A stretch of 64,000 nucleotides of DNA from Escherichia phage 4MG: the sequence record NC_022968.1, one strand, 5' to 3'. Made by a program: the position numbers and the translations under genes. Positions 1-64,000 of the stretch are shown here, in pieces; within the stretch, counting starts at the first letter, position 1; each line of letters starts with the position of its first letter. Under the pieces are notes generated by a model. It was not told the DNA's origin. It saw only the letters and a program-made list of their open reading frames with translations, and searched no databases.

Positions 1-213
1 CGAATTCGCGATTCGATAGATTTCGGCAGAGTTGTGGTCTGCGGAAACATACGTTAAGTATCATCACCTATATGATTAAGTTCGAGGCAGTTTAACCTCC
101 AGCCTCGGCAGAGGCAAGATGTTTCCAACTTCGCTAACCAAAAACAGCATTTAAAAACTTTATCAGTTAACAGTGGGAATTACAAGATGTTTTTCATAAT
201 TCCCAAAGTTATT

Positions 214-861
214 TTAGATTGATCCCTCAATCTCTACTTCAGTCTTCGCGTTAGACTCGGACAACACAAAGTCAACGTTGGATTTGAAGTCTTCGATCTC
301 TGTTTCCAGAGCGCGAATTTTGTCTACCAGACCCAGCGGGTCAACGATAGAAGGAGTCCCCATGCTACGAACTGGACCTTCTACAACCGCCAACTGTGCA
401 GCGTCAGGCGCTTTATCACGTTGGATGTATCCGGCGCGAGCTGCTTCAAGCTTCGCTTCGAATTCCTGCGTATCGCGGTTCAGGCGAACCTGAGCGCTGT
501 TATACTGAGACTTCAACTTGCCAAGCAGAAGCTCTTTGAAAACGATAGTACGTTTACGCTCAATTGCCTGAGCAACAGTCATGGACTGGCCTGCGATCTC
601 AACGGTTGTTACCGCGTTAGACTGAACAACTTTCGCCTTCAGGTCGTCGCGAACAGCCAGAAGATCCTGAACACCCTGGAAGTCTGCCTGAGCAGCTTTC
701 TCGAATTCCTCAACGCTCTGGATAGAGCCTGGGATCTGACGGTTTGCGTCAGTGCCTTTCGCGATGTGGATCGTGTTCAGCGCTTCGATACGCTTCTGAA
801 TCTTTTCCTCAACCTTAGTCAGGGTAGCCAGAGCGCGGGTTACAGACATCTTAGTAGTCAT
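214..861 (-). CDS. hypothetical coiled-coil protein (215 aa)
   Basis: Track ORF; GAGGAGA SD upstream of ATG; Ala/Glu/Lys/Gln-rich heptad-like sequence, no catalytic motif seen. Confidence 0.5.
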   Translation of the reverse strand: MTTKMSVTRALATLTKVEEKIQKRIEALNTIHIAKGTDANRQIPGSIQSVEEFEKAAQADFQGVQDLLAVRDDLKAKVVQSNAVTTVEIAGQSMTVAQAIERKRTIVFKELLLGKLKSQYNSAQVRLNRDTQEFEAKLEAARAGYIQRDKAPDAAQLAVVEGPVRSMGTPSIVDPLGLVDKIRALETEIEDFKSNVDFVLSESNAKTEVEIEGSI

Positions 862-936
862 AGAATTCTCCTCTCATGAAATTTAAAATTTAAGTTACTT
901 CAAATATTTGCCGACATCCGTGTCGGCACAGCGGTA

Positions 937-1548
937 TTAGTTTTTGCCAGTGTTGACAACAACGCCTTGGCGGTTTGCATCAGCTTTCGCGATTTCCAGA
1001 CGGGTTTCGCGTTCTGCTTTCAGATCTTCACGGGCAGCTTCAAGCTGTTCGGTCAGCATTGCGATACGATCTTTGTCTGCCTTGGTATTGGCATTCAGTT
1101 CAGCAATTGCAACCTTGTGAGATGCTTCCAGATTCGCCTTAACAGCGTTCAGTTCAGCATATACTTTCTGTTTTGCATCTGCAACAGCGGTGTTGATTGC
1201 ATCTTCGTTGCTGTCCTTAGCAACAGCCAGTTCGTTACGCAGACCATCAACGACACCCGGTTCGATAGCGACGAGGCCACGAGCCTTCAGCAGTGCGTTC
1301 AGAACGCCGTCTTCATTTTCCAGAACCTTGATCTTCAGCTTAGACTTTTCTTCAGCGAATTTCTCATCAAACTGAGCTTCAATCTGACCAAGCTCTTGCT
1401 GTTTAAACTGAATTTCCTGACTGATGCGCTCAGAACCATCTGCCAGAGATTGCAGGTCAGCGACGACCTTACTCAGACCAGAGGCAGCGGTTGCAACAGC
1501 TTTGGTAGCACGTTCAGTTACAGAAATTACAGTTTTAGAATCAGACAT
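937..1548 (-). CDS. hypothetical coiled-coil protein (203 aa)
   Basis: Track ORF; AAGGAGA SD upstream; composition similar to neighbour 214-861. Confidence 0.5.
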   Translation of the reverse strand: MSDSKTVISVTERATKAVATAASGLSKVVADLQSLADGSERISQEIQFKQQELGQIEAQFDEKFAEEKSKLKIKVLENEDGVLNALLKARGLVAIEPGVVDGLRNELAVAKDSNEDAINTAVADAKQKVYAELNAVKANLEASHKVAIAELNANTKADKDRIAMLTEQLEAAREDLKAERETRLEIAKADANRQGVVVNTGKN

Positions 1549-1588
1549 TAAGTTCTCCTTTGCATTAAATTGAGTTTAGATACTACAC

Positions 1589-1726
1589 TTACACGTTTTG
1601 TTTGTCAAGCGAATCTTTAATTATTTCTTCGGTTGTTGGATTGTTTTCAAACCACGACCAATAATACCAGGCAATAATCAAAGAACAAATCACCGACATA
1701 ACAACAAAAATTACACCACCGCTCAT
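1589..1726 (-). CDS. small hydrophobic peptide (45 aa), putative membrane protein
   Basis: Not in track (<60 aa); ATG overlaps stop of 1723-1911 (ATGA coupling); hydrophobic core VIFVVMSVICSLIIAWYYW. Confidence 0.35.
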   Translation of the reverse strand: MSGGVIFVVMSVICSLIIAWYYWSWFENNPTTEEIIKDSLDKQNV

Positions 1727-1911
1727 CGTACAACGTCCTTGATTGAATCACAGACTTCGCCAACAGCATCGGCAGTTGGAGATACGATCATCTCATCAGC
1801 AGCATTGATTGCTTCACCTGCAAGCTCCACAAATGGGGTAGCTACAGCGGCAGTCACTTCAACTGCGGTTCCAACAACATCACCAGCCATGCGTAACAGA
1901 GATCCGAACAT
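1723..1911 (-). CDS. hypothetical small protein (62 aa)
   Basis: Track ORF; AAGGAGA SD about 7 nt upstream of ATG. Confidence 0.4.
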   Translation of the reverse strand: MFGSLLRMAGDVVGTAVEVTAAVATPFVELAGEAINAADEMIVSPTADAVGEVCDSIKDVVR

Positions 1912-1927
1912 TTTGTTCTCCTTTTAA

Positions 1928-2011
1928 TGGTGGACGGAGGTAAGGATTCGAACCTTACGTGATGCGCCCCTAAGCTGGGGGTCCAGGGATTCCTCACCTG
2001 TAATTAAGCAT
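1928..2011 (-). other. tRNA-like element (pseudo-tRNA or unusual tRNA), isotype unresolved
   Basis: Minus-strand T-arm TAAGG-TTCGAAT-CCTTA and 3' terminal ACCA directly downstream of tRNA-Lys; no 5' acceptor strand complementary to the 3' strand found by hand. Confidence 0.3.
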
Positions 2012-2031
2012 TACTCCCAAAGTCCATTGTT

Positions 2032-2107
2032 TGGTGGGGCATGAAGGATTCGAACCTTCGACCTTCGGCTTAAGAGGCCGCTACTCTAACCGCTGAGTTA
2101 ATACCCC
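2032..2107 (-). tRNA. tRNA-Lys (anticodon CUU)
   Basis: Hand-folded 76-nt cloverleaf: acceptor GGGGUAU/AUGCCCC, D-stem ACUC/GAGU, anticodon loop CUCUUAA, T-arm GAAGG-UUCGAAU-CCUUC, encoded CCA. Confidence 0.8.
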
Positions 2108-2220
2108 GAAATTTGGCCAGTGTTTTTCAAGACGTTGCACGGAATCGTCACGGTTGCCGCAGCCCTTTATTTTAAGACGCATCGCCGCAGCCAGCTTCGT
2201 CTATCCCCATGCCGGAGGAA

Positions 2221-2550
2221 TTACTTCTTCTTACCTTTCGGCGCTACGGCTTCAACAACCTTAGCGTCTTTAGCTTTACCAGCGCGTTCACGCTTGGTCT
2301 TGCCAGTGCGAACACGGTGTGAGGCAGAAATCACCTGACCGCCTTCAACGCGGGAAACAGATTCCCATACGAATACAACGTTGCCGTCTTCATCACGACG
2401 CTTCTTGCGAATGGAAACGGTTTTTGTAACACCGCCCAGGCGAACATCGTGTGGTGCAGAGTGAGTCTGCGTTGACTTCGACTCAAACTGGAAAGGCTGT
2501 TTGATTGCGTCGATTGCAGAAACTTTCTTAGTTGCGTTTTTCTTAGCCAT
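2221..2550 (-). CDS. hypothetical basic protein (109 aa)
   Basis: Track ORF; AGGAGA SD upstream; Lys/Arg-rich termini, no motif recognised. Confidence 0.5.
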   Translation of the reverse strand: MAKKNATKKVSAIDAIKQPFQFESKSTQTHSAPHDVRLGGVTKTVSIRKKRRDEDGNVVFVWESVSRVEGGQVISASHRVRTGKTKRERAGKAKDAKVVEAVAPKGKKK

Positions 2551-2619
2551 GTTGTATTTCTCCTCTATTTGCTAATGCCTTGTTGACGTTGGTAATACTA
2601 AACTTTCGTACTTCCTTTG

Positions 2620-2787
2620 TCAATCGTTTTTTAAATCTTTTTTCGGTTCTTTGTGAAGGCCGCGTGAAATGTCGTAACGGTCATACACAGAGTTGCTGTT
2701 GCCTACAGATGTTACCTTTCTGGAATCCCAGTTGAAGAACATTCTGTTTGGTTTGCTCATTCCGAAAAACTCATAAATCTTGTTCAT
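2620..2787 (-). CDS. hypothetical small protein (55 aa)
   Basis: Not in track; GGAGAG SD then ATG immediately downstream of tRNA-Met on the same strand; low-complexity-free sequence. Confidence 0.3.
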   Translation of the reverse strand: MNKIYEFFGMSKPNRMFFNWDSRKVTSVGNSNSVYDRYDISRGLHKEPKKDLKND

Positions 2788-2801
2788 GGTCTCTCCTCGT
2801 T

Positions 2802-2878
2802 TGGTAGTTCTGGCAGGGATTGAACCTGCGACCTCTTCCTTATGAGGGAAGCGCTCTAACCAACTAAGCTACAGAACC
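2802..2878 (-). tRNA. tRNA-Met (anticodon CAU; elongator Met or lysidine-type Ile2 cannot be distinguished)
   Basis: Hand-folded 77-nt cloverleaf: acceptor GGUUCUG/CAGAACU (G1-U72 wobble), D-stem GCUU/GAGC, anticodon stem CUUCC/GGAAG with loop CUCAUAA, T-arm GCAGG-UUCAAUC-CCUGC, encoded CCA. Confidence 0.8.
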
Positions 2879-3083
2879 ATCTCGTCTTGTTGAGGTGAAT
2901 ACTACGCACTATCTTTTCTATTGTCAACGTCTTTTTCATTATTTTCGCAAATAAAACAAAACGTCGCTCTTTTAGGCCCTATGTACTCTTTACCGCACTG
3001 CTTGCAAGCCCTGTGGTGATACATTCCACGAAGGCTTTCATGGGGCCAATCCCTCTCTGAGAAAGCAATACACTGGTCCATCT

Positions 3084-3203
3084 TTAAACGCCCCAGTTTT
3101 CTTCAGAGGAAATACCCTCTCCGAAACCAACGAAAACATCTACGTCTTCAGCTTGGCGAATTCCTTCACCGTAACCAATAAAGCCGTCAAATTCGTCTTT
3201 CAT
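3084..3203 (-). CDS. hypothetical small acidic peptide (39 aa)
   Basis: Not in track; AAGGAG SD 7 nt upstream of ATG; weak support. Confidence 0.25.
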   Translation of the reverse strand: MKDEFDGFIGYGEGIRQAEDVDVFVGFGEGISSEENWGV

Positions 3204-3266
3204 CGTTTTGCTCCTTTTCGTTTTGAACGTGTAATCGCCGCTTCAGCACGGCGCTGTTTGCGGTTT

Positions 3267-3512
3267 TTAGACTGTCCGGAAGATTCGGAGAGCGTACTTG
3301 ATCGTGGAATCACCGTCAACGGGGTAGAAATAGTATAAGCCGCCTTCTTCTCCGAAGGATGCAACATATTTCCAGGTTTCAATGCCGTAGCCAGTCGTAG
3401 TAAAAGCGATATCATCAGCTTCTTCAGTCGCTTCGTCCAGGGTTGGGTGATGTGATTCGTGCTCAAGATACTCTCCATTATCAGATTTGTGTACAAGTTT
3501 AAGTTTAAACAT
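3267..3512 (-). CDS. hypothetical acidic protein (81 aa)
   Basis: Track ORF on the block strand; no motif recognised. Confidence 0.4.
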   Translation of the reverse strand: MFKLKLVHKSDNGEYLEHESHHPTLDEATEEADDIAFTTTGYGIETWKYVASFGEEGGLYYFYPVDGDSTIKYALRIFRTV

Positions 3513-3591
3513 AATGACCTACCGTTAGTTAATTAAGAAATCGAGTTGTTTCGATAACTTAGATCTTATCAGCGGTCACTATTTTTGTCAA

Positions 3592-3837
3592 TCAAACAAT
3601 GCCAGAGTCCTTGACACCCCGCGAATACTCTGCTATAGCCAGCTTTTGCTCTGGCGTTAGCTCTTCTTCATCCTCTTTCGGGTTCTCGATCTCAAGGAAA
3701 TGTTCCTCAAGTCCGTCAAGAACATCTGGTTCCCACGCTTTCTTCTGGTCTGTGTGTACAGAAGCACGATTAAAATCGTTTTTTGCAACGTAATTACGCA
3801 CTGAAATCAGACCCCTTAATCTGTTTTTCGGTTTCAA
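3592..3837 (-). CDS. hypothetical protein (81 aa)
   Basis: Track ORF on the block strand; overlaps end of 3794-4105. Confidence 0.4.
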   Translation of the reverse strand: MKPKNRLRGLISVRNYVAKNDFNRASVHTDQKKAWEPDVLDGLEEHFLEIENPKEDEEELTPEQKLAIAEYSRGVKDSGIV

Positions 3838-4105
3838 CGAGGTCTACATTCCCCGTTTTCGTGTTTACCCAGCGGGTTTCTGTCTTTGTTGCGTGCATTG
3901 TATGTCCACAACCAAAGGAAATGATGCAAACACCTGGGCCGTGGGCTTCAAGATCAGCTTCAAATTCCTGTTTACAGACTTTACACTCCATCATCACTGG
4001 TCCAAACATCTTAGGCTCCTTAATATAATATGGATTTGTTGGTGTGTTATTACACGTAAGGCAATCTCGTACTGGGACTTCATGCCACTTGCATGGATTT
4101 TCCAT
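3794..4105 (-). CDS. hypothetical Cys-rich protein, zinc-ribbon-like (103 aa; true start may be internal Met)
   Basis: Track ORF; CKVCKQ ... CGH cysteine pairs. Confidence 0.4.
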   Translation of the reverse strand: MENPCKWHEVPVRDCLTCNNTPTNPYYIKEPKMFGPVMMECKVCKQEFEADLEAHGPGVCIISFGCGHTMHATKTETRWVNTKTGNVDLVETEKQIKGSDFSA

Positions 4106-4144
4106 AGCCTACCTATCAGAAAAGCCCCCGAAGGGGCTTGTGGA

Positions 4145-5827
4145 TTACAGTTGAGCGGCTGCTCGTTCACGAATCGTTGTCAGGTCTTCATCGACAATCA
4201 GTTTGCCGTTGTAGAACACACGACGCAGTTCGTTATCGTCAGACTGTACATCTTCAAGCTGACAATTGTCAATCAGTTCTAGCTGACCAAACATATTGCG
4301 AACAACCTTCAGGAAACCTTTTGCAGACTTCTTACCGAGGTCAGTCTTAGGTTCTTTGACAACCATGATCTGCTGACCATCAATAACCGCACCAGTTGCC
4401 TTCACAGCCATACCCAGTGAATCGCGGGTTGTGTACTGGGTAGTAAAGGAACCAACACCGTACACGATATTGCTGGATGCAAAGCCTTTATCTTTCAGAC
4501 GTTCAAAGATGTCTTTTGCACGAGCAACAGTGATAGAGTCACCGTAGATCAGGCCAACATGACTATCCAGAACTTTGTAACCCTTGGAGTTAACTTCACC
4601 ACCAAAGATTTCCCACAGACACTGGATTGCACCTTTGACTTCATGGTCTTGCAGATCGGAAGGCTCAAGATCAAGGTAATCCGTATCTTCATCGAATTCG
4701 ATGTTGTAATACTTACCTTTGACTGATACAACTTCACCTTTCTCGCTTTCCCATGCTGCGTCTTTGGCTTCAGACAGCGTTTCGAAATCACCAATATAAC
4801 GATACCCCGCAATGATATGTTCCGGAATGCCTGAATCAGGACGGAACACAACACGACCGTCACGAGCCATGATTTCTTCTTTCAGAATCAGTGCTGCACG
4901 GGTAATAATCGCCCAGAAGTCATAGCTGTCTGCTACGTAGGAAACAAAACCTTTCGGGAAAATTTCCGTGATGTAGCGTTTCAGGAATTCAACTTCAGCC
5001 AGGAAACGCAGTTCATCCAGGGACAAATCAGGATTTTCAGTTTTCAGGCGACCGACGATAAAGCCAATGTTAGTTGTTGCAACACTGTGTTCTGATGCAG
5101 GAATAGAACCAGCAACGAACTTACCTTTCATGTTGTAATAACGGTTCGCATACAGAATCGCAGGAATGGTATCTGTACCCATTGAGTTGATCAGTTGACC
5201 AAACTCACTCTGTGCCGCGTCGTGAGTACCAGATTCACCGCGATAAGCGAAGCAGTGGTTCTGGAACGGAACATGCAGGTTGTTATCACAAGTTTCGGCA
5301 GCGTATGCTTCAGACAGTTTGCGATACTGCCAGAAGGTAGTTGCAGTTGTGATGGTTTTCCATGTCTCTGCGGAGATCACGCTTTCCAGGAAGTTCGGCA
5401 ACCAGTAAAAATCAGGGTGCGTGTTCTGAATGGTGAACAGCGGAACCTGTACCGGGGACAGAGTGCCTTCAGGAATCGAACGGATTTCCAGTGGCAGGTA
5501 ACCAAGGTCATGCAGCTTTTCAAAGCCCCAGGTTTCAACCATGTCCGGGCCGATGCTCAGTTCACAAATTTCTTTGTACTGTGCGATAGCCGCTTTCTTT
5601 TTCATTTTGAAAAAGTTTTCGTTGAACAGGTCGATCAGGAACCATTTGATGAAACCTTGCAAGCCAGCCATCATCACACGCTGATCGTTATCAGCGAAGT
5701 GAATGAAGTGCTTTGCATTGCGTGGTGTCATGTTGTCCTGAACAATTTCAGAACGTCGGTCATACATGGAGATGTGTGAAGGTTTGTAAAAGTCAGCGAA
5801 TACGAGTGGGCTTTCTTTATGCAGCAT
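4145..5827 (-). CDS. nicotinamide phosphoribosyltransferase (NAMPT) family protein; candidate nicotinamide ADP-ribose transferase of an NAD+ reconstitution pathway
   Basis: 560-aa track ORF with AAGGAGA SD; NAMPT motif set FADFYKPSH, PLEIRSIPEGT, FTIQNTHPDFYWLPNF, AYRGESG, ASEHSVATT, VADSYDFW, FRPDSGIP. Confidence 0.88.
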   Translation of the reverse strand: MLHKESPLVFADFYKPSHISMYDRRSEIVQDNMTPRNAKHFIHFADNDQRVMMAGLQGFIKWFLIDLFNENFFKMKKKAAIAQYKEICELSIGPDMVETWGFEKLHDLGYLPLEIRSIPEGTLSPVQVPLFTIQNTHPDFYWLPNFLESVISAETWKTITTATTFWQYRKLSEAYAAETCDNNLHVPFQNHCFAYRGESGTHDAAQSEFGQLINSMGTDTIPAILYANRYYNMKGKFVAGSIPASEHSVATTNIGFIVGRLKTENPDLSLDELRFLAEVEFLKRYITEIFPKGFVSYVADSYDFWAIITRAALILKEEIMARDGRVVFRPDSGIPEHIIAGYRYIGDFETLSEAKDAAWESEKGEVVSVKGKYYNIEFDEDTDYLDLEPSDLQDHEVKGAIQCLWEIFGGEVNSKGYKVLDSHVGLIYGDSITVARAKDIFERLKDKGFASSNIVYGVGSFTTQYTTRDSLGMAVKATGAVIDGQQIMVVKEPKTDLGKKSAKGFLKVVRNMFGQLELIDNCQLEDVQSDDNELRRVFYNGKLIVDEDLTTIRERAAAQL

Positions 5828-5880
5828 GTTTTGTTTCTCCTTTGTGTGTTTTGATGGGGTGATTCTACACCCCGTTTCGT

Positions 5881-6414
5881 TTAGATGTCAAGTGAAAAAT
5901 CTAAAGATTTAGATTCTTCTGTTACAACCGTTGTTTCTTTAACCAGACGACAGCCTTTCACCTTGATTTCTTTGGCTGGTGACCACTTAGTCGCACGGAT
6001 ATAGAATGTGTTTGCACGAATAACCATGAACCGGGCTACATCTTCAGGTGGTTCCTCGTTAATAAAAATCGCAACACTTTCGTATGCAGGCCACTTCATA
6101 GGGTTTTCATCGGTAACATCGGAATGTATACCATTACCGTTGTTAGTGCGACCCGGTGTAGGCCAGATAGTACAAGGTCGATAGCAGGCGTGGTCATCAG
6201 GAACCTGAATAACGTGATTTTCTAACCACGAGCAAATTTTTTCCAGGTCAAAATCATAATGGTCTTCTTTCAGGTCTTCAATATCTGTACGATATTCAGC
6301 CCCAACACCACACTCACCGATTTGCCCGGTAATATGAGCGCACATGTCACGCTCAAAGTTTCCTGCGTATGAGTCAGTATCGACAACAAAAATAAAACGA
6401 GTTGATTCAGTCAT
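5881..6414 (-). CDS. hypothetical protein (177 aa) embedded between the NAMPT-like and Prs-like genes
   Basis: Track ORF; stop/start abuts 6414-7214; no motif recognised (no Nudix box, no P-loop). Confidence 0.5.
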   Translation of the reverse strand: MTESTRFIFVVDTDSYAGNFERDMCAHITGQIGECGVGAEYRTDIEDLKEDHYDFDLEKICSWLENHVIQVPDDHACYRPCTIWPTPGRTNNGNGIHSDVTDENPMKWPAYESVAIFINEEPPEDVARFMVIRANTFYIRATKWSPAKEIKVKGCRLVKETTVVTEESKSLDFSLDI

Positions 6415-7214
6415 TAAAAATTCTCCGTCCAGTCATGGTATGCGTAGATTTCATCAACCCCGCCATCGAGGATGATTTGTTTCCCGAATGAGAAAATGCC
6501 GTGCGTAACGTAAAGGATAACACGTTTTGCACCATTCTCTTTCAGGGCTTTAGCCAGGGCGATGAAGGTACGACCACCATCACAGATATCATCGACGACA
6601 ACGCATTCGCGTCCTTCAACATCACCAAAGATTGCTGTCCCCGTAATTTCGTTTGTTTTCAGGTCACGAACCTTACCAGCTTCAACCAGAGGGAGTCGCA
6701 TACGGTCGGCAACCTTCTGTGCCTTCTTGCGAGCGCCTGCGTCTGGTGCAACAATGGTCACATCTTTCCCGGCAAGTTGATCATGGAATTCTGCAACAAG
6801 AATCTCTTGTCCACGAATCTGAACATTGTCCAGCAGTGCAGCAGAAACATCACTGTGTGGGTCATCAACAATCACTTTGTCGAAGCCAAGCGAGTTGACG
6901 AGGTTTGCAAAAACCTTGATAGATAGTGACTGTCCAGGTTGCATCACGCGATCCTGACGGGCATACGGGATGTATGGCAGGTGCAGGGTAAACTCAGCAT
7001 GGTTATGCAGCCCTTCAAGACGGGAACATGCATCCACCAACATAGCTAATGCCATGACATCGGTGGAGTTTTTGATTTTTGCAGTGATATCGACGAAACC
7101 AATACCGCCTTTTGGGGCATGTTTCAGATCAATCTCAACCTGTTCCTCACCACCCTTGAAGGTGAAGTGGTTAACAGGCACTTCCAGTTTGTTCAAGCGT
7201 AATTCAATACTCAT
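6414..7214 (-). CDS. ribose-phosphate pyrophosphokinase (Prs) family protein; candidate ADP-ribose pyrophosphokinase
   Basis: 266-aa track ORF, AGGAGA SD; Prs motifs PYIPYARQDR and VVDDICDGGRTF, GAKRV; shorter than cellular Prs. Confidence 0.88.
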   Translation of the reverse strand: MSIELRLNKLEVPVNHFTFKGGEEQVEIDLKHAPKGGIGFVDITAKIKNSTDVMALAMLVDACSRLEGLHNHAEFTLHLPYIPYARQDRVMQPGQSLSIKVFANLVNSLGFDKVIVDDPHSDVSAALLDNVQIRGQEILVAEFHDQLAGKDVTIVAPDAGARKKAQKVADRMRLPLVEAGKVRDLKTNEITGTAIFGDVEGRECVVVDDICDGGRTFIALAKALKENGAKRVILYVTHGIFSFGKQIILDGGVDEIYAYHDWTENF

Positions 7215-7215
7215 T

Positions 7216-7533
7216 TTATTTCTCCTCTATCCAATCGTGAATTTCGTAAACCGTTTTGTTGTGGCCCATATTGGTGCGTGTTGTATCCTTTGTCAACCAT
7301 TTTATTTTCTCAAGGTTACCCACACACCGGGCAACAGTCGCCCTCGATAATCCTGTGGCATCAGCGATACTATCAAGTGACTCATGGTAAGTTTTCCGGA
7401 GAGACTTGAAGTAATGATACTGATGACGCATGTAGAGGTACACAATCTTGTCGTTGGACGAGGCGCAGGTCACCGACAGCAACTTCAGTTCGAAGTTACC
7501 GTAGATGTGCTTACCTGACGCGATGTACCCCAT
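7216..7533 (-). CDS. helix-turn-helix DNA-binding protein, putative transcriptional regulator (105 aa)
   Basis: Track ORF, GGAGGAGAG SD; HTH-like segment SIADATGLSRATVARCVGNL; first gene of leftward block next to divergent control region. Confidence 0.5.
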   Translation of the reverse strand: MGYIASGKHIYGNFELKLLSVTCASSNDKIVYLYMRHQYHYFKSLRKTYHESLDSIADATGLSRATVARCVGNLEKIKWLTKDTTRTNMGHNKTVYEIHDWIEEK

Positions 7534-7757
7534 GTCTCTCCTCCATAGCCTATACTCAAATTGACACTAAGCCTAGTCTCAAATTGATAACAGAAATAAA
7601 TACTATATAAAATAAATAAAACAATACTCTTTTAAAAAACAATAAAACATAAGATCTAAAAACAAGATCTTTTAGTATGATCTATATATTCTACTATCAA
7701 AGAGTCGCTGACTCGATGGAACGCAGTATGAATGAACAAAAATGTGCTGTCAAGTGG

Positions 7758-7785
7758 TTGACTTGAGATTTTGTTCATGTAGAAT
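7758..7785 (+). promoter_or_regulatory. sigma70-like promoter TTGACT-N16-TAGAAT for rightward block
   Basis: Hexamers read directly; 26 nt upstream of first + gene; coordinates +/-2. Confidence 0.5.
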
Positions 7786-7811
7786 GCTCGTATTGTTAAA
7801 GGAGATTGTTA

Positions 7812-8135
7812 ATGTTGTCAAGTAAACAAACAAAAGATATTGGTGATATGGTATGTGGAAAACCTCGTCGTAAACCTGAACAGACTGACGAGGAGAAGTC
7901 AAGACTTATGTTAATTCGTGATGTTTTTCATGAAACAATGAAAGAACAAAATGTGTGTGTTGTGTTACCAGATGGTAAGTCCGAGCAGGAAGTGTTCGGA
8001 GATTACCTCACGTCATTGCGTGGTCGATTAAGACGTAGAAATGTGACTGTGGTGTGGTATAAAGACTTGACAGTGGAACACATCGAGAGTAATAATTGTG
8101 TGGTGGATCTCAGTGAGATTCGTATAACGCTCTAG
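7812..8135 (+). CDS. hypothetical protein (107 aa)
   Basis: Track ORF (ATG at 7812 after AAAGGAG SD); no motif. Confidence 0.5.
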   Translation: MLSSKQTKDIGDMVCGKPRRKPEQTDEEKSRLMLIRDVFHETMKEQNVCVVLPDGKSEQEVFGDYLTSLRGRLRRRNVTVVWYKDLTVEHIESNNCVVDLSEIRITL

Positions 8136-8252
8136 GAAGCGTTGTAAGACGTTTTTATTGTGTGGTAGTACACTTGGGTTACCAACACCTGTTTAATTCA
8201 ATACAGGGCCGCTCAGAGGCTCTGAGGGCTATTGTGGAGGGTTAATTTGGAT

Positions 8253-8522
8253 ATGAAAAGCATTAGCAGTGAAAACTCCATCTACAAAGATGCGTATGAC
8301 GCTTTGGTGGGGTTCATGAAAGCTGCTGAGAAGCGGTATGGTGTGAAACTATACCTTGACAGCAAGGTTGACTGGGGTAAGACATGGATGGACTCCAGTG
8401 TGTACATTCATGGTGATCGCCATGTGGTTAATTTGGTGTGCATGAAACTGATTGTGTGGCAACACCAACAGAAGATTCTGGACGGTATTCTGTACGCTTA
8501 CCCGGCATCGGAGATGAAATGA
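8253..8522 (+). CDS. hypothetical protein (89 aa)
   Basis: Track frame, ATG after GGAGGG SD. Confidence 0.45.
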   Translation: MKSISSENSIYKDAYDALVGFMKAAEKRYGVKLYLDSKVDWGKTWMDSSVYIHGDRHVVNLVCMKLIVWQHQQKILDGILYAYPASEMK

Positions 8523-8803
8523 AAAAGGATATCAAGAAACCAGTTCGTGAGAAGTTCGATACCGAGGCGTTTGTGTTCACAACCGATATTGGTGTGATCA
8601 AAGAGGCGCTTCAGCGACTACATGACCAGGAGGCAGATCCTGAAGCAGAACCACTGACCAAAGACCAGATCTACTGGATGGGTTGGTGGGAGCTTAACAT
8701 GCCGGAGGTTGATCGTCGTAAGATCGAAAAGGTACTCACCTGCGCTAAAGAGAATGCGGCCTTGGGCCTGTATAAGAAAACCACAAAGAGGAAGAAAAAA
8801 TGA
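8519..8803 (+). CDS. hypothetical protein (94 aa), Lys-rich C-terminus
   Basis: ATGA overlap with upstream stop; frame of track ORF 8438-8803. Confidence 0.45.
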   Translation: MKKDIKKPVREKFDTEAFVFTTDIGVIKEALQRLHDQEADPEAEPLTKDQIYWMGWWELNMPEVDRRKIEKVLTCAKENAALGLYKKTTKRKKK

Positions 8804-9039
8804 GCAGACTTTCAAAGCTTCACAGACGAAAGAACATGCTGAAAGAAAAGCAGAAAAATATCACCGCAACTTTCCAAGTGTGCCGTGAAGCTATGAAGGC
8901 AAATCTGATAACGCCTTCACAGAGGCAGATTATCCGTGATATACTCCGGCCTGTGCTGCACGACCTGGAGGGCGAGGTTCGTGATGTTTTATGCCACATT
9001 CAAGAAGAACTTGAAAAATTAAATCAGGAGAATACATGA
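8800..9039 (+). CDS. hypothetical protein (79 aa)
   Basis: Track ORF; coupled start. Confidence 0.45.
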   Translation: MSRLSKLHRRKNMLKEKQKNITATFQVCREAMKANLITPSQRQIIRDILRPVLHDLEGEVRDVLCHIQEELEKLNQENT

Positions 9040-9629
9040 TCGACCACGTTACATCAGACACGCATTGGTGGCACACCAATATTCTGGGTTTTCCCTCGTG
9101 TGATAAATTCCGGAAAAACCTGTACGGTCCAAAGGAAGTCCGTGAAAGTCTGTATGCCATGAATGCTGGCATGATTGAAATCTGGAATAAGCACGTCAAA
9201 CCAGATGATGTCGTAGCACACCTCGGTGATTTCGTGATTGCTTACGGACGCTACATGGAGCCTCGCGTTCGTGACATCTTGGAAAAGATCAACGGAAAGA
9301 TCATTCTGGTTGGTGGAAACCATGACAACCGAGATACGAAACGTATCTTCCGTGAGTTTGGTCACGAAGTTGTTGATTATAAAGAGATTAACTTCAGCAC
9401 TGGAAAAGAGAAGGTGCATGTGTGTATGTCTCACTATCCGTTTGCATCGTGGAATAAAGCTCACCACGGGTCAGTTATGCTGCACGGTCATAGCCACGGC
9501 TCCTATACAGCCCCTGGTGGACGTATTCTGGATGTGGGTTGGGATGTACATGGTCGTCCTCTGACGATGCGTGAAGCCGTCCTGATGTGCCTTGAAAAAC
9601 CAATTTACACTGCTGATCACGGAGAATAA
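9036..9629 (+). CDS. calcineurin-like metallophosphoesterase (candidate RNA/DNA-end phosphatase)
   Basis: Track ORF 197 aa; motifs HLGDFV, GGNHDNRD, HGHSHG typical of metallophosphatases. Confidence 0.7.
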   Translation: MIDHVTSDTHWWHTNILGFPSCDKFRKNLYGPKEVRESLYAMNAGMIEIWNKHVKPDDVVAHLGDFVIAYGRYMEPRVRDILEKINGKIILVGGNHDNRDTKRIFREFGHEVVDYKEINFSTGKEKVHVCMSHYPFASWNKAHHGSVMLHGHSHGSYTAPGGRILDVGWDVHGRPLTMREAVLMCLEKPIYTADHGE

Positions 9630-9630
9630 T

Positions 9631-9987
9631 ATGCACAACAAAGTACGTAATTTCTTACCTAAGAAAACATCTAAGTCTTTTTATGCTACGATACACATTG
9701 CTGGGGATCTGGAATCAGCAAGACCATTGCTCCGTCAATGGACTATGCGTGGTGCTTGTGTACAACTAGTCGGGTGTGATTACATCTACACTGGCGGCTC
9801 TGAACGGGGTATGACAGTTCGCATCATGCAGTATCCTCGTTTTGAACGACCGGAGCACGAGATCCTTGAAATGGCGGTTGAACTTGCTAACTTTTTAGCT
9901 CAGGAACTCTGCCAGATCAGTTTCAGCATTGAAACTCCTTACAATACAACGTATTACCAAGCAGAAGGTTACGAAAAGCGATCATGA
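9631..9987 (+). CDS. hypothetical protein (118 aa)
   Basis: ATG after GGAG SD; frame of track ORF. Confidence 0.4.
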   Translation: MHNKVRNFLPKKTSKSFYATIHIAGDLESARPLLRQWTMRGACVQLVGCDYIYTGGSERGMTVRIMQYPRFERPEHEILEMAVELANFLAQELCQISFSIETPYNTTYYQAEGYEKRS

Positions 9988-10187
9988 AAATTCACAACAT
10001 AACCAAGGACAGGATTCATTTCATAATGGATTCAGGGGCTTACGGTTCAATTTCAAAGGTGGATGCCATGAAGTTTCTGTATGCTTCAAATATTCCTCAG
10101 GCAAAGCTTGACTCCCGTTCAGGAGAGTGTATTATTGACTCTATTACGAATACACAAGAACTGTGGGAGATATATCATGAAATTTAA
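9984..10187 (+). CDS. hypothetical protein (67 aa)
   Basis: Track ORF; coupled start. Confidence 0.4.
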   Translation: MKIHNITKDRIHFIMDSGAYGSISKVDAMKFLYASNIPQAKLDSRSGECIIDSITNTQELWEIYHEI

Positions 10188-11097
10188 CGTAGATGATCTG
10201 GTTGCTAAAAAGCTGGTAACCAAAAAGACTTACACCGAAGGCCCGTTCGCGGGTCTGTCTGTACTGAAATATAAGAACAATGTGTTCTGGGATAACCTGT
10301 GGCACACAGATGCGCGTCTGCTTGAGTGCCGTGGCATGGTTGTTGATGCAGAGGACAACGTTGTTATCTGGCCTTTCACGAAGATTTTCAATCGCTTCGA
10401 GAACAACACTGATGTCCCACAGGACAAGTTGGTGTGCGTACCTCGTAAAGTCAATGGCTTTATGGCAGCAATGAGTGTTTACAATGGTGAAGTAATTGTG
10501 TCTACCACAGGAACACTTGATTCTGAGTTTGCACAAATGGCAAAAGATAAGATCACTGGTTCCATGCCTGAAGGGATGCTTGACTATTTCGTGAAGAATG
10601 CTGGACCTTGCACACTTATCTTTGAAATATGTGATGAGAGTGATCCCCACATTGTCGCAGAAGAAGCGGGTGCTTATCTGATTGGTTGCCGGGTCCACTT
10701 AAGTGGTGGTATGCTTCCAGAGTGGGACCTTGATAGAGTTGCAAATCGTTATGGTTGGAAACGTGCTGACTGGGACAACATGATCTTCAGCGATGTTGTT
10801 AAGGCTTCCAAGTCAGTTAATCATGAAGGTTTTGTTGTTCGTGATGTTGACACCAATGAGCTACTGCTGAAAATTAAGTCTCCACATTACCTGGCGAAGA
10901 AGTTCCTGATGCGTGGTAGCCAGAACAAGTGGGACCTGATTTGGGACAACCCGAAAGAAGCCAAAAAACGTATCGACGAAGAGTTCTACGAACTTCTTGA
11001 CTGGCTGCGCTGGGCTTACGAAAAAGATGAGTGGGCGGCTAAGGACTCTCAGTATCGTCGTATGATTATTGAAAAATATTTTGAGGATCGCAAATGA
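10177..11097 (+). CDS. RNA ligase-like nucleotidyltransferase (Rnl2-like)
   Basis: 306 aa; covalent nucleotidyltransferase motifs KVNG (motif I), NHEGFVVRD (motif IV), LKIKSPHY (motif V). Confidence 0.55.
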   Translation: MKFNVDDLVAKKLVTKKTYTEGPFAGLSVLKYKNNVFWDNLWHTDARLLECRGMVVDAEDNVVIWPFTKIFNRFENNTDVPQDKLVCVPRKVNGFMAAMSVYNGEVIVSTTGTLDSEFAQMAKDKITGSMPEGMLDYFVKNAGPCTLIFEICDESDPHIVAEEAGAYLIGCRVHLSGGMLPEWDLDRVANRYGWKRADWDNMIFSDVVKASKSVNHEGFVVRDVDTNELLLKIKSPHYLAKKFLMRGSQNKWDLIWDNPKEAKKRIDEEFYELLDWLRWAYEKDEWAAKDSQYRRMIIEKYFEDRK

Positions 11098-11330
11098 CAC
11101 TCATGTCAATCAAGAACAAACTTGACCGGGCTGTTTCCATAATTACCAGACTTATCATTGGGTTATCTGTGTTTATCTTCTTATTTGCACTGATAATCTT
11201 TGTGAATTGGGTTATCGAAACTCTGGGTGGTAAAGTAATATTCGGTGGAATTCTGCTCATCATTGCGGTGATTGGCTGTTATGGTGTTGGATGTTCCATC
11301 TACCCACACAAAGAAAAGGGTGAAAAATGA
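11094..11330 (+). CDS. small membrane protein (78 aa)
   Basis: Track ORF; two hydrophobic helices. Confidence 0.45.
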   Translation: MTLMSIKNKLDRAVSIITRLIIGLSVFIFLFALIIFVNWVIETLGGKVIFGGILLIIAVIGCYGVGCSIYPHKEKGEK

Positions 11331-11671
11331 TCATCTGGCTTGATGACTTGAGAGACCCAAAAGACTACGGGTATCCTGATGCCTTGTGGTTCAAGACCTC
11401 TCAGAAGTTTATGGATTTTCTTGATAATCGGTCAAAGTTCTATCGTTATGTCACAGAGTGGCATTTTGATAATGACCTAGGTGAAGATTCAGAAAAGGAG
11501 GGCTATGACTGCCTACTGGCCTTGGAAGAGAAGCTTGTGTATGGGAAACTTCCTGTGCATGATGCTAAACTCTATGTCCATACGTCTAACCCTTCTGCGG
11601 CACAAAAGTTCATGCTTGCAAAAGAGAGCTTCTTGAAGTATCGTATCACGATCTTAAGAAACAATTACTGA
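11327..11671 (+). CDS. hypothetical protein (114 aa)
   Basis: Track ORF; coupled start. Confidence 0.45.
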   Translation: MIIWLDDLRDPKDYGYPDALWFKTSQKFMDFLDNRSKFYRYVTEWHFDNDLGEDSEKEGYDCLLALEEKLVYGKLPVHDAKLYVHTSNPSAAQKFMLAKESFLKYRITILRNNY

Positions 11672-11680
11672 GGAGAAGAG

Positions 11681-12088
11681 ATGGAAAAGACTCTGATCAT
11701 CCTGCGTGGTGTGTCTGGTGCTGGTAAGTCTACAGTAGCAGATATGCTGGCAGAGGATTTGTGGCCTGTCTATGAAGCAGATAAATTCCACTACACAGAA
11801 GATGGCGTGTACGACTGGAAACCTGAAAACATGCAGGCTGCACACGCATGGTGTCAGTCAGAGGTCAAAGATATGATGGGGTGGAATATCAGCAGGATCA
11901 TCGTATCTAACACCTCTACCAGTGAAAAAGAACTGAAGCCGTATCTTGATCTCGCAGCGGAGAACGGGTATCGTGTCATCAGCTTGGTGGTAGAAAACCG
12001 TCATGGCAATGACTCCATTCACAGCGTTCCGCAGGAAACCCGCGATGCTCAAGAGCGTCGTCTGCGTAACTCATTGAAATTACAGTAA
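11681..12088 (+). CDS. P-loop kinase, polynucleotide 5'-kinase-like
   Basis: 135 aa; Walker A GVSGAGKST at N-terminus; sits between RNA ligase-like and Sir2-like genes. Confidence 0.55.
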   Translation: MEKTLIILRGVSGAGKSTVADMLAEDLWPVYEADKFHYTEDGVYDWKPENMQAAHAWCQSEVKDMMGWNISRIIVSNTSTSEKELKPYLDLAAENGYRVISLVVENRHGNDSIHSVPQETRDAQERRLRNSLKLQ

Positions 12089-12098
12089 GGGGAAACAA

Positions 12099-12875
12099 TT
12101 GAGGCGTTTAATTGTTATTAGTGGTGCAGGCTTCTCTGCTGAAAGCGGTGTTCGTACATTCCGTACTGATACAGACTCCGGAAAGGCTTTGTGGGATGAG
12201 TACGACCTTGAAGAGGTCTGTAATATCCATGCTTTCCGTGGTAATTTCTATCACAAAACGCACATGTTTTATAACAAGCGTCGTGTAGAACTGCAAACTG
12301 TGCATCCGAATGCTGCACATATGCGTGTTGCTGAGTGGTATAAAAACTACCCAAAACAGGTTGTTAATCTGACGACAAACGTAGATGACCTGCTGGAACG
12401 TGCTGGTGTTCCTAAGGAAGATACTCTGTATATCCACGGATATCTGAAAGAACTTCGGTATAAACTTCACGAAGATTCTGAAGAGCAGTTAGTTGACATT
12501 GGTTACAATGAAGTAGATCCTGATGAATTTCACTGGTGCAAACCAAATGTGGTCTTCTTTGGTGAGGCTGCTCCAGCATATAACGACCTATACTCAACCC
12601 TAGATAGCCTGACATCTGAAGACATGGTGATTGTTGTTGGATGCTCAAACACAGTTATCAACTTCAACTGGGAGCTTTTCCCAGCATCAAGGATGGGTAC
12701 TAAGATTGTTGTGGTTAACCCTAATGTTCGCTACGATGAACAGTTGATGTACGAAGACGCTGGTGTTGTTGTATACCGAACTGGTGCTGTAGATGCGTTC
12801 AGCAACCCTGGTCTCATCAAAATGGTTGAGGATCACCTTGAAGGTAAAACCTCATTGCAGAAGAAGGAGAAATAA
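12099..12875 (+). CDS. Sir2-family (sirtuin-like) NAD+-dependent protein
   Basis: 258 aa, TTG start after AAGGGG SD; GAGFSAESGVRTFR NAD-binding signature, YIHGYL, VVGCSNTV, VVVNPN; no Cys4 zinc module. Confidence 0.7.
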   Translation: MRRLIVISGAGFSAESGVRTFRTDTDSGKALWDEYDLEEVCNIHAFRGNFYHKTHMFYNKRRVELQTVHPNAAHMRVAEWYKNYPKQVVNLTTNVDDLLERAGVPKEDTLYIHGYLKELRYKLHEDSEEQLVDIGYNEVDPDEFHWCKPNVVFFGEAAPAYNDLYSTLDSLTSEDMVIVVGCSNTVINFNWELFPASRMGTKIVVVNPNVRYDEQLMYEDAGVVVYRTGAVDAFSNPGLIKMVEDHLEGKTSLQKKEK

Positions 12876-14179
12876 TGTCAATTAGTTTAGACACACCAAC
12901 ACTATACGCCATTAACAAGGACGGATCGTATCAAGTTTGGAATGTAACCACAGAAGGTGATGAGGTTGTCGTTTCTTTCGGTAAGGAAAATGGAAAGATT
13001 CAACAAAAGCGCACCAAGTGTGAAATGAAAAACATTGGTCGTTCCAATGAAACCACCGCTGAGTTCCAGGCCGTCCTGGAGGCCCGGTCTAAGTGGGAGA
13101 AACAGGTCCGTTTAGGTTATCGTGAGACCAAAGAGGAGTTACAGACGGAAGAGAACTTCTCTCCTATGCTGGCACACGATGCGATCAAACGGTCAAAGTC
13201 AATCGTCTATCCTGCGTATATTCAGCCAAAGCTCGATGGTGTTCGTGCTCTTGTGACGCTTGACAAGGACGGCATCCCGGTGTTTAATAGCCGTGGCAAC
13301 AAAACATACCCAGTACAGGGCGCTTTATTGCAGCAAGTTAAAGAACTTGCAGAGCACACAGGGTTTGACAAGTTCGATGGTGAACTGTATATTCATGGTC
13401 TAAGCCTTCAGAAGATTGTTGCTTTGGCTAAGAAGTGGCGCACCCCTGAACAGATTGAAGCTGAGATCGAGAAAGACTATCAGGCTGATATCAAGCGCTG
13501 TAATAAGGCGGTTGCCGATGGTGAGCATCTCTGGAAAGACTTTGATGGTAATGTGTGGGCTGTTTCCACGTATAAACCAGTAAAAGACGTTGACCGCTTC
13601 AGTGGTTATTCCAGTCTTGACCTAGAGTATCACATCTTTGACATTCCTGTGAATGCACAAAGCCCTTGGTACTCTTATGAGCATGATAAGACCAGACATC
13701 AAGATCTGTTGGTGGTTGCCGATGCTGTTGAATGTGAACTTAACGTACCTATGGTGAAAGTTATCCACGGGATCGTGGTATCTTCTGAAAGGGAAGTTAA
13801 ATGGTCCATCGGTAAATACATGGAGCAGGGATTTGAAGGTTCAATCATCCGAAACTTCAAAGGTGTCTACGAATTTGGTCAACGATCCTCTGATCTCCAA
13901 AAATGGAAACAGTTCCAGGATGGTGAGGCAAAAGTTCTTGATTCTGTAGAGGATAAGAACGGTGAGGGTGTCCTGCTCTGTGAAGAAAGAGATGGTACTC
14001 GATTCAACTGCAAAATGAAAGGCACTCACGCAGAGCGTTCTCAGGCGAAGATGCTATTGTTGGTTGGCGATTTCATCAACTTTACATTCCAGTCGCGTAC
14101 TGATGATGGTGTACCTCAGTTCCCGGTGGGGCAGAGTGTACGTGAACTTGATACATTAACATGGGAGCCAGTATACTAA
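12875..14179 (+). CDS. ATP-dependent DNA ligase
   Basis: 434 aa; motif I KLDGVR, motif IV-like FEGSIIR; size typical of phage ATP ligases. Confidence 0.8.
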   Translation: MSISLDTPTLYAINKDGSYQVWNVTTEGDEVVVSFGKENGKIQQKRTKCEMKNIGRSNETTAEFQAVLEARSKWEKQVRLGYRETKEELQTEENFSPMLAHDAIKRSKSIVYPAYIQPKLDGVRALVTLDKDGIPVFNSRGNKTYPVQGALLQQVKELAEHTGFDKFDGELYIHGLSLQKIVALAKKWRTPEQIEAEIEKDYQADIKRCNKAVADGEHLWKDFDGNVWAVSTYKPVKDVDRFSGYSSLDLEYHIFDIPVNAQSPWYSYEHDKTRHQDLLVVADAVECELNVPMVKVIHGIVVSSEREVKWSIGKYMEQGFEGSIIRNFKGVYEFGQRSSDLQKWKQFQDGEAKVLDSVEDKNGEGVLLCEERDGTRFNCKMKGTHAERSQAKMLLLVGDFINFTFQSRTDDGVPQFPVGQSVRELDTLTWEPVY

Positions 14180-14625
14180 TGGGATTCTATAAACGTAAAC
14201 CTCAGGAAGTTGAAGCACACGTATTCAACGGATCGAGCACAGGGGTTGGTCAGGTGACCAAGTGGATCGAGACCGGGGTCTGGAAAGACGCTGAGATCCA
14301 CACACGGGATATCCGAAATATGGACGTGAATGGCGTTCAGGCGTTTCCTGGTGATTACATAGTAAAAGTGGGTGACCAGTTCACAGCAATGTCCCCACAA
14401 GCGTTCAGCGACCTTTATGAGGCTGTTAGCGATGAAGATCGTCTTCCAGGGGACTACAAAGCAAAGAACGTAGTGATGGGTGACAAAGTTGAGATGTGGG
14501 GTAAAGACTACATCGTAAAAGGTCACAAAATCAGTGGTGACGATATTATCCTCACCCTTGATGACGGATCTAACATTCAGCTTCGCGGCGAAGCAACCGT
14601 GAAGGTAACAGAGGTACGTGCATAA
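14179..14625 (+). CDS. hypothetical protein (148 aa)
   Basis: ATG after GGGAG SD in frame of track ORF. Confidence 0.45.
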   Translation: MGFYKRKPQEVEAHVFNGSSTGVGQVTKWIETGVWKDAEIHTRDIRNMDVNGVQAFPGDYIVKVGDQFTAMSPQAFSDLYEAVSDEDRLPGDYKAKNVVMGDKVEMWGKDYIVKGHKISGDDIILTLDDGSNIQLRGEATVKVTEVRA

Positions 14626-14996
14626 TGATCTGGTACTGGCTGGCGCTCTTAGGCGCAACACTGGTCACAGGGGGCGGTATTTATACCGCTTTCCGTTTCC
14701 GGAAAGACAAGCTCGATGACTTTATCGACTGGATTCAGGGTAAAGTAAAACGACTGCTGTTGATTTGGGCTGTGGTGTTGGGCCTGGTAACGCTGGCCCT
14801 TACCAAACCGTTGTGGAACACCATGACCTGTCAGTTCGACGGCATGGCCTACAAGGTGAATACGTCTTATTCTTGGTATAAGAATGGGACATATGGCGAC
14901 AAATGCCTGTTCGTTGCTAAGAACGGTGCTCTTTTGCCATTACGAATTATCCGTGACCAACCGGAAGGTGATCACGCAACAGATGTAATTAATTAA
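14625..14996 (+). CDS. membrane protein (123 aa)
   Basis: Track ORF; two predicted TM helices. Confidence 0.45.
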   Translation: MIWYWLALLGATLVTGGGIYTAFRFRKDKLDDFIDWIQGKVKRLLLIWAVVLGLVTLALTKPLWNTMTCQFDGMAYKVNTSYSWYKNGTYGDKCLFVAKNGALLPLRIIRDQPEGDHATDVIN

Positions 14997-15005
14997 GGAG
15001 AATCA

Positions 15006-15695
15006 ATGAGTAAGGTTTACGAAACACTTTTAGCGATGACAAAACCAACAGATCTGTACGCATATGCGGAGCATGTTATCGAATGGAACCATGTTGCATA
15101 TCGTGCTCGCAATAATGTGGCAACACCATTCGATCTGCAATGGGGCTTTATTCGTGAAGAATTCAACGAACTCGTTGACGCACTCCGTGTTGGTGACCGT
15201 ATCGAAACTGTTGACGCTGCCTGTGATCTCTTTGTTGTAGCTTCATACGCTTGCCAGTTGAAGAGTCCTGAGTATCTTCGTGAAGCCTGTATTCCTTCAC
15301 CGACACTGACGTTCACTATTGGCGATCTTGAGCACAACCTGTATGGCAATATGCGAGACCCGGTTTATGTTCTTAAGCTGGTAACTGCATTATGTTATCG
15401 CCTTGATATTAATCTTGACTACAATATGCGACAGGTGTTACATTCAAACGATACCAAATACCCATATGTGCAAGATATCCTTGCCTTGTGGCCTGGTAAG
15501 GCGAAAGCCGAAGCTTTACGTCAAGAATGTAAGGCAATCGAAGATCGTTCCAATGGTCGTTATGAGGGTGTTGGTTTCCGCGAGGTAATTGATATCCGCA
15601 ACCCGGATGTTAAAGGTTCACGCCTTGTCTTCTTCGATAGAAACGGAAAAATCATGAAGCCAAGCACTTTCGAAAGTCCGAAAATTATTGCTTGA
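15006..15695 (+). CDS. mazG: MazG-like nucleoside triphosphate pyrophosphohydrolase
   Basis: 229 aa; EExxE-type motif REEFNELVDA followed by ETVDAACD. Confidence 0.55.
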   Translation: MSKVYETLLAMTKPTDLYAYAEHVIEWNHVAYRARNNVATPFDLQWGFIREEFNELVDALRVGDRIETVDAACDLFVVASYACQLKSPEYLREACIPSPTLTFTIGDLEHNLYGNMRDPVYVLKLVTALCYRLDINLDYNMRQVLHSNDTKYPYVQDILALWPGKAKAEALRQECKAIEDRSNGRYEGVGFREVIDIRNPDVKGSRLVFFDRNGKIMKPSTFESPKIIA

Positions 15696-15719
15696 CAATG
15701 GATAAGGGGTCTGTATAAT
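15692..15719 (+). promoter_or_regulatory. strong sigma70-like promoter TTGACA-N16-TATAAT
   Basis: Consensus hexamers read directly, 30 nt upstream of 15750 ORF; coordinates +/-2. Confidence 0.55.
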
Positions 15720-15749
15720 GGCCCCTATCAAGACAGAGAGGAGAAAGCA

Positions 15750-15971
15750 GTGGAAGAAATTATTGATTACCCAGAGATTATTGCGTTAGCTAATCGCCTC
15801 GGCATTACTATCGTCAGTCGTGGTCCAAATACACGTTATCTGATCCGCTTCACCATGAAACGTCGCTGGGGTGGCGCTAAGAAGTACGCTTACGAATGTA
15901 CGCTTGGCACACTGACAGCGTATGTTGACCAGATTGAGCGCTCTGGTGGAAAGATTGTCGGCATTGATTAA
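15750..15971 (+). CDS. hypothetical protein (73 aa)
   Basis: Track ORF. Confidence 0.45.
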   Translation: MEEIIDYPEIIALANRLGITIVSRGPNTRYLIRFTMKRRWGGAKKYAYECTLGTLTAYVDQIERSGGKIVGID

Positions 15972-15977
15972 AAGTGT

Positions 15978-16005
15978 TTGACAAAAAGAATTAAAAAGCT
16001 ATACT
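15978..16005 (+). promoter_or_regulatory. sigma70-like promoter TTGACA-N16-TATACT
   Basis: Hexamers read directly upstream of 16039 ORF; coordinates +/-2. Confidence 0.5.
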
Positions 16006-16038
16006 GAACAGACTAAATAAACAGAGGAGAAACAAAAC

Positions 16039-16401
16039 ATGGCACGTACCGCAAAAATCAAAGTAGCACTGATCACCTCCCTGCCTTCTGACCCGGCATC
16101 CCGCGAGCGTCTGAAGTCAACCGTTAACGAAATCGTTGATCTACAGCGTCAAATCGCTGACCTGAAAGACCAGATCAAGGACATTCGTGCTGTGGAAAAA
16201 GAAAACCACAACATCTCTCCTAAGTTCCTGAATTCTCTGGTAAAACGTGAGTACGATGTGCGTTATGAAGCAGAGAAGAAGACTGCTGCACTCGATGCAG
16301 AGCAAGAGATCTTCACCGAAGCGGATATCCTGTTCGGTCGCGGCAAGCCTGCAAATGTCGCACAAACCGAAGAAGATGACGGTGCTGAGGACGCTGAATA
16401 A
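16039..16401 (+). CDS. hypothetical protein with acidic C-terminal tail (120 aa)
   Basis: Track ORF, GAGGAGA SD; coiled-coil-like, tail EEDDGAEDAE. Confidence 0.5.
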   Translation: MARTAKIKVALITSLPSDPASRERLKSTVNEIVDLQRQIADLKDQIKDIRAVEKENHNISPKFLNSLVKREYDVRYEAEKKTAALDAEQEIFTEADILFGRGKPANVAQTEEDDGAEDAE

Positions 16402-16592
16402 TGAAACACTACCTTAACGCTGTTGGTATCTTCCTGTTTATCTGCATCACCTTTGGCGTCGGTGTTCCGACGCTGGTGTCAGCGAAAGATACCCTGATGC
16501 TGTGTGCTGGTTTTGCATGGATCATCGCAACACCTGCAATCGTGTGGTATTGGGCGAGAAAAGCGTTCTTCCCTAAAAAATCGGAGGCGTAA
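16401..16592 (+). CDS. small membrane protein (63 aa)
   Basis: Track ORF; two hydrophobic segments. Confidence 0.45.
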   Translation: MKHYLNAVGIFLFICITFGVGVPTLVSAKDTLMLCAGFAWIIATPAIVWYWARKAFFPKKSEA

Positions 16593-16756
16593 TGTTACTA
16601 AACCTGAAAGCGTCTACCTGGGAAAAGTTGCAGCACTTAGCGCGAGTTAAGAATAAGTCTGCTGCTGCCCTTGTAGCAAAAATTGTTGACGAACATGTTG
16701 ACGAGAAAGTAAAAACTACCTATAAAATTGAAGAGGAGAACCAAACCAATGCTTAA
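16592..16756 (+). CDS. ribbon-helix-helix-like small DNA-binding protein (54 aa)
   Basis: Not in track; TAATG coupling; N-terminal pattern LNLKASTWEKLQHLARVKNKSAAALVAKIV resembles Arc/CopG RHH fold. Confidence 0.4.
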   Translation: MLLNLKASTWEKLQHLARVKNKSAAALVAKIVDEHVDEKVKTTYKIEEENQTNA

Positions 16757-17639
16757 GAATATCAAACGTGTGATTTTTGCTGGCCTGATCGCTCTGGGTG
16801 CCGTTGGCCTGACTGGTTGTGAACGTGCAACTGTCCCGGCAGGTTATGTGGGTGTGAAGGTTGACCTGTATGGCGACGAAAAGGGTGTTCAGCAGCAGGA
16901 AGTGGGTGTTGGTAAATACTGGCTGACCTGGAACGAAGAAATCTATCAGTTCCCTACATTCAACCAGTTAAACAACTACGACCAACCGTTTAACTTCCAG
17001 ACCAAGGATTCTATGACGGTCTCTGCGAAGGTTGGTGTTGAGTATTACGTTGACCGCTCCAAGGTCACCAAGATCTTCCAGACCTACCGTAAAGGTGTTC
17101 AGGAAATCACTGATGTCAACATTCGTCAGAACATCTCTGATGCACTGATCAAAGAAGCGGGTACGATGGATATCGGTACGCTGGCTGGCGATGGTAAATC
17201 TCAGCTTCTGGATCGTGTGACGAAGACCCTGAAAGCGAAGCTTGACCCGATTGGTATCGTGATCGTGAAACTGTCTTACACTGATGATCTGCGTTATCCA
17301 CCACAGGTAACCGCATCCATCAACGCGAAGATCGAAGCGACTCAGAAAGCGCTGCTGCGTGAAAACGAAATCCAGCAGACCAAAGCTGAAGCTCAGAAAC
17401 AGATCGAAGCCGCTCGCGGTGAAGCTGAATCTAAGCGACTGCAAGCTCAGGGTGAGGCAGATGCTAAAGTAGCACTGGCAAAAGGTGAAGCAGAATCCAT
17501 CCAACTGCGTGGTGATTCTCTCCGCAAAAACCCAGAAATTATGCAACTGGAAGCGATCAACAAGTGGAACGGTGTGACCCCGGTCTATATGACCAGCGGT
17601 TCTCAGACCCCATTCGTTACCCTGCCAGCAGGTAAATAA
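16749..17639 (+). CDS. SPFH (band-7/prohibitin-like) domain lipoprotein
   Basis: 296 aa; lipobox LTGC after hydrophobic signal; SPFH-like core followed by long Ala/Glu/Gln coiled coil. Confidence 0.7.
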   Translation: MLKNIKRVIFAGLIALGAVGLTGCERATVPAGYVGVKVDLYGDEKGVQQQEVGVGKYWLTWNEEIYQFPTFNQLNNYDQPFNFQTKDSMTVSAKVGVEYYVDRSKVTKIFQTYRKGVQEITDVNIRQNISDALIKEAGTMDIGTLAGDGKSQLLDRVTKTLKAKLDPIGIVIVKLSYTDDLRYPPQVTASINAKIEATQKALLRENEIQQTKAEAQKQIEAARGEAESKRLQAQGEADAKVALAKGEAESIQLRGDSLRKNPEIMQLEAINKWNGVTPVYMTSGSQTPFVTLPAGK

Positions 17640-17702
17640 GAGTTGACAAAAGGCCCGGTGATAGATTATCATCGGGTCTCAACTTAACAAAGGAGATACA
17701 AA

Positions 17703-17897
17703 ATGATCCGCACAACAATTCTTTTAGCAGTAGCTCTGCTCTCTTCTCCGGCGTTCGCCACAGTTAATACACTCTCTTTGGTAGATGAATACACCGATGG
17801 GAGTTCTAAAGTATGCATCTACAGCGACGGTAACCGTACCGAAAGCGTTGTGAAAGAAGGTGCTGGCTCATGTCCGTCTAAAAAGACGTTCCACTAA
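17703..17897 (+). CDS. small secreted protein (64 aa)
   Basis: Track ORF; signal peptide ending AFA. Confidence 0.45.
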   Translation: MIRTTILLAVALLSSPAFATVNTLSLVDEYTDGSSKVCIYSDGNRTESVVKEGAGSCPSKKTFH

Positions 17898-17908
17898 GAG
17901 GATGAACC

Positions 17909-18415
17909 ATGAGAGTAACTGATCAGCATGTTTTCTTCTTCACTTATCGTGATATGTTCAGCAACCACTTTCGACAGATAATTCCTATTCGTTGTGGTGG
18001 CTATGAGTTCTTCACGGTGGAGCACTTTATGATGTTCCAAAAAGCAATGCTCTTTGATGACAAAGAGATTGCTGCACGTATTGCCACAGTTGATAATCCA
18101 AACGAGGCAAAAGCGCTGGGTCGTAAAGTCAGGGACTTTGACAACAGTGTTTGGGAAGAAAACAGAATGGACATTGTAACAAACGGTCTTGTTCTGAAAA
18201 TGAAGGCTAACCGCTCTATTCTGGAGTCTGCACTGACTCACAGAGATGCTGGGCGGCGATTTGTAGAGGCATCCCCGTATGATGCAATCTGGGGTGTAAA
18301 ACTGAATGAATATGATCCACGCATTGATGATCCTGCTAACTGGCAAGGTCTTAATCTTCTCGGTGAGTGCTGGGAAAGAGCAATTGATGTTGTGATCGCA
18401 GCTTCGTGGAGGTGA
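17909..18415 (+). CDS. NADAR-domain (YbiA-like) protein
   Basis: 168 aa; motifs MFSNHF, TVEHFMMFQKA, DAIWGV, GLNLLGECWERA matching the YbiA/NADAR pattern. Confidence 0.75.
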   Translation: MRVTDQHVFFFTYRDMFSNHFRQIIPIRCGGYEFFTVEHFMMFQKAMLFDDKEIAARIATVDNPNEAKALGRKVRDFDNSVWEENRMDIVTNGLVLKMKANRSILESALTHRDAGRRFVEASPYDAIWGVKLNEYDPRIDDPANWQGLNLLGECWERAIDVVIAASWR

Positions 18416-18416
18416 G

Positions 18417-18854
18417 TTGAAATTAGAGATTGAACTTGTTCCAAAAACAGCTTGGTTTACTAACTTACGCTCTCACCTCACTAAATCCCAATGGGATGTC
18501 GTAAGAAAGAAATGCTATGCCAAAGCCAATTACAGATGTGAGATTTGTGGTGGTAAAGGGAATAAGCACCCTGTTGAGTGTCACGAAATCTGGGACTTTG
18601 GTAATGGTAAGATCACGCTGAAAGGTCTTATCGCGCTCTGCCCGTCATGTCACGAAGTAAAACATATCGGCCTTGCTGGTATTCGTGGAAGAGGAGAGAT
18701 TGCCCTTCGTCACTTCATGAGGGTCAACAATGTCTCCCGACAGGTTGCAGAGAAATACGTGAGCGAGGCATTTGCCTTGTATCATGAACGGAGTAAGCGA
18801 GAGAAATGGGAACTGGATGTCCGGTATTTGGACGAGTATTTGAGTAACGATTGA
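18417..18854 (+). CDS. HNH endonuclease (homing-endonuclease-like)
   Basis: 145 aa; CEICGG ... HPVECHEIWDF ... CPSCHEVKH HNH/zinc motifs. Confidence 0.7.
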   Translation: MKLEIELVPKTAWFTNLRSHLTKSQWDVVRKKCYAKANYRCEICGGKGNKHPVECHEIWDFGNGKITLKGLIALCPSCHEVKHIGLAGIRGRGEIALRHFMRVNNVSRQVAEKYVSEAFALYHERSKREKWELDVRYLDEYLSND

Positions 18855-18862
18855 GAGGGCTA

Positions 18863-19984
18863 GTGGGATATCCGTATGATAAAGATTGGAAAAATAAAGT
18901 CACGAATGACTGTGTGATCGCTTTAGACCTTGACCAGACTTGCTTTGTGTCTGCTGCTGGCGCTGAGAAGCGCACAATTAAGGCAACACACATCGCCTCT
19001 GGCAGGGAAAAGATCTTCAAAAACAGAACAGAATTCTGGGGTTCCACCAAAAGGGTGGTGGGCGGTTGGCTAAAAGACCAAAACGCCAATATGGAAATTA
19101 AGGCAAAATCCGAGGGTCGTGAATTCACACCTTGGGGACGCGATGACTTCCTGATTGAGGATATTCAGACTCCGGAACCTGTTGAAAACTGTCTGCACAT
19201 CCTGAAAACAAAGATCAACGCGATCTTTGAGCACTTAGAGATGGACAGCCAGTATGGTATGGGCGTGTTGGGTGGGGAAAATAACTTCCGTCTACTACTG
19301 CCTGCACCAGAACGCTATAAGGGTAACCGTGAGGACACCCTACGTCCTAAACTGTTACAGGAAACGCGTGATTACGTCAAGAAGAAGTACAAGGCAAAGG
19401 TAATTGACGGAGTAGAGGCAGATGATTATCTTTCTGTCCTGATGAATACCGGGTGGGAGTTCTACCAGGCGACTGGCAAGTTCAACTACATGGTTGCATC
19501 CTTCGACAAAGACCAGAAAGGAACGCCGGGGCTTCTGTTCGACACCATGCGGGACAGTGAAGAGAGATCATGGAAACATCCTATCCCTATGGTCATTGAT
19601 GACTCTATGGGTGAGATTTGGATGGAAGGTAATAAGGTTAAGGGTTGGGGACGTAAGTTCTTCGGCTACCAGATGCTCTGTGGCGATAGCTCAGATAACA
19701 TCAAGCCTTATCAGTGCTTTGACATCTCCGGACGATTTGGTGATACCGCCGCATTCAACCTAATCGGTCATTTACAGACTGAAAAGGATATGTGGACAGC
19801 TATTGTTGACCAGTATAAGACCTGGTTCCCTCAGGGTGTGGAGTTTACATCGTGGGATGGAACACAGCGTAAAATGAGTGCTGGTCAGTGGGCTTCGATC
19901 ATCTTCCAGATGGTATACATGAAGCGCACAGCCAACGATCCAACAACTCTGGCAACAGAACTGCGTCGTGTGGGGGTTTTATGA
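18863..19984 (+). CDS. 5'-3' exonuclease / flap endonuclease (RNase H-like)
   Basis: About 373 aa; N-terminal CVIALDLDQT, catalytic GVEADDYLSVL and helix-3-turn-helix CGDSSDNIKP motifs; GTG start after GAGAGGG SD. Confidence 0.8.
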   Translation: MGYPYDKDWKNKVTNDCVIALDLDQTCFVSAAGAEKRTIKATHIASGREKIFKNRTEFWGSTKRVVGGWLKDQNANMEIKAKSEGREFTPWGRDDFLIEDIQTPEPVENCLHILKTKINAIFEHLEMDSQYGMGVLGGENNFRLLLPAPERYKGNREDTLRPKLLQETRDYVKKKYKAKVIDGVEADDYLSVLMNTGWEFYQATGKFNYMVASFDKDQKGTPGLLFDTMRDSEERSWKHPIPMVIDDSMGEIWMEGNKVKGWGRKFFGYQMLCGDSSDNIKPYQCFDISGRFGDTAAFNLIGHLQTEKDMWTAIVDQYKTWFPQGVEFTSWDGTQRKMSAGQWASIIFQMVYMKRTANDPTTLATELRRVGVL

Positions 19985-20286
19985 TTGATGGGATGATCAT
20001 GGAAGCAGTAATGAGGGACTCCAAGGCCCTCGCTGTTTCTTCTCTGAAGCCTAAGTTCATAGTTGGAACAGGTATTTGGCGTATGCTTGAGACAGACCAC
20101 GGTGACTACGTGGTCTTCACAGATGACTTTATTGACCCGGATAAGGCCTTCACGGTACTTCTTCTTGAAGATTGTGAGCTTGTTGAAGGTGAGAAGTTGC
20201 TGTTGTTGACAAGCGTTGCCTATGGAGACCTTGAATGCTCCCTTGTTCTTTTCCGTGAAAATGCTGTGGATGGGAATGATGAGTGA
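19981..20286 (+). CDS. hypothetical protein (101 aa)
   Basis: ATGA overlap with upstream stop; frame of track ORF 19888-20286. Confidence 0.4.
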   Translation: MIDGMIMEAVMRDSKALAVSSLKPKFIVGTGIWRMLETDHGDYVVFTDDFIDPDKAFTVLLLEDCELVEGEKLLLLTSVAYGDLECSLVLFRENAVDGNDE

Positions 20287-20914
20287 TTTCCCATATGTAC
20301 TGATGTCTGTTGACCAGTCGCTATCCCATTGTGCTGTTGTTATCTGGCGCGATGGGGTGCCAATCTACAGGGAGATGATCAGGACAGGGTCTACAAAGAG
20401 TAAAGGGAAGCAAAGCCCGGATGTCTACTACTTTGACACTGTTTATGAGCAGATAGAGCACATCTGTAAGCGCATAAATGAACTCTGTGAAGAGTATTCA
20501 CCCGATGACTATGTGATGGAAGCACTAAGTCTTGGATCGATTGGTAGCGCAACAAGGGACCTTGCTGGACTGTTTTATTGTATTGCTCTCAGTCTGGATG
20601 ATTGCGGTAATCATTTTATTGAATACTTCAATATCCACACTGTTGCACCAACTTCTGTTAAGTCTTTTGCCCGTAGTCTGCTCCCGGAAGATGAGCAATG
20701 GGAAGTTAAGGAAAAGCTTGACAAAAAGAAGAATAAAATGGTATCATCCAAGTCCAAAGTTAAGATGGACAAAGCCATGATGGTTAAGGCTGTCAATTAC
20801 GACTGCCCTGGCTGGTTGGATGGTGTTACTCTTGCAGCAGGAAAGGCTGACTATGCAGATGCATATTTGATTGGGAAAAAGTTCTTGGAGGACCTATCCG
20901 CAGGAAAAGAGTAA
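20276..20914 (+). CDS. hypothetical protein, possible RuvC-like resolvase fold
   Basis: Frame of track ORF; acidic residues in LMSVDQS, VMEALS, ADYADAYLIG resemble RNase H-like resolvase layout; weak. Confidence 0.4.
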   Translation: MMSDFPYVLMSVDQSLSHCAVVIWRDGVPIYREMIRTGSTKSKGKQSPDVYYFDTVYEQIEHICKRINELCEEYSPDDYVMEALSLGSIGSATRDLAGLFYCIALSLDDCGNHFIEYFNIHTVAPTSVKSFARSLLPEDEQWEVKEKLDKKKNKMVSSKSKVKMDKAMMVKAVNYDCPGWLDGVTLAAGKADYADAYLIGKKFLEDLSAGKE

Positions 20915-20955
20915 AGAGTCCTGCATCTAAACCCAAGGCAAGGAAGAAACCTGTC

Positions 20956-21444
20956 GTGGTGCCATTGACGGCAGAACTTTGGGTTAAGGATGCAAGACAG
21001 ATAGCAGCATTCAGGGAGAAGTTAATTCTGGAACAAGGCGGTCTTGATCCTGTACTTGGTGAGCCACTTCGCAAACCATGTCTCGATCATGATCACTTCG
21101 ACGGAAAGTGTCGAGGAGTCCTTAGCCAGTGTGTGAATACGTTTGAAGGATATGTCCTGAAGGCTTGGATGAAGTACGTTTCTGCTTACACAGAGACCTC
21201 GTTGTCCACAGCGCTTAGAAATCTTGCTGACTACTTGGAACAAGATTTCAGTGGGTATCCTATTCATGCTGGCTACAAGGACGACATGCTGAAGTTTTTG
21301 AGAAGATGTACCAATGAGAAGATCATTGAAAGGGCTGAGTCGGATCTCGGCCTCATCATTCCGAAAGGAACTCAGAAGCATGACAGCATCACACTTTACC
21401 TTACGGAGTTTGTCAGACAGACGGAGGAAAGATTTGCTGAATAA
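20956..21444 (+). CDS. endonuclease VII-like Holliday junction resolvase
   Basis: 162 aa; PCLDHDHFDGKCRGVLSQCVN matches the T4 endonuclease VII H-N-H/zinc core. Confidence 0.7.
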   Translation: MVPLTAELWVKDARQIAAFREKLILEQGGLDPVLGEPLRKPCLDHDHFDGKCRGVLSQCVNTFEGYVLKAWMKYVSAYTETSLSTALRNLADYLEQDFSGYPIHAGYKDDMLKFLRRCTNEKIIERAESDLGLIIPKGTQKHDSITLYLTEFVRQTEERFAE

Positions 21445-21646
21445 TTTGAGTAAGCCCCTGAAGTTCTATTACAAGAACTGGCGCGGGGAATACGGTTACC
21501 GTACCGTGGTGGACCCGGTGATGTGGTATGGGTCTACAGAGTTTCACAAAAAGCCTCAATGGATGATCAAGGCATATGATGTCGAGAAAGATGCCGTGCG
21601 AGACTTTGCTGTGAATGATATCGTTGAATTTATCCGAGAGGTGTAA
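21380..21646 (+). CDS. hypothetical protein (about 88 aa)
   Basis: Frame of track ORF 21314-21646; ATG with AAAGGA SD; overlaps end of 20956-21444. Confidence 0.35.
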   Translation: MTASHFTLRSLSDRRRKDLLNNLSKPLKFYYKNWRGEYGYRTVVDPVMWYGSTEFHKKPQWMIKAYDVEKDAVRDFAVNDIVEFIREV

Positions 21647-22620
21647 TGCTGAGTGCAGAAGAAATCCTTGATTTAAAAGCTAAAGGCCTGAGTAACCGTG
21701 AAATTGCTCGTCGTTATCTGGGAAAAGAAAGCAAGGAATCCCACATCCGTCTTATTCTTAAGGCGCATGAGTATAACAAGGAAGCTGAGAGAGTGATCAG
21801 TGATGTTATTGAGCAGCATCCCGGTGCTAAGATCTTCCTCGGTGACGTAGAAGTATCACCAACACTGGCTTGGGTCTTTAACCGATTCAAGGCGTTTGTA
21901 ACACCTTCCCACGTAGAGCATGAACCTTACATGTACACATGGGCTGGTAAGTGGTTACATAACCCTGCGATCATCAGTCGCAAACTTCCTGACTACGAAA
22001 CGTTCAAAACAGATATCCACGACGACCGTGAACTGGTTGAAGAACTGTGGCATATTTTGGATGAGTGTGATATCTTCATCGCACACAACGCTCGCTTCGA
22101 CAAAGGTTGGGCTAACCAGCGTTTCGCGTTCCACGGAATGAAACCGCCATCTCCGTACATCGTGATCGATACGCTTGCAGAACTCAAGTCAGCATTCTCC
22201 TTGCCTTCTAACGCTCTGGAAGCTGCGTGTAATTACTTCCAACTGGACGCTCGTAAGCGCCACCACGAAGGTATCACGCTGTGGATTCGTTGTTTCCACG
22301 GAGAGATTGAAGCATTCGAAGAAATGGAATACTACAACATCGGGGATATCCCGACACTTGAAGGTATCTACTTGAAAGTCCGTCCTTTCATGAAGAAACA
22401 CCCTAACGTGACCCTGTACAATGATGAAGACGAAAACACGGTCCTGCGCTGTGTCCGTTGTAACTCTGATCAGGTTGTTGAGATGCCGGGTAAGGTCGGT
22501 ACTACGTACCTGTCTAAGTTCCAGGCATACCGTTGTGAGTGCTGCGGTTCTGTGATGCGTGACCGCCGTAACATCCGTACTAAGGAAGAAATGGCTAACA
22601 CGCTTGTGAATATCATTTAA
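21646..22620 (+). CDS. DEDD-family 3'-5' exonuclease with C-terminal zinc ribbon
   Basis: 324 aa; Exo I LGDVEV, Exo II IAHNARFD, C-terminal CVRC ... CECC. Confidence 0.55.
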   Translation: MLSAEEILDLKAKGLSNREIARRYLGKESKESHIRLILKAHEYNKEAERVISDVIEQHPGAKIFLGDVEVSPTLAWVFNRFKAFVTPSHVEHEPYMYTWAGKWLHNPAIISRKLPDYETFKTDIHDDRELVEELWHILDECDIFIAHNARFDKGWANQRFAFHGMKPPSPYIVIDTLAELKSAFSLPSNALEAACNYFQLDARKRHHEGITLWIRCFHGEIEAFEEMEYYNIGDIPTLEGIYLKVRPFMKKHPNVTLYNDEDENTVLRCVRCNSDQVVEMPGKVGTTYLSKFQAYRCECCGSVMRDRRNIRTKEEMANTLVNII

Positions 22621-22637
22621 GGGCTTCGGCCCTTTTG
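22621..22637 (+). terminator. intrinsic terminator (GGGCTTCGGCCC + TTTT)
   Basis: UUCG tetraloop hairpin and T-run immediately after stop at 22620. Confidence 0.6.
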
Positions 22638-22651
22638 CAAAGGAGAGAAGA

Positions 22652-23257
22652 TTGGATATTATTGTTCTTAACGCCCCGCCACAAAGCGGTAAAGATGAGA
22701 TCTCTGCGTATCTGTGCAAAGGTAATCCCAACATCAACCACGAAGAGGTAAAGGAACTCCTGTTTGAGGTTGCTATTCGTTCAGCGGGGATTTCCCGTGA
22801 GTTGTGGGATGCAATGTATACTCGTCGGTATAAAGAGATCCCAAGCCCATATCTGATGATTGATGGTGTGAATGTATCTCCACGTCAGTGGATGATCCAT
22901 TGCTCTGAGAAGGTTATCAAGCCGTTGTTTGGTAAGTCTGCATTTGGTAAGGCCGCTGTAGAGCACCTGAAAAAGACCTATGCGAATGATGAAGTCATTG
23001 TGTATTCTGATGGTGGTTTCAGGGAAGAAATCAAAGAGTTATCCGATTACGCATATTCAACTGGTGGTGAATTCTTCCTTGCACGTATCCACCGAAAAGG
23101 TTATGATTGGGGTAATGACAGTCGTAACTGGTTGTACCTTGATGGTATCAGAGGCCACGAACGTGACTTTGACAACAAAGAGGGCGGCATGATAGACTGT
23201 GCTGAAGAGGTTCTCGAATGGGCGAGAACTATTAGCTACGGAGAAGAGAATGCGTAA
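22652..23257 (+). CDS. P-loop protein, deoxynucleoside monophosphate kinase-like
   Basis: Track ORF (TTG start); N-terminal LNAPPQSGKDE resembles T4 dNMP kinase P-loop. Confidence 0.45.
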   Translation: MDIIVLNAPPQSGKDEISAYLCKGNPNINHEEVKELLFEVAIRSAGISRELWDAMYTRRYKEIPSPYLMIDGVNVSPRQWMIHCSEKVIKPLFGKSAFGKAAVEHLKKTYANDEVIVYSDGGFREEIKELSDYAYSTGGEFFLARIHRKGYDWGNDSRNWLYLDGIRGHERDFDNKEGGMIDCAEEVLEWARTISYGEENA

Positions 23258-23852
23258 ACCGCTAAATATCGGTATTGATGTTGACCTGACTTTTGTCGAT
23301 TCAGGGTCCCCTTGGATTCTATGGATGGAACAGGTGTATGGTGTGAGTGCTGACTACAAGCTTCCACCACCAAACCCACAAGGGAAACTCTACTACAACG
23401 TTTCCAAGTATTTTCCACCTGCAAAGGTAAATCAGGTTCCACCATACGAGTTCTGGGAAGACCCATACCTCTATGACAAACTGAAGCCTCTGCCTGGTGC
23501 AGTTGAAGCAGTAGCGGCTTGGGCCGAAGCTGGACACTTCAACCAGTTTGTGTCTTACTGTAAGAAAGGCCACTTCTCGTCTAAGGTGCGATTCCTGAAA
23601 CGTGAAACGGAAGAGTTTTTCAGTATCGAGCCAGGCTCAGGCCACGGGTTCTATGCAACGAAAAACAAAGCTGGTATCAAACTCGATGTCATCATTGATG
23701 ACCGCAACGAGTTCCTGAATCAGTTCGGTCCTGAAGTGATCAAGATTAAGTTCAAGACACCTTACGATCAGTCCGAAGAACTTCGTGTCTCGATTGACCT
23801 TGAGACCGATAACTGGGACGACATCCGGAAGTTTGTTCTGGACATTGCATAA
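23250..23852 (+). CDS. HAD-family phosphatase, 5'(3')-deoxyribonucleotidase-like
   Basis: ATG after GGAGAAGAG SD; HAD motif I GIDVDLT and motif IV VIIDDR. Confidence 0.55.
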   Translation: MRKPLNIGIDVDLTFVDSGSPWILWMEQVYGVSADYKLPPPNPQGKLYYNVSKYFPPAKVNQVPPYEFWEDPYLYDKLKPLPGAVEAVAAWAEAGHFNQFVSYCKKGHFSSKVRFLKRETEEFFSIEPGSGHGFYATKNKAGIKLDVIIDDRNEFLNQFGPEVIKIKFKTPYDQSEELRVSIDLETDNWDDIRKFVLDIA

Positions 23853-24046
23853 TGAAGAGATGCCCCACAGGAGACTTCGTTGTCCACTATGGGGATTGGG
23901 TGGAGGTTTTCACCGAGGACGGAACCTTCCTCATATCCTTCAAAGCAACAAGCGACATGTGTCAGGACATCCTGACACGTTATCTGGTGTTTAAAGCAGG
24001 AATGAACCCTGAGACACCATATCGAATCAAAAGGAGAGGCAAATGA
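23852..24046 (+). CDS. hypothetical protein (64 aa)
   Basis: Track ORF; coupled start. Confidence 0.4.
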   Translation: MKRCPTGDFVVHYGDWVEVFTEDGTFLISFKATSDMCQDILTRYLVFKAGMNPETPYRIKRRGK

Positions 24047-24366
24047 CATTAAAACAAGAATCTTTCGACATCCTGAAAAATGAATTGCAACGCCGTGTGG
24101 ATAAGGTTCCACAGGTTATGGGGTTTGATGCCTATGGTATCACCGCCGCAGATATGGGTCTCGATGCCGATTTCATTAACCGACTGATCACTGAAGCCTA
24201 CCTTGGTATCTTCACTGCCGAAGAAGCTGAAGAAATGATCGCATTCCAGCAACGCTTTGCTGATCGCACCGCGATCCTTGAAAAGGTTGTGGAAGAAGCT
24301 GTTGGAAAGGTAATGGAAGCCAACAAAGAAAACATCCTGAAAAAACTGCAAGAAGGGGTTAAGTAA
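24043..24366 (+). CDS. hypothetical protein (107 aa)
   Basis: Track ORF; coupled start. Confidence 0.45.
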   Translation: MTLKQESFDILKNELQRRVDKVPQVMGFDAYGITAADMGLDADFINRLITEAYLGIFTAEEAEEMIAFQQRFADRTAILEKVVEEAVGKVMEANKENILKKLQEGVK

Positions 24367-25331
24367 TGACAGAAGCTGTAATCGCTCGCGTAGTAGCGGA
24401 TAGTGTTTCTCCGCAGGGACAACGTATTACAACTTTTGAGCTTGAATACCCGCGTATCATCCACAGTGAGTTGATGACGCACCGACTATTCAGTCGTAAT
24501 GCTATGAGTAGCCGTGCAATTCCGATCAAGAAGATGATCGAGCAGGTTCAGCAAAATCCAGCAATGCCTGTTAAGTTCGGGAAGAACCAGCCCGGTATGC
24601 AAGATGCAGGTGACCATAACCAGTTGATCGATGCGGGTTATGAACCCGCAACTTGGTGGGGACTAGCAGGGCTGAGTGCAGCACGATTTGCTGAGGCATT
24701 TGCAGAAGCTGGGTATCATAAGCAGATTGCAAACCGCCTTCTGGAGCCATTCCAGCGTATGAAGACGGTCCTGACTGCTACCGACTTCGAGAACTTCTGG
24801 TGGTTGCGTGTGGATAAGGATGCAGATCCTACCATCTTCGCACTGGCTGAAGCCATGAAGAAGGCCTTTGATGAGTCCTTACCAGAACTTCTGGAACCGG
24901 GACAGTGGCATACGCCGTATGTTGATCACGTCTACGAATACGAAGACATTGACGACAAAGAATGTGTTGTGTTTGTTGGGTATTGTGTTCTTGACGAGAA
25001 CGACAAGCCTGTTATGCTTACCGTTGAGGAAGCAAAGGCAATATCTGCCTCGTGTTGTGCTCAGGTCTCTTACCGTGTCCTGAACAACACAAAAGATAAG
25101 GCGCTGGACATTTATGGGAAACTTTTGAGCGGTAATAAGGTTCATGCTTCTCCGTTCGAACACCAGGCTACGCCACTTGTTCATGCTTCCTGTGATGAAC
25201 TGGAGAATGGGGCATTCGCTTGGGAAGAGGGCGTTACCCACGTTGACCGGAATGGGATGTTCTGGAGTGGTAATTTCCGTGGTTGGTCACAACACCGCCA
25301 GTTAGTTCCCAACAACGTAGTTTCAGGTTGA
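24366..25331 (+). CDS. thyX: flavin-dependent thymidylate synthase (ThyX)-like
   Basis: 321 aa; signature MTHRLFSRNAMSSR fits the ThyX RHR-x2-S-x-N-x3-S-x-R pattern with Thr in place of first Arg. Confidence 0.65.
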   Translation: MTEAVIARVVADSVSPQGQRITTFELEYPRIIHSELMTHRLFSRNAMSSRAIPIKKMIEQVQQNPAMPVKFGKNQPGMQDAGDHNQLIDAGYEPATWWGLAGLSAARFAEAFAEAGYHKQIANRLLEPFQRMKTVLTATDFENFWWLRVDKDADPTIFALAEAMKKAFDESLPELLEPGQWHTPYVDHVYEYEDIDDKECVVFVGYCVLDENDKPVMLTVEEAKAISASCCAQVSYRVLNNTKDKALDIYGKLLSGNKVHASPFEHQATPLVHASCDELENGAFAWEEGVTHVDRNGMFWSGNFRGWSQHRQLVPNNVVSG

Positions 25332-25357
25332 CAAAGGTTCCAGTAATCCGTATCTTG
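25329..25357 (+). promoter_or_regulatory. sigma70-like promoter TTGACA-N17-TATCTT
   Basis: Hexamers read directly between thyX-like stop and next ORF; coordinates +/-2. Confidence 0.4.
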
Positions 25358-25412
25358 GTTGTATGAATTGCGGGGAGAGTTTCTCCCCGATTATAGGCAG
25401 AATGGAGAATAC

Positions 25413-25889
25413 ATGAGTAAAACAAAACGCAAACCTACCCAACACATTTCGGTCACTTTGGACTTCCTGAGAACCGTTCCTGGATTCGATGTGACACAAG
25501 AAAGTGGACTCCGCGCTGCCCTTTATGCAGTAGGATTCCAAGTCTCCGACAGTGAGGGTAATCCTAAGCAAGTAACTATGCTTAACAACAAAAATGTACG
25601 ATGTGCTAATTTGCCATATTTGTACCGTAAGACCACGATCTTTGTCGGTGACATGCGTCCGGACTATCCGTATGCAAAAATTTATAACGGCGTTGACATC
25701 CTTGATGTCGGTGTGTATTCAGAGCGCGACATGGAGTTCGTTATCGACTTGCCTTATGACATCCCGGTAAACGAAAAAGTCAACACCCGTAAGTACACAA
25801 AACGCGGTGACCGCCCAGACTCGTTCGATATTACGTTCAATAGTGAAGATGAAGCACGTCTGAGTGACGCATTTGGTCTGGGGGACTAA
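25413..25889 (+). CDS. hypothetical protein (158 aa)
   Basis: ATG after GGAG SD in frame of track ORF. Confidence 0.45.
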   Translation: MSKTKRKPTQHISVTLDFLRTVPGFDVTQESGLRAALYAVGFQVSDSEGNPKQVTMLNNKNVRCANLPYLYRKTTIFVGDMRPDYPYAKIYNGVDILDVGVYSERDMEFVIDLPYDIPVNEKVNTRKYTKRGDRPDSFDITFNSEDEARLSDAFGLGD

Positions 25890-26119
25890 TGAGTAAAGAG
25901 AAGACCAAGTGGAAAGACCGTGGCTTTGATGATAAGCATCACTACGCCGGGTGGCTCTACTTCAATGATTTGACCGATGACAGTAAGATGTACGATGATG
26001 TTTACTATGATCAATATTCTGGTAAAATAATCAATGTCACTGCTCCGTCTGAAGAAACACCTCAAGACGAGGAAGTTGACGAAGCCGATAAATATCTTGC
26101 TCAATTCGAAGAGAAATAA
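25889..26119 (+). CDS. hypothetical acidic protein (76 aa)
   Basis: Track ORF; coupled start. Confidence 0.4.
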   Translation: MSKEKTKWKDRGFDDKHHYAGWLYFNDLTDDSKMYDDVYYDQYSGKIINVTAPSEETPQDEEVDEADKYLAQFEEK

Positions 26120-26128
26120 GGAGAAAGT

Positions 26129-28444
26129 TTGATCAATACAGTTGTAAAGAGTGATGGAACAGAAGTTGTGTTCGAGCCGGAACGTCTTAACAAAGCAGCA
26201 ATCTTTGGTGATGACGGCAATGGCAACTGGTCACATATCTCAATGGACGCTTACAAGCGTCTGTATGACGGTTGCACCACTCGTGAAGTAAACCAGGCAT
26301 TGATCGACGCTTGTGTAAGTCGTAAAGATGAAGCTCACTCCCGCATGGCTGGACGTGTTCTCATCGGGCAGATCTACAAAGAGGCGTATGGTGGTTTTAC
26401 AAAGATCCCTACGCTGTTTAACTTCTACCACTACATGACCAATATCGGCTACTGGGAAGATATGGGTTATGACTCTTTCGACCTGATTAAGCTGGAAGAA
26501 GCTATTGATCACTCGAAAGACCTGAGTTATGGTTATGCGGTTCTGAAACAGTTCCGCGATAAGTACGGTATCAAGGACAACATCAACGATGTTCTGTTTG
26601 AATCTCCGCAGATGATGTTCATGGGTATCGCAATGGCAGTAATGAAACGTATGCCGAAGGAACGCCGTATCAATGACGTTATCCAACTGTACACGTACCT
26701 GTCTGATCTGAAGATCAATGCTCCAACGCCGTACCTGAATGGTCTGCGTACTGGTCGCACTGGCTATGCGTCATGTTGCATCATCAAAGCAGACGACACA
26801 GCTAAGAGCATCGGTGTTGCTCGTGAAGTTGCGTACACAATGACGGTTGCACAGGCCGGGATTGGGTATTACCTGTCCTCCCGTTCAATCGGTGATGGTG
26901 TCCGTGGCAATACGATCAAACACATGGGTAAAATCCCATATTACCGTGGGATTGACTCTGGTGTGAAAGAGAACCGTCAGTCAACTCGTGGTGGCTCTGC
27001 AACAGTTTCGTTCTTGGCTATCGACCCACAAGTCGAAGACCTGATGAAGCTGAAGAACCCGCTCACAGTGACCTCTAAACGCCTGAACACAATGGATTAC
27101 TCCATCGGTATTAACCAGTCGTTCATGAACCGTGTGGCTAAGAACCTTGACTGGATGCTGGTCTCTTACAAGGATGCACCTCAGTTACACGAGGGTATGT
27201 TTAAGATGACCATGCAGGAGTTCGATGCGGAAGTTGCTCGTATCGCAGCGGATAAGAAGATCCCTAAGACTTGGGTTAAAGCCCGTGACTTAGCTCTGGA
27301 GATCATCACACAACGAGCAGAAACAGGTCGCCTGTACGTGTACTGGCCTGATGAGATGAACCGACACACGCCGTTCCTGGAGACAATTTACTCCTCTAAC
27401 CTGTGTCAGGAAATCTGTCTGCCGACCAAGGGCTACAAAGATATGCGTAATATCTTCAACCCTGTTGCAGACGATGGTGAGGTTGCGCTATGCTTCCTGT
27501 CCTCTTTGGTTGCTGGTCGTGTTACTCCTGAAGAGTACGAGGATGTTGCTTACTACACCGTCCTGATGATCGATAACGTTATGGATATCATGGAATATCC
27601 GTATGAGAACATGAAGCACACAGCCGAATCTCGTCGTTCGATTGGTGTTGGCCTGACTAACCTTGCTCACTACATCGCGAAACACAAAGTCGCGTATGGT
27701 TCTCCGGAAAGCAAGCAGTTGGTTCACGATCTGGCAGAACTGCACAGCTACAGCCTGCACAAGGCAAGCTTGCGACTGGCGAAAGAGCGTGGTGTGGCAC
27801 CGTGGATGCATAAGACCAAATACCCTCAGGGTTGGTTGCCTATCGACACCTATAACAAGGCAGTTGATAGTGTTGTGAAGAATCCGAGTCTGAAGCAGGA
27901 CTGGGAAACTCTGCGACAGGAAATCATCAAGAATGGTGGTATTCGTAACAGTGTTCTGGAAGCGTATATGCCGAACGAAAGTTCCTCATTGGCTACCAAC
28001 ACAACCAACGGTCTGTATCCGGTACGTGATCATGTGATCTTCAAGAAATCGCCTCAAGGCTCTGTGCTGTTTATTGTGCCTGAGTATGAAGAACTGAAGG
28101 ATTACTACACCTCTGCGTGGGATATCAACACAAACGACCTGATTGACATTTACGCCATCATTCAGAAGTTCGCAGGCCAGGCAATCAGTGCTGACCTCTA
28201 CATCGACTACACCCAGTTGAAAGACGGGAAGATTTCGATGAAAGACCAGATTGGTTATCTGATCCGTGCGACGAAGATGGGGATGAAGACCTGGTACTAC
28301 CTGAACTCGAAGGTTGGTGCTGGCGACTCCCTCACCGCAGAACTTCAGGCGAAGAAAGAAGCAGAAGAGGCCACCCGCAAGGATTATCCTCTGATCGCTG
28401 ACAACTCTGTCGAAGATCCGTACTGTGAAGGTTGTGCATTGTAA
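26129..28444 (+). CDS. nrdA: ribonucleotide reductase large subunit (class I, NrdA)
   Basis: 771 aa; TTG start after AAGGAGAAAG; active-site region SNLCQEICLP and overall class I alpha layout. Confidence 0.88.
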   Translation: MINTVVKSDGTEVVFEPERLNKAAIFGDDGNGNWSHISMDAYKRLYDGCTTREVNQALIDACVSRKDEAHSRMAGRVLIGQIYKEAYGGFTKIPTLFNFYHYMTNIGYWEDMGYDSFDLIKLEEAIDHSKDLSYGYAVLKQFRDKYGIKDNINDVLFESPQMMFMGIAMAVMKRMPKERRINDVIQLYTYLSDLKINAPTPYLNGLRTGRTGYASCCIIKADDTAKSIGVAREVAYTMTVAQAGIGYYLSSRSIGDGVRGNTIKHMGKIPYYRGIDSGVKENRQSTRGGSATVSFLAIDPQVEDLMKLKNPLTVTSKRLNTMDYSIGINQSFMNRVAKNLDWMLVSYKDAPQLHEGMFKMTMQEFDAEVARIAADKKIPKTWVKARDLALEIITQRAETGRLYVYWPDEMNRHTPFLETIYSSNLCQEICLPTKGYKDMRNIFNPVADDGEVALCFLSSLVAGRVTPEEYEDVAYYTVLMIDNVMDIMEYPYENMKHTAESRRSIGVGLTNLAHYIAKHKVAYGSPESKQLVHDLAELHSYSLHKASLRLAKERGVAPWMHKTKYPQGWLPIDTYNKAVDSVVKNPSLKQDWETLRQEIIKNGGIRNSVLEAYMPNESSSLATNTTNGLYPVRDHVIFKKSPQGSVLFIVPEYEELKDYYTSAWDINTNDLIDIYAIIQKFAGQAISADLYIDYTQLKDGKISMKDQIGYLIRATKMGMKTWYYLNSKVGAGDSLTAELQAKKEAEEATRKDYPLIADNSVEDPYCEGCAL

Positions 28445-28451
28445 TTCTTAT

Positions 28452-28470
28452 GGGGCTTCGGCCCCGTTTT
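28452..28470 (+). terminator. intrinsic terminator-like hairpin (GGGGCTTCGGCCCC + GTTTT) between nrdA and nrdB
   Basis: UUCG tetraloop stem-loop followed by T-run, 12 nt before nrdB start. Confidence 0.5.
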
Positions 28471-28481
28471 AGAGGGGAATA

Positions 28482-29570
28482 ATGGCTGTATTTAACGTTG
28501 AGAACACCGCTCATAAAACTGGTGACTATCCGCTGTTCTTAGGGCAGCAAATGGGGATGTATGACTCCATCAACAAAAAGTACCCGCAACTGTTCGACCT
28601 GTACAAAAAGCAGAAAGAGCAGGACTGGTCTGAAGATGAAGTTGAACTGAACCAATCCATTACCGATTTCGCGACCTGTAGCAAATCAACCTACGATGTC
28701 ATGGTCCAGACGATCATGTGGCAGTGGGAAGCCGACAGCGTTGCAGCACAGGCGATTATTTGTCTGTTCGCACCATTCATCACCAATAGTGAACTGTTTG
28801 CTATGATGATGAAGCAATCTGAGATTGAAGTTCTTCATGCTTTAACGTATTCTGATATTGTCCGTCAGTGTCTGCCAAACTCACGACAGATCATTGAAGA
28901 CATTCAGAATAACCAAGCTGTTCTCGAACGCTCTGGTGTAATCGTGAAGTATATGCGTGAACTGGAAGTTCTCGGTGCAAAATACCGTATCGATCCTGAG
29001 TCCGTGGACAAAGAAGAGATTCGCCGTGGTATTCTGCGAGCGCTGTTCTCTCTGCTTGGTCTTGAAGGTATCGAGTTCATCTCCAGCTTTGCATGTACCT
29101 TTGCACTGGCAGAACAGGGTGTGTTCGTTCAGGTCGGTCAGCTTGTCCAGAAAATCATGCTGGATGAAATGCTGCACACCAAGATGGACTTCGGTGTTAT
29201 TGACATTCTCCTGAAAGACCCTGTGTGGAAAGATAGTTTCTACGCTATCAAGTCAGAACTGAAGGCGATCCTCGATGAGGTACGTACAAACGAGTATGCA
29301 TGGGGTGATTACCTGTTCAGTGAAGGCCGTGCGATCATCGGGCTTAACGCTCCATTACTGAAGGACTGGACAGACTGGAACTGCGCCCCGATCTACGATT
29401 ACTACGGTATCGAACGTGACTTCGAAGCACCAAAACGCGATCCTCTTCCGTTCATGGACACTTGGATGAACCCAAGCAAACAGCAGAATGCGAATCAGGA
29501 ACAAACCAACACCGATTATCGTGTCAACGCGGCAATTGATGACACTGAAGGCGAAACCTGGGATTTCTAA
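28482..29570 (+). CDS. nrdB: ribonucleotide reductase small subunit (NrdB)
   Basis: 362 aa; di-iron/radical region IEVLHALTYSDIV, ferritin-like layout; directly follows nrdA. Confidence 0.85.
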   Translation: MAVFNVENTAHKTGDYPLFLGQQMGMYDSINKKYPQLFDLYKKQKEQDWSEDEVELNQSITDFATCSKSTYDVMVQTIMWQWEADSVAAQAIICLFAPFITNSELFAMMMKQSEIEVLHALTYSDIVRQCLPNSRQIIEDIQNNQAVLERSGVIVKYMRELEVLGAKYRIDPESVDKEEIRRGILRALFSLLGLEGIEFISSFACTFALAEQGVFVQVGQLVQKIMLDEMLHTKMDFGVIDILLKDPVWKDSFYAIKSELKAILDEVRTNEYAWGDYLFSEGRAIIGLNAPLLKDWTDWNCAPIYDYYGIERDFEAPKRDPLPFMDTWMNPSKQQNANQEQTNTDYRVNAAIDDTEGETWDF

Positions 29571-29580
29571 GGAGAAAAAT

Positions 29581-29937
29581 ATGACAGTGCAAGACAACGT
29601 TCCACTTAAACCGCTACGCTTAGTGGCTTACGACCCACAGAAACTCCATCTTTTCCTTGGTGGCGAACGGGTTAGTGGATTCATGCCATACCGTAAGATT
29701 TCCTTGCGCCGTGGTCTGAACGGCACGTTTGAAATGGAAATTTTCCTAAGTGGGGTGTCTTCTTGGGTCCCTAAGTTGCGTCAACTTTTAGGTTATGAAA
29801 TGGCTATCAGTGTTCAGTATCCAAATGAATTTGCTGATAATCTTGGTTTTGAGGATGTTGGTGTCCTCTCCGGATTCGACCTGCACTTCACCAACGAAGT
29901 TCCGGAAATTGTGTTCTACTTTAAAAATAAGGATTGA
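29581..29937 (+). CDS. hypothetical protein (118 aa)
   Basis: ATG after AAGGAGAAAAAT; frame of track ORF. Confidence 0.45.
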   Translation: MTVQDNVPLKPLRLVAYDPQKLHLFLGGERVSGFMPYRKISLRRGLNGTFEMEIFLSGVSSWVPKLRQLLGYEMAISVQYPNEFADNLGFEDVGVLSGFDLHFTNEVPEIVFYFKNKD

Positions 29938-29938
29938 T

Positions 29939-30205
29939 ATGAGTATCAAAGACAATACCTTCGTGATCTATGGCAAAGATAGCTGCCCTCACTGTGTTCG
30001 TGCGAAAGAATTCGCAAAGTCAAAAGGTCTTGACTTCCTGTACATGACCCTTGACAAGAACTATACAAAGGAAGAACTGGTTGCCAAATGTGCTCCAGTG
30101 ATCCCGACAACCGTCCCACGCGTATTTATGGAAGTAGACGGTACTGAGCGTTATGTAGGGACCGCAGATGAGTTTATCGCATTTGTGAAATCTCATAACA
30201 TCTGA
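29939..30205 (+). CDS. glutaredoxin/NrdH-like redoxin
   Basis: 88 aa; CPHC active site in thioredoxin-fold context, adjacent to nrdAB. Confidence 0.7.
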   Translation: MSIKDNTFVIYGKDSCPHCVRAKEFAKSKGLDFLYMTLDKNYTKEELVAKCAPVIPTTVPRVFMEVDGTERYVGTADEFIAFVKSHNI

Positions 30206-30234
30206 TTGACAGTCGTCTAAAAACCATATAAGAT
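30206..30234 (+). promoter_or_regulatory. sigma70-like promoter TTGACA-N17-TAAGAT
   Basis: Hexamers read directly after redoxin stop; coordinates +/-2. Confidence 0.4.
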
Positions 30235-30282
30235 TAACTAAGCCCATCCTCATGTTGTTGGTGGGCCACAAAGGAGAAAAGA

Positions 30283-30423
30283 ATGAGCAAACGTACTCTG
30301 CGTAAGGCATATCAAAAGGAACTGGCACTGGAACTGCGTGGTAAAAAGCGTAAGACTAAACGTGCCACTGAAGACGAACTCCTGCAACTGGTAGCTGACG
30401 CTGCTGCCCGTAGCACATACTGA
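30283..30423 (+). CDS. small basic protein (46 aa)
   Basis: Not in track; AAAGGAGAAAAGA SD then ATG; Lys/Arg-rich. Confidence 0.35.
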   Translation: MSKRTLRKAYQKELALELRGKKRKTKRATEDELLQLVADAAARSTY

Positions 30424-30431
30424 GGTAACCC

Positions 30432-30857
30432 ATGACTGACGTTATCAATGATGAAGGACAAACATTCGTCCCAATGCCACAATCAGAGCTTGACACTATT
30501 CTGTTTGGTGACCACGAGCAACTGGCCCGTGACTTTGTTGGTCTTGTATTCCCACGACTGATTAATCAGTTCAGTGAACAGACTCAATACCAGATCGAGG
30601 CAATGCGCCAGATGAAGTCTAGTTCAAAAGACCCGGCTTTCGAAAAGGAACTGAATGCCGCTCAGGTTCGCCTGAAAAAGGCTCTTTCCGAAGAGGTTAT
30701 GCAAAAAGTTATGGATAAGATGGTCTATCTCCTGAAAGAAGAGCTTGCGCCACATGAGCTGGCCTATGCTATCTACCAGGAACGTATTACCATCAAGATC
30801 TCTGGGATTGCCGCCCAACTTGAAACGGCTTTTGAAGAGGCGCTAGGAGAGGGTTAA
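30432..30857 (+). CDS. hypothetical protein (141 aa)
   Basis: Track ORF. Confidence 0.45.
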   Translation: MTDVINDEGQTFVPMPQSELDTILFGDHEQLARDFVGLVFPRLINQFSEQTQYQIEAMRQMKSSSKDPAFEKELNAAQVRLKKALSEEVMQKVMDKMVYLLKEELAPHELAYAIYQERITIKISGIAAQLETAFEEALGEG

Positions 30858-30876
30858 TCCGTAAGGAGGTCTTCTT

Positions 30877-31431
30877 TTGAAACTAACGCTTGAACAACTC
30901 AACAAGATTTTTCCAGTAGGTGCATCCGCTGGGCGTAACGCAAAGTTCATTGATGCACTGAACGACTTGTTTGAGAAGGGTGGTATTAATACTGTCAACC
31001 GTATCGCCGGATTCCTCTCCCAAATTGGTGTGGAGTCTGCCGAGTTCCGTTACGTCAAGGAGCTTGGGAAGGATTCGTACTTTGATAAGTATGATACTGG
31101 CTCTATCGCAAAGCGTCTTGGTAACACCCCAGAGAAGGATGGGGATGGGGCCAAGTACAAGGGGAGAGGCCTGATTCAGGTAACCGGACTTGCAAACTAC
31201 AAAGCTTGCGGTAAGGCACTTGGTCTGGACCTCGTTAACCACCCAGAATTGCTTGAACAGCCTAAGTATGCAGTTGCCAGCGCTGGTTGGTATTGGAACA
31301 TGAGAAACATCAACGCCGCTTGCGATGCTGATGATATCGTTAAGATTACCAAGCTGGTAAACGGTGGTACAAACCACCTGGCCGAGCGCACAGCCTATTA
31401 CAAAAAGGCAAAATCTGTTCTAACCTCGTAA
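30877..31431 (+). CDS. endolysin, glycoside hydrolase family 19 (chitinase-like) fold
   Basis: 184 aa, TTG start after AAGGAGG; GRGLIQVTGLANY and ASAGWYWNM resemble GH19 catalytic signatures. Confidence 0.6.
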   Translation: MKLTLEQLNKIFPVGASAGRNAKFIDALNDLFEKGGINTVNRIAGFLSQIGVESAEFRYVKELGKDSYFDKYDTGSIAKRLGNTPEKDGDGAKYKGRGLIQVTGLANYKACGKALGLDLVNHPELLEQPKYAVASAGWYWNMRNINAACDADDIVKITKLVNGGTNHLAERTAYYKKAKSVLTS

Positions 31432-31442
31432 GGAGAACCAAT

Positions 31443-32243
31443 ATGGGAAGAAGCAAAGAGGCTCGTGCAACAAAACTGAGCGCCCGTCAACAGCAACGTG
31501 CTGAACGTCAGGCCGCTAGTCAGGCAAAGCACCACCCGAAATTCGATGAGGAACGAAAAAGCGCACCACCGCTAGTTGCTCTGAATGAAAAGCAGCAGGA
31601 TTACCTTCACAAGTTGCAGACATGCAACATTATCATCGCGAAGGGGATCTTCGGAACAGGTAAAACCTACCTTGCATCCGCTCATGCTGCCGACTTGCTG
31701 CGTAGAAACGAACTCGACAAGATCATTGTCGCTCGTCCATACGTGCAGACGGGTAAAACCTCCGGCTTCAAACCGGGTACTTCACTGGAAAAGCTGTTCC
31801 CTTACGTCCGAAATATGCTGGATACCATCCGTAAGCGTATGGGTGATGGGGCTTACTACAATGCCCTGAAGGACGGCTTGAATGGGCGTATCGAAGTTCA
31901 GGAACTGGAAAGCATCCGTGGTCGTTCATTCGACGAAAAGAGCTTCCTGCTGATCGACGAAGCGCAGCAGAGCACCCCGGAAGAAATGCTGAGTATCATC
32001 ACTCGTATTTCTGATAACTGTACGCTCGTAGTCATGGGTGATGCAAGTCAGAAAGATATTCATGGTCAGTCAGGCCTTGAATGGTTGATCGAGTTCACTC
32101 AGCGTCACAATCTTGCAGGCGTGGGATCTGTTTCCTTTGATGACCCGAATGAGGATATCGTTCGTGGTGGTATGGTTCGCGACATCGCTCTTGGCCTCAT
32201 GGCTGACCGCGAAGAGAAGCGCTATACCCCGATGGCTTCTTAA
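31443..32243 (+). CDS. phoH: PhoH-like ATPase
   Basis: 266 aa; Walker A GIFGTGKTY and PhoH-like layout. Confidence 0.7.
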   Translation: MGRSKEARATKLSARQQQRAERQAASQAKHHPKFDEERKSAPPLVALNEKQQDYLHKLQTCNIIIAKGIFGTGKTYLASAHAADLLRRNELDKIIVARPYVQTGKTSGFKPGTSLEKLFPYVRNMLDTIRKRMGDGAYYNALKDGLNGRIEVQELESIRGRSFDEKSFLLIDEAQQSTPEEMLSIITRISDNCTLVVMGDASQKDIHGQSGLEWLIEFTQRHNLAGVGSVSFDDPNEDIVRGGMVRDIALGLMADREEKRYTPMAS

Positions 32244-32253
32244 CAGGAGGATT

Positions 32254-32886
32254 ATGGCATATTACACTGGGGTAGGATCTCGCGAAACACCCCCAGAGGT
32301 TATCAGCGTCATGGAAGACGCTGCTTTCCGATTAGCAAGACTTGGATTCACACTGCGAAGTGGAAAAGCCGGGGGTGCTGATGAGGCATTTCAGGTAGGA
32401 ATGCAAAAATATTACGAATCTCTTGACAATGGAAAACAAGAAGAGTATCGTACACGCTTGGCAGAGATTTACATACCGTGGGACGGGTTTGCAGCAGATA
32501 ATGACAAGCTCTGGGATTATTGGGATTATCCTTTGAGTTATGTCGATTACCTAATGCCGGAGCAAAAAGTGGTCAGGGACTCACTGGTCGAGGAAATTCA
32601 TCCTAATTTCGAGGCACTTAAGAAGAAGCGTGGTGCTTTTGCACTTCACTCTCGCAACGTGCATCAGGTTTTGGGTGCAAATATTCTTGAGCCGCGCCCC
32701 TCTGCGTTTTGCCTGTACTATGCATCCGAGGATAAGCATGGTAATCCGAAAGGTGGTACGGCTACTGCGGTAAATCTTGCCAAAAAATATGGCGTGAGAA
32801 CGCTTAATCTAAACACTCCGGAGCGCTTGGCCTTACTTGAGCAGTTCCTGACCAATCTTGAGAGGAAAAGAGGTGTCCAGGTTTAG
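32254..32886 (+). CDS. DprA/Smf-like Rossmann (SLOG) domain protein
   Basis: About 210 aa; GVGSRETP ... RSGKAGGADEAFQVG matches DprA Rossmann-domain motifs; lacks DprA flanking domains. Confidence 0.45.
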   Translation: MAYYTGVGSRETPPEVISVMEDAAFRLARLGFTLRSGKAGGADEAFQVGMQKYYESLDNGKQEEYRTRLAEIYIPWDGFAADNDKLWDYWDYPLSYVDYLMPEQKVVRDSLVEEIHPNFEALKKKRGAFALHSRNVHQVLGANILEPRPSAFCLYYASEDKHGNPKGGTATAVNLAKKYGVRTLNLNTPERLALLEQFLTNLERKRGVQV

Positions 32887-33181
32887 AGATAAGCTGAATC
32901 AGTCCTATTGTCTCGTGAAATATGACAAAAAGGGCTGGGTTCTGGCTAAAAAGACAGGAAAACGGATTTATGTCACTGAAAGTAATGGTGAAATCCGCTA
33001 TATCTGCACCACAGATGATACTGACCAGTTCAAACATCTTACCGAGTCCTTGGAATATGAGTCAAGGAAGACCCTTGTAGTGGGTGATGTGGTGAGATTG
33101 GACAATTTTGGGCCATATCATGTGGTTGATTCCGGTTACCGTGGGGATGACGGTGAAGTGAAATATCTGATAGCTCGATAG
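32873..33181 (+). CDS. hypothetical protein (about 102 aa)
   Basis: GTG after GAGAGGAAAAGAG in frame of track ORF. Confidence 0.4.
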   Translation: MSRFRDKLNQSYCLVKYDKKGWVLAKKTGKRIYVTESNGEIRYICTTDDTDQFKHLTESLEYESRKTLVVGDVVRLDNFGPYHVVDSGYRGDDGEVKYLIAR

Positions 33182-33188
33182 GAGGAGT

Positions 33189-33671
33189 ATGACAGTTAGT
33201 ATTCATGGGGTTATCTCCCATCGAAAACTGATGGAGTTGAAGAATTGTGGGGTTGTTTCTCCGGGGCTGTTTGATGCTGAAGCGGAAAGCCTCTTCAATT
33301 TTTATCGTAAGGTTGTGGCTCAGTCTCTGTATGAGATGAACGATGGGTTCTTTACCCGAATGATTTATAACACTGCCGCAGCAGAACGCGATGCACGGTG
33401 GATGTTCCCGGATCGTCGTGATTTGCTGAATCACCTGATCTACCTGGATGGTAAATCCAAGTATGTGACTGTCGAAAAGGAAGAACTTGACAAGTTCACA
33501 ATGCTGCACACCGCAGCCGTAGCCTCTGAAAGGGCGAGAAAAGTTCTCGTGACATTCAAGTACAGCGACCAGGTACTTGTCGATGACGAAACAGGGTATT
33601 ACATCGACTGGCTGATGAAGAATGCATACATTCTGAAAGGCTATATTGCAAACGCTCGTGAGGAGGATTAA
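33189..33671 (+). CDS. hypothetical protein (160 aa)
   Basis: Track ORF. Confidence 0.45.
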   Translation: MTVSIHGVISHRKLMELKNCGVVSPGLFDAEAESLFNFYRKVVAQSLYEMNDGFFTRMIYNTAAAERDARWMFPDRRDLLNHLIYLDGKSKYVTVEKEELDKFTMLHTAAVASERARKVLVTFKYSDQVLVDDETGYYIDWLMKNAYILKGYIANAREED

Positions 33672-33672
33672 T

Positions 33673-34596
33673 ATGGAACAGAACAAGAACTTTTTCGGAA
33701 TGCCGGGATTCAGTGGCAACGTGTACAGCTACCCTGTCCACTCTCACGATCATGTTATCTACATTGATGACCTGTCATGGTTAGAAGATCATCAGGACCG
33801 CTTGCAGGTAATTCGCCAGGCATCTCCTGATGATACCATTCGTGTGGTAATTAACAGTCCTGGTGGGGTTGTTTCTATCGCAATGGCTTATGTAAGTGCT
33901 ATTCGTGAAAGCCAGGCGTCGATTGTTACCCACGCAGAAGGTAACGTGTGTTCTGCTGGTACTGTTCTGTGGCTTGCCTGTAAGGATCGCACGGTCTCTC
34001 CCCTGACTATGTTCATGTTCCACAACTACCAGGGCGGTACGTATGGTGACGGTGCAAACATGTACAGCCAGATTGCCTTTGAAAAGCACTACTTTGATCG
34101 CCTGATGGATACCTTCTACACCGGGGTTCTGACAGAGACTGAAATTGCTACGATCAAAGGTGGTGGTCAGGTGTGGATGGATGAAGTTGAGATCCTGAAG
34201 CGCACCCCAGCGGTTCTGCTCGATGAACGAAACATTAAGCGTATGCAAGAGGGGCAGCGTCCGATCATCTCCGGTGAGAAGCCGAAAGAAAAGACCGTGG
34301 TCGAGAATGTTGATCTGAATAACCTCCCTGAAGACGGCGTGCCAGAAAGCATTTTCCTGAGAATTGAAGTTGAGGGTGAGACCTTTAAGTTCGACGTATC
34401 GACTCTCCAGGCAAAAGACTTTGATCCTTTCAACGTTGCTGAACTGCAAACCATCTACTCTCAGATTGGTGCAATCGCCTCAGGGTCAGAGGAAGCCTTG
34501 ATTGTGAATACTCGAAACCGTCAGGACCTGATCGATGCGATTCTCGCCGCTTCTGAAGAGATTATGGCTGATGTGCTGGAGAAAATGGGGAAATAA
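33673..34596 (+). CDS. ClpP-like (S14 family) serine peptidase
   Basis: About 307 aa; VVINSPGGVVSIAMAYVSAI and CSAG nucleophile-like motif; C-terminal extension. Confidence 0.55.
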   Translation: MEQNKNFFGMPGFSGNVYSYPVHSHDHVIYIDDLSWLEDHQDRLQVIRQASPDDTIRVVINSPGGVVSIAMAYVSAIRESQASIVTHAEGNVCSAGTVLWLACKDRTVSPLTMFMFHNYQGGTYGDGANMYSQIAFEKHYFDRLMDTFYTGVLTETEIATIKGGGQVWMDEVEILKRTPAVLLDERNIKRMQEGQRPIISGEKPKEKTVVENVDLNNLPEDGVPESIFLRIEVEGETFKFDVSTLQAKDFDPFNVAELQTIYSQIGAIASGSEEALIVNTRNRQDLIDAILAASEEIMADVLEKMGK

Positions 34597-35276
34597 TGTC
34601 TGCGCCTTTGAAGAAGAAGGGGGAACGTAGGGATTATGACGTGTATGAGACACCAGAATGGGCTGTCACGGCCCTTTTGGATGTTATCCCTATCAACCCA
34701 CACTGGAAATATTTAGAGCCGTGTAGAGCGTCTGGGAGATTCTACAACCACATGCCAATAGGTTCAGCCTGGGGTGAAATCCGTCATGGTGTGGATTATC
34801 TCAACACAGAGTACAAGCATGTGGATTGTATCATCACAAACCCGCCTTATTCTTTGGCTCAGGAGTTCGTTACAAAGGCCCTTGAAGATGCGGATGTGGT
34901 AATTATGCTCCTCAGGTTAGGATTCCTTGAAAGCCAGATCCGGAACAAGTGGTGGCAGGACAATAAACCGTCCAGCCTGATGGTCTTATCACAAAGGCCT
35001 TCATTCACCGAAGACGGTAAGACTGATGGTTCTGGGTACGCTTACTTTGTGTGGGATAAGAAGAACCGCCTTAACCTTGAACCATTCTATTTCTTGGAGG
35101 GTCAAAGCGATGAGTGTCGCAAACAAGATGCGAGAGATCGCAAACAACGCAGAAAAGCAAACGCCAGCAGAAATGAAGGACATCTTCGAACAGATAGTGA
35201 GCGGGATAGCTCAGTGTGCGAGGAAGGGGATGTACGGGATGGGACTCTCAATGGACTTCCCGGTGGAGATGAGTGA
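34596..35276 (+). CDS. DNA methyltransferase (N6-adenine/N4-cytosine type)
   Basis: 226 aa; catalytic IITNPPY motif; C-terminal 55 aa look non-globular. Confidence 0.7.
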   Translation: MSAPLKKKGERRDYDVYETPEWAVTALLDVIPINPHWKYLEPCRASGRFYNHMPIGSAWGEIRHGVDYLNTEYKHVDCIITNPPYSLAQEFVTKALEDADVVIMLLRLGFLESQIRNKWWQDNKPSSLMVLSQRPSFTEDGKTDGSGYAYFVWDKKNRLNLEPFYFLEGQSDECRKQDARDRKQRRKANASRNEGHLRTDSERDSSVCEEGDVRDGTLNGLPGGDE

Positions 35277-35388
35277 TTACCTGCCTCATATTGTTGGGGA
35301 TCTTCGTAATGGAGGTTTCACAGTTGACATCATCGGATACCAGCCGACAATGCAAGGCACTTCGATAAACTTCTTTGTTACCTGGTAA
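35110..35388 (+). CDS. hypothetical protein (92 aa) overlapping 3' end of methyltransferase ORF
   Basis: ATG after GGAGGG SD; different frame from 34596-35276. Confidence 0.4.
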   Translation: MSVANKMREIANNAEKQTPAEMKDIFEQIVSGIAQCARKGMYGMGLSMDFPVEMSDYLPHIVGDLRNGGFTVDIIGYQPTMQGTSINFFVTW

Positions 35389-35393
35389 ATTAA

Positions 35394-35413
35394 CCCGCTT
35401 CGGCGGGTTTTTT
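35394..35413 (+). terminator. intrinsic terminator (CCCGCTTCGGCGGG + TTTTTT)
   Basis: UUCG tetraloop hairpin plus T-run right after stop at 35388. Confidence 0.6.
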
Positions 35414-35424
35414 CGTTTTTGTGC

Positions 35425-35453
35425 TTGACATCAATTTTACCGAGGATTATTAT
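35425..35453 (+). promoter_or_regulatory. sigma70-like promoter TTGACA-N17-TATTAT
   Basis: Hexamers read directly, just downstream of terminator; coordinates +/-2. Confidence 0.5.
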
Positions 35454-35474
35454 CTACCCAACAAAGGAGAACAC

Positions 35475-35747
35475 ATGAAATTTTTCATCTATTACCGACC
35501 ACTGGAAACGATTCGATTCAAAGAGTACATGGGTGACTTGATCCATCTCTCCACTGAAGAGAAAGAATATTCCCCGGATGGGAAAGTTTGGAAAATTAGA
35601 CGTTGCAATCGTCCACAGAGTGTGTATACTCGTTTAGTAAAGATGCTGGCACATGGTGGGATGGAGAGTGACATGGTTTACCCTCTTGACGGCAAACGGT
35701 CAGTAAGAGATCTTGTTAACTACATGAATAAATGGGAGAACAAATAA
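35475..35747 (+). CDS. hypothetical protein (90 aa)
   Basis: ATG after AAAGGAGAAC; frame of track ORF. Confidence 0.45.
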   Translation: MKFFIYYRPLETIRFKEYMGDLIHLSTEEKEYSPDGKVWKIRRCNRPQSVYTRLVKMLAHGGMESDMVYPLDGKRSVRDLVNYMNKWENK

Positions 35748-35965
35748 TGTCAAAACGCCTTACGAAAGAGCAAGCGATTATCATCACCGGGTTTACAGGG
35801 CGCACAGCTTGTGGTTTTAGCCTTTTTCACGAGGATGTTGAAAAGCGTCTTGGGCGTCCTGTTTGGACGCATGAGTTTGCCAACAAACAATTCTCTGAAG
35901 AGCTTCGCGATCTCTATCGTGAAGATTACCTGGCGATCTGTTACAGTGAGGAGGAAGCAGAATGA
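35747..35965 (+). CDS. hypothetical protein (72 aa)
   Basis: Coupled ATG in frame of track ORF. Confidence 0.4.
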   Translation: MSKRLTKEQAIIITGFTGRTACGFSLFHEDVEKRLGRPVWTHEFANKQFSEELRDLYREDYLAICYSEEEAE

Positions 35966-36351
35966 GCGAACTGAATGCTCGTGAAAAGCTGTTAGCCATT
36001 GCTGACTGGTTGGGTTGGCAGAATGAAGATCTATCTTTCGGCCTGAAGTCTCCTGAAGATGCAGTCAAGCTGTACAACTACTGGCAGGAACGTGCCGACA
36101 CCCTACCTGAAATGGCAGACGAGGTAGAGGACGACGAAGGTCGTTATGTGTTCATGTTCCGTAAACATGCCTTGGGCTATGACCCGCTTGGACAGGATGT
36201 TGAGATCCTTGCAAGCCTTGCACGGGACAAGTATGAAGAGAACAACGAAACACCGTGCTGTGATTTCAATGGACTCCGTAAACACGTTCGTACAATGTAC
36301 ATGAACGATGCCGAGTGGAAACTGCAAAAGGAGTATGGCCTTGTTCGATGA
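35962..36351 (+). CDS. hypothetical acidic protein (129 aa)
   Basis: Track ORF. Confidence 0.45.
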   Translation: MSELNAREKLLAIADWLGWQNEDLSFGLKSPEDAVKLYNYWQERADTLPEMADEVEDDEGRYVFMFRKHALGYDPLGQDVEILASLARDKYEENNETPCCDFNGLRKHVRTMYMNDAEWKLQKEYGLVR

Positions 36352-36493
36352 AAAATTTGAAGCGTGGTTCAATGAGAACTACCCTCATGTGACCGATCCA
36401 ATCACTCGTGCCATTGCTCACTGTGCGTGGGATGCCCGGTGGGAGCTTCTGGTTGAAGAATTCCGTGAAGTTCACGGGGAGAAACAAAAATGA
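36335..36493 (+). CDS. hypothetical small protein (52 aa)
   Basis: ATG after AAAAGGAG in frame of track ORF. Confidence 0.35.
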   Translation: MALFDEKFEAWFNENYPHVTDPITRAIAHCAWDARWELLVEEFREVHGEKQK

Positions 36494-36741
36494 ACGGGGT
36501 CTCCATCAAGTATCGAGCATACTGGGGTGGGACTCGAAAACAACCGCTCGCAGGGTTCTCTGTAGGCAACAAACCCTGGGTGACTGTTCGCGAGAACTAC
36601 GAAAAGCCTCTGCTTGTTCTCTGCACATGTGGGGCAAACGACTGGACCGATAACGGTCGCACAATGAATGAATACGAATGTGGCTGTTGTGGCGAATTCG
36701 TACTAACAGAACCTAAACAGGAGAAACACAATGACCAATAA
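36490..36741 (+). CDS. hypothetical Cys-rich protein (83 aa)
   Basis: Track ORF; CTCG ... CGCCGEF cysteine cluster. Confidence 0.4.
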   Translation: MNGVSIKYRAYWGGTRKQPLAGFSVGNKPWVTVRENYEKPLLVLCTCGANDWTDNGRTMNEYECGCCGEFVLTEPKQEKHNDQ

Positions 36742-37042
36742 AACGTACACCGTTGTAAAAGACCAGTGCCATGAAAACATGGGTACTCCGTCTACCGTGG
36801 GTCAGTCAGTGACCACAATTGTGGCAGTTCCTTCTGGAACACAGATCGTGATAGTAGACCAAAACGGAGCCAAAGGCTTTTCACGGGTTCGTCGTGATGT
36901 TTATCTTACTCTTGGCGGTACATCACGAATTGCAGACAGATTCGGAAATGTTTCAGATTGTACATTCTCTGTGTACATTGGTGGGGTCGCCTATAATGGT
37001 AACGATGTGTACACCGCAGAGGAACTGGGGATCACCGAATGA
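36731..37042 (+). CDS. hypothetical protein (103 aa)
   Basis: Track ORF. Confidence 0.4.
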   Translation: MTNKTYTVVKDQCHENMGTPSTVGQSVTTIVAVPSGTQIVIVDQNGAKGFSRVRRDVYLTLGGTSRIADRFGNVSDCTFSVYIGGVAYNGNDVYTAEELGITE

Positions 37043-37305
37043 AAGTAACCGCGTTTTTAAAGTACGATTTATACCCGTACTACATTGTTCTTGAAGGGGA
37101 ACTCCAAGAGAACTTTGATGTGAAAACCAGTTGTGGAACCTATTCCCACACAAAAGTTCTGCGTGTTAAGCCTTTCTCTGAGTACGATTTACACTCTAAA
37201 ATACACAGAGATATCAAACAACAGCATGATCGTTGTCTTCGTAAATTAAAAGTTGACTTGTTGAAGCAAAATGGTATAGACTTCATCAACACAGAAAATT
37301 TCTAA
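37039..37305 (+). CDS. hypothetical protein (88 aa)
   Basis: Track ORF. Confidence 0.4.
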   Translation: MKVTAFLKYDLYPYYIVLEGELQENFDVKTSCGTYSHTKVLRVKPFSEYDLHSKIHRDIKQQHDRCLRKLKVDLLKQNGIDFINTENF

Positions 37306-37314
37306 GGAGAAAAG

Positions 37315-38568
37315 ATGAAAGTATATCTGGTAGGTGGCGCAGTACGTGACGGTTTGCTTGGTCGTGAAGTTCATGACCGTGACTACGTGGTTGTGGGTGC
37401 AACGCACGAAGAAATGATCAATAAAGGTTTCACCCAGGTTGGCGCTGCTTTTCCAGTATACCTGCATCCTGAAACCAACGAAGAGTATGCTTTGGCCCGT
37501 ACCGAGCGCAAGACGGGCAACGGTCATACAGACTTCGAAACATTCTTCAGCCCGGACGTGACTTTGGTTGAGGATTTGTCTCGTAGAGACCTGACGATCA
37601 ACGCTATGGCTAAAGATTTGGAAACAGGAGAGATCATCGACCCGTTTGGTGGTCAGTATGATATCGAAAAGAAAATTCTGCGTCATACAACGCTGGCATT
37701 CCTTGACGATCCTCTCCGCATCCTGCGTGTGTACCGATTCAAAGCACAACTGGGCAAAGACTGGGAAATCCATGCCGACACTAAAGCTCTGTGCTTTAAT
37801 AACCGTTATGGGCTGTCCCACATCAGCGGTGAGCGTAAGTGGAAAGAGATGGAGAAAGCCCTTGGTTCTGACAACTTCCGGGCATATGCTGAAGCAATGG
37901 CAGAGCTTGGTGAGTTGCCAGAACTGGATGCCCTGCGTGGAGTAGCACAACCACCAGAACACCACCCGGAAGGTGATGCTTTCGTTCATACACTGCTGTG
38001 TTTGGATGTGGCTGACCTTTACGAGGCTAACCCGTATACCAAATTTGCAGTGCTGTGCCATGACTTCGGTAAGGCGATCACTTTCCGTAAATACGGCAAT
38101 CTGATCGGGCATGAAGAGGCAGGTCTGGAACCAGTACGTACATTGTGTGAGCGTATCCGTGTGCCTAACGACTTCCGTGATGTTGCACTGTACGTAACAG
38201 AGCACCACACCCGTGTTCACTGTATCGCCCCTCGTGGCGGCAATAAGGGTGCAAAGCCACGGTCACTGATGAAACTGTTTGAGGCAGCAGGTAATGTGGC
38301 GAGCGCCAAAACAGCGATGAAGGTTGGTTCTTTGGCAGATGCGTGTTTCTGCGATGCAAAAGGTCGTGGTCCAACAAAAATTGCAGAGCCGTATCCGCAG
38401 GGTTATGTTCTGATGGATGCTTTCCGTTGCATGAAGGCTGTTGACACTAAGGTGATCTCTGCTGAGTGCCTTGCAAAAGGTAAGAGCGGTATCGAGATTG
38501 GTGAAGCTATTCGTGTTGCACGTATTGATGCTATCCGTAGCATCACCCAGCGTGAAATTAAGTGGTAG
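37315..38568 (+). CDS. tRNA nucleotidyltransferase (CCA-adding enzyme) with HD domain
   Basis: 417 aa; class II head MKVYLVGGAVRDGLLGREVHDRDYVVVG, RRDLTINAMA, and HD-type CHDFGK motif. Confidence 0.85.
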   Translation: MKVYLVGGAVRDGLLGREVHDRDYVVVGATHEEMINKGFTQVGAAFPVYLHPETNEEYALARTERKTGNGHTDFETFFSPDVTLVEDLSRRDLTINAMAKDLETGEIIDPFGGQYDIEKKILRHTTLAFLDDPLRILRVYRFKAQLGKDWEIHADTKALCFNNRYGLSHISGERKWKEMEKALGSDNFRAYAEAMAELGELPELDALRGVAQPPEHHPEGDAFVHTLLCLDVADLYEANPYTKFAVLCHDFGKAITFRKYGNLIGHEEAGLEPVRTLCERIRVPNDFRDVALYVTEHHTRVHCIAPRGGNKGAKPRSLMKLFEAAGNVASAKTAMKVGSLADACFCDAKGRGPTKIAEPYPQGYVLMDAFRCMKAVDTKVISAECLAKGKSGIEIGEAIRVARIDAIRSITQREIKW

Positions 38569-38576
38569 GAGAGACT

Positions 38577-39038
38577 ATGACCCTATTTGATTTTCCAAAA
38601 CCGAATGGCAAGACGGTGCAGGAGAAGTACGAATATGCCAAGTTCCTAGTGTTGTGCAAGGAGCCTACACTGGAACTTCTGCGATTCCTTGAAAGGGAGA
38701 AAGATAATTTTACGTACCGTCATCTTATGGTTGGTGGTTACACGTTTAGCTATGACCTTGTGTGGAGCAAAGGACTGCTCTTTGATAATCTTTCCCGGCA
38801 GGATACTACCTATCCACACTACGGTGTGGGCGGGTATGTAAGCAATGTCACCAGCAGGTACTATGGTTTTTCGTGGGCGAACCCTTATGAGGCATCTTTG
38901 TTGGAAAAGGCTGTTGACAACCTTATATTGTGGTCGGAAGAGCGTACAAGACTGGCAGAGATCCAGAGGGAAAAGGATATTCAAAATGCTCACCGAACTC
39001 GTGTCAAAGAATGGTTGAATACCCATGAAGAAAGCTGA
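38577..39038 (+). CDS. hypothetical protein (153 aa)
   Basis: ATG after AGGAGAG in frame of track ORF. Confidence 0.45.
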   Translation: MTLFDFPKPNGKTVQEKYEYAKFLVLCKEPTLELLRFLEREKDNFTYRHLMVGGYTFSYDLVWSKGLLFDNLSRQDTTYPHYGVGGYVSNVTSRYYGFSWANPYEASLLEKAVDNLILWSEERTRLAEIQREKDIQNAHRTRVKEWLNTHEES

Positions 39039-39231
39039 CAAGGAAGAGTACACATACGAGAAACACCATTTCTACGCAGACAAACATGCAGGGAAGCAGG
39101 TCTGCGCCTGGTGCGGCCTTGTAGCCTTGAGAAACAAGGCAAGTGACTGGTGCGTTGACAAGGGGTGCAACTACAAACTGCACCCGTCTTATCGCAGCGC
39201 CATGTACAAATTTACGCAATTCTTCAAATAG
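39025..39231 (+). CDS. hypothetical Cys-containing small protein (68 aa)
   Basis: Track ORF; CAWCG ... C ... C pattern. Confidence 0.4.
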   Translation: MKKADKEEYTYEKHHFYADKHAGKQVCAWCGLVALRNKASDWCVDKGCNYKLHPSYRSAMYKFTQFFK

Positions 39232-39239
39232 GAGAGCAT

Positions 39240-39560
39240 ATGTTCTGGTGGATTGATAATGTTGTAGGGCCATATATGTTCTTCGTGAACGAGTGGTTTG
39301 AGTGGCTGACGCTTGGTGTACTGATCGTGTCTTCTGCATTGATAGGTAAATTCTTCCATCCAAGAAGTTTTGATAGCTGGGAGGACTATTTCTGGCCCGT
39401 GTTGTTTATCACGGTGGCGACAGTGCTTATTCCAACTGCATCGGTACTGATAATGTTTATACTTCCGATAATCGCCGTTGTCCTCTTGATCGCAGCGGTA
39501 GGTGGTGGAATATTCTGGGCTGTGCAGAATAACTTCTGGATAAAAAGGGGAAAACAATGA
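39240..39560 (+). CDS. membrane protein (106 aa)
   Basis: ATG after AGGAGAG; three hydrophobic segments. Confidence 0.45.
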   Translation: MFWWIDNVVGPYMFFVNEWFEWLTLGVLIVSSALIGKFFHPRSFDSWEDYFWPVLFITVATVLIPTASVLIMFILPIIAVVLLIAAVGGGIFWAVQNNFWIKRGKQ

Positions 39561-39775
39561 CTATTGAACTTGTAATTTACCTGTGCATCGGTATACTGTG
39601 CATGGTCGCTGTAATAGCTGCTGATTGGTTCTTGGCAGATAGATTATCTGGACAAGGAATTGGTATTGGGCTGCTGGCTGTTGTGTTCTGGCCTTTATTT
39701 GGGATTTGCCTTATTGGTGGCCTGATAGCTGCCCTGTTTGAAGAAGATTTTGTAATCGCAAGGAGAAAGAGATGA
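39557..39775 (+). CDS. membrane protein (72 aa)
   Basis: Track ORF; two hydrophobic helices. Confidence 0.45.
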   Translation: MTIELVIYLCIGILCMVAVIAADWFLADRLSGQGIGIGLLAVVFWPLFGICLIGGLIAALFEEDFVIARRKR

Positions 39776-40260
39776 AGACACGCATGTACTGCGTAGTAAA
39801 CCAATATATTGCTGGCATCCATGCCGGGATTCAGTCGGCACACGCGATGTCGGAGATGTTCCTTGATTACTCTCAGCGCCGTAACAATGCCGGAAACCTG
39901 TTGTGGGACTGGGCTGATCGCGACAAGACCGTAATCGTGCTCAACGGTGGCTACCAGTCTTCATTGCAGGAACTATGTGAGAAACTGAAGCCTCTGAGCG
40001 GCACTTACCCTTGGGCTTCCTTCTGTGAGGAACAGGATGCCCTGAACGGTGCGATGACCGCAGTTGCTGTTGTGCTGCCTGAGTATATGTACTCACCGCA
40101 ATACGCAGAAGTTGTTGACTTGGTGAAATTACCAGGTTACAATCCACCACAAGTTGCTAATCAGTATCGTGACGAGATGGGAAATACCATCCACAACTAT
40201 ACGCAACCTGAAAAAGACCTGATCACAATGATCAAATCATTCCGACTGAAAGGAGAATAA
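39772..40260 (+). CDS. hypothetical protein (162 aa)
   Basis: Track ORF; no motif recognised. Confidence 0.45.
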   Translation: MKTRMYCVVNQYIAGIHAGIQSAHAMSEMFLDYSQRRNNAGNLLWDWADRDKTVIVLNGGYQSSLQELCEKLKPLSGTYPWASFCEEQDALNGAMTAVAVVLPEYMYSPQYAEVVDLVKLPGYNPPQVANQYRDEMGNTIHNYTQPEKDLITMIKSFRLKGE

Positions 40261-40262
40261 AT

Positions 40263-40598
40263 ATGATCTACACTATCTTTTTACTCTGGACCCTCTTTGG
40301 CCTTGGCATCTGTACATATTCTTGGCTGAAAGGCGAAGATACCGTTGCCGACCCGAAATCGTTTGGTGTATTCGTTGTTCTGGCAATGGTCGAGGGGCTG
40401 ATGTTGGTAACAACCCTGATCCCACCAAGCGCGGGTCTGTTTGCAGGGTGCTTGTTTGGTTTCTGGCTGTTCCGTCACCTGGTGGCAGCAAAAGCAATTC
40501 TCACCGGGAAGACCTGCAAAAACAAGAATATGGGTTATGGCATTCTTGTTAACGCCGTGTTCCTTGGCCTTGTGACCATCTCTTACTTCGGAGGGTAA
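40263..40598 (+). CDS. membrane protein (111 aa)
   Basis: Track ORF; multiple hydrophobic helices. Confidence 0.45.
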   Translation: MIYTIFLLWTLFGLGICTYSWLKGEDTVADPKSFGVFVVLAMVEGLMLVTTLIPPSAGLFAGCLFGFWLFRHLVAAKAILTGKTCKNKNMGYGILVNAVFLGLVTISYFGG

Positions 40599-40599
40599 T

Positions 40600-40776
40600 A
40601 TGAAAGTTGAAGAACTGAACCCGGAAATCCTTGTAGCCATGATAAATGCAGCGAGCAACATCGCCGCTGCTAAAATCAGGACAATTGGTGACGAATTCAA
40701 CCGTGACCACAACTTTTTTAGCCGGGAATTTGGACGTGTTATCGAAGGCGTAATGAAAGAGGTCAACAAAGAATGA
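40600..40776 (+). CDS. hypothetical small protein (58 aa)
   Basis: Not in track; fills gap with coupled start and ATGA overlap with next gene. Confidence 0.35.
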   Translation: MKVEELNPEILVAMINAASNIAAAKIRTIGDEFNRDHNFFSREFGRVIEGVMKEVNKE

Positions 40777-41114
40777 AAGACGTTCGTGGTGAAACCCTGA
40801 ATGTTGGTGATGAGGTTTATATCTACTGGGGGTATAACCAATTGCGCCCAGCCGTGGTAAAGCAGATCACTAAAAACAAGGCCAAAGTGTTTTGTGACGG
40901 GTCACTCTCCAAATGGAAGTCAGGTGAGTGCATGATCAAGGCAGAAGAACCAACAGGCTACTACCCTGACGAGGTGATCATGCTTCTTGAAGAGATTCGT
41001 CGTATTCGGGATGAGGCTCCGATGAATAAAGAGGGTCTTCCAACAAAACAACTGTGCCAGGGGCTTCTGAATTTTTGGGATATGAAGCGCCCAATGAAAC
41101 TGGTTACCTCTTAA
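40773..41114 (+). CDS. hypothetical protein (113 aa)
   Basis: Track ORF. Confidence 0.45.
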   Translation: MKDVRGETLNVGDEVYIYWGYNQLRPAVVKQITKNKAKVFCDGSLSKWKSGECMIKAEEPTGYYPDEVIMLLEEIRRIRDEAPMNKEGLPTKQLCQGLLNFWDMKRPMKLVTS

Positions 41115-41122
41115 GGAGAGAT

Positions 41123-42196
41123 ATGAAAACTTTTGATATGATGCGATGCTACTCAGGTAGCCTCGCGTATGGGACTAATCTCCCAACATCGGATGTTGAT
41201 ATCCGTGGTCTGTTCTGTGCGGAACCTAAGTTCATCCGTACTCCATTCTTCAATATCAAAGAGCAGACGCTCGCTGATGAAGAGGATGGTAAGATCTACG
41301 AACTGACAAACTTCATGAAGTTGTTTGTGGAGATGAACCCCAACATCATCGAACTGATGTTTGTTGATGAAAAAGATATCATTTCCAGTTCAGACGCTTA
41401 CGCATACCTGCGTACAATGGCACCTGAGCTTATGTCAAGTAAGGTTGCATTTAGCTTCTCTGGTTATGCTATGGCACAGCTTAAGCGTATCCGTGGTCAT
41501 GATAAGTGGATCACCAATCCGCAACCGGAGGAAAAGCCAACGCAAAAGGACTTCTTCCGTTTAGTCCACAACTACAGTGAGCACCCTTTCCTTGCTGGTG
41601 TAATTAAGCACGAACGCTTCATGGAGGCCATGACAAATCTGAACGATATGTGCGTCCTCGTTCCTTATGGCAACGACATCTATGGTGTGATGGAGAACTT
41701 CAGTAGCTCAGGTATGTTCAACGCAGATGGTTCTATTCGTCATGTTGACTACCAGCAACTGTCTGATACAGACAAGCGCCGGAAACCTGTGTTCATTGTA
41801 AAGTATCTGGCAGAAGAGCACAAACAGGCAAAGGAGAAGCACCGTAACTACTGGGCCTGGAAGCAGAACCGTAACGAAGTGCGTCATCAGCTTGAAGTGA
41901 ACTTTGGGTACGACACCAAACACGCCATGCATCTTGTACGTCTGATGCGCATGGCTGAAGAGATCCTGACTGATGGAAAGGTTCTGGTGAAGCGTCCTGA
42001 CGCTCAAGAACTCTTAGATATCCGTGGTGGCAAGTGGACTCTTGACGAGCTTCTTAAATGGGCTGATGAAAAAGATCATTACATTCGCGAAGTTCTGTAC
42101 AAAAAGACAGACCTGCCGAAGTACACCGATCTTGAGTTAGCTTCTCGTGTTCTCATGACAGCGCAGGATATCTGCTGGGCGAGTATGGATGTTTGA
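41123..42196 (+). CDS. polymerase-beta superfamily nucleotidyltransferase of unknown specificity
   Basis: About 357 aa; GSLAYGTNLPTSDVDIRGL fits the G[SG]-x(9-13)-D-h-[DE] nucleotidyltransferase signature; helical C-terminal domain. Confidence 0.6.
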   Translation: MKTFDMMRCYSGSLAYGTNLPTSDVDIRGLFCAEPKFIRTPFFNIKEQTLADEEDGKIYELTNFMKLFVEMNPNIIELMFVDEKDIISSSDAYAYLRTMAPELMSSKVAFSFSGYAMAQLKRIRGHDKWITNPQPEEKPTQKDFFRLVHNYSEHPFLAGVIKHERFMEAMTNLNDMCVLVPYGNDIYGVMENFSSSGMFNADGSIRHVDYQQLSDTDKRRKPVFIVKYLAEEHKQAKEKHRNYWAWKQNRNEVRHQLEVNFGYDTKHAMHLVRLMRMAEEILTDGKVLVKRPDAQELLDIRGGKWTLDELLKWADEKDHYIREVLYKKTDLPKYTDLELASRVLMTAQDICWASMDV

Positions 42197-42401
42197 GGCA
42201 ATCGTAGGCATAATTGGGGTTGCATATGCTGTGATTGCTGTGGTATACTCCGTGAAGATGGAGAACGATAAGGTTCTTAAGCAGGTATATAAAGCAAAGT
42301 CAGATCATGACTGGTCAGAAATATGCTTTGCGGTCGGGTTCGCCTGGCCGCTGGCTACTTTGCTCCACTATGTTATGAGGAGAAGAAATGCGTCAGCTTG
42401 A
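42189..42401 (+). CDS. small membrane protein (70 aa)
   Basis: Track ORF; hydrophobic N-terminus. Confidence 0.4.
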   Translation: MFEAIVGIIGVAYAVIAVVYSVKMENDKVLKQVYKAKSDHDWSEICFAVGFAWPLATLLHYVMRRRNASA

Positions 42402-42564
42402 ATTTTCAGGAAAAATGCTTGAGCTTGTTGCTGAGTGGATGGATGACTATAAACGTCAACGTAGCTTCAGCGACGAGCCTGAGAACTGGCCTTATGAGCG
42501 CACCCAAGAAGACTGGATGAGTGACTTCTTTGTGTGGCTCCAGTGTAAGGGGTATCCGGTATGA
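42388..42564 (+). CDS. hypothetical small protein (58 aa)
   Basis: Not in track; coupled to neighbours. Confidence 0.35.
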   Translation: MRQLEFSGKMLELVAEWMDDYKRQRSFSDEPENWPYERTQEDWMSDFFVWLQCKGYPV

Positions 42565-42791
42565 GCTTCGGGACACTAACAGCAGAGCAGGCACAGATCC
42601 TGCAAGACCGTTATAAAGAACAGCAAGGTATTGAGAAGGTCGTATGGCCCTCACCAGGTAACTCCGGTGTTATCAAATGCCTGCATGACCAATGTCCTAA
42701 TTGCGGGGGAACAGGTGTTCGCAAAGACGGCTTAGGACTGTGCTTCCACGGGATAGCCTGTCCTTGCCCTAAATGCAGTTTTACTTGCTGA
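42561..42791 (+). CDS. zinc-ribbon-like Cys-rich protein (76 aa)
   Basis: Track ORF; CPNCGG ... CPCPKC. Confidence 0.4.
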   Translation: MSFGTLTAEQAQILQDRYKEQQGIEKVVWPSPGNSGVIKCLHDQCPNCGGTGVRKDGLGLCFHGIACPCPKCSFTC

Positions 42792-42798
42792 GGTATTA

Positions 42799-43449
42799 AT
42801 GGAAGAGATGCTATTGGTTGGTGGTGGAAAATCACCTGGGGTCACTGTCCTTGATATTGACCCATCAAAACAAACCCTTGGACAAACAAACCTTGTAGAT
42901 GTCTACGGGCATCCGTTTACAAAGGTTGGGGCTGGCAATGCCATAATTCAGGATGTCTCTGGTCAAGGAAGGGTCATGTCCTTCCCAGGATCAGCATACT
43001 TCGAGACACCAATGACGGCAGACATAAGCATGGCAGTAGGTAAATTTGAAGTTCGTTCTGAGTTTTATCTCAACAATACCGCAACTATGGCAGTATGGGG
43101 TACAGGGGATTATGTCTCTACAGGAAATATTGTTGGTGGGGTATTGCAGGTGGCGAACCTGTCTGGAGGTTCTCAGTATTTTGTTACAGACAATATTGGA
43201 AACTTTGTGAGGGCATTCTTCAGTCCGGCTGCTCCGGGGTGGAATGATTTCTCAATGATTTGGGACTCAACAACCAAAGTTATGAAAGTAGTGAATAACA
43301 ACAATCCTTTAGCGACACAACAATACATAATTCCATATGGCTTTGGAAACGGGACAAAGTTGAGTGTCGGGGGAAGCTATCCACGAGGAGTCGGTTCTTA
43401 TACCCTACAGGGATACCTGAAGCGGTTGCGGATCATTAAGTTATCATGA
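42799..43449 (+). CDS. LamG/concanavalin-like beta-sandwich protein (paralogue of 47782-48435)
   Basis: 216 aa; beta-rich, Gly/Thr-rich; shares N-terminal M-x-E-M-L ... GKS-P and C-terminal Y-L-K-R-L-R-I pattern with 47782 ORF. Confidence 0.35.
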   Translation: MEEMLLVGGGKSPGVTVLDIDPSKQTLGQTNLVDVYGHPFTKVGAGNAIIQDVSGQGRVMSFPGSAYFETPMTADISMAVGKFEVRSEFYLNNTATMAVWGTGDYVSTGNIVGGVLQVANLSGGSQYFVTDNIGNFVRAFFSPAAPGWNDFSMIWDSTTKVMKVVNNNNPLATQQYIIPYGFGNGTKLSVGGSYPRGVGSYTLQGYLKRLRIIKLS

Positions 43450-43522
43450 TTCATCCTGTCTCCTATATAATATCTTGACTAACCATGATAAAATGGAGGT
43501 TAATAATATGATAGGAGGTAGT

Positions 43523-44011
43523 ATGTTTCAGAAATTAGTTCGTGAACACCCTACCCTACAAGAACACTGGCAGACCCTGCTGGAAAAGGGGTTCATAGAG
43601 AACTCTAAGGGTTGCATCGCGCTTGTACGCAAGTACGCCGCTGATGAAAGAGTGCTTATTATCAGGGATGCTAAAAACAGTATCCTTTATACCATTCGTG
43701 TAGGGCGATTGGAAGTTACTCGTGGCGTAGACACACAAAACCCGGTGACGTATACATTCCGTGTGGGTGATATGGGGAAGCTCGACCCAGAGCATCTGGA
43801 AGAGGCATTTGACCAATATGAGGGTTTTGAGACTTCCATCCGTGATCTCTATCGTACAATCGACAGGATCATTAACGAGTATAAGAAGTCTCTTGGATGG
43901 GGATACAGAATCAAAGATTGGTTCAGAAACCCGCCGAACAAGGTGTTCTTTGCTGTATTCGTTATCTATGCAATAATTAGCATGGTTGTGTATTTCTATC
44001 CACTTTTCTGA
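43523..44011 (+). CDS. hypothetical protein with C-terminal transmembrane anchor
   Basis: ATG after AGGAGG; hydrophobic C-terminus VFFAVFVIYAIISMVVYFYPLF. Confidence 0.45.
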   Translation: MFQKLVREHPTLQEHWQTLLEKGFIENSKGCIALVRKYAADERVLIIRDAKNSILYTIRVGRLEVTRGVDTQNPVTYTFRVGDMGKLDPEHLEEAFDQYEGFETSIRDLYRTIDRIINEYKKSLGWGYRIKDWFRNPPNKVFFAVFVIYAIISMVVYFYPLF

Positions 44012-44016
44012 GGAGA

Positions 44017-44418
44017 TTGTCTATGAGGGACAGAGGAGATTATTACCGTAAGTACGCCGAGCGGAGGCGAATGATAGACCGTGAGCGTCGTTCTACGCCA
44101 GAAGGAAAGGCAAGGCAGTTACAGATCAGGCTTGAGCGTATCGAGGCTGAGAAACGTGCAACCATGCACAGTGAGTGGGACATCTTTGTAAGAGAAGAGG
44201 CCAACCATCTTTGCAACGTGAGGATGTGTGAAACTGGCATCCGTTGGGAGCCAGACCACATGCTGCCCCTCCGGGCAAAGATTGTCTCCGGCCTTAACTG
44301 TGGTGATAATATCCAGGTAATCCCTGCAAAGATGAATCGTAGCAAAAAGAACCACATGATTTATACCAACCGCTTTGAGTGGATTAAGGATTTGGAGACC
44401 GTATGCAGGATGAAATGA
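44017..44418 (+). CDS. HNH endonuclease
   Basis: 133 aa; HLCNVRMCE ... EPDHMLP ... NCGDNIQVIPAKMNRSKKNH HNH-type motifs. Confidence 0.6.
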   Translation: MSMRDRGDYYRKYAERRRMIDRERRSTPEGKARQLQIRLERIEAEKRATMHSEWDIFVREEANHLCNVRMCETGIRWEPDHMLPLRAKIVSGLNCGDNIQVIPAKMNRSKKNHMIYTNRFEWIKDLETVCRMK

Positions 44419-44897
44419 TTAGACTGTTTGTAAAAGACACCAGCCACGAGGTGATAAGCAAACTCCCCGGAATATCTAGTGCTGTTGCACAGGTAAAGTC
44501 CGGGGTTTGTGGGGCAATTGTTTTTGTCGTGAAGTCAAAACACAACATTGATTCTGAAGGCATACTCAATCCAAGATTGGTTATCACAAAGAGTGCTGGT
44601 AAGAATGAGCAGATATTTATGATAGCCACGAGTAAGGATGAGAAGATTTGGATTCATCCGGACGAAGTTTTCATTGGTAACACCCAGGTCTACAACCGGG
44701 ACATGTTCTTTGATGCTTCTGCTCCAACTGAGGAAGAAGTCCAAATGCTGAGAATGGCTAAAGGTGCGGATTTGGATGCCCTTATGAAGGCATTTGGGAA
44801 AGTCCCCGGAAGGATTATGGAAAGGATAATGTCCGGGACTTTTGTGGAAGAGTACACAGCGGTAACCAAAGAAAAGGTAATCGTTTTAATGGGATAA
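44403..44897 (+). CDS. hypothetical protein (164 aa)
   Basis: Track ORF. Confidence 0.45.
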   Translation: MQDEMIRLFVKDTSHEVISKLPGISSAVAQVKSGVCGAIVFVVKSKHNIDSEGILNPRLVITKSAGKNEQIFMIATSKDEKIWIHPDEVFIGNTQVYNRDMFFDASAPTEEEVQMLRMAKGADLDALMKAFGKVPGRIMERIMSGTFVEEYTAVTKEKVIVLMG

Positions 44898-44923
44898 CCC
44901 GCCTTGAGCGGGTTTTCTTTTAT
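44896..44923. terminator. bidirectional intrinsic terminator (AACCCGCCTTGAGCGGGTT flanked by A-run and T-run)
   Basis: Hairpin sits between convergent genes 44403-44897 (+) and 44920-45234 (-). Confidence 0.5.
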
Positions 44924-45234
44924 CTGTCTTTTGACATTTTCTCAATAACGAGCCTGTCAGAATCATCCAACAGCATGAGGTGCTCTAAAGGAATGTCAAT
45001 TGTTACTGGCATACCCCTAACGTGACATTCAAACCAGATGTCGTCTGGTGGGTATGGGATACGATCAGGTCCAAACTTTGATCGTTGGATCACAAAGCAT
45101 TCACGACCATTAAGTTGCCCGGTAAGAGGGTTTTTAGGGCTGAATCCGTACAGAAGGCAAATGGTGTCCTCGCGTACACGGTTATCTGGTTCATTGCGGT
45201 CTGGACGACCACCCTTATCTTCGAGTAATTGCAT
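44920..45234 (-). CDS. hypothetical protein (104 aa)
   Basis: Track ORF on minus strand inside the + block. Confidence 0.45.
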   Translation of the reverse strand: MQLLEDKGGRPDRNEPDNRVREDTICLLYGFSPKNPLTGQLNGRECFVIQRSKFGPDRIPYPPDDIWFECHVRGMPVTIDIPLEHLMLLDDSDRLVIEKMSKDR

Positions 45235-45539
45235 TATTTGACTCCAAAGTTGAGTTTGCCATTGAGCTTCTGCACACGATGCGGCAGTATTTCTTCATAC
45301 CACCAATCTTTCTCATGAAGACGGTATGATACGTGGGTCCCATAAGTATCTTCCTGACCGTTCTCACCCTTGATGCGGTAAGTCCTGGTGAAGATGTCAC
45401 GGATTGTTGCTTCAAACTGACCATCGATCAAGACGATCTCATTGTATTTGTACTTATCTTGTTCTAAGATTTCTTGAGACATTATGTTTCTCCTTTGTGT
45501 TGGTAAGGTAAGATTATCAGTGAAATTATTTTTAGTCAA
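45234..45539 (-). CDS. hypothetical protein (101 aa)
   Basis: Track ORF; AAGGAGAAACA SD; coupled to 44920-45234. Confidence 0.45.
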   Translation of the reverse strand: MTKNNFTDNLTLPTQRRNIMSQEILEQDKYKYNEIVLIDGQFEATIRDIFTRTYRIKGENGQEDTYGTHVSYRLHEKDWWYEEILPHRVQKLNGKLNFGVK

Positions 45540-45543
45540 TAGT

Positions 45544-45572
45544 TGACATCATCTTTATTCCTGCCATAATGG
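45544..45572 (+). promoter_or_regulatory. sigma70-like promoter TTGACA-N16-CATAAT
   Basis: Hexamers read directly in divergent gap before 45602 ORF; coordinates +/-2. Confidence 0.45.
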
Positions 45573-45601
45573 TTGAACACAAACCGTTTCAAGGAGAAAC
45601 C

Positions 45602-46750
45602 ATGAAAAGCATTAAACTGAGCATTGCACCAACCTACGTAGCCCATTGGTCATGGTGGGAGGGCGTTCGTGAACTCATTCAGAACGCCATTGACGCTGGT
45701 GACCACGAAGTTGTGTTCATTAAGGACACCATTTCAATTGCATCCTACGGTGGTAAGCTGCCTATCCAATCCCTCCTGATGGGTAAGACCACTAAGGAAG
45801 ATGATGATACCAAGATCGGTAAGTTTGGCGAGGGGATGAAGGTAGGTTTCCTGTGCCTGTTACGTGAAGGTGCAGACATTACCATGTACAACGGTCGAGA
45901 TCTGTGGAAACCAGAGCTTGCGATGGATGATGTGTTCGACGAGAAGGTTCTCTCTGTCAATATCGAGGAGGGGCGTTTCCCTAATCGCTCTGAGGATTGT
46001 GTTACCATCCATATCAAGAATGTTCCTGAACACGCCATACGTGAAATAAAGAACAACTATGCCCCGGAACGTGCTAATCTTGAGGTGGTGTTTGAAGCAG
46101 AGGGCTATGGTAAGGCCTACGCGAAAAAGAACGAGCGTGATTACAAGGATTGCCGTCTATACGTTAATGGCCTGTACGTAACCACCGTTGAGGGTAAGTA
46201 CAAGTTCGATTATGACTTCCCGGCAGACCGATTCACTCTGGATCGTGACCGTAACCAGGCAAGTGAGTTCGAAGTTCGCTGGAATGCAACCCGTCTTCTG
46301 TCACAATCTGACGATGTGCTTATGCTGGCAGACCTGGGTGTTGGTCAGTACGATGACCTTGAGCACTTCGATAGTCAGAACGAGTCAAGCTATTATGTTC
46401 GTGGTTATGAACAGGACACTCTCGAAGAACGGGCGGTATCCATCTTCCGTGAACAAAATGGTTGGAAGGCATTCCCTATCAATGCCAATTGGTCTGATAG
46501 TCGTAAACGATTAGTTACTGAAATGGCGATCAGCCACGGCAAAACTCCGGTGACAGTCAAGAAAGCAGCCTACCAGATGCTGAAACACGAGTTTTCTGTG
46601 CCTGAGGAGATCAACGAAATGGTTGAATTCAAGGCTCTTAGCTACCTTGAGAAATTCCTTGCAAAACACGGTCGAAAACTGTACAGTAAGCCGCGTAAGG
46701 ACCTGGAAAAAACAATCCATATGCTAAAAGTGGCTAAAGGGGAAGCATGA
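45602..46750 (+). CDS. GHKL-type (histidine kinase/MutL/Hsp90-like) ATPase-fold protein
   Basis: About 382 aa; N-box ELIQNAIDAG and G2-box-like GKFGEGMKVGF; the D-x-G-x-G box is not evident. Confidence 0.45.
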   Translation: MKSIKLSIAPTYVAHWSWWEGVRELIQNAIDAGDHEVVFIKDTISIASYGGKLPIQSLLMGKTTKEDDDTKIGKFGEGMKVGFLCLLREGADITMYNGRDLWKPELAMDDVFDEKVLSVNIEEGRFPNRSEDCVTIHIKNVPEHAIREIKNNYAPERANLEVVFEAEGYGKAYAKKNERDYKDCRLYVNGLYVTTVEGKYKFDYDFPADRFTLDRDRNQASEFEVRWNATRLLSQSDDVLMLADLGVGQYDDLEHFDSQNESSYYVRGYEQDTLEERAVSIFREQNGWKAFPINANWSDSRKRLVTEMAISHGKTPVTVKKAAYQMLKHEFSVPEEINEMVEFKALSYLEKFLAKHGRKLYSKPRKDLEKTIHMLKVAKGEA

Positions 46751-46908
46751 CATACTCGATCTACGGCAGAATGTCAAAAGACTCGGCCTCCCGCGAGGGG
46801 GCCTGGTACTGTTTGAAAACTAAGGTTTCTGTTGACAATGTTCAGCAGGTTATGGAATACTACGCTAAGACATGGCGATATGTGGAGAAAAGAAATGAAA
46901 TTGAGTGA
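46747..46908 (+). CDS. hypothetical small protein (53 aa)
   Basis: Not in track; ATGA overlap with upstream stop. Confidence 0.3.
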   Translation: MTYSIYGRMSKDSASREGAWYCLKTKVSVDNVQQVMEYYAKTWRYVEKRNEIE

Positions 46909-47143
46909 AATCAAAAAGGTCCTTGAGCAGTCCCGCTCTAATGGTATTTATTTTCACGATAAGGGTTGGAATCAGGACCCAGGAAGTGTTCGTGGACTGG
47001 CCTACCTCTCTAAGGATGGTCATTTGTTCATGACCTACTTACACCCACTTAAAAATAGGCGTGTGGTACGTCCATTCACGCCGGACATGGAAAACATGCT
47101 CAGACCGTCAGAGGGCCTTGTCATCTGGGAGGGTTCTGTATGA
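46895..47143 (+). CDS. hypothetical protein (82 aa)
   Basis: ATG in frame of track ORF 46832-47143. Confidence 0.4.
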   Translation: MKLSEIKKVLEQSRSNGIYFHDKGWNQDPGSVRGLAYLSKDGHLFMTYLHPLKNRRVVRPFTPDMENMLRPSEGLVIWEGSV

Positions 47144-47334
47144 AAATTTCAAGCAATATGAAGAACTTCCTCATCGGCTTTCCGGTAGTGATTTTCGTTC
47201 TGGTAACTCTCGGCTTCCTGATCTCAACTTTCGGCCCAGGCTCCCTATTAATCCTTGGATTTTTGGCATTTTTCGGGATGATCGGGATTGTTGTTGGGGA
47301 TTTTATTCGTGATAAGTTCGGGGTCTGGAAATGA
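47140..47334 (+). CDS. small membrane protein (64 aa)
   Basis: Track ORF; two hydrophobic helices. Confidence 0.45.
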   Translation: MKISSNMKNFLIGFPVVIFVLVTLGFLISTFGPGSLLILGFLAFFGMIGIVVGDFIRDKFGVWK

Positions 47335-47507
47335 CAGAACAAGAACTACGTGTGCAACAGGCAGGTGACCTGTTGCATTACATTGAGAAAACGCTGCTGT
47401 TTGAGGCGGTTTTTAATTACTGGGAAGACCGTTGTCGGGTTGCAGACAAGATTAAAGAGCTTCACGAAATGGCTGTAGAGCCACGGGAGCCGTATGCAAA
47501 GTCGTGA
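47331..47507 (+). CDS. hypothetical small protein (58 aa)
   Basis: Not in track; ATGA overlap with upstream stop. Confidence 0.3.
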   Translation: MTEQELRVQQAGDLLHYIEKTLLFEAVFNYWEDRCRVADKIKELHEMAVEPREPYAKS

Positions 47508-47742
47508 TTATCGTGAGCTACTGAAAGAGATCCACGGGGATTCTATTGATAACTGGTATCTCCCAGAAGAAGAGTGGGGAAAGGAGAACGCTATGGGCGG
47601 TGAAAATATTCTGGAGTTCATTAACCACGAGGTGTGGAAAGACACCGACACAGGGCAATGGCGATTCAAGGACAAGCTTTTCAAGCGAGAGGGTCAGGCC
47701 CGTAAAGCGGCACGTCTGTACTTTCGCAAGAAATTCTCCTGA
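47494..47742 (+). CDS. hypothetical protein (82 aa)
   Basis: Track ORF. Confidence 0.4.
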   Translation: MQSRDYRELLKEIHGDSIDNWYLPEEEWGKENAMGGENILEFINHEVWKDTDTGQWRFKDKLFKREGQARKAARLYFRKKFS

Positions 47743-47781
47743 TTTTGTGATAAAATAAAGGTTTACAAATAGGAGGAAATA

Positions 47782-48435
47782 ATGTTAGAAGCGATGTTAA
47801 CAGCGGGTAAGAGTGCCCCAGTTGTGGGTAATAAGACTCTTCTTCTGCTACAGGCAGATAAAGGCGGTGTCGATCAGGCAAAAAGTGACAGGGTGTTCTC
47901 TAAAGTGGCGACAGTTAGTACCACAACCACAGCAAAGTTCAACAACAAGCAGTTTGATTGCCTGTCTGCGGCAAGTTATTTTGAAATAATGGCGGCAAAC
48001 AAAACAGACCTTGTTTTTGGGTCAACAGATGACTACACTATCGAATTCTGGTGTAAGAACTCCAGTGTTGCATCCTCGTGGTGGTTGTATTTTGGAACCG
48101 GAACACAAAGTTGCTTGAAGGTATATCAGAGCGTTGTCTACTTACAGGATCAACTGAGGTATCTAAGTTTTAACTCAAACTTCTGGCCTTTATCAACATG
48201 GGCGCATATAGCAATTGTTAACAAGGACGGTATAACAAAGCTTTATATCAACGGGTCAACCGCTGTGACTGGGGCTGGTTTTGCTTCTGGGGGTTGGAGT
48301 CTCCCATCTGTCTATGCGCGAATTGGGTATGGTGAGGCTACAGCGTTTGCATACATGGACCAAATCAGGATCAGTAAGGTTGCCAGGTATAGCGGTAACT
48401 TCTCTGTTCCAACAGCACCCTTTATTCTTGATTAA
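47782..48435 (+). CDS. LamG/concanavalin-like beta-sandwich protein (paralogue of 42799-43449)
   Basis: 217 aa; beta-rich; AGGAGGAAATA SD. Confidence 0.35.
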   Translation: MLEAMLTAGKSAPVVGNKTLLLLQADKGGVDQAKSDRVFSKVATVSTTTTAKFNNKQFDCLSAASYFEIMAANKTDLVFGSTDDYTIEFWCKNSSVASSWWLYFGTGTQSCLKVYQSVVYLQDQLRYLSFNSNFWPLSTWAHIAIVNKDGITKLYINGSTAVTGAGFASGGWSLPSVYARIGYGEATAFAYMDQIRISKVARYSGNFSVPTAPFILD

Positions 48436-48456
48436 GGCCCTTAGGGGCCTTTTTTG
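48435..48456 (+). terminator. intrinsic terminator (AGGCCC-TTAG-GGGCCT + TTTTT)
   Basis: Hairpin and T-run immediately after stop at 48435. Confidence 0.6.
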
Positions 48457-48459
48457 TTG

Positions 48460-48488
48460 TTGACATCCAGAAAAATAGCTGGTACGCT
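48460..48488 (+). promoter_or_regulatory. sigma70-like promoter TTGACA-N17-TACGCT
   Basis: Hexamers read directly after terminator; coordinates +/-2. Confidence 0.4.
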
Positions 48489-48515
48489 CTTGGTAGATAA
48501 CTAACAGGAGAAACT

Positions 48516-48632
48516 ATGGACACTATTTTAACAATCATCTTCCTTCTTGTGATGGTAGGTGTTGGTTTACGAGGACTGCCCTTCTGGGCCTGGGTTGTTT
48601 TGGCACACGAATCTAAAAGGAGGGATCGATGA
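48516..48632 (+). CDS. tiny membrane peptide (38 aa)
   Basis: Not in track; AGGAG SD; hydrophobic ILTIIFLLVMVGVGL. Confidence 0.3.
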   Translation: MDTILTIIFLLVMVGVGLRGLPFWAWVVLAHESKRRDR

Positions 48633-48823
48633 AGCGAAGATACCGAGTTGTTACAGCAATTTCAGAGGGCGGCACTGAAATGTTTGTGCTACAGACCCGG
48701 AATATCTTCTGGCCCTTCTGGGCTGATGTGAGTCGGCATATGTACGAGGAATATGCTACAAGGGCCTTAGAGACAGAGAAGAAAAAAGATGCCTACAAGG
48801 GACGTGTCGTTCGCTTAGGCTGA
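48629..48823 (+). CDS. hypothetical protein (64 aa)
   Basis: Track ORF; coupled start. Confidence 0.4.
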   Translation: MKRRYRVVTAISEGGTEMFVLQTRNIFWPFWADVSRHMYEEYATRALETEKKKDAYKGRVVRLG

Positions 48824-48871
48824 TATTTGCTGCCGTCAGGCAGCGCCGCAAAAATCCAATAGGAGATTTTC

Positions 48872-49039
48872 GTGAAAAGAGGTGTAACTTTTGAGAAAGC
48901 GGTAGCCCTCGTTGAGGACACGCTTTCCAAAACAGGGGCCGGAAAATACATTAACGAGTACGTGGTGAAAATTATGGAGATCACGTATGATATGGGCTTC
49001 AAAGCCGGGGCAAAGACCTTAGAGAAGGAGAGGAAATGA
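48872..49039 (+). CDS. hypothetical small protein (55 aa)
   Basis: Not in track; GTG after AGGAG SD; ATGA overlap with next gene. Confidence 0.3.
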   Translation: MKRGVTFEKAVALVEDTLSKTGAGKYINEYVVKIMEITYDMGFKAGAKTLEKERK

Positions 49040-49281
49040 ACATTTTTATTGACGAGCGTCGTGGAACGCCGATCACCCAGGAAGAGCGCGAGTGGATCGA
49101 GAAAGAGATCCGTGAACTCGAAGCGTACCGTGTAGATGAGGATGCGCTAGCCGCTGAAGCGCAGTCTATGAGGGAGGAAGGCATGTCTGCTTTTGATCGT
49201 GACGTGATCATTATGTGTATTGATGCTGATATCTACGGAATGAAACGAACCCTCGAACAGGGTCGTGTTATTTTGTGGTAA
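49036..49281 (+). CDS. hypothetical acidic protein (81 aa)
   Basis: Track ORF. Confidence 0.45.
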   Translation: MNIFIDERRGTPITQEEREWIEKEIRELEAYRVDEDALAAEAQSMREEGMSAFDRDVIIMCIDADIYGMKRTLEQGRVILW

Positions 49282-49286
49282 TTCGC

Positions 49287-49315
49287 TTGACAGCCAGTTA
49301 ATGCTGGCTTAAAAT
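49287..49315 (+). promoter_or_regulatory. sigma70-like promoter TTGACA-N17-TAAAAT
   Basis: Hexamers read directly upstream of membrane-peptide cluster; coordinates +/-2. Confidence 0.5.
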
Positions 49316-49354
49316 CACTGCATACAAAACAAATCCATAAAGGAGAAATAAAAC

Positions 49355-49522
49355 ATGCTGTCATTAACCACTATCGCTTTTACCCTGAACCTTATCGCGG
49401 CGGTACTAAATACCTACATCGGTTTCCAGGGAAAGTCTACGTTCAATCTCGGCCTTGCGATGTTTAACTGGCTCCTGACAGGGGCATTTCTGGCTGCGTT
49501 GGCACACGAGACAGGGTTATAA
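49355..49522 (+). CDS. tiny membrane peptide (55 aa)
   Basis: Not in track; AAGGAGAAATA SD; hydrophobic; coordinates +/-1. Confidence 0.35.
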   Translation: MLSLTTIAFTLNLIAAVLNTYIGFQGKSTFNLGLAMFNWLLTGAFLAALAHETGL

Positions 49523-49662
49523 TGAAAGCTCATCGCTGGAACGTACCAAAAACGAAAAAGATGACAGACATTCAGTACCTGTTCGGCGTTGCCGGGGTGC
49601 TTATGTGTGTGGTAGCATTCATTGGTTTTTGGTTGCTCATCCTTGCGGCGCTGCTGTCATGA
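49522..49662 (+). CDS. tiny membrane peptide (46 aa)
   Basis: Not in track; coupled start; hydrophobic C-terminal half; coordinates +/-1. Confidence 0.3.
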   Translation: MKAHRWNVPKTKKMTDIQYLFGVAGVLMCVVAFIGFWLLILAALLS

Positions 49663-49760
49663 AGCCGATGAGCGAGTACCTGCTGTGCTTCCTGTACTTC
49701 GTTATGGTCTTTGCCATTGGAAGCGTTGTCTGGGGCATGTTTATTTTCCTTACCAACTGA
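49659..49760 (+). CDS. tiny hydrophobic peptide (about 33 aa)
   Basis: Not in track; coupled start; my reading of this stretch was ambiguous by one nucleotide. Confidence 0.2.
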   Translation: MKPMSEYLLCFLYFVMVFAIGSVVWGMFIFLTN

Positions 49761-49769
49761 GGATAAAAG

Positions 49770-49952
49770 ATGACACATGAAGATTATGTAAAAGATATGG
49801 ATGACAAATCCCTGCGACAGCATGTTGAGCATGGAAGACAATTCCTCATTGACCACCCTGAGCCGGAGGCCCTGAAAGGTCGTAGTCAGGTCCGTAAGTG
49901 GGTTGAGTGTGCAGAGCGTGAACTGAAACGGCGATTCCCTGATGAATCGTAG
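49770..49952 (+). CDS. hypothetical protein (60 aa)
   Basis: Track ORF. Confidence 0.4.
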   Translation: MTHEDYVKDMDDKSLRQHVEHGRQFLIDHPEPEALKGRSQVRKWVECAERELKRRFPDES

Positions 49953-50250
49953 CATCACCTATGCCGATATCAGCGCGTTGACCAGAGACCTTCTTCAAAG
50001 AACCTATCCTAAAGGGAAGGCTCTTTGCATTCGTGCTGACTCTGACTTCTTCCGTGTTGGGGAGTCTTACGATATCGTCCGTATCGATCACTGGGAAGAT
50101 ACAGTCCACATAGCCACCGGGAATTATTTTGACGATGTTCTGGTCTGCGGAAGAACAATGTACGAAGGCATTGTTGCGGCTAAGGTCGAGAACGAAGAAA
50201 ATGTTTACGTGTTTGATATTTGTGAGAGGAGACAAAAACGTGAAAGTTAA
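49942..50250 (+). CDS. hypothetical protein (102 aa)
   Basis: Track ORF. Confidence 0.45.
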   Translation: MNRSITYADISALTRDLLQRTYPKGKALCIRADSDFFRVGESYDIVRIDHWEDTVHIATGNYFDDVLVCGRTMYEGIVAAKVENEENVYVFDICERRQKRES

Positions 50251-50470
50251 TGTAACACAGAAGAACAAAGCCAGAGCGATCATTGGTGAACTGGAGGCTG
50301 GCGACGGATTCCTTTTTGACGGGTATCCATATATGGTTTGTGAGAACGGCTTGCTGGTGAACTATAAAGGCTACGTGCCTGCGGTTTGCCTTCGTAATGC
50401 AAGAATTGTGACCATCCGATTTGAAACGGAGGTCCAGTTAACGCAGATCGATGTGGAGTACACCGTATGA
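50238..50470 (+). CDS. hypothetical protein (77 aa)
   Basis: GTG start in frame of track ORF 50129-50470. Confidence 0.35.
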
Positions 50471-50859
50471 GTGAAATGCGAATAACCGATGACCCTATCA
50501 AGGCCATTGAGGGGACAGTTGGTGATATTACCATCACAGGGACTGGGGTTTACTACCCAGCACACAGAACGATCAGCATCAGCCAACCGAATGCAAATCG
50601 GCCAGACGACGAAGATTTTGTCCTGATGTGCGACGTTTCAGATTTGCCTAAACTGATCGCTGCCCTGAAAGAAATCCAGAAAGCATATGAGGGGCCGATC
50701 TCCTATAGTGGAGAACGATCTGCACACTACGCTAGTGGCTGGGATGATTGCATGAGACATCACAGAGGCCCACAACTACCAGACGGTTACCGTGGACCCT
50801 TGGGTGTTGTAAATAGCGAATATGATGAAGGCTGGAATGATGCCTGGGATTTCTTATAG
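50467..50859 (+). CDS. hypothetical protein (130 aa)
   Basis: Track ORF; coupled start. Confidence 0.45.
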   Translation: MSEMRITDDPIKAIEGTVGDITITGTGVYYPAHRTISISQPNANRPDDEDFVLMCDVSDLPKLIAALKEIQKAYEGPISYSGERSAHYASGWDDCMRHHRGPQLPDGYRGPLGVVNSEYDEGWNDAWDFL

Positions 50860-50867
50860 GAGATGCC

Positions 50868-51287
50868 ATGATTGATTATGATATGCTGAATGAGTATTTC
50901 CTCCATGAACGCCATGAGCGGTTGATGGTTGTTTACAAAGAGGGCAGTGTTTCACAGGCAGAGCTATATCGCAGACAAAAGTACCTGAAGGCTTACTACT
51001 TCGTCAGTGATAAGCGAGAACTGCGGATGATGATCTGCGGAATCCGGTTCAGTGGTGTCATCATTGAGCCTGGTGCAGACCTGACCTACGAGAATTTCCG
51101 TTACTCGATGAGCCGTATGCGGTCAGAAGATGATGACCTGTTATTTGTGATGGACGATAAACATAAGGAACGTCTGGACGATATCATGGAAGAGTTCTGG
51201 GAAAGTTCCAGCAACAAAGAACTCATGGATAAATTCAAGGAGCGGATCAAGTTTGTAAAAATGGAGGATACGAAATGTCAGCATTAA
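50868..51287 (+). CDS. hypothetical protein (139 aa)
   Basis: Track ORF. Confidence 0.45.
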   Translation: MIDYDMLNEYFLHERHERLMVVYKEGSVSQAELYRRQKYLKAYYFVSDKRELRMMICGIRFSGVIIEPGADLTYENFRYSMSRMRSEDDDLLFVMDDKHKERLDDIMEEFWESSSNKELMDKFKERIKFVKMEDTKCQH

Positions 51288-51466
51288 TGGTTGTGCTCTG
51301 GGTATTGTGGTTTGTGATCGCCGTGCGACTGAACTTCGAATTCGTTGGAATGCGGAGCATGGTTCAGTTCTTCCCGGAAGGCTGGCGTTGGTGGATGTTG
51401 CCAGTACAACTGTTGACACTCTTCAACTTCGCCATGTGTGTACTCTTCAATCCGTTTTCGGGGTGA
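51275..51466 (+). CDS. small membrane protein (63 aa)
   Basis: Track ORF; hydrophobic helices. Confidence 0.45.
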   Translation: MSALMVVLWVLWFVIAVRLNFEFVGMRSMVQFFPEGWRWWMLPVQLLTLFNFAMCVLFNPFSG

Positions 51467-51470
51467 TACC

Positions 51471-51899
51471 ATGATAAAACATTGCCACAATTGCAGTGCC
51501 TGTTGTGAAGTTATCGCTATAGACAACATCACACACGAAGACTTCCACGAAAAGATCAGGACCGGAAGAATATCCGCTATCCACGGGGAGATGATGAAAC
51601 CAATCTCCAGGGATGAGGCCTACAAACGGAATCCTCTTGTTGTTACAGGTCGTGAGGAAGTTGGTAAAGGAACAAAACACTTCACCAGCTACTTTACCTG
51701 CACAAAGCTGAAAGACAACAAGTGCTCAATGTACGAGGATCGCCCGTACATGTGCAGCGGGTATCCGTTCTATGACCGGGAGCCTGTTGACACACAATCC
51801 CACGCTTCTCTGTGCAAGACACAGCTACGCAGGAAGGACACCCCGTACTCACCAACATGTACGTATGTCCCAACACTAATCGCGGTCAGAAATATCTAA
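51471..51899 (+). CDS. Cys-rich protein, putative metal-binding (CxxCxxCC)
   Basis: ATG in frame of track ORF; CHNCSACCEV plus later Cys pairs. Confidence 0.4.
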   Translation: MIKHCHNCSACCEVIAIDNITHEDFHEKIRTGRISAIHGEMMKPISRDEAYKRNPLVVTGREEVGKGTKHFTSYFTCTKLKDNKCSMYEDRPYMCSGYPFYDREPVDTQSHASLCKTQLRRKDTPYSPTCTYVPTLIAVRNI

Positions 51900-51923
51900 C
51901 CCACACAATAATGGAGCTTAAAG

Positions 51924-52481
51924 GTGACTAAGAAAAGAACAGAACTCAAGTTGTATAGACTAGTTTTCATGCTGGACCATATCAAAGAGTGCGATGTTGA
52001 TGAGACTGGGTATTTGATATATCCAACAACAGACAATAAGTTGTACGACATATACATACTTGCTGAAAATAAAGAAAGTGTCATATTCAGGGCGGGAAGC
52101 TCCATAGCGGATCGCCAATCCTATTTTGGGATTGGTAATTTTTGGGGTGATGTAGAGGTCCTGAAAGTGGAAGAGATCCCCAGTGAAGACTATAAGGAAT
52201 ATATCATCACCGACACCCCTTTTGAAGGGGGTGGATTAAAGGTCTGGTGTTCAGGACCTGGTTATGAAAAGAGTAAATGGGAAGAGCTATGCGATGTCAA
52301 AGAAGGTACTAATATGCTCCGTGTATCAGACCTCAATGCTCACGCCGGGTGTGGTGCAGTACCTGCCAAAACGATAGAGGCTGCGCTTGAGAGATACAGG
52401 CTAGAAAGGGCAGAGCAAGAGCGCAGACACAAGGAGCGGGAGGAACGGAAGCTCAAGAGGCAGGCAAAGAAAGTAAAGTAA
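51924..52481 (+). CDS. hypothetical protein with basic coiled-coil C-terminus (185 aa)
   Basis: Track ORF. Confidence 0.45.
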   Translation: MTKKRTELKLYRLVFMLDHIKECDVDETGYLIYPTTDNKLYDIYILAENKESVIFRAGSSIADRQSYFGIGNFWGDVEVLKVEEIPSEDYKEYIITDTPFEGGGLKVWCSGPGYEKSKWEELCDVKEGTNMLRVSDLNAHAGCGAVPAKTIEAALERYRLERAEQERRHKEREERKLKRQAKKVK

Positions 52482-52491
52482 CACACAACAA

Positions 52492-52519
52492 GGGAGCCTG
52501 AAGAGGCTCCTTTTCTTTT
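52492..52519 (+). terminator. intrinsic terminator (GGAGCC-loop-GGCTCC + TTTTCTTTT)
   Basis: Hairpin and T-run right after stop at 52481. Confidence 0.55.
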
Positions 52520-52603
52520 ATCTAAAGTGGCACATCAATTTCCCTTGACCTGAAGTGTCCCGTCGATTATACTCCATCTATCAATTACACGAGGAGAAAT
52601 TTT

Positions 52604-52717
52604 ATGACTGGACTTGAATTTTTAGTGCTAAGTGCGTGGGTGTGCTTCATGCTGTTCGGAAGCATTGGCCTGCTTCTGTGGGTATCTGTTGGTCCAGTGG
52701 CTAAGAAGGACGAATGA
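52604..52717 (+). CDS. tiny membrane peptide (37 aa)
   Basis: Not in track; GAGGAGAAATTTT SD; hydrophobic. Confidence 0.3.
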   Translation: MTGLEFLVLSAWVCFMLFGSIGLLLWVSVGPVAKKDE

Positions 52718-52893
52718 TGGAACTGATTATCTTGTGGGGACTGCTGATCCTCTGTGTTGTCCTGATAGTGCTTGCTATCTGCGCCATCTTCAGCGATGAC
52801 GATGACGACACGCCTTCCTCCGGCTCAGGCACTGTTGATACCGCTATGCTGATCACCACACAACAGGCTATGGTTGTCACCATGATTTTATAA
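52714..52893 (+). CDS. small membrane protein with acidic tail (59 aa)
   Basis: Not in track; coupled start; hydrophobic N-terminus then DDDDD. Confidence 0.3.
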   Translation: MMELIILWGLLILCVVLIVLAICAIFSDDDDDTPSSGSGTVDTAMLITTQQAMVVTMIL

Positions 52894-52905
52894 GGAGAAC
52901 ACAAC

Positions 52906-53133
52906 ATGTTTATATTCAGCAAAGAAGTGGTCAACACCCTTCTGAAAGAGGCCCACCAGGAATTAACAAGGGTTGAGGATGCCCTGCTTGCACTTCACGA
53001 CAGGGGGTACGGAATGTGCTCTGAAGAGTTCGTTTCCCTGATGGAGTATCGCAGACTGACAAAGAATTCCATTGAAGATCTGGAGAAGAAGTTCAAAAGA
53101 CTTGGGCTGATTGAGGAGATCCTGAAGAAATGA
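52906..53133 (+). CDS. hypothetical protein (75 aa)
   Basis: Track ORF; AAGGAGAACACAAC SD. Confidence 0.45.
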   Translation: MFIFSKEVVNTLLKEAHQELTRVEDALLALHDRGYGMCSEEFVSLMEYRRLTKNSIEDLEKKFKRLGLIEEILKK

Positions 53134-53369
53134 AAGAGCACGAGTTCAAAATACGTTTCGACAAAGCCACAGGTGAGTGGCGTGTATGGGTGAAGGTTCC
53201 GTTCCTGTTCTTCTGGACCTGCTGGCAGGTTGTTTTCAAAACCCAGAATGGCATATACGGAAATCCGTTCTTTGATAGCGAAAGAGACTGCGAGAAAGGC
53301 ATCGAGAAGTGGAAGCTGGAAAACGCACCGGACTATGAGCGTTACAACACAACCCACCGCAAACTCTAA
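53130..53369 (+). CDS. hypothetical protein (79 aa)
   Basis: Track ORF; coupled start. Confidence 0.45.
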   Translation: MKEHEFKIRFDKATGEWRVWVKVPFLFFWTCWQVVFKTQNGIYGNPFFDSERDCEKGIEKWKLENAPDYERYNTTHRKL

Positions 53370-53378
53370 GGAGAACAC

Positions 53379-53666
53379 ATGGCTTTCCACAAGGTTGTAA
53401 AAGCGCCTGCGAAACGGGCGCATATAAAGAATTACCCACACAAGAAGTCTGAAGCGAGAGACCGAAGAGTGAAGTGGTTATGGGACTATACAAAATCACT
53501 TCTTGGGGTTATCCTCGTAAACAGCGGCTATCATAAGTTTCACTTCTACGAACAATGGAGTGCTGTGAAAAAAGAGCTTAAAGAACTCGATGCTTACGAT
53601 GAGCGAAACACCTGGCTCATTATCTCAGATGTTAAGTGGGAGCACAACAGATTTTATCGGTGGTGA
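53379..53666 (+). CDS. hypothetical basic protein (95 aa)
   Basis: Track ORF; AAGGAGAACAC SD; last gene of rightward block. Confidence 0.45.
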   Translation: MAFHKVVKAPAKRAHIKNYPHKKSEARDRRVKWLWDYTKSLLGVILVNSGYHKFHFYEQWSAVKKELKELDAYDERNTWLIISDVKWEHNRFYRW

Positions 53667-53679
53667 CCACACAAAAGGG

Positions 53680-53708
53680 TTGACGTAAACTGTCAGCCCT
53701 GTTATAGT
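53680..53708 (+). promoter_or_regulatory. sigma70-like promoter TTGACG-N17-TATAGT firing into the ORF-free island
   Basis: Hexamers read directly 14 nt after last + gene; no ORF with SD follows; coordinates +/-2. Confidence 0.45.
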
Positions 53709-54433
53709 CATTATACGCCACATCTCCTGAAGCGGGAGGATACAATCACCAGACCTGCGTGAAAGGTTGTACACCCTGTTAACATTCTGTCATGTCGATA
53801 AAACACCATTTCATAAACATATACCCCACAACATGTCGATGCTATAAACATGTCTGAAGTGACCCAGCAAATTAGCCGGGGACTAATCGCCTTGCGATAT
53901 ACCCACCCCTCCCCCGCCCGGAGGGAAACGTAAACAGGCCCCTCTCTTTGTGTTTTCTGGCACGAAAATATCCTGAAGAGGCAGGGCCTCGAAGACAGGT
54001 GTTTCTGGGCGCAATCTCTATGTCTGATGTGTTAGACGGACAATCACAGCCCCTCCGGGTTGTCAAGGATCTTTACAAAATATCTGAGAGGTCTGACCAC
54101 GAGACCCTATCGAGTTTTTGGCACGATGATTGCATGATGATTACGTGGCGCAACTAATGATTACAAGTGCAACTATTAGCAATGTGACAGTTTACACCTG
54201 TTACAGCACGATTTGCTCTTGACTTGCTTATATTTGTGTGAATGAGCCTATTTAACATAATACACGTTATGCGAACCACAGATCACCGGGAGACAGGCCA
54301 TATAGTCACATATGTTATCATTGCATCAGTGAACCATACCACAAGGCAACCAATAGCCTGCTACATGTTACCACCACGACAGTTTCACGCTGTTATTATT
54401 CATTTTGTGGGGTGTTTTGTCGATGAGAATACA

Positions 54434-54446
54434 AATGATAATCATT
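54434..54446. promoter_or_regulatory. Fur-box-like palindromic 13-mer AATGATAATCATT
   Basis: Identical to the central 13 nt of the E. coli Fur consensus GATAATGATAATCATTATC; second identical copy at 54584-54596. Confidence 0.4.
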
Positions 54447-54583
54447 CTGAATACGATTTCGATTTCAGTTTCGAAATGAAAACCATTCTCAAATGGAAAA
54501 TATTTTGTAAATCTGCCATAAAAAGCTTGACACAGAGGGAAAAATGTGTTTAGCATTTAAGCCTATCTTGAGCATCCAACCGC

Positions 54584-54596
54584 AATGATAATCATT
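54584..54596. promoter_or_regulatory. Fur-box-like palindromic 13-mer AATGATAATCATT (second copy)
   Basis: Exact repeat of 54434-54446, 150 bp away. Confidence 0.4.
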
Positions 54597-54782
54597 AACG
54601 TTAAGCCTTGCTACGCCTGGCTTTAATAGACTTTTCCTATCAATAAAAAGCTTGACAGTTTACACCTTTTCATGCTCAAGAAAACCGCTTTTCATCGGGC
54701 ATCTAGCCCGGTTTACAACATGATTAATCATGATTTGTCAATCATTAAACATGATTAAACCGCTTTTGATCTTCATAACCTG

Positions 54783-54802
54783 GCGACACAATAACACGAG
54801 GG
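54783..54802. repeat. left arm of perfect 20-bp inverted repeat GCGACACAATAACACGAGGG
   Basis: Exact reverse complement of 54976-54995; arms 173 bp apart with nested 11-bp inverted repeat. Confidence 0.7.
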
Positions 54803-54975
54803 CGATCATGCGATAGCGTGATCGGTGTTATCGTGGCGAGGTTATAAAATACTTCAACTATGCAATAGTTGCATTATGAATTATTCATTGTTCTAGTCAT
54901 CTTGTCTGTTAACGCTTAGGCGCTAACGAGCCACGATAACGCGAACGAAAACGATATTTATTATCGTTTGAGTTA

Positions 54976-54995
54976 CCCTCGTGTTATTGTGTCGC
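54976..54995. repeat. right arm of perfect 20-bp inverted repeat CCCTCGTGTTATTGTGTCGC
   Basis: Exact reverse complement of 54783-54802. Confidence 0.7.
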
Positions 54996-55131
54996 TCGCT
55001 CCGCTCGCGCCACTCACCCCGATAACGCGAACGATATTTTTATTTGACAAAAGATGATTACTATGCTCAAAAAAGACAGTTCACACAAAGGGTTAGATGA
55101 GAAAAGTTATCATTTCAGGGCTTTTGCTTCG

Positions 55132-55327
55132 TATTCACTCAATTTGCATAAAAACACGGTGTTTATTCACTTGATAACCTGCGTTATCATTTTTGGGGTG
55201 TGAGTGAGTCAAAGGCGGGTAATGATACACGATTAAACGCAATATAACGCGTTTTGAGAGGGTTTATCTGTTAGGCTTGCCGTTGTATGGCTTCAAAGAG
55301 ATCTCTTTAAATTCACTTTTTTGCATA
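55132..55327 (-). promoter_or_regulatory. regulatory cassette C: two conserved boxes (ATTCACT-N-TTGCATA type) about 179 bp apart, with AAAGAGATCTCTTT palindrome
   Basis: Boxes at about 55132-55150 and 55311-55327; paralogous to cassettes at 56538-56732 and 61218-61414. Confidence 0.5.
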
Positions 55328-55376
55328 AAGACGGGTAAAGATTTAGTGTTTTGTTTGGGGTGTTGGTATGATATGC

Positions 55377-55400
55377 AAAAAGCCGGGGATTATCCCGGCC
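55377..55400 (-). terminator. intrinsic terminator of leftward block (GCCGGGGA-UUA-UCCCGGC + UUUUU on minus strand)
   Basis: Hairpin and U-run immediately downstream of last minus gene (stop at 55420). Confidence 0.6.
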
Positions 55401-55419
55401 TTACTTGGTGTGACTTTGA

Positions 55420-55635
55420 TCAGATAAACATTGCAGCATAATGATCGTAAAGGTCTTGCGCTTGTCTGGCAGGCCAGCGGCTTTCATCCACCGGGACACG
55501 TAGATCAATCGGGCGGCGATCTTTCAATCCGTTAACATGAAAAAATGTTTCACCTGTAAGCTGTACGATCTCCAGTTTAACGAGGTTGTCAGAATCTTTT
55601 ACGGTCTGCTGAATGAGAATAGTAGTCATTTGCAA
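55420..55635 (-). CDS. hypothetical protein (71 aa)
   Basis: Track ORF; coupled to upstream gene. Confidence 0.45.
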   Translation of the reverse strand: MQMTTILIQQTVKDSDNLVKLEIVQLTGETFFHVNGLKDRRPIDLRVPVDESRWPARQAQDLYDHYAAMFI

Positions 55636-56001
55636 TTACTCCACAATTGTGATGGTTTGACCTGGTAACAGGAAATTCCCGGTTTTATCGTCAAAAATTC
55701 CGGTTGCACTTGTTACGGTGACCGTTTCGCCTGATGTCACGATCATAACTTGGGATTCAGTTGGATAATCAAAGGTGTAAAGGCGAGGTGTTAACGGCTT
55801 GCCGCTTTCTTTCGAATAGTTAACATCATAATCATAAACGGCTTGACATTTGATCGCTACCGTTTCGGCCTTGTAATAGTGGTTATCATAGCCATAGCCA
55901 CGCATAAACGGCGCGGATATTTCCAGGACTTCACACAGCGAACCACGAAACAACATATCGCCTTTTTTCAGGTCTAAAAGGTTGATTTTCTTAAGATCCA
56001 T
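55636..56001 (-). CDS. hypothetical protein (121 aa)
   Basis: Track ORF; GAGAGG SD after stem-loop. Confidence 0.45.
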   Translation of the reverse strand: MDLKKINLLDLKKGDMLFRGSLCEVLEISAPFMRGYGYDNHYYKAETVAIKCQAVYDYDVNYSKESGKPLTPRLYTFDYPTESQVMIVTSGETVTVTSATGIFDDKTGNFLLPGQTITIVE

Positions 56002-56024
56002 TTTGTTTACCTCTCAAAGTGTAA

Positions 56025-56043
56025 CGGGGCGACTAGCGCCCCC
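56025..56043 (-). repeat. intergenic GC-rich stem-loop (CGGGGCG-ACUAG-CGCCCCG)
   Basis: Lies between stop of 56052-56429 and SD of 55636-56001. Confidence 0.5.
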
Positions 56044-56051
56044 GATGATTA

Positions 56052-56429
56052 TTACTGATAAGCGGGATCGTTGGTGATGTCGATCCAATGAGTTAAATCA
56101 ATTTTGCCTTTTTCTTTCATTTTCTCGATCAGGCGGTCGGCTAATGTCTCAGAACGAACATAAACATTCTCGCTAAAATCCTGGCCTGTTTCATCGTCGA
56201 TCATTTCGCAATATTCGATTTTACCGATGAAAGCATGATTCAAGGCGTAAGTTTTACCAGTAAACCAGTTGTGTAAATGAATCTCGCATTTATAATCATC
56301 GCTACGGCCTTCAGTAGTCATAACGTCGATCAGATCACCTTTGAAAACTGAAAGATTCCACATGAGATCTTTAGTTTTACCGCCAAAATCTTTAGTTTCT
56401 ACGGTTGAAGCCAGGTTAATGATCGACAT
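56052..56429 (-). CDS. hypothetical protein (125 aa)
   Basis: Track ORF; AAGAGG SD; first gene after cassette D. Confidence 0.45.
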   Translation of the reverse strand: MSIINLASTVETKDFGGKTKDLMWNLSVFKGDLIDVMTTEGRSDDYKCEIHLHNWFTGKTYALNHAFIGKIEYCEMIDDETGQDFSENVYVRSETLADRLIEKMKEKGKIDLTHWIDITNDPAYQ

Positions 56430-56485
56430 TTGATTTACCTCTTAGTCTGTTTTGTTTGATTTCGTTTGTTTGCCCTACGAGATAA

Positions 56486-56514
56486 ATATTACTATAGGGG
56501 GATCAGCACGTCAA
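56486..56514 (-). promoter_or_regulatory. sigma70-like promoter on minus strand, TTGACG-N17-TAATAT
   Basis: Read on reverse complement; about 50 nt upstream of ATG at 56429 and about 25 nt downstream of conserved box. Confidence 0.5.
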
Positions 56515-56537
56515 TAGCTCTTTACATAACTTTACAC

Positions 56538-56732
56538 TATTCACTGTTTGCATCTTTATGCATCGCTATGCAATTCATTTCATGGTGAAATTACTTTTTA
56601 GGCGTTTTTCCGTGTCAAGCTATTTTTATATAGCCTTTAAACGTCCTGTAACGCGTTTTAAGCGGTTTTGCGTCCAGGCTGTACCCTAGCCCGTTTTAAC
56701 GGAGATCTCCCCATATTCACTATTTTGCATAG
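56538..56732 (-). promoter_or_regulatory. regulatory cassette D: two conserved boxes about 175 bp apart, with GGAGATCTCC palindrome and Fur-box-like motifs nearby
   Basis: Boxes at about 56538-56553 and 56713-56732; internal segment shares AACGCGTTTTAAGCGG-like motif with cassettes C and E. Confidence 0.5.
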
Positions 56733-56884
56733 GATTTGAGGGTGTAGTGATAATCATTCTCATCGCCCAGCGATTAGCCCCCGGCTAACTATCTAAATGA
56801 TAGTGATTCTCATTACCGGAATAACAGGCACCTCCGGTGGCTTTCCTCCGGTGTCCATCGTTGCCGCTTCCACAAAAGAATAAC

Positions 56885-56912
56885 AAAAACCGGGACAGAA
56901 AACAAGCCCCGG
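56885..56912 (-). terminator. candidate intrinsic terminator on minus strand (CCGGGG...CCCGG hairpin + UUUUU)
   Basis: Immediately downstream of stop of 56926-57243; loop is long (about 13 nt), so weaker call. Confidence 0.35.
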
Positions 56913-56925
56913 AATTGTAAAGATT

Positions 56926-57243
56926 TTAGCGGATATTTATCCCGGCGGGTAGCCAGTAGCCAGAATAATGATCATGAGGTGTGAACCCGTGGGACGGCTT
57001 TATATATGTAACTGATAACCATTCTCGATCATCCAGATAAAGCGCCTCATCTATTGCCACCACAAAACACAATTCACCTTCACGATCTTTAACGGTTGCG
57101 ATAGCGTGTTTTTCTATCGCCTTTTCAAGTGCAGCCAGGCCGCGCCGGAATTGTTCCGGGCGTGTGCGGTAACCTAAGTTATCCTCAGGGCAAAGTCTGT
57201 TTAAGGTAGCCCAGCTAACCGCAATCATTTTTTGAAGTGTCAT
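56926..57243 (-). CDS. hypothetical protein (105 aa)
   Basis: Internal ATG of track ORF with AAGAGG SD; abuts stop of upstream gene. Confidence 0.4.
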   Translation of the reverse strand: MTLQKMIAVSWATLNRLCPEDNLGYRTRPEQFRRGLAALEKAIEKHAIATVKDREGELCFVVAIDEALYLDDREWLSVTYIKPSHGFTPHDHYSGYWLPAGINIR

Positions 57244-57253
57244 TGTCTGCCTC

Positions 57254-57730
57254 TTATCTGTAACGGTGCATTGATTCACGATAGACCGATCCGCCGTCGA
57301 ACTTCTCCGCACTTCTCAGGGCGTCCACTAGCTCGCACATTTTGCGGAGTACATACGAACAATGATCATTAAAGTCAATGGCTTTTTTAATCATTTCCTC
57401 TTTACTCTCCCCATCAATAAAGACAAGTTGATCAAGGGCGTTATAGTGATCAAGCCAGGCGCGGATCGCGTCATGCTCCAGGGGGCGATCTGTCTGGCTA
57501 AAACTTGACAGGCCGAAAGATTCAAAAGTGTTTACATTGTCCATTAATTCATCATAAGCGGTTTCCCAGCTACTAGCCCAGAACTCAACCGCATCAGATT
57601 GAAAATCAGGATCATCAGGGTCAATAAAACAGATTGAAAAAAGTTGCAGGCCTTCACGCTTTGTTAAGGTATAGCGAGCACTATCAAGGGCGCGTGTTTT
57701 GGTGTCTTCTGGGGTGATTTCATATTTCAT
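57254..57730 (-). CDS. hypothetical acidic protein (about 158 aa)
   Basis: Frame of track ORF; start chosen at MKYEITPED; start uncertain. Confidence 0.4.
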   Translation of the reverse strand: MKYEITPEDTKTRALDSARYTLTKREGLQLFSICFIDPDDPDFQSDAVEFWASSWETAYDELMDNVNTFESFGLSSFSQTDRPLEHDAIRAWLDHYNALDQLVFIDGESKEEMIKKAIDFNDHCSYVLRKMCELVDALRSAEKFDGGSVYRESMHRYR

Positions 57731-57872
57731 TCTTTGATACCTATAAACGGAAAATGTGAGAGATCTGCGGGGCGTAAGTGTTGACTTTGAACCCATTCAC
57801 CAGACATCAGAGCCAGGACACGGGAACCGCGCCAGCGGTAGCGATTCCCATTCAAAAGGTTAACGTAAATGA

Positions 57873-58100
57873 TCATGCGCCGTAAAGACCATCACTATTA
57901 AAATCATCCTCAAAAGAGGCCAAGTATTCGAAAAATTCAAACTCCATCGCGACAACATGTTTAACCAAATCAGCATTTTTGTATTCAGCCGGGGACAGGC
58001 GGATCGGCGCGTCACTATATAGATCCGTAAGTTCGATGTATTCCCCGACCTTTTGAGCGGTTACCGTGTTTTTCTTGTTGTCGAAAATTACTTGTTTCAT
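57873..58100 (-). CDS. hypothetical protein (75 aa)
   Basis: Track ORF. Confidence 0.45.
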   Translation of the reverse strand: MKQVIFDNKKNTVTAQKVGEYIELTDLYSDAPIRLSPAEYKNADLVKHVVAMEFEFFEYLASFEDDFNSDGLYGA

Positions 58101-58321
58101 GATATACGCTCAATAATAATGATTGCTTGCGGGATAGAATCAGGAGTAACGATCAGGGCTTTTGATTGACGAATTTTAAAGCCTAGTTTCGCTTTGCACA
58201 CCGTGGCGGTCATTTTCCGCATTTCAGGATCTACGTTTGCACCTTCACAGAACCATACAGCCTTTTCACCTGCGATAAGGTTGCGTAAAAATTCAGTTTG
58301 CCCGGTTTGATTCTTTAACAT
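58097..58321 (-). CDS. hypothetical protein (74 aa)
   Basis: Track ORF; AAAGGTAAAC SD after stem-loop. Confidence 0.45.
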   Translation of the reverse strand: MLKNQTGQTEFLRNLIAGEKAVWFCEGANVDPEMRKMTATVCKAKLGFKIRQSKALIVTPDSIPQAIIIIERIS

Positions 58322-58342
58322 TTCGTTTACCTTTCAAAGTAT

Positions 58343-58361
58343 GCCGGGGACGTTCCCCGGC
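58343..58361 (-). repeat. intergenic stem-loop GCCGGGGA-CGU-UCCCCGGC
   Basis: Perfect 8-bp stem, about 20 nt upstream of ATG at 58321. Confidence 0.55.
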
Positions 58362-58368
58362 TTGCTGA

Positions 58369-58629
58369 TTAGATTGATTTTTCGATATCGGCTAAAATCT
58401 CTTTTGCAAGAGTATAGTTTACATTCAGATCCCGCGCTATGTCTTCGGCTAACAGTTTACGACCTACGTTACCGAAACTTAACATTCTTTTAACTTCTGG
58501 TAACCCTTTGCCCCAATAGTTATAGCAGGAATCACCGATATATTTTGAGTAAAACGCGTTATCGTTGCGAACTCCACCTAAAACAGCGACATTAACAGAG
58601 ATAACGTGTTTAAAATTGTGCTTTTCCAT
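58369..58629 (-). CDS. hypothetical protein (86 aa)
   Basis: Track ORF; AAAGGTAAAC SD after stem-loop. Confidence 0.45.
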   Translation of the reverse strand: MEKHNFKHVISVNVAVLGGVRNDNAFYSKYIGDSCYNYWGKGLPEVKRMLSFGNVGRKLLAEDIARDLNVNYTLAKEILADIEKSI

Positions 58630-58649
58630 TTTGTTTACCTTTTCGGCTT

Positions 58650-58670
58650 GCCGGGGAGGTATTCCCCGGC
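58650..58670 (-). repeat. intergenic stem-loop GCCGGGGA-GGUAU-UCCCCGGC
   Basis: Perfect 8-bp stem, about 20 nt upstream of ATG at 58629. Confidence 0.55.
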
Positions 58671-58714
58671 CTCAAAAAGATATTAACCGATCCGCGCCTT
58701 GCTTGCAAGCGTTT

Positions 58715-59059
58715 TTATTCATCTTCCCCGTAATCATCGCCAATGTTGAAAATGTCCAGCATATCACCAGCAGCGATCCACAGCAGGTACATTTCCAGGG
58801 TATGGCGATCCATATTATCGATCCCGTCTACCCCTTCACGCTCGATCCCGGTTTCAGCCAGATAATCCCGGATCATTTGATCGGTGTAGGCGCTAAACTG
58901 TAAACCGTCCCGGAAATAGGGCAGGGCTTCAACGGTGGAGGCTTCACAATCCCCAGAGTGGGCGATCTCTTCTACCTGGTCACGGTCACGGAAAATCAGA
59001 CACAACCGACCACAGGAGGAAGACCAATAAACGTTTTTCTTTTTCATGATTAAGCCCAC
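58715..59059 (-). CDS. hypothetical acidic protein (114 aa)
   Basis: Track ORF. Confidence 0.45.
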   Translation of the reverse strand: MGLIMKKKNVYWSSSCGRLCLIFRDRDQVEEIAHSGDCEASTVEALPYFRDGLQFSAYTDQMIRDYLAETGIEREGVDGIDNMDRHTLEMYLLWIAAGDMLDIFNIGDDYGEDE

Positions 59060-59283
59060 ACTTTAGCATAAGAGAAGAGATCGGAAATATAGCCACGATA
59101 CCCGCCGCGCTTGTGATTGCTTGCGTTATTCTTCCAGGCAACAACCACAGATCCCGAACGTTTTACACCACAGAAGATCCCGCGATCCCCACCTTTTCCG
59201 GCTTCTACCCATTGCCCCGGCTGCAATTTTGCAACGTTGGTTTGAGCGTCCCAGATATCCACGGTTTTAGTGTATCGTGCCAT
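59050..59283 (-). CDS. hypothetical protein (77 aa)
   Basis: Track ORF; AAAGGTAAAT SD after stem-loop. Confidence 0.45.
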   Translation of the reverse strand: MARYTKTVDIWDAQTNVAKLQPGQWVEAGKGGDRGIFCGVKRSGSVVVAWKNNASNHKRGGYRGYISDLFSYAKVWA

Positions 59284-59303
59284 AATATTTACCTTTCATT
59301 ATG

Positions 59304-59323
59304 ACCGGGGACAATCCCCGGCC
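59304..59323 (-). repeat. intergenic stem-loop CCGGGGA-CAA-UCCCCGG
   Basis: About 20 nt upstream of ATG at 59283; followed on minus strand by CATAAT. Confidence 0.55.
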
Positions 59324-59335
59324 TGTTAGAATACT

Positions 59336-59677
59336 TTAGCCGATCTGGTTTTCAGAGTCAACCGGGAAAACATCATTTACAATCTCAACAACTACCGCGA
59401 AAACATCCAGAGCATCACGGATCGGCAGGCTATCCGCTTGCTTTACATAGCCTTTCACGCTTTCAAGCTGATAAGAGATGTAATGAGCTTTGCAGGGTTT
59501 TTGTGTGCCGTGATCAATGCTGTTTTCCGTGCGGATCATGATATCCAGGCGATCCCCGTTCACAGCGTCATTGATATGACAAAAACGCAATAACGTTTTA
59601 TCATCGAAACGACGAAAATCACATTTTGCTTTGTCAGTAACGCCAGCCAGGAAGAAAAATTTATTTGCCAGTTCCAT
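59336..59677 (-). CDS. hypothetical protein (113 aa)
   Basis: Track ORF; GAGG SD. Confidence 0.45.
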   Translation of the reverse strand: MELANKFFFLAGVTDKAKCDFRRFDDKTLLRFCHINDAVNGDRLDIMIRTENSIDHGTQKPCKAHYISYQLESVKGYVKQADSLPIRDALDVFAVVVEIVNDVFPVDSENQIG

Positions 59678-59692
59678 TTTTAAAACCTCGTT

Positions 59693-59809
59693 TTAGAATA
59701 AAGATAATAACAGCAGGAAGATCACGAAAGACCACACCAGACGACACATGATCCGCGCCTCAGTGTAAACCGGGTTTTCGGTAGTGTATTCTACTTTGTA
59801 ACCTTTCAT
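59693..59809 (-). CDS. tiny membrane peptide (38 aa)
   Basis: Not in track; GAGGTG SD; hydrophobic C-terminus LVWSFVIFLLLLSLF. Confidence 0.3.
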   Translation of the reverse strand: MKGYKVEYTTENPVYTEARIMCRLVWSFVIFLLLLSLF

Positions 59810-59826
59810 GATTCACCTCACCAGGT

Positions 59827-59847
59827 GACCGGGAACCGCTCCCGGCC
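59827..59847 (-). repeat. intergenic stem-loop CCGGGA-ACCGC-UCCCGG
   Basis: Between 59889-60185 and the 59693-59809 peptide ORF. Confidence 0.5.
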
Positions 59848-59888
59848 TTGTCTGATAATTATTGATCAACCGTTCCCCGTTGTCAAAT

Positions 59889-60185
59889 TTATTTTTTGGC
59901 CTCTTGTGTGGCGTACATTTCAACCAAACTTTGAGCGCTCAAATTATCCACAAAAAAGGATGTCACGGCAACCGCCGGATCACCTTCCACGGCTTCACCT
60001 TCCGGCATTGGTTCGACTTCCGGCGATGGTATGCAAGCCGGATTAATCCAGCGGCGATCCTCGGAATAGCCACGCGCTACAATGTAGCAGGTTAGCGGAT
60101 CGTCGTATGATTCAACAATAAAATCATCACACTGTTTAAGCGCAAGGGCGCTATAAAAACACATTCCGGCGAATACTTCAAACAT
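59889..60185 (-). CDS. hypothetical protein (98 aa)
   Basis: Track ORF. Confidence 0.45.
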   Translation of the reverse strand: MFEVFAGMCFYSALALKQCDDFIVESYDDPLTCYIVARGYSEDRRWINPACIPSPEVEPMPEGEAVEGDPAVAVTSFFVDNLSAQSLVEMYATQEAKK

Positions 60186-60194
60186 GATCTTTAC

Positions 60195-60413
60195 CTACTT
60201 TTTGAGGGTGAGGATAGGGCGTTTATCGCCTTCTTTAACTCCGGGATCTAGCTCATCACAGATCCCGATCTGCTCGCCTTTGCCTAACGTGTATTCGTTT
60301 TCGTACACGTTGCAAGCCTGCTCGGTGGGGAATGTTTTTTTAACATCCCAGCTACATTCTAACTTCATTGAAGTTAGCGAGATATGGCAGGCCATAACGA
60401 TAAACCCGAACAT
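60195..60413 (-). CDS. hypothetical protein (72 aa)
   Basis: Track ORF. Confidence 0.45.
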   Translation of the reverse strand: MFGFIVMACHISLTSMKLECSWDVKKTFPTEQACNVYENEYTLGKGEQIGICDELDPGVKEGDKRPILTLKK

Positions 60414-60649
60414 TACGCCACCTCTTCAAAAGTCGATTCCCAGGCCCCGTGATAATCAACGCCGTTTTCGGTGTCCTCATCACAAGAGTGGATATTATCA
60501 AAAAGTTCGCCGGATGTATAGCCCTCATTCAACATTTCGAAAATTCTTTCTTGTGCTGATTCTTCTAAAAAATCCGCGTGGCGGTCTAATACTTCACCGT
60601 TATTATCTGACTTTTTCCACCAATAAGAGATTTTGATTTCGCGTTTCAT
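60413..60649 (-). CDS. hypothetical acidic protein (78 aa)
   Basis: Internal ATG (MKREIKISYWW) of track ORF with GGAG SD. Confidence 0.4.
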   Translation of the reverse strand: MKREIKISYWWKKSDNNGEVLDRHADFLEESAQERIFEMLNEGYTSGELFDNIHSCDEDTENGVDYHGAWESTFEEVA

Positions 60650-60756
60650 TTTTCGGACTCCAGAATGATATGGATAGCGACAACAGAGCAAGCCGCTACG
60701 ATGAAAGATACCAGCGCCGCCACACACCAAAGGTTTGTATAATCTAACATTTTCAT
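60646..60756 (-). CDS. tiny membrane peptide (36 aa)
   Basis: Not in track; AGAGAGG SD; ATGA overlap with downstream gene. Confidence 0.35.
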   Translation of the reverse strand: MKMLDYTNLWCVAALVSFIVAACSVVAIHIILESEK

Positions 60757-60826
60757 TACCTCTCTTTAAGTGGTGGCATTATTGCCGCCTATGAATAAAG
60801 ATACCATAAGCGGCGCAGATTGCAAG

Positions 60827-61117
60827 TTATTTTTTGATCTGGTTTGTGCGGTTATAGTCCTCATACCGTACACGGGACACGGTGACCGATTGAGGGAGGA
60901 GGCAACGCACACGATCCGCGCGGTTGTCATATTTCTGGATATGTGCCGGGGTATTGTTGCGGGTAAACTTCACGCGTAAACGTAATTTTGTTGGATCACG
61001 GTCATCGATCCCGGTGACCACACCGAACCCAATTTGACCATAATTATGATAAACCATTTTGCCCAAGTATTTGTTTTCAAGAGCATTTTTAGTCAGAGCA
61101 TTCATTACTTTACACAT
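60827..61117 (-). CDS. hypothetical protein (96 aa)
   Basis: Track ORF; AAAAGGTAAAT SD; first gene after cassette E. Confidence 0.45.
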   Translation of the reverse strand: MCKVMNALTKNALENKYLGKMVYHNYGQIGFGVVTGIDDRDPTKLRLRVKFTRNNTPAHIQKYDNRADRVRCLLPQSVTVSRVRYEDYNRTNQIKK

Positions 61118-61168
61118 GATATTTACCTTTTGGTTGTGTGGGCTTCACTATGTCGCCCTACGTGTTAA

Positions 61169-61196
61169 ATATTAACAGATTCACGCCAGGACGCAA
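61169..61196 (-). promoter_or_regulatory. sigma70-like promoter on minus strand, TTGCGT-N16-TAATAT
   Basis: Read on reverse complement; about 50 nt upstream of ATG at 61117, downstream of conserved box. Confidence 0.45.
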
Positions 61197-61217
61197 GAAA
61201 ATTATTAAATCTTTACA

Positions 61218-61414
61218 ATATTCACTGTTTTGCATAAGTATTCAATGATATGCAAATAGTTTCACGTTGTTACTAAATTTAAGCCCTTTTGAGCGTGGCG
61301 CGGTTTCGTGATACCGCTTTAAAGCTCCTGTAAGCCTCTCTAAGCGCTTCAACGTCGAACCCTGGCAAGTGCATCACCTCGCGGAGAAGTCCCCAAATTC
61401 ACTTTTTTGCATAG
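61218..61414 (-). promoter_or_regulatory. regulatory cassette E: two conserved boxes about 177 bp apart
   Basis: Boxes at about 61218-61236 and 61395-61414; paralogous to cassettes C and D. Confidence 0.5.
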
Positions 61415-61440
61415 AAAAAAGGCCGGGGATCGTCCCGGCC
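61415..61440 (-). terminator. intrinsic terminator on minus strand (GGCCGGGACGAUCCCCGGCC + UUUUUU)
   Basis: Hairpin and U-run immediately downstream of stop at 61446. Confidence 0.6.
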
Positions 61441-61445
61441 TCTTG

Positions 61446-61649
61446 TTAGTCAGTTTGTACGGCTTGCCACTGTAAAGCACGTTTGCGATCCGCCAACCGT
61501 TTATTGAGATTTGGATCATAACGGTCTGGCGTCCAGGTTTTGGCAACGCGTTCCGGCTTGTGTAATTTGTCGTTACGTTGGCGGCGCTCGTTTACTTCAC
61601 CATAAGCCAGGCGATCACGCTTGCTTGTCATCTTCTCAATATTTCGCAT
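61446..61649 (-). CDS. hypothetical basic protein (67 aa)
   Basis: Track ORF. Confidence 0.45.
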   Translation of the reverse strand: MRNIEKMTSKRDRLAYGEVNERRQRNDKLHKPERVAKTWTPDRYDPNLNKRLADRKRALQWQAVQTD

Positions 61650-61663
61650 TCTAAACCCTCGTT

Positions 61664-62011
61664 TTATTTTCGTTTGTTGTATACATGTTCAATGATCCGG
61701 CCTTGCTGTTCTGCTAGCTCATTAGCTCGCCATTCTATGATCTCGGTTATCTGCTCTTTTGTGCCTTCTTTGTGATACGTGATAAACCCGCCACGCTTTT
61801 TCACTTCACACAATAGCCCGTTACCCTCAAGATCATTTAATGCCCCAGATCGCCGGGTGTGGTAGTGCTTACCGTGGAACCTATATTCAATATAATGATA
61901 CACTTTCCCGATCCTGTATTCGTAGTAAATCCAGAGCACTCCCCGCCATAGCCTGGCGGGGATCTTCCAGTAAATAGCAGCAGCAGCTACCAAAAACAGG
62001 ATTTTAAACAC
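61664..62011 (-). CDS. hypothetical protein with N-terminal hydrophobic segment (115 aa)
   Basis: Track ORF. Confidence 0.45.
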   Translation of the reverse strand: MFKILFLVAAAAIYWKIPARLWRGVLWIYYEYRIGKVYHYIEYRFHGKHYHTRRSGALNDLEGNGLLCEVKKRGGFITYHKEGTKEQITEIIEWRANELAEQQGRIIEHVYNKRK

Positions 62012-62013
62012 TG

Positions 62014-62580
62014 TTAATAATCCTCTAACATTTCGCGCAGGGCTTCCAGTTCCTCACCTGTAAAGATCTTGCGGAGTTCCTCGCCTGTTTTCTGGCAAGC
62101 AAGATAAATCTCTAAACCTTTGCGGCTATCCTCATCATAACCCATGTTAGCGCAAAAATCAGCATGAGTTTCTGATCCACAATCAGCATCAGCTAGCAGG
62201 CAGTAAAGCACGTTTGCGGCGCAAGGTGTCGCAACATATACACGGTAACCGAAAGACATTGCTTTATTATTGTTGCGTTTGTAATCGTCGCGTGTCCAGT
62301 TTTTCTGATCCACTTGTGCAACTTTCGCGCCAACTTTCGCAAGCTCTCGCGCATCAGTCGGAGTTACGCCACCGTTACGGCCTACACGGTGCCCGGTTCC
62401 CGTTTTAAATTCAGTGCGGTAAACGTTAGCGCCCTTTTCGAAACTCACAAAAAACAGATCCGCTTCCCACTTAGGATCATTGTTAACGCCGCCATATTGA
62501 GCATTAAAAGTAATGCCCTTTTCTTTCAGGAAGTTAGAAACGGCTACGTCTTGATCGTTGAAAGTGATTTTGTTATTCAT
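62014..62580 (-). CDS. hypothetical protein (188 aa)
   Basis: Track ORF; largest gene of the right block; no motif recognised. Confidence 0.5.
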   Translation of the reverse strand: MNNKITFNDQDVAVSNFLKEKGITFNAQYGGVNNDPKWEADLFFVSFEKGANVYRTEFKTGTGHRVGRNGGVTPTDARELAKVGAKVAQVDQKNWTRDDYKRNNNKAMSFGYRVYVATPCAANVLYCLLADADCGSETHADFCANMGYDEDSRKGLEIYLACQKTGEELRKIFTGEELEALREMLEDY

Positions 62581-62675
62581 GATATTTTACCTTTTGTTTG
62601 GTTTGGCATTATTGCCGGGTTATTTCTCTTACTTGGTGGAGCTATCTTAAAGCCCCACCTATTAAGAGTCAACAA

Positions 62676-62861
62676 CTATTTAATAATTTCTTTGCCGAAA
62701 GAATCAAAAGAGGCGATCACTTTTAGATTATCATCTAACAGCTTGCCGGGGATCTTTAGATTGTTGATCCGTTGGCTAGCCTCTTGTTTAACGTCCTCAA
62801 TAGTGCGGCTTGCCGAATTGAAGATCGTTAAAACTTGCCCGTTATCCATGCTTACAACCAT
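62676..62861 (-). CDS. hypothetical protein (61 aa)
   Basis: Track ORF. Confidence 0.4.
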   Translation of the reverse strand: MVVSMDNGQVLTIFNSASRTIEDVKQEASQRINNLKIPGKLLDDNLKVIASFDSFGKEIIK

Positions 62862-62862
62862 T

Positions 62863-63258
62863 TCACACCGCCTTTAAATAATTGTTAGTTACTCGGTAAA
62901 CGTGGCGATAAGCTTGTTTTTTGGTGTGCGGCGCATAGGTCATAGACTGATAAGCCAGATCATAACCGATTTTTTCAAGCCAGTAAAGCGCGGCGCTTTG
63001 CCCTTCATTGTGTGATTGTTCCCGGCGGCGTGGCGATTCCAGGACGGTGACGCCGAACCCGGTATAACCATTTTGCACGGACAGAAGATCCCCACGGTGA
63101 AGCGTGGCGCGGTATTTGTTGATCGTGTTACCGTTGACATCTCGCCCAAAATCAAAGGAATCAATGACCACGAAAAAATCCCCGGTTGTCTGGCGTGAAA
63201 CTTCTTTCAGGCGGTTAACAGCGTCATACAGATTGATTGAGGTTTTAAACTTTGCCAT
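62863..63258 (-). CDS. hypothetical protein (131 aa)
   Basis: Track ORF; AAAGGTAAAG SD after stem-loop. Confidence 0.45.
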   Translation of the reverse strand: MAKFKTSINLYDAVNRLKEVSRQTTGDFFVVIDSFDFGRDVNGNTINKYRATLHRGDLLSVQNGYTGFGVTVLESPRRREQSHNEGQSAALYWLEKIGYDLAYQSMTYAPHTKKQAYRHVYRVTNNYLKAV

Positions 63259-63288
63259 TTTCTTTACCTTTAGTCAGTGCCGGGAACC

Positions 63289-63306
63289 GTCCCGGCTTGA
63301 GTAGAA
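63289..63306 (-). repeat. intergenic stem-loop GCCGGGA-ACCG-UCCCGGC
   Basis: About 25 nt upstream of ATG at 63258. Confidence 0.5.
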
Positions 63307-63337
63307 TTATCGGCTTTTCTTGCCGGGGTGTCAATAC

Positions 63338-63631
63338 TTACAGAAGATTTTTTAATTCTTCGTAAGTGGCGGCGCTAATCTCGGTTACAGATTTAACACG
63401 TACAACATGAGCGCCACAATCAGACCAATAACCGCTTTCGTTCACTTCGTCGATATCATCGAAAGAATAATGGGCGGCGGCGCAACGGTTTTCCGCTTCG
63501 TTGGTTGCATCTTCCAGGGAGTGATCAACAATAAGATCCACGGTCGGGAATTCTTTCCCATCATACATGCAATAGATACGGGCAAGGAAAAATTTTGCTG
63601 GGGCGGTAGTGGTTTTGTTTGTAGTAGTCAT
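63338..63631 (-). CDS. hypothetical acidic protein (97 aa)
   Basis: Track ORF; AAAAAAGGTAATAC SD after stem-loop. Confidence 0.45.
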   Translation of the reverse strand: MTTTNKTTTAPAKFFLARIYCMYDGKEFPTVDLIVDHSLEDATNEAENRCAAAHYSFDDIDEVNESGYWSDCGAHVVRVKSVTEISAATYEELKNLL

Positions 63632-63652
63632 TTTGTATTACCTTTTTTGTGT

Positions 63653-63671
63653 GGCGGGAACTATTCCCGCC
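63653..63671 (-). repeat. intergenic stem-loop GGCGGGA-ACUAU-UCCCGCC
   Basis: About 20 nt upstream of ATG at 63631. Confidence 0.5.
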
Positions 63672-63711
63672 TTGATTTGTAATATAATCGATCTAGCTTA
63701 GGATTGCAAAT

Positions 63712-63909
63712 TTATTTTGCAACATAATCCGGGTTAGGTGTACGGCGTTCAATGATCCGGGCTTCGTACCCGTTGCGGCGATAATCTTTCTTTGTTGCTC
63801 TCGCATCAGACCAATTTGCCTCGGCGCAGGAATCCTCCCAGCCGTTGCAGGTTCTTTCCTGTACGATGATTTCATAAAGCCATTTATTAACACGCGGAGC
63901 CTTTGCCAT
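63712..63909 (-). CDS. hypothetical protein (65 aa)
   Basis: Track ORF; GAGGTAAAC SD. Confidence 0.45.
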   Translation of the reverse strand: MAKAPRVNKWLYEIIVQERTCNGWEDSCAEANWSDARATKKDYRRNGYEARIIERRTPNPDYVAK

Positions 63910-63940
63910 TTCGTTTACCTCGTTTTGTTTCGGTTTTGGT

Positions 63941-63970
63941 ATTATGCGCCGGATTCCCGGCGCTTGTCAA
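63941..63970 (-). promoter_or_regulatory. candidate sigma70-like promoter on minus strand (TTGACA-N18-CATAAT) with stem-loop GCGCCGGGAAUCCGGCGC in the spacer
   Basis: Read on reverse complement at right edge of window, about 30 nt upstream of ATG at 63909. Confidence 0.4.
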
Positions 63971-64000
63971 ATTTATTTTCTTGCCATATGAGCAGCAAGC

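Follow-up and report, generated by a model that had tools for sequence, protein, structure and literature searches.

The GC-rich hairpins that punctuate the ORFan-rich leftward gene block of a Seunavirus probably form the stem-loop part of early-gene cassettes of the promoter-early stem-loop (PeSL) type and would act as RNA. PeSLs are known from the T4-like phages RB49/phi1, PST/T4 and nt-1/KVP40 (Arbiol et al. 2010, PMC2839356; Comeau et al. 2014, PMC4122927). The stretch of DNA analysed here, referred to as the window, comprises 64,000 nucleotides of Escherichia phage 4MG (NC_022968.1); its source belongs to Seunavirus (Vequintavirinae) and shows 92% identity to Cronobacter phage GAP31.

Results

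Inventory of the hairpins

A preliminary description had listed nine copies of a stem-loop and a related CGGGGCG hairpin, and a check of the sequence confirmed all ten (one position, 63289, is a misprint for 63279):

55382-55399, minus strand, hairpin followed by a U-run
56026-56042, minus strand, hairpin with stem GGGGCG/CGCCCC
58343-58361, minus strand, hairpin
58650-58670, minus strand, hairpin
59305-59321, minus strand, hairpin (59303-59323 with the G.U-extended stem)
59829-59845, minus strand, hairpin (longer form 59827-59847)
61420-61441, minus strand, hairpin followed by a U-run
63279-63296, minus strand, hairpin
63653-63671, minus strand, hairpin with stem GGCGGGAA/TTCCCGCC
63946-63963, minus strand, hairpin with stem GCGCCGG/CCGGCGC

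An additional hairpin at 56890-56912 was absent from that list, and a further one enclosing a -10 element (62635) had also been overlooked. The 12 members comprise three with a U-tract, five in promoter cassettes, one in a promoter spacer, one around a -10 element and two that are promoter-poor. The strict pattern GCCGGG-N3-12-CCCGGC is seen five times against 0.02 expected; the stems of the 63653, 63946 and 56026 copies differ from this type. The bases before the stems are CAAG, as described earlier, in some copies only and AAGG or ACAGG in others. All matches of a covariance model of the hairpin at E<0.05 fall in 55.3-63.7 kb, and no match at this threshold was found in the remaining 55 kb of the window. 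The UUCG loops ascribed to terminators of the rightward block were recovered, as C(UUCG)G-type loops, in plus-strand hairpins at 10239, 28450 and 35392 and in the minus-strand reading of 4122; they are lacking in the plus-strand hairpins at 44896, 48434 and 52490, so that this ascription holds in part only.

Loops measure 3-7 nt, stems 6-9 bp and whole hairpins 17-25 nt, and the isolated hairpin has a predicted folding energy between about -13 and -16 kcal/mol. These dimensions bear on the earlier suggestion that the hairpins are sites for RNase III or another double-strand-specific enzyme, which would divide the polycistronic early RNA into single-gene transcripts, as happens in T7. The hairpins stand between cistrons at regular intervals, as do the structures of the T7 early region; the latter, however, are irregular duplexes of about 20 bp, and classical RNase III sites in general extend over about 20 bp or roughly two helical turns, often with internal loops. 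Since stems of 6-9 bp fall far below this length, and since no Rfam family matched the hairpins, we regard such processing as highly unlikely, with a chance close to negligible.

U-tract members

Three members end strings of genes:

T1, 55379-55402, minus strand, terminator AAGGCCGGGAUAAUCCCCGGCUUU then UUGCAU, after gene 55420-55635
T2, 56890-56912, minus strand, terminator CCGGGGC-UUGUUUUCU-GUCCCGG then UUUUUGUUAUUCUUUU, after gene 56926-57312
T3, 61417-61444, minus strand, terminator AAGAGGCCGGGACGAUCCCCGGCCUUUU then UUCUAUGC, after gene 61446-61649

T1 (-16 kcal/mol, z -3.9) marks the end of the last leftward transcription unit; it has orthologues in nine relatives, and its counterpart in the PVP-SE1 record is annotated as a rho-independent terminator. 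The T2 stem was found by folding the minus strand of 56860-56930 (positions 19-41 there), and T3 (-20.1 kcal/mol, z -5.3) is kept in ten relatives. As predicted from GC stem and U-tract, the three are ordinary intrinsic terminators that split the block into three leftward transcription units. Two of them, at 55382 and 61420, had been recognised correctly on the coding (minus) strand, and the third, at 56890-56912, had been missed. Their stems are of the CCGGG type, as in the cassette hairpins, but the U-tract that they share with rho-independent terminators is absent from the other nine family members, in which the next 9 nt hold 0-4 T and, in most copies, the sequence up to the Shine-Dalgarno (SD) motif is A-rich.

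Promoter-hairpin-SD cassettes

Five U-less hairpins lie 9-10 nt past the -10 element of good sigma-70 promoters, an arrangement that had escaped the preliminary description:

58627-58708, minus strand, cassette: -35 TTGCAA 58708-58703; -10 TAATAT 58685-58680; gap 9 nt; hairpin 58670-58650; SD 58641; ATG 58629
59281-59361, minus strand, cassette: -35 TTGACT 59361-59356; -10 TAAAGT 59338-59333; gap 9 nt; hairpin 59323-59303; SD 59295; ATG 59283
59807-59886, minus strand, cassette: -35 TTGACA 59886-59881; -10 AATAAT 59863-59858; gap 10 nt; hairpin 59847-59827; SD 59819; ATG 59809
63256-63334, minus strand, cassette: -35 TTGACA 63334-63329; -10 GATAAT 63311-63306; gap 9 nt; hairpin 63296-63279; SD 63270; ATG 63258
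63629-63709, minus strand, cassette: -35 TTGCAA 63709-63704; -10 TATATT 63686-63681; gap 9 nt; hairpin 63671-63653; SD 63644; ATG 63631

The order is an AT-rich tract (AAAAAATAAAT at the start of the 59827 cassette, AAAATAAAT in the 63653 cassette), a sigma-70 promoter (N17), 9-10 nt, the hairpin, a short A-rich spacer of 7-8 nt, an SD of the AAGG/GAGG type (AAGGTAAA in most copies) and ATG. From stem end to ATG we measured 17-21 nt in the five cassettes, in agreement with the approximately 20 nt stated before. All promoters named here are assigned by match to the consensus alone; the orthologue of the one in the 59827 cassette carries an annotation in the PVP-SE1 record. Folding reproduced the expected hairpins, in most cases with the SD left unpaired. 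The 59303 hairpin reads GGCCGGGGA-UUG-UCCCCGGUC with one G.U pair, the 63653 hairpin GGCGGGAA-UAG-UUCCCGCC (z -3.5), and near-identical 63653-like hairpins stand behind promoters in rV5, ABPH49 and KE23.

The spacing is narrow: among 33 non-duplicate hairpins of the window and its relatives whose promoter scores 8 or more, the gap from -10 to stem is 8, 9 or 10 nt in 31 (4, 20 and 7 cases). Four of the eight promoter+SD sites of the block show structure near the start site with an energy of -9 kcal/mol or lower, vs 4.3% among control windows (Fisher p = 3e-4); when GAP31, KB57 and rV5 are pooled with the block, the figures are 15/50 sites vs 89/2400 controls (p = 6e-10).

Because the stem lies 9-10 nt past the -10, the mRNA made for the gene itself would have its hairpin beginning near +2 to +4. 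RNA synthesis driven by the promoter of the cassette would, in this dominant class, start 1-4 nt ahead of the stem, and the transcript would carry a 5'-terminal hairpin abutting the ribosome-binding site, with few unpaired 5' nucleotides left for RppH or 5'-end-dependent RNase E. Stem-loops at the 5' terminus stabilise E. coli mRNAs, examples being ompA and papA (Emory, Bouvet and Belasco 1992; Arnold et al. 1998; both as cited in PMC3997798). The cassettes resemble these in the stable hairpin a few nucleotides from the predicted 5' end, in the ribosome-binding site close behind and in the logic of shielding the 5' end against RppH and 5'-end-dependent RNase E (PMC8833179); they differ in that the 5' end is predicted from promoter consensus only, in that the cassette is repeated before many genes and in that the hairpin also occurs where it cannot be 5'-terminal. 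At least two unpaired 5' nucleotides are required by RppH and RNase E, and three or more are preferred (PMC8833179); the predicted 1-4 nucleotides straddle this threshold, and protection could be partial or absent.

Members inside promoters or without a promoter

Four U-less members depart from this layout:

56026-56042, minus strand, intercistronic hairpin GGGGCG-CUAGU-CGCCCC; promoter not convincing
58343-58361, minus strand, intercistronic hairpin GCCGGGGA-ACG-UCCCCGGC; SD 9 nt downstream; ATG 58321
62578-62672, minus strand, hairpin-around-the--10 cassette: -35 TTGACT 62672-62667; -10 TAAGAT 62649-62644 in the loop of hairpin 62659-62635; ATG 62580
63907-63970, minus strand, hairpin-in-the-spacer cassette: -35 TTGACA 63970-63965; hairpin 63963-63946; -10 CATAAT 63946-63941; ATG 63909

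The 56026 hairpin lies 7 nt past the stop of gene 56052-56429 and 12 nt ahead of the SD of gene 55636-56001, with an invariant stem and a variable loop in seven relatives including FENT2 and KB57. At 58343 (-18.1 kcal/mol, z -3.3) only a degenerate promoter is seen (best 6/12). The 62635 hairpin (-22.9 kcal/mol, z -5.6) is separated from its ATG by a long leader. The 63946 hairpin (-15.6 kcal/mol, z -4.1) was correctly described as flanked by TTGACA and CATAAT; it occupies the whole 18-nt promoter spacer, the commonest PeSL layout in RB49, and is followed by an A/C-rich leader that is unstructured when folded alone.

A 5'-end role is impossible for 63946 and 62635, because the hairpin sits inside the promoter, and for 58343 and 56026, because there is no promoter. 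A second role, common to all classes and including the hairpins that lie inside promoters and outside their own transcript, would concern read-through transcripts, on which a hairpin just past the preceding stop would block 3'-exonucleases or attenuate read-through. A stem-loop past a stop codon could halt 3'-to-5' exonucleases and protect the 3' end of upstream cistrons. In this position the hairpins resemble intercistronic stabilisers and REP-like 3' barriers; REP elements are longer, host-encoded and bound neither to promoters nor to a set spacing ahead of the next SD.

It is possible, though rather unlikely, that the U-less hairpins do nothing but attenuate or terminate upstream transcription, damping read-through from tandem early promoters, and that any 5'-end effect is incidental. 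Attenuation or termination is the function proposed by the PeSL authors, and a single RB49/phi1 PeSL stem-loop before lacZ cut expression as much as rrnB T1 (PMC2839356). The hairpins of the window are intergenic and directly past the upstream stop codon, they survive where the promoter has decayed (58343, 56026), those inside promoters (63946, 62635) can affect upstream transcripts only, and three family members with U-tracts are clearly terminators. However, canonical intrinsic termination requires a U-tract, which follows none of the U-less hairpins. Moreover, strong attenuation at every junction would depress the expression of the genes that follow 58343 and 56026 and have no promoter of their own, and attenuation does not call for the stem to lie so uniformly 8-10 nt past the -10, a narrow placement kept in rV5 with unrelated stems (9-12 nt). 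Each of the three earlier readings, stabilising hairpin, attenuator and promoter-spacer structure, may apply.

Conservation of pairing

Conservation in related phages was borne out: in flank-anchored orthologues from 11 phages the hairpin is retained while loops vary (the 58650 hairpin in ten relatives). Both stem sides change at 59827 (a C-G to G-C flip in FENT2, besides an extra G-C pair in KE23), at 62635 (G-C, G.U and A-U variants at the same places), at 63946 (GCGCCCC/GGGGCGC with two flips in KE23, one G.U pair in PVP-SE1 types) and at 63279 in KE23 (GCCAGGG/CCCTGGC, two double changes). A family alignment, fitted to the structure and including plus-strand copies of the same hairpins, is 96.6% paired with three pairs altered on both sides (45 cells); pairing drops to 23-72% in slid registers, and the covariation score is 0.261, which 0/500 shuffles reach, vs 0.107 when shuffled. 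With strand-neutral detection the coding strand is the better folder in 63/78 cases and holds 27 G.U pairs vs 11 on the antisense strand; the sequences in both the covariation and the strand tests are phylogenetically related. As read from these alignments, compensatory substitutions maintain the stems across the 11 relatives, and together with the coding-strand bias they indicate structure at the RNA level.

The same data bear on the view that the inverted repeats act as DNA, either as operators bound by a dimeric repressor, of phage or host origin, that shuts off early promoters, or as cruciform/hairpin sites tuning promoter opening. The palindromes lie where operators usually do, across +1 to +20, the spacer or the -10 of promoters, and share a recurrent CGGG...CCCG core, with the GGCGGGAA/TTCCCGCC stem nearly identical in distant genera. 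Yet half-site spacing is not fixed (loops 3-7 nt, length 17-25 nt), compensatory flips keep pairing while changing the sequence that a protein would read, the strand bias of G.U-type pairs and folding is not expected from double-stranded DNA recognition, and some members are promoter-less and others terminators. We consider this view improbable.

Distribution and gene replacement

The cassette layout is also present in Mydovirus, rV5 and an Acinetobacter phage, with other stems in rV5, KB57, ABPH49 and WPEC1; in rV5 the offset from the -10 is 9-12 nt and the stems are unrelated. The proposed family of dedicated RNA elements fits the conservation, the confinement to this gene block and the RNA-level signals. 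It extends beyond this phage, its members being found across Vequintavirinae.

Homology to relatives breaks within cassettes at 58361, 58622, 59284, 59362, 59862, 63303 and 63980. At 58343, similarity to GAP31/PVP-SE1 types stops exactly at 58361, and EspYZU14 has CCCCGG-UUCG-CCGGGG at this junction; in the 63279 cassette, similarity to PVP-SE1-type phages stops at 63303. In these phages, a 63653-like promoter and hairpin are joined to the 63279 gene in a chimeric cassette, preceded by a gene, gp197, that has no relation to those of the window. Twelve of 38 breakpoint clusters lie in cassettes vs 12.5% expected for random positions (p = 0.002). Most other breakpoints, on comparison with the ORF list, coincide with hairpin-less boundaries between genes, and the enrichment therefore does not establish a special role in recombination.

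That the hairpins have no RNA function and are merely the conserved core of mobile cassettes, providing homology by which ORFans are shuffled as in the PeSL mini-circle model, would suit the seven breakpoints, the chimeric cassette in PVP-SE1 and the likeness of paralogous cassettes, which match one another over 57-90 nt at 71-83% identity; PeSL mini-circles have been shown in RB49 and phi1 (PMC2839356). Selection for homology would, however, keep sequence, whereas here pairing is kept with the sequence altered, rV5 has the same layout with quite different stems, and hairpin-less gene boundaries serve as breakpoints about equally often. This leaves the idea decidedly improbable.

Discussion

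The composite promoter-hairpin-SD architecture has already been described as PeSLs (PMC2839356, PMC4122927). The elements of the window share with them the intergenic succession of AT-rich tract, near-consensus sigma-70 promoter, stem-loop, SD and start codon, the G-run/C-run stem-loop with occasional G.U pairs, the many repeats among clustered small genes without known function, the three positions of the stem-loop (within the spacer, around the -10 or downstream of it), and gene replacements between close relatives that join within cassettes. Scanning RB49 with the same script recovered all three positional classes, which are also described in PMC2839356. The differences are that this phage belongs to Vequintavirinae and the PeSL phages to Straboviridae; that the stem-loop 8-10 nt past the -10 is dominant here and rare in RB49, where one of 15 PeSL-like promoter-hairpin elements in the stretch scanned had the downstream layout (gap 9); that the stems are CCGGG/CGGG-based vs AGGGGAT...ATCCCCT; and that promoter, terminator and mini-circle activities were measured in RB49/phi1, whereas the cassettes here are predicted from sequence. 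No small-ORF homology to RB49 was found in the 40 kb examined, in which only NrdA and NrdB match. Our literature search found no Vequintavirinae transcriptome.

The hairpins probably work at the RNA level as part of PeSL-type cassettes; the rigid spacing could stem from common descent of paralogous cassettes rather than from selection. Because the cassettes are alike, they would offer short homologies for swapping whole small genes between related phages. The finding extends the known PeSL design to a new phage group and is not a new kind of element.

Results

Members of the hairpin family and their setting

The stretch 55300-64000 of the window shares 92% identity with Cronobacter phage vB_CsaM_GAP31 and also matches Enterobacter phage EC152, Escherichia phage LNA4, PVP-SE1, SSE121 and other members of Seunavirus (Vequintavirinae). 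Its plausible genes are all short and all on the minus strand. The genes of the orthologous stretch in GAP31 are annotated as hypothetical proteins, and ten open reading frames of the block have either no PHROG match or matches solely to families of unknown function. A scan of 54000-64000 with the Rfam covariance models gave no match with E ≤ 1. Ribosome binding sites differ by block: the leftward early block mostly has AAAGGTAAA, and many promoter-proximal sites elsewhere in the window have AAGGAGAAA. Genes for tRNA-Lys(CTT) and tRNA-Met(CAT) are present on the minus strand at 2032-2107 and 2802-2878.

A perfect-stem scan recovered every GC-rich hairpin listed in a preliminary description of this block, and at the positions listed there except for one placed at 63289, whose correct span is 63279-63296. 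The copies had been called near-identical, which holds for the five that follow the strict pattern GCCGGG-N3-12-CCCGGC (0.02 expected in the window); the remaining copies have related yet different stems (GGCGGGAA/TTCCCGCC, GCGCCGG/CCGGCGC and GGGGCG/CGCCCC). When eleven 19-nt hairpins were made into a covariance model, all its matches with E < 0.05 fell at 55.3-63.7 kb and none in the other 55 kb of the window; in the GAP31 locus (47.8 kb) matches were found only in 18.9-28.6 kb, the orthologous 10 kb. The members are:

55379-55402, minus strand: terminator, hairpin with U-tract
56890-56912, minus strand: terminator of the CCGGG type (9-nt loop, one G.U pair, long U-tract) at the end of the middle transcription unit
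61417-61444, minus strand: terminator, hairpin with U-tract
58650, 59303, 59827, 63279 and 63653, minus strand: full cassettes of promoter, hairpin, SD sequence and ATG
63946, minus strand: hairpin in the promoter spacer, 18 nt between TTGACA and CATAAT
62635-62659, minus strand: hairpin around the -10, with TAAGAT in the loop; absent from the preliminary description
58343 and 56026, minus strand: hairpin, SD sequence and ATG only, no convincing promoter

A stem-loop directly followed by a U-tract, the criterion for an intrinsic terminator, is present at 55379-55402, 56890-56912 and 61417-61444. Two of these had been recognised as terminators before; 56890-56912 is an addition. The other nine members have only 0-4 T in the next 9 nt. 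After each of the three terminators come some 300-500 nt of non-coding DNA and then a new promoter, and the block thus comprises three leftward transcription units. A terminator role in the antisense direction was considered and rejected, a T-rich plus-strand tail being present only at 63653. UUCG loops, proposed as the terminator type of the other block, were confirmed as C(UUCG)G at 28450-28467 and 35392-35409 (plus strand) and, read on the minus strand, at 4122-4139, and as G(UUCG)C at 10239-10256 (plus strand); the loops at 44896, 48434 and 52490 differ. A 9-bp GC hairpin, TCCCCGCCA...TGGCGGGGA, lies at 61940-61962 within the coding region of gene 61664-62011; GAP31 retains it, with a U.G wobble among its pairs.

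The non-coding stretches of the right-hand block also contain a 17-nt motif, TATGCAAAAnAGTGAAT, in four exact copies, all downstream of U-tract terminators (0.9 expected even with three mismatches allowed):

55311-55327, 56715-56731, 61220-61236 and 61397-61413, minus strand: exact copies of TATGCAAAAnAGTGAAT
near 55130 and 56540: degenerate copies

The motif is conserved across all Seunavirus relatives. The promoters that lead the units are found downstream of it (TTGACG-N17-TAATAT at 56514, TTGCGT...TAATAT near 61190), and both carry TAATATTTAnCnCGTAGGGC after the -10. The 17-nt motif might bind a regulator or might itself be a promoter of a non-sigma-70 kind.

Anatomy and spacing of the cassettes

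In the five full cassettes a -35 hexamer (TTGACA, TTGCAA or TTGACT) is followed by 17 nt, the -10, another 9-10 nt and the hairpin; 7-8 nt after the stem comes an AAGG/GAGG SD sequence (AAGGTAAA in most), and the ATG stands 17-21 nt from the stem. The upstream gene's stop codon lies at the 5' end of the cassette, the SD sequence and start codon of the downstream gene at its 3' end. Some full cassettes, not all, are headed by an AT-rich tract, and a tract of the AAATAAAT type lies upstream of 59886, 63709 and 63970. By consensus matching only, 7 of the 12 elements agree with the hexamers at 8 or more of 12 positions and have a spacer of 17-18 nt. The rightmost hairpin, 63946, does lie between TTGACA and CATAAT as described before, and fills the spacer. 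The CAAG noted ahead of the stems is likewise present; we read it as the end of the discriminator together with the likely start site (a pyrimidine-purine step 7-8 nt past the -10).

The spacing is rigid, and not only in the 4MG window. The window and nine relatives together hold 33 non-duplicate hairpins whose promoter scores 8 or more. From the -10 to the first paired base the gap measures 8, 9 or 10 nt in 4, 20 and 7 of them, together 31 of 33; in nearly all cassette entries from these genomes the SD sequence begins 7-9 nt past the stem. Structure of -9 kcal/mol or lower close to the start site was found at 4 of the 8 promoter-like sites of the block with SD-ATG versus 4.3% of control windows (p = 3e-4), and, once the early regions of GAP31, KB57 and rV5 were added, at 15/50 versus 89/2400 controls (p = 6e-10). 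Two promoter types are present, one with a short leader and no hairpin, the other with a long leader (SD 35-44 nt past the -10) and a hairpin. The predicted 5' UTRs fold as the hairpin alone, with the SD sequence mostly unpaired. Directly upstream of the -10, one subfamily of cassettes carries GATCGGT, GATCGGC or GATCGAT, which contains a Dam site (58686-58692, 59339-59345, 63687-63693 and orthologues), and another has GCCGATAAT, which suggests paralogous cassette lineages.

Conservation of pairing and strand preference

Orthologous junctions in 11 phages were located through their flanks and not through the hairpin. The hairpin was kept at every one of them, while the loop sequences drift. 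At 59827 a C-G pair becomes G-C in FENT2, and KE23 has an extra G-C pair. The KE23 orthologues of 63279 (GCCAGGG/CCCTGGC) and 63946 (GCGCCCC/GGGGCGC) are changed on both sides of the stem; at 62635 the same two pairs are G-C, G.U or A-U depending on the phage, and the 58343 junction of EspYZU14 reads CCCCGG...CCGGGG. Column-wise pair counts from MAFFT alignments of paralogues and orthologues were distorted by 1-nt register shifts between stem variants, to which many apparently non-pairing cells and one poor paralogue/orthologue alignment are due; we therefore relied on the covariance-model alignment and on direct reading of the flank-anchored orthologues. Of the cells in the family alignment, 96.6% pair, and changes on both sides affect three pairs (45 cells); sliding the partner by 1-3 columns lowers pairing to 23-72%. 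The covariation score was 0.261 versus 0.107 after shuffling, with 0 of 500 shuffles reaching 0.261. All of these counts come from related sequences, in an alignment fitted to the structure that includes plus-strand copies of the same hairpins. Restriction was also considered, each hairpin carrying CCSGG, and dropped, since avoidance would deplete such sites and here they are enriched.

When hairpins were detected in a strand-neutral way, 63 of 78 unique ones folded better on the coding than on the antisense strand, and G.U pairs number 27 on the coding versus 11 on the antisense strand. This bias argues for a structure that acts in the RNA, or at least in a single strand, in the sense of the genes. 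Readings at the DNA level appear improbable: a double-stranded operator was rejected on the variable spacing of the half-sites, the compensatory flips and the strand bias.

Breadth among phages

The cassette layout also occurs in Klebsiella phage KB57 (Mydovirus), Acinetobacter phage ABPH49 and Escherichia phage WPEC1, and in rV5 (Vequintavirus), where the stems differ widely (GGGGCAAG/TTTGCCCC versus GGGGC/GCCCC) and the gaps are 9-12 nt. Nearly the same hairpin, GGCGGGAA-NNN-TTCCCGCC, was seen 10-12 nt past sigma-70-type promoters in different genera and hosts (Escherichia, Acinetobacter):

rV5 locus 8107-15685: hairpins like GGCGGGAA-NNN-TTCCCGCC
ABPH49 1090-1108 and 1522-1540: the same type
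WPEC1 1030-1049 and 1503-1517: the same type

The searched passages of the rV5 genome paper list promoters and terminators separately and do not mention a composite arrangement; the PVP-SE1 record likewise holds promoters and terminators as separate features with no composite arrangement. Several early ORFs are noted in the rV5 record as similar to RB49 ORFs. Elsewhere in the window, promoter-associated hairpins were seen at 5856-5873 (minus strand), 15705-15726 and 25371-25389 (both plus strand); two hold the -10 in the loop (TAGAAT, TATAAT) and one lies 14 nt downstream of TTGACA-N17-TATCTT.

Breaks in homology and gene shuffling

BLAST homology between the window and its relatives breaks repeatedly inside cassettes, at 58361 (the last base of a hairpin), 58622 (by a start codon), 59284, 59362, 59862, 63303 and 63980. 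Cassette intervals make up 12.5% of the region and contain 12 of 38 breakpoint clusters (p = 0.002 versus random positions). Most other breakpoints lie at gene boundaries without a hairpin, for which reason the enrichment was not taken as evidence specific to cassettes. GAP31 and PVP-SE1 have a different gene in place of ORF 58369-58629, which lies between two hairpins, and the window version is found in EspYZU14, SPLA5a and KB57; only rV5/phi92-like phages have the ORF behind 58343. One clear chimeric cassette was found, in phages of the PVP-SE1 type: a promoter and hairpin like those of 63653 are joined via a shared ACTGAAAAGGTAA to the gene that the window has behind its 63279 cassette, and gp197, the gene upstream, is related to neither window gene. 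As far as sequence comparison goes, these data show modularity of whole genes and do not demonstrate that cassettes are special recombination sites. That the hairpins serve recombination only is a reading with the chimera and the breaks on its side and the equally broken hairpin-free boundaries against it, and we regard it as very improbable.

Discussion

Relation to the PeSLs of T4-like phages

Promoter-early stem-loops (PeSLs) have been described in T4-like phages by Arbiol et al. (PMC2839356) and Comeau et al. (PMC4122927) as a repeated cassette of an AT-rich tract, a sigma-70-like early promoter, a polyG/polyC stem-loop and the SD sequence and ATG of the next gene. They concentrate in hyperplastic ORFan regions, and their stem-loop takes five positions relative to the promoter, 'downstream of the -10' among them (PMC2839356, PMC4122927). 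Promoter activity, attenuation by the stem-loop and mini-circles were assayed by reporters and inverse PCR (PMC2839356). The 4MG hairpins are similarly repeated and concentrated among small genes of unknown function (55.3-63.7 kb), and include stems with a G-run followed by a C-run (CCGGGG/CCCCGG, GGCGGGAA/TTCCCGCC and similar; about -13 to -16 kcal/mol for the hairpin alone). By its sequence features the family belongs with the PeSLs.

When 40 kb of RB49 were scanned with our own script, the hairpin mostly filled the spacer (TTGAC-AGGGGATCACCGATCCCCT-ATACT) or enclosed the -10, and one hairpin lay 9 nt downstream of the -10. The window has the same three classes, with five members downstream of the -10, one in the spacer (63946, identical in layout to the commonest RB49 class) and three around the -10 (62635, 5856 and 15705). 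The element at 5856-5873 (minus strand), which reads TTGACA...GGGGTGTAGAATCACCCC-ATCAAAAC...AAGGAGAAAC, closely resembles the RB49 PeSLs with the -10 in the loop, in its hairpin and in its ATC(A/G)AAAC leader with a AAGGAGAA SD. Unlike in RB49, the dominant class in 4MG and its subfamily sets the hairpin where the mRNA is predicted to begin, a difference of emphasis. The finding is not categorically new; what is added is an extension of PeSL-type cassettes to Vequintavirinae, with a start-site-proximal emphasis. Gene exchange with RB49 across families was not supported: in tblastn of all window ORFs against the 40 kb of RB49, NrdA and NrdB were the only matches.

Possible functions of the hairpins

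Sequence analysis establishes the composite layout and its rigid spacing, the conserved pairing, the preference for the coding strand and the three terminators with U-tracts. For the hairpins without a U-tract we infer function, and we lean towards a dual-use RNA hairpin. RNA polymerase of E. coli usually starts about 7 nt after the -10, and own transcripts of the dominant class would therefore begin 1-4 nt before the stem; with a predicted +1 at 7-8 nt past the -10, the gap of 8-10 nt predicts 1-4 unpaired 5' nucleotides. The stem, 17-21 nt before the ATG, would end at the edge of the ribosome footprint and so leave little single-stranded RNA exposed. RppH and RNase E need at least 2 unpaired 5' nucleotides and prefer at least 3 (PMC8833179), and E. 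coli mRNAs are made more stable by a stem-loop at the 5' terminus (Emory, Bouvet and Belasco 1992, with the studies of papA and ompA, as cited in PMC3997798). A literature search for a transcriptome or start-site map of Vequintavirinae gave nothing usable.

Such a role at the 5' end cannot account for the hairpins inside promoters and those lacking a promoter. Common to all classes would be a stable hairpin just past the stop codon on transcripts derived from upstream, where it might act on read-through as a barrier to 3' exonucleases or as an attenuator. The PeSL authors favoured, and partly tested, a role on upstream transcripts (PMC2839356). We consider a model of pure attenuation rather unlikely, and true termination at these hairpins seems unlikely because they have no U-tracts. 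The earlier interpretation as a dedicated family of RNA elements holds in part, and its suggestion of RNase III processing is not supported. An RNase III site is a duplex of roughly 20 bp, often imperfect; the stems here have 6-9 bp, and only 62635 reaches 15 bp, outer helix included, which makes such processing extremely improbable.

A wider version of the dual-use reading, which we put forward as a doubtful proposal, is that the start-site-proximal cassette (-10, 8-12 nt, hairpin, short A-rich spacer, SD) would be common to Vequintavirinae, would have been selected for resistance of early mRNAs to 5'-end decay by RppH and RNase E, and would be homologous to, and exchanged with, Krischvirus PeSLs in a cross-family mobile pool of 'promoter + RNA-shield + ORFan' units. 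Resistance of this kind could serve where the phage itself speeds the action of RNase E on host RNA; for rV5, a protein resembling Srd has been proposed (rV5 genome paper).

In practical terms, promoters, terminators and transcription units could be better annotated in therapeutic phages of the PVP-SE1, GAP31 and rV5 type, and the cassettes may be useful as compact, insulated expression parts. Since the Vequintavirinae version places the hairpin at a fixed distance, where the 5' end of the mRNA is expected, it would offer a clean test set made by nature, in which several near-identical cassettes differ in having or lacking a promoter or a U-tract, for asking what share one short hairpin has in mRNA protection, read-through control and gene shuffling. 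If our reading is right, PeSL-type cassettes are not confined to T4-like phages, and would be a general way in which large virulent enterobacterial phages package accessory early genes as self-sufficient, swappable units.

Follow-up and report, generated by a model that had tools for sequence, protein, structure and literature searches.

A dense leftward array of about 25 small, probably early genes with host-type promoters and GC-rich hairpins in Escherichia phage 4MG

The gene array at positions 55420–63909 of the DNA analysed here (64,000 nucleotides of Escherichia phage 4MG, NC_022968.1; hereafter the window) is probably an ordinary block of some 25 small, real, early genes of the PVP-SE1/4MG type, served by host-type promoters and punctuated by GC hairpins at which genes are swapped. 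It runs leftward on the minus strand, dense and unbroken, from the ATG of its first in-window gene (g24, 63909) to the stop codon of its last (g1, 55420). These 8.5 kb are the promoter-distal part of the leftward, hyperplastic block of accessory genes in a myovirus of the PVP-SE1 type (subfamily Vequintavirinae, genus Seunavirus). The window edge cuts the array, and related contigs carry at least four further small genes upstream of g24. The block is 81–82% aligned with GAP31 and EC152, at about 92% nucleotide identity, and public records label all of its genes ‘hypothetical’. Overall, this is an ordinary, previously sequenced hyperplastic early region that provides some useful leads.

The 25 open reading frames are genuine protein-coding genes under purifying selection, as is evident from their ribosome-binding sites, a codon-position bias and the excess of synonymous change. 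An A/GAGGT(AAA) Shine–Dalgarno sequence lies approximately 5 nt 5' of the start in 22 of the 25, in agreement with the good sites noted in the initial annotation; the three genes that lack one (g6, g5b and g9) overlap the upstream stop codon or start within 2 nt of it, which suggests translational coupling. In comparisons with eight related phages, at loci from which g1 is missing, substitutions at codon positions 1, 2 and 3 stand at 917:530:2846, and codon changes comprise 2269 synonymous and 1145 non-synonymous cases. The ‘about 24’ open reading frames counted previously are all in the list of open reading frames, but a 25th gene, g5b (57727–57876, 49 aa), had been overlooked; it is ATGA-coupled at either side, and its counterparts in GAP31, EC152 and LNA4 are 98% identical, that in KNP2 90%. 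The size range of 36–188 aa holds after refinement of the start codons, with g16 shortening to 34 aa if the Shine–Dalgarno-linked ATG at 60750 is used.

Three intrinsic terminators, each with a U-tract, divide the array into three units, as had been proposed, but the accompanying picture of three promoters does not hold, there being at least nine sigma70-like sites on the coding strand. All features given below lie on the minus strand. The first unit opens in the window with g24 (63712–63909, 65 aa, basic, phrog_34889) and g23 (63338–63631, 97 aa, acidic, phrog_33895), a variable cassette missing from PVP-SE1 and EspYZU14. These are followed by g22 (62863–63258, 131 aa, basic, phrog_4495, 100% identical to 4MG gp126), g21 (62676–62861, 61 aa, phrog_19614), g20 (62014–62580, 188 aa, phrog_4273, 100% identical to 4MG gp128), g19 (61664–62011, 115 aa, basic, with a GTG start and a hydrophobic segment at its N-terminus, phrog_7903) and g18 (61446–61649, 67 aa, very basic, pI 10.5), which has a homologue in Bas54. 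A terminator at 61413–61440 (−18.7 kcal/mol) closes this unit.

The middle unit, opened by g17 (60827–61117, 96 aa, basic, phrog_13696), continues with g16 (60646–60756, 34–36 aa), the highly acidic g15 (60413–60649, 78 aa, net −13), an inserted cassette found in one of eight relatives (FENT2), g14 (60195–60413, 72 aa, four Cys, hydrophobic N-terminus, phrog_12257) and g13 (59889–60185, 98 aa, acidic, phrog_8255), which differs from most relatives by an internal indel of approximately 100 bp (59900–60004). Next come g12 (59693–59809, 38 aa, phrog_10979), g11 (59336–59677, 113 aa, phrog_7366), the variable cassette g10 (59050–59283, 77 aa, basic, phrog_21585) and g9 (58715–59047, 110 aa, highly acidic, pI 4.3, net −14, phrog_14450), whose start lies 2 nt past the g10 stop. 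Between two hairpins lies g8 (58369–58629, 86 aa, phrog_11050), a replacement cassette whose slot is occupied in GAP31, EC152 and PVP-SE1 by a different 390-bp gene. It precedes g7 (58097–58321, 74 aa, phrog_5988, with an rV5/Bas54 homologue), g6 (57873–58100, 75 aa, acidic, phrog_15222, ATGA-coupled to g7), g5b, g5 (57254–57730, 158 aa, highly acidic, net −14, phrog_20562) and g4 (56926–57243, 105 aa, phrog_36803), a cassette that only GAP31 also has, after which a terminator at 56882–56912 (−12.7 kcal/mol) closes the unit. The last unit comprises g3 (56052–56429, 125 aa, phrog_1507), a patchy cassette present in only KNP2 of the eight relatives, g2 (55636–56001, 121 aa, no PHROG, common to EC152, LNA4 and EspYZU14) and g1 (55420–55629, 69 aa, no PHROG), for which a few Seunavirus and Erwinia phages have homologues, those in other Vequintavirinae being 53–94% identical. 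The leftward block ends at the third terminator (55375–55400, −15.4 kcal/mol).

The second and third units are each preceded by a long non-coding module, the two modules being paralogues in which three copies of the motif ATGCAAA(N3-4)GTGAAT are followed by a promoter. Module C (61140–61420) has direct copies at 61383–61412 and 61211–61235, an inverted copy at 61250–61265 and the g17 promoter TTGCGT-16-TAATAT (61169–61196); module B (56455–56738) has copies at 56701–56730, 56568–56583 (inverted) and 56530–56553 and the g3 promoter TTGACG-17-TAATAT (56486–56514). The six copies compare with 0.13 expected.

Elsewhere, promoters are joined to hairpins in a recurrent geometry: sigma70-like −35 and −10 elements, a gap of 9–10 nt and then a hairpin with a 6–10-bp G/C-tract stem and no U-tract, the 3' end of which is 17–24 nt from the ATG, the AGGT ribosome-binding site included. 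The distance from −10 to ATG is 46–50 nt in six cases, and the hairpin free energies range from −12 to −18 kcal/mol. Such promoter–hairpin cassettes stand 5' of g23 (63653–63709; TTGCAA-17-TATATT, hairpin GGCGGGAA..TTCCCGCC at 63653–63671, −14.6 kcal/mol, without a U-tract), g22 (63279–63334; TTGACA-17-GATAAT, 11/12, hairpin 63279–63296, −14.2 kcal/mol), g12 (59829–59886; TTGACA-17-AATAAT, 11/12, hairpin 59829–59845, −13.5 kcal/mol), g10 (59305–59361; TTGACT-17-TAAAGT, 9/12, overlapping the g11 3' end, hairpin 59305–59321, −16.1 kcal/mol) and g8 (58650–58708; TTGCAA-17-TAATAT, hairpin 58650–58670, −17.6 kcal/mol). At the g24 promoter (63941–63970; TTGACA-18-CATAAT, 11/12) the spacer contains the hairpin (63946–63963); at the promoter-like site 5' of g20 (62638–62672; TTGACT-17-TAAGAT, 9/12) the hairpin overlaps the −10. 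A further promoter-like site lies 5' of g16 (60798–60825; TTGCAA-16-TATCTT). Hairpins also occur 5' of g7 (58343–58361, −17.0 kcal/mol, with neither a U-tract nor a good promoter) and 5' of g2 (56026–56042, GGGGCG..CGCCCC, −12.1 kcal/mol). Within the 64-kb window, hairpins of the GCCGGGG..CCCCGGC type are confined to the block, and they covary across orthologous and paralogous sites (39 instances, 19 distinct sequences, with GC, CG and AT alternatives per stem position).

How far these sites identify an early region bears on one alternative, which we regard as very improbable: that the array is a middle-phase or constitutive ‘moron’ region in which the sigma70-like hexamers are chance or minor sites and the hairpins are just attenuators or terminators. 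Promoter-like matches across the 10-kb region are in only modest excess (28, against 20.5 ± 4.4 after shuffling, or approximately 1.7 sd), several of the assigned promoters are weak (8–9 of 12) and the stem-loop of RB49 PeSL211/210 terminated transcription effectively when placed in a lacZ reporter (PMC2839356/PMC4122927). The conserved, non-sigma70 motif in the two long upstream regions could, moreover, bind a phage-encoded or phage-modified transcription factor, in which case expression would be regulated rather than immediate. Against this, the three 11/12 matches are exactly intergenic and on the coding strand, eight of the 13 coding-strand matches fall in intergenic DNA (18.7% expected, P = 8e-4), and eight hairpins lack a U-tract. 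The PVP-SE1 record annotates promoters at two of these sites, before g16 and before g12, and a terminator at an equivalent place.

Homologous genes and equivalent arrays in other phages also argue against middle-phase or constitutive expression. The g18 product matches Pfam PF08200 (Phage_1_1; 41.3 bits, cutoff 21) and thus belongs to the same family as the T7 gene 1.1 product. Gene 1.1 is a class I early gene of T7. When co-expressed with Ocr, T7 gp1.1 shuts off host protein synthesis (PMC7064336). In Pseudomonas phage PAK_P3, RNA-seq places gp100, a homologue of g20 (35% identity, E = 1e-34), inside the early region gp74–gp112; it is classed as Early (log2FC −2.5, padj 6e-7), with approximately 250,000 reads at 3.5 min, its neighbours having 44,000–59,000 (PMC4933390). 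Equivalent arrays, made up of ORFans and rich in sigma70 promoters, are read as early in PAK_P3 by RNA-seq and, by inference, in the sister genus Certrevirus, where a sigma70-promoter-rich region of short ORFs was called a ‘likely early gene region’ (PMC7344957). The initial annotation, which took layout and size to be typical of host-takeover and anti-defence early genes, is therefore supported as to timing by several independent but indirect lines (intergenic promoters, the PVP-SE1 annotation, Certrevirus, PAK_P3 gp100 and the T7 gp1.1 family), and an early, accessory, host-directed function of the block is well supported indirectly.

The g20 product belongs to a phage-only family that is very large (6312 cluster representatives at E<=1e-3) and extends from enterobacterial to Brochothrix phages, across Gram-negative and Gram-positive hosts; no close relative was found in approximately 185,000 bacterial and archaeal species genomes. 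Its family-wide core consists of W38, D41, G61-x-G-H-R65, P119, D131, C143, G147-Y-D-x-D-S152, K154, Y159, C162 and a C-terminal D-Y. The invariant D/H/R/S/K/Y/C core, together with this breadth and the abundant early expression in PAK_P3, points to a small enzyme, or to a protein that binds with high specificity to a target common to many bacteria, as the likeliest identity of g20, the conservation pattern being the sole basis of the enzyme idea. Of the other products, g3 matches Pfam PF06019 (Phage_30_8, the T4 gp30.8 family; 102.5 bits, cutoff 25). The earlier statement that no motif could be assigned thus fails for g3 and g18, although both Pfam families are function-less, and 21 of the 24 open reading frames scanned (all but g5b) belong to PHROG families. 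Searches of Pfam, PADLOC, NCBIfam and PDB sequences and folds assigned a function to no product. The two peptides singled out previously as membrane peptides do each have one strongly hydrophobic 19-aa segment (Kyte–Doolittle 2.4 and 2.6), that of g12 being a C-terminal anchor, and the PVP-SE1 homologues of g12 and g16 (gp187 and gp190, respectively) already carry single-pass membrane protein annotation; they may have envelope or superinfection functions.

It might alternatively be supposed that the block is mostly an anti-defence locus, the acidic g5, g9, g13 and g15 products and g20 being DNA mimics or inhibitors of the restriction, CRISPR or CBASS type. We consider this unlikely, and an anti-defence role of the products is plausible only by analogy. 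Four products are indeed very acidic (net −11 to −14) and DNA-mimic-like, turnover of the variable cassettes from one relative to another is fast, as expected of an arms race, and the positionally equivalent leftward array of the rV5-like phage Bas54 includes bas54_0140, a gene shown by experiment to be anti-defence (bioRxiv 10.1101/2025.11.20.689424). The window, however, has no bas54_0140 homologue; no product matches a PADLOC model, an NCBIfam model or a PDB sequence, solved anti-defence proteins included, and the libraries searched gave no match to a known protein of either defence or anti-defence. Structure prediction, proposed as a check for anti-restriction or DNA-mimic folds, offered no support: the two products modelled with AF2, g20 (pLDDT 92.9, a confidently predicted fold) and g3 (pLDDT 90, beta-rich with one helix), have no relative among solved structures. 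In the BASEL study the Vequintavirinae of E. coli proved ‘exceptionally susceptible’ to restriction-modification (PMC8594841), which speaks against this phage group having potent anti-restriction proteins. The retention of the g20 family from enterobacterial to Brochothrix phages is hard to reconcile with a variable defence target, and a gene order kept genus-wide for about two thirds of the genes is a better fit to core host-takeover functions than to arms-race genes.

That syntenic backbone, approximately two thirds of the 25 genes, is interrupted by cassette genes found only in some relatives (g1, g2, g3, g4, g5b, g8, g10, g15 and g23–g24). Homology breakpoints recur at 58361/58622, 60413/60658, 63303/63902, 56047/56426, 56931/57253 and 57730/57875, and 28 of the 45 breakpoint clusters among the eight relatives fall in border zones that make up 25.5% of the block (P = 2e-7). 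Breakpoints also lie at the two hairpins that have no convincing promoter, before g7 (58361, recurrent) and before g2 (56042–56047). In PVP-SE1 and EspYZU14, which lack g23–g24, g22 has the g23-type promoter and hairpin on its own ribosome-binding site. From such comparisons, the GC-rich promoter hairpins appear to be places of gene swapping between related phages; it should be noted that breakpoints at gene borders are also to be expected from selection against disrupted genes, whatever the recombination mechanism.

For the timing of transcription, the use of the promoters and the role of the hairpins, we infer the following scheme of an ordinary early block. Host RNA polymerase with sigma70 would transcribe it from many promoters right after infection. 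Each promoter-proximal mRNA is predicted to begin 2–3 nt from its hairpin, which would shield it from 5'-end-dependent decay and would also attenuate or 3'-stabilize read-through from upstream; the hairpins before g7 and g2, which have no convincing promoter, indicate that 5'-end protection is not their only role. Through mRNA protection and read-through control, each gene is proposed to become a transcriptionally insulated module, and the near-identical linker cassettes would allow homologous recombination during co-infection to swap, insert or delete whole genes. The products would be individually dispensable early proteins directed at host immunity or at the host itself (through shut-off, or through functions at the envelope or in superinfection), rather than components of one machine. 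Their dispensable, accessory nature is suggested by analogy to Bas54, in which 146 of 227 genes are non-essential (bioRxiv 10.1101/2025.11.20.689424).

There is a parallel with the PeSL elements of T4-like phages, in which sigma70 promoters are combined with GGGG..CCCC stem-loops in five positional subclasses, including ‘between -35 and -10’, ‘overlapping -10’ and ‘downstream of the -10’ (PMC2839356, PMC4122927). PeSL elements are also described as having AT-rich DNA 5' of the −35, for which there is little room in at least one cassette here; the −35 of the g22 cassette begins 3 nt past the upstream stop. As in the T4-type PeSL cassettes, most promoters of the block are fused to covarying GC hairpins at a fixed distance from the start codon, and recombination from cassette to cassette is a mechanism already demonstrated for the PeSL elements.

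The array of small genes at 55420-63909 claimed in the initial annotation is real and correctly placed. Its open reading frames (ORFs) form a series on the minus strand that runs without a break from 63909 down to 55420, the genes being numbered here from g1 at the left to g24 at the right. Analysis of start codons and ribosome-binding sites (RBS) showed that 22 genes have a highly regular A/GAGGT(AAA) element some 5 nt ahead of the ATG; the remaining three overlap with the upstream stop codon or begin no more than 2 nt from it. In comparison with eight relatives, substitutions at codon positions 1, 2 and 3 stand at 917:530:2846, with 2269 synonymous and 1145 non-synonymous codon changes, and this positional bias is present in every gene that has a relative among the eight. 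The regularity of the RBS, the codon-position bias and the conservation show, therefore, that these ORFs are genes and not chance reading frames. The leftmost gene, g1, has no counterpart in the eight compared loci and has homologues of 53-94% identity elsewhere in the subfamily. The earlier count of about 24 holds for the ORFs then listed; the total is 25, since it must include g5b (57727-57876, minus strand), a gene of 49 codons that overlaps both of its neighbours by ATGA. The product of g5b is 98% identical in GAP31, EC152 and LNA4 and 90% identical in the Mydovirus KNP2; the gene is annotated in EC152 and lies without annotation at the same position in GAP31.

GAP31 (a Cronobacter phage) and EC152 (an Enterobacter phage) align with 81-82% of the block, about 92% of the aligned nucleotides being identical. 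The Seunavirus phages PVP-SE1, SSE121 and the EspYZU group align to the block more patchily, the remainder of the window being similar, and judged by these alignments the phage is a PVP-SE1-like member of the Vequintavirinae. The products of g20 and g22 are 100% identical to 4MG gp128 and gp126, respectively; for g3 (56052-56429), the closest database match is 91% identical. The two exact matches point to 4MG or an isolate very close to it. At the g3 slot, 4MG may have another allele or cassette, or a copy left without annotation, so that the window may come from a 4MG-like variant. The orthologous region is publicly annotated as gp181-gp196 in PVP-SE1 and as GAP31_048-068 in GAP31, and public records give all of the genes as ‘hypothetical protein’, save one or two named ‘membrane protein’. 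To our knowledge, every large virulent phage has an accessory small-gene block. This one is in that sense an ordinary, previously sequenced feature, entered in GenBank as hypothetical proteins; what is added here is an architecture of cassettes resembling the promoter-early stem-loops (PeSLs) of T4-like phages, a division into backbone and cassette genes, and recognition of the family to which g20 belongs.

It had been stated that no product of the block carries an assignable motif. This does not hold for g3 and g18, both of which score as whole proteins above the curated gathering threshold of a Pfam family. The g3 product falls in PF06019 (Phage_30_8, T4 gp30.8) with 102.5 bits against a cutoff of 25 (E = 2e-29; profile positions 1-123 of 124), a family carried by 24 of 24 database homologues of g3. 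The g18 product falls in PF08200 (Phage_1_1, T7 gp1.1) with 41.3 bits against a cutoff of 21 (E = 2e-10; profile positions 1-37 of 40), and the same family is precomputed for a gene identical to g18 on other contigs. As to function the statement stands: neither family has a known one, so that membership yields no mechanism, and Pfam gave no family for any other product of the block. T7 class I gene 1.1 and T4 gene 30.8 are both small and non-essential. It has been reported that T7 gp1.1 co-expressed with Ocr brings about effective shut-off of host protein synthesis (PMC7064336), which is the sole lead from these families.

Other collections add little. PHROG families were matched by 21 of the 24 ORFs scanned (all but g5b), all of these matches being classed as ‘unknown’ except for one generic ‘membrane protein’, the g12 peptide. 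PADLOC and NCBIfam gave no match among the ten largest products, and searches of the PDB by phmmer and hmmsearch with g20, g22, g5, g3 and g9, together with family profiles of g20 and g3, gave nothing significant. A likeness to anti-restriction proteins or DNA mimics, proposed earlier as a check, was not found: neither PDB sequences, nor PADLOC, nor the predicted folds of g20 and g3 pointed to a characterised anti-defence protein or mimic (Ocr, ArdA, Acr). The strongly acidic charge of some products (g5, g9, g13 and g15) and the strongly basic charge of others (g10, g17, g18 and g19 among them) are a suggestive hint of function and not diagnostic. The two products described earlier as membrane peptides, g12 and g16, bear that description out. 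Each has one hydrophobic segment, with a maximal 19-residue Kyte-Doolittle mean of 2.42 at residues 20-38 of g12 and of 2.64 at residues 14-32 of g16, and the PVP-SE1 homologues of both are annotated with a single transmembrane segment by TMHMM and Phobius. The g14 product contains a lipobox-like string (‘VMAC’), but it has only 8 residues before the cysteine and no charged n-region, and is unlikely to be a lipoprotein.

The largest product is the 188-residue protein encoded by g20 (62014-62580, minus strand). An indexed search gave 20 relatives; an exhaustive profile search raised the number to 6312 cluster representatives at E<=1e-3, of which 2033 pass E<=1e-10, so that the family comprises at least 6,000 clusters at 50% identity. 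Even its distant members match no Pfam model, and there is no informative name among them. By tblastn, homologues occur in 279 phage records, all as hypothetical proteins, from the Vequintavirinae, the PAK_P1/KPP10-like phages of Pseudomonas, the Barba phages of Rheinheimera, and phages of Acinetobacter and Xylella. The family occurs in phages of Gram-negative hosts and has structural relatives in phages of Gram-positive hosts, in BFVD as far as Brochothrix phage A9. No close relative was found in some 185,000 bacterial and archaeal species genomes, so that any bacterial homologues would be distant ones, and the predicted fold has no solved structural relative. Genomic context was tried as a guide to function in CHA_P1/PAK_P3, Barba14S and Sano, and offered only small hypothetical neighbours; in the three distant phages examined (CHA_P1, Barba14S and Sano) the homologue lies inside a small-gene array, and it has no informative neighbour because it is always found amid other small hypothetical genes.

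There is more to be learned from conservation and from expression. Across 166 diverse members, the residues retained at 81% or more are W38, D41, G61-x-G63-H64-R65, P119, D131, C143, G147-Y-D-x-D151-S152, K154, Y159, C162 and a C-terminal D-Y, and within this set a near-invariant core (D41, G-x-G-H-R65, D131, C143, G-Y-D-x-D-S152, K154, Y159 and C162) has a catalytic appearance. The homologue in Pseudomonas phage PAK_P3 is gp100 (35% identity, E = 1e-34). It lies in the early region gp74-gp112 defined by RNA-seq, is classed as Early, and its transcript ranks with the most abundant ones of that class: in the two deeper replicates its reads fall from about 250,000 at 3.5 min to 39,000-58,000 at 13 min, and its neighbours have 44,000-59,000 at 3.5 min (PMC4933390). 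From the conserved residues and the expression of gp100, we read g20 as a protein that would be made early and abundantly and would have a site resembling that of an enzyme or suited to precise binding. A more specific proposal, which we offer tentatively and regard as rather doubtful, is that this uncharacterised, phage-restricted family is a new enzyme or inhibitor, made early and in abundance, that acts on a host component common to very different bacteria. The family is in any case huge, early by experiment in PAK_P3 and structurally novel, and biochemical work on one member would provide an annotation for thousands of phage genes.

Promoter calls in the block are consensus matches and thus predicted only. 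On the coding strand, TTGACA-N17/18-TATAAT is matched at 11 of 12 positions before g24, g22 and g12, and weaker promoter-like matches (several of 8-9/12) precede g23, g20, g17, g16, g10, g8 and g3. Intergenic DNA, which makes up 18.7% of the block, contains 8 of the 13 coding-strand matches (P = 8e-4). The PVP-SE1 record already carries both membrane peptides, two promoters, at the positions of g12 and g16, and a terminator at the distal end. Hairpins followed by a U-tract number only three, after g18, g4 and g1, and delimit three units. The earlier description of the block as three operons is consistent with these terminators, but is too simple as regards initiation, with at least nine promoter-like sites on the coding strand. 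Very probably the block is an early accessory gene block. The sigma70-like promoters and the early g20 homologue of PAK_P3 lend good, if indirect, support to an early, host-directed function, and to this extent they favour the earlier interpretation of host takeover; it is partly supported overall, the anti-defence activity that it also included being no more than plausible by positional analogy with phage Bas54.

A second kind of hairpin accompanies the promoters. Hairpins of the GCCGGGG..CCCCGGC type are confined to the block within the 64-kb window; eight lack a U-tract, have GGGG/CCCC-type stems and are calculated at -12 to -18 kcal/mol. They begin 9-10 nt past the -10 hexamer, lying just downstream of it at g8, g10, g12, g22 and g23, the exceptions being g24 (in the spacer) and g20 (over the -10). 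In six cases 46-50 nt separate the -10 from the ATG; the hairpin ends 17-24 nt before the ATG, and an AGGT(AAA) Shine-Dalgarno (SD) sequence follows about 5 nt before it. Paralogous and orthologous sites together provide 39 instances with 19 distinct sequences, in which the pair at every stem position may be GC, CG or AT and the arms are sometimes swapped (GCCCCA/TGGGGC). The stems covary across the 39 instances, so that it is the structure that is conserved and not the sequence. A 9-bp GC-rich hairpin (TCCCCGCC..GGCGGGGA) also occurs inside g19, towards the start of its coding sequence (61940-61962), and resembles the intergenic hairpins in kind.

A hairpin placed downstream of the -10 would form part of the 5′ terminus of the transcript; with a transcription start about 7 nt after the -10, it would stand 2-3 nt from that end. 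Emory, Bouvet and Belasco reportedly showed in 1992 that 5′-terminal stem-loops in E. coli shield mRNA from RNase E-dependent decay, and the cassette hairpins may protect their transcripts in the same way. In transcripts that read through from upstream, they might act as attenuators or as 3′ stabilisers. RNase III sites of the kind found in the T7 early region are an unlikely explanation, the cassette stems being only 6-10 bp long.

When the presence and absence of each gene is set out for the relatives, there emerges a syntenic backbone together with cassettes found in part of the relatives, the variable genes being g1, g2, g3, g4, g5b, g8, g10, g15 and g23-24. Among the relatives compared, g3 is found only in KNP2, g4 only in GAP31 and g15 only in FENT2. 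The orthologous genes of PVP-SE1 and GAP31 keep their order at 70-100% protein identity; g1, g2, g3, g8 and g15 are missing from both, g4, g5b, g10 and g23-24 are in GAP31 and missing from PVP-SE1, and other genes fill some of the variable slots in these two phages. Breakpoints in blastn alignments recur identically in independent relatives at 58361|58622 (g8), 60413|60658 (g15), 63303|63902 (g23-24), 56047|56426 (g3), 56931|57253 (g4) and 57730|57875 (g5b). Border zones, which occupy 25.5% of the block, hold 28 of 45 breakpoint clusters (P = 2e-7). PVP-SE1 and EspYZU14, neither of which has g23-24, carry a hybrid cassette upstream of the g22 homologue, in which a g23-type promoter and GGCGGG/CCCGCC hairpin are followed by the RBS of g22 itself (window counterparts 63279-63334 and 63653-63709). 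Since such a junction is the footprint expected from recombination between one cassette and another, the hybrid looks like a scar of that event. The conserved backbone genes are candidates for core host takeover, and functions specific to a host or a defence system are best sought in the swapped cassettes, such as g1-g4, g8, g15 and g23-24, so that a deletion or toxicity screen can be prioritised by this division.

Other variation in the region is of different kinds. About 100 bp within g13 (59900-60004) are missing from most relatives; the product has 98 residues in the window and in GAP31 and about 61 in EC152 and PVP-SE1, and of the eight relatives compared, six to eight share the breakpoints near 59900 and 60004. 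As aligned, this is an intragenic insertion/deletion polymorphism and does not lie at a cassette border. Two metagenomic contigs with an identical g22 (L014 and L015) hold further mosaic variants of the block. L014 has two additional small genes (69 and 71 codons) between the g18 and g17 homologues. The array goes on upstream of g24 with a product of 109-112 residues, which has a weak match to the Pfam family Phage_T4_rIIB, and with a DUF7170 gene that is read in the other direction.

Three paralogous non-coding modules, A (55050-55334), B (56455-56738) and C (61140-61420), all on the minus strand, may have a part in the control of the block. Each begins directly after a U-tract terminator with TATGCAAAAnAGTGAAT and a short palindrome (GGAGATCTCC or AAAGAGATCTCTTT). 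Some 150 nt after this first copy of the motif, B and C have an inverted copy (..TTGCAT). A second direct copy is present in all three modules; in B and C it precedes the sigma70 promoter, that of g3 or g17, by about 25 nt, and in module A the promoter has been lost. All six direct copies in the window are in the modules, against 0.13 expected by chance, and the motif is kept in 8/8 Seunavirus and Mydovirus relatives. It was not found in Bas54, where the gap sequence shows no conservation beyond a 30-nt patch. A non-coding RNA would be another explanation for such long gaps. Rfam gave nothing in the block at gathering thresholds or at E<=1, and RNAalifold on nine paralogous and orthologous modules returned -2.3 kcal/mol with no supported helices; on these results a non-coding RNA is judged unlikely, and sites acting at the level of DNA are preferred. 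The modules look like operator or activator sites for a DNA-binding protein, and the ATGCAAA(N3-4)GTGAAT sites, set in direct-inverted-direct order ahead of the two main promoters, may serve as operators through which a regulator times the expression of the block. Across the whole window, the only Rfam matches at gathering thresholds are two tRNA genes, Lys-CTT (2032-2107) and Met-CAT (2802-2878), on the minus strand at the far left and outside the block, which ARAGORN also finds.

To the left of the block, between the convergent rightward and leftward blocks, there is an ORF-poor gap of 1.4 kb (54000-55400; GC 0.41). It is 91% identical to GAP31. Repeats abound in it: an inverted repeat of 20 nt without mismatches (54783-54802 / 54976-54995), AATGATAATCATT palindromes in duplicate, and duplications of ATAAAAAGCTTGACA (plus strand) and of GATAACGCGAACGA. 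PVP-SE1 has an unannotated gap of 2.2 kb at the corresponding place. The gap may be an origin of replication or a hub of regulation.

The same layout is known from the rV5-like phage Bas54 (MaxBurger), in which a rightward block, a gene-free AT-rich gap (1.4-2.5 kb in the two phages) and leftward small hypothetical genes (bas54_0135 onward) follow one another. According to HIDEN-SEQ, 146 of the 227 genes of Bas54 are dispensable, its 2.5-kb gap tolerates no transposon insertions, and bas54_0140, which stands sixth in the array, is required against the defence system DS-28 (10.1101/2025.11.20.689424). Hardly any genes are shared: a comparison with 35 kb of Bas54 gave homologues of g7 and g18 only, both in the rightward block, and bas54_0140 has no homologue within the window. 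The parallel, an argument by analogy, is one of position and architecture only. The BASEL study found these phages to be exceptionally sensitive to restriction-modification (PMC8594841), which weighs against strong anti-restriction genes in the block. PAK_P3 (Nankokuvirus), of an unrelated genus and with another host, likewise has in gp74-gp112 a long array of small ORFans behind several predicted sigma70-type promoters; g20 is the gene for which a homologue was sought there, and gp100 is that homologue.

The closest architectural precedent is that of the PeSL cassettes in the hyperplastic regions of RB49/phi1, PST/T4 and nt-1/KVP40, which consist of a sigma70 promoter and a GGGG..CCCC stem-loop, in five positional subclasses, followed by SD and ATG, and which mediate modular shuffling (PMC2839356, PMC4122927). 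Arbiol et al. (2010) defined them by a promoter, a stem-loop, SD and start codon, an AT-rich tract before the -35 and indel junctions at the cassette, and further by promoter/terminator activity and by mini-circles arising from recombination between cassettes. The block, amid small non-core ORFs, shares the near-consensus -35/-10 in intergenic space (as a sequence match), the stable G-tract/C-tract stem-loop within or beside it, the SD and start codon at the 3′ end, and insertion, deletion or replacement junctions at the cassettes between close relatives. The position of the stem-loop is likewise variable, being in the spacer, over the -10 or downstream. It is mostly downstream of the -10, whereas the phi1 stem-loops mostly sit in the spacer or on the -10, and those of PST precede the promoter. 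For an AT-rich upstream tract, intergenic space is scarce at g22 at least, where the -35 begins 3 nt past the upstream stop codon, so that any such tract would fall in coding sequence. The PeSL phages are T4-like and the cassettes of this Vequintavirinae phage are known from sequence alone; on that footing, PeSL-like cassettes seem to underlie the arrangement and shuffling of accessory genes in the Vequintavirinae as well. They have been described so far in T4-like phages (PMC2839356, PMC4122927) and, if they operate here, would represent a more widespread means of exchanging genes as plug-in units, offering a practical rule for locating borders in the engineering of broad-host-range therapeutic phages.
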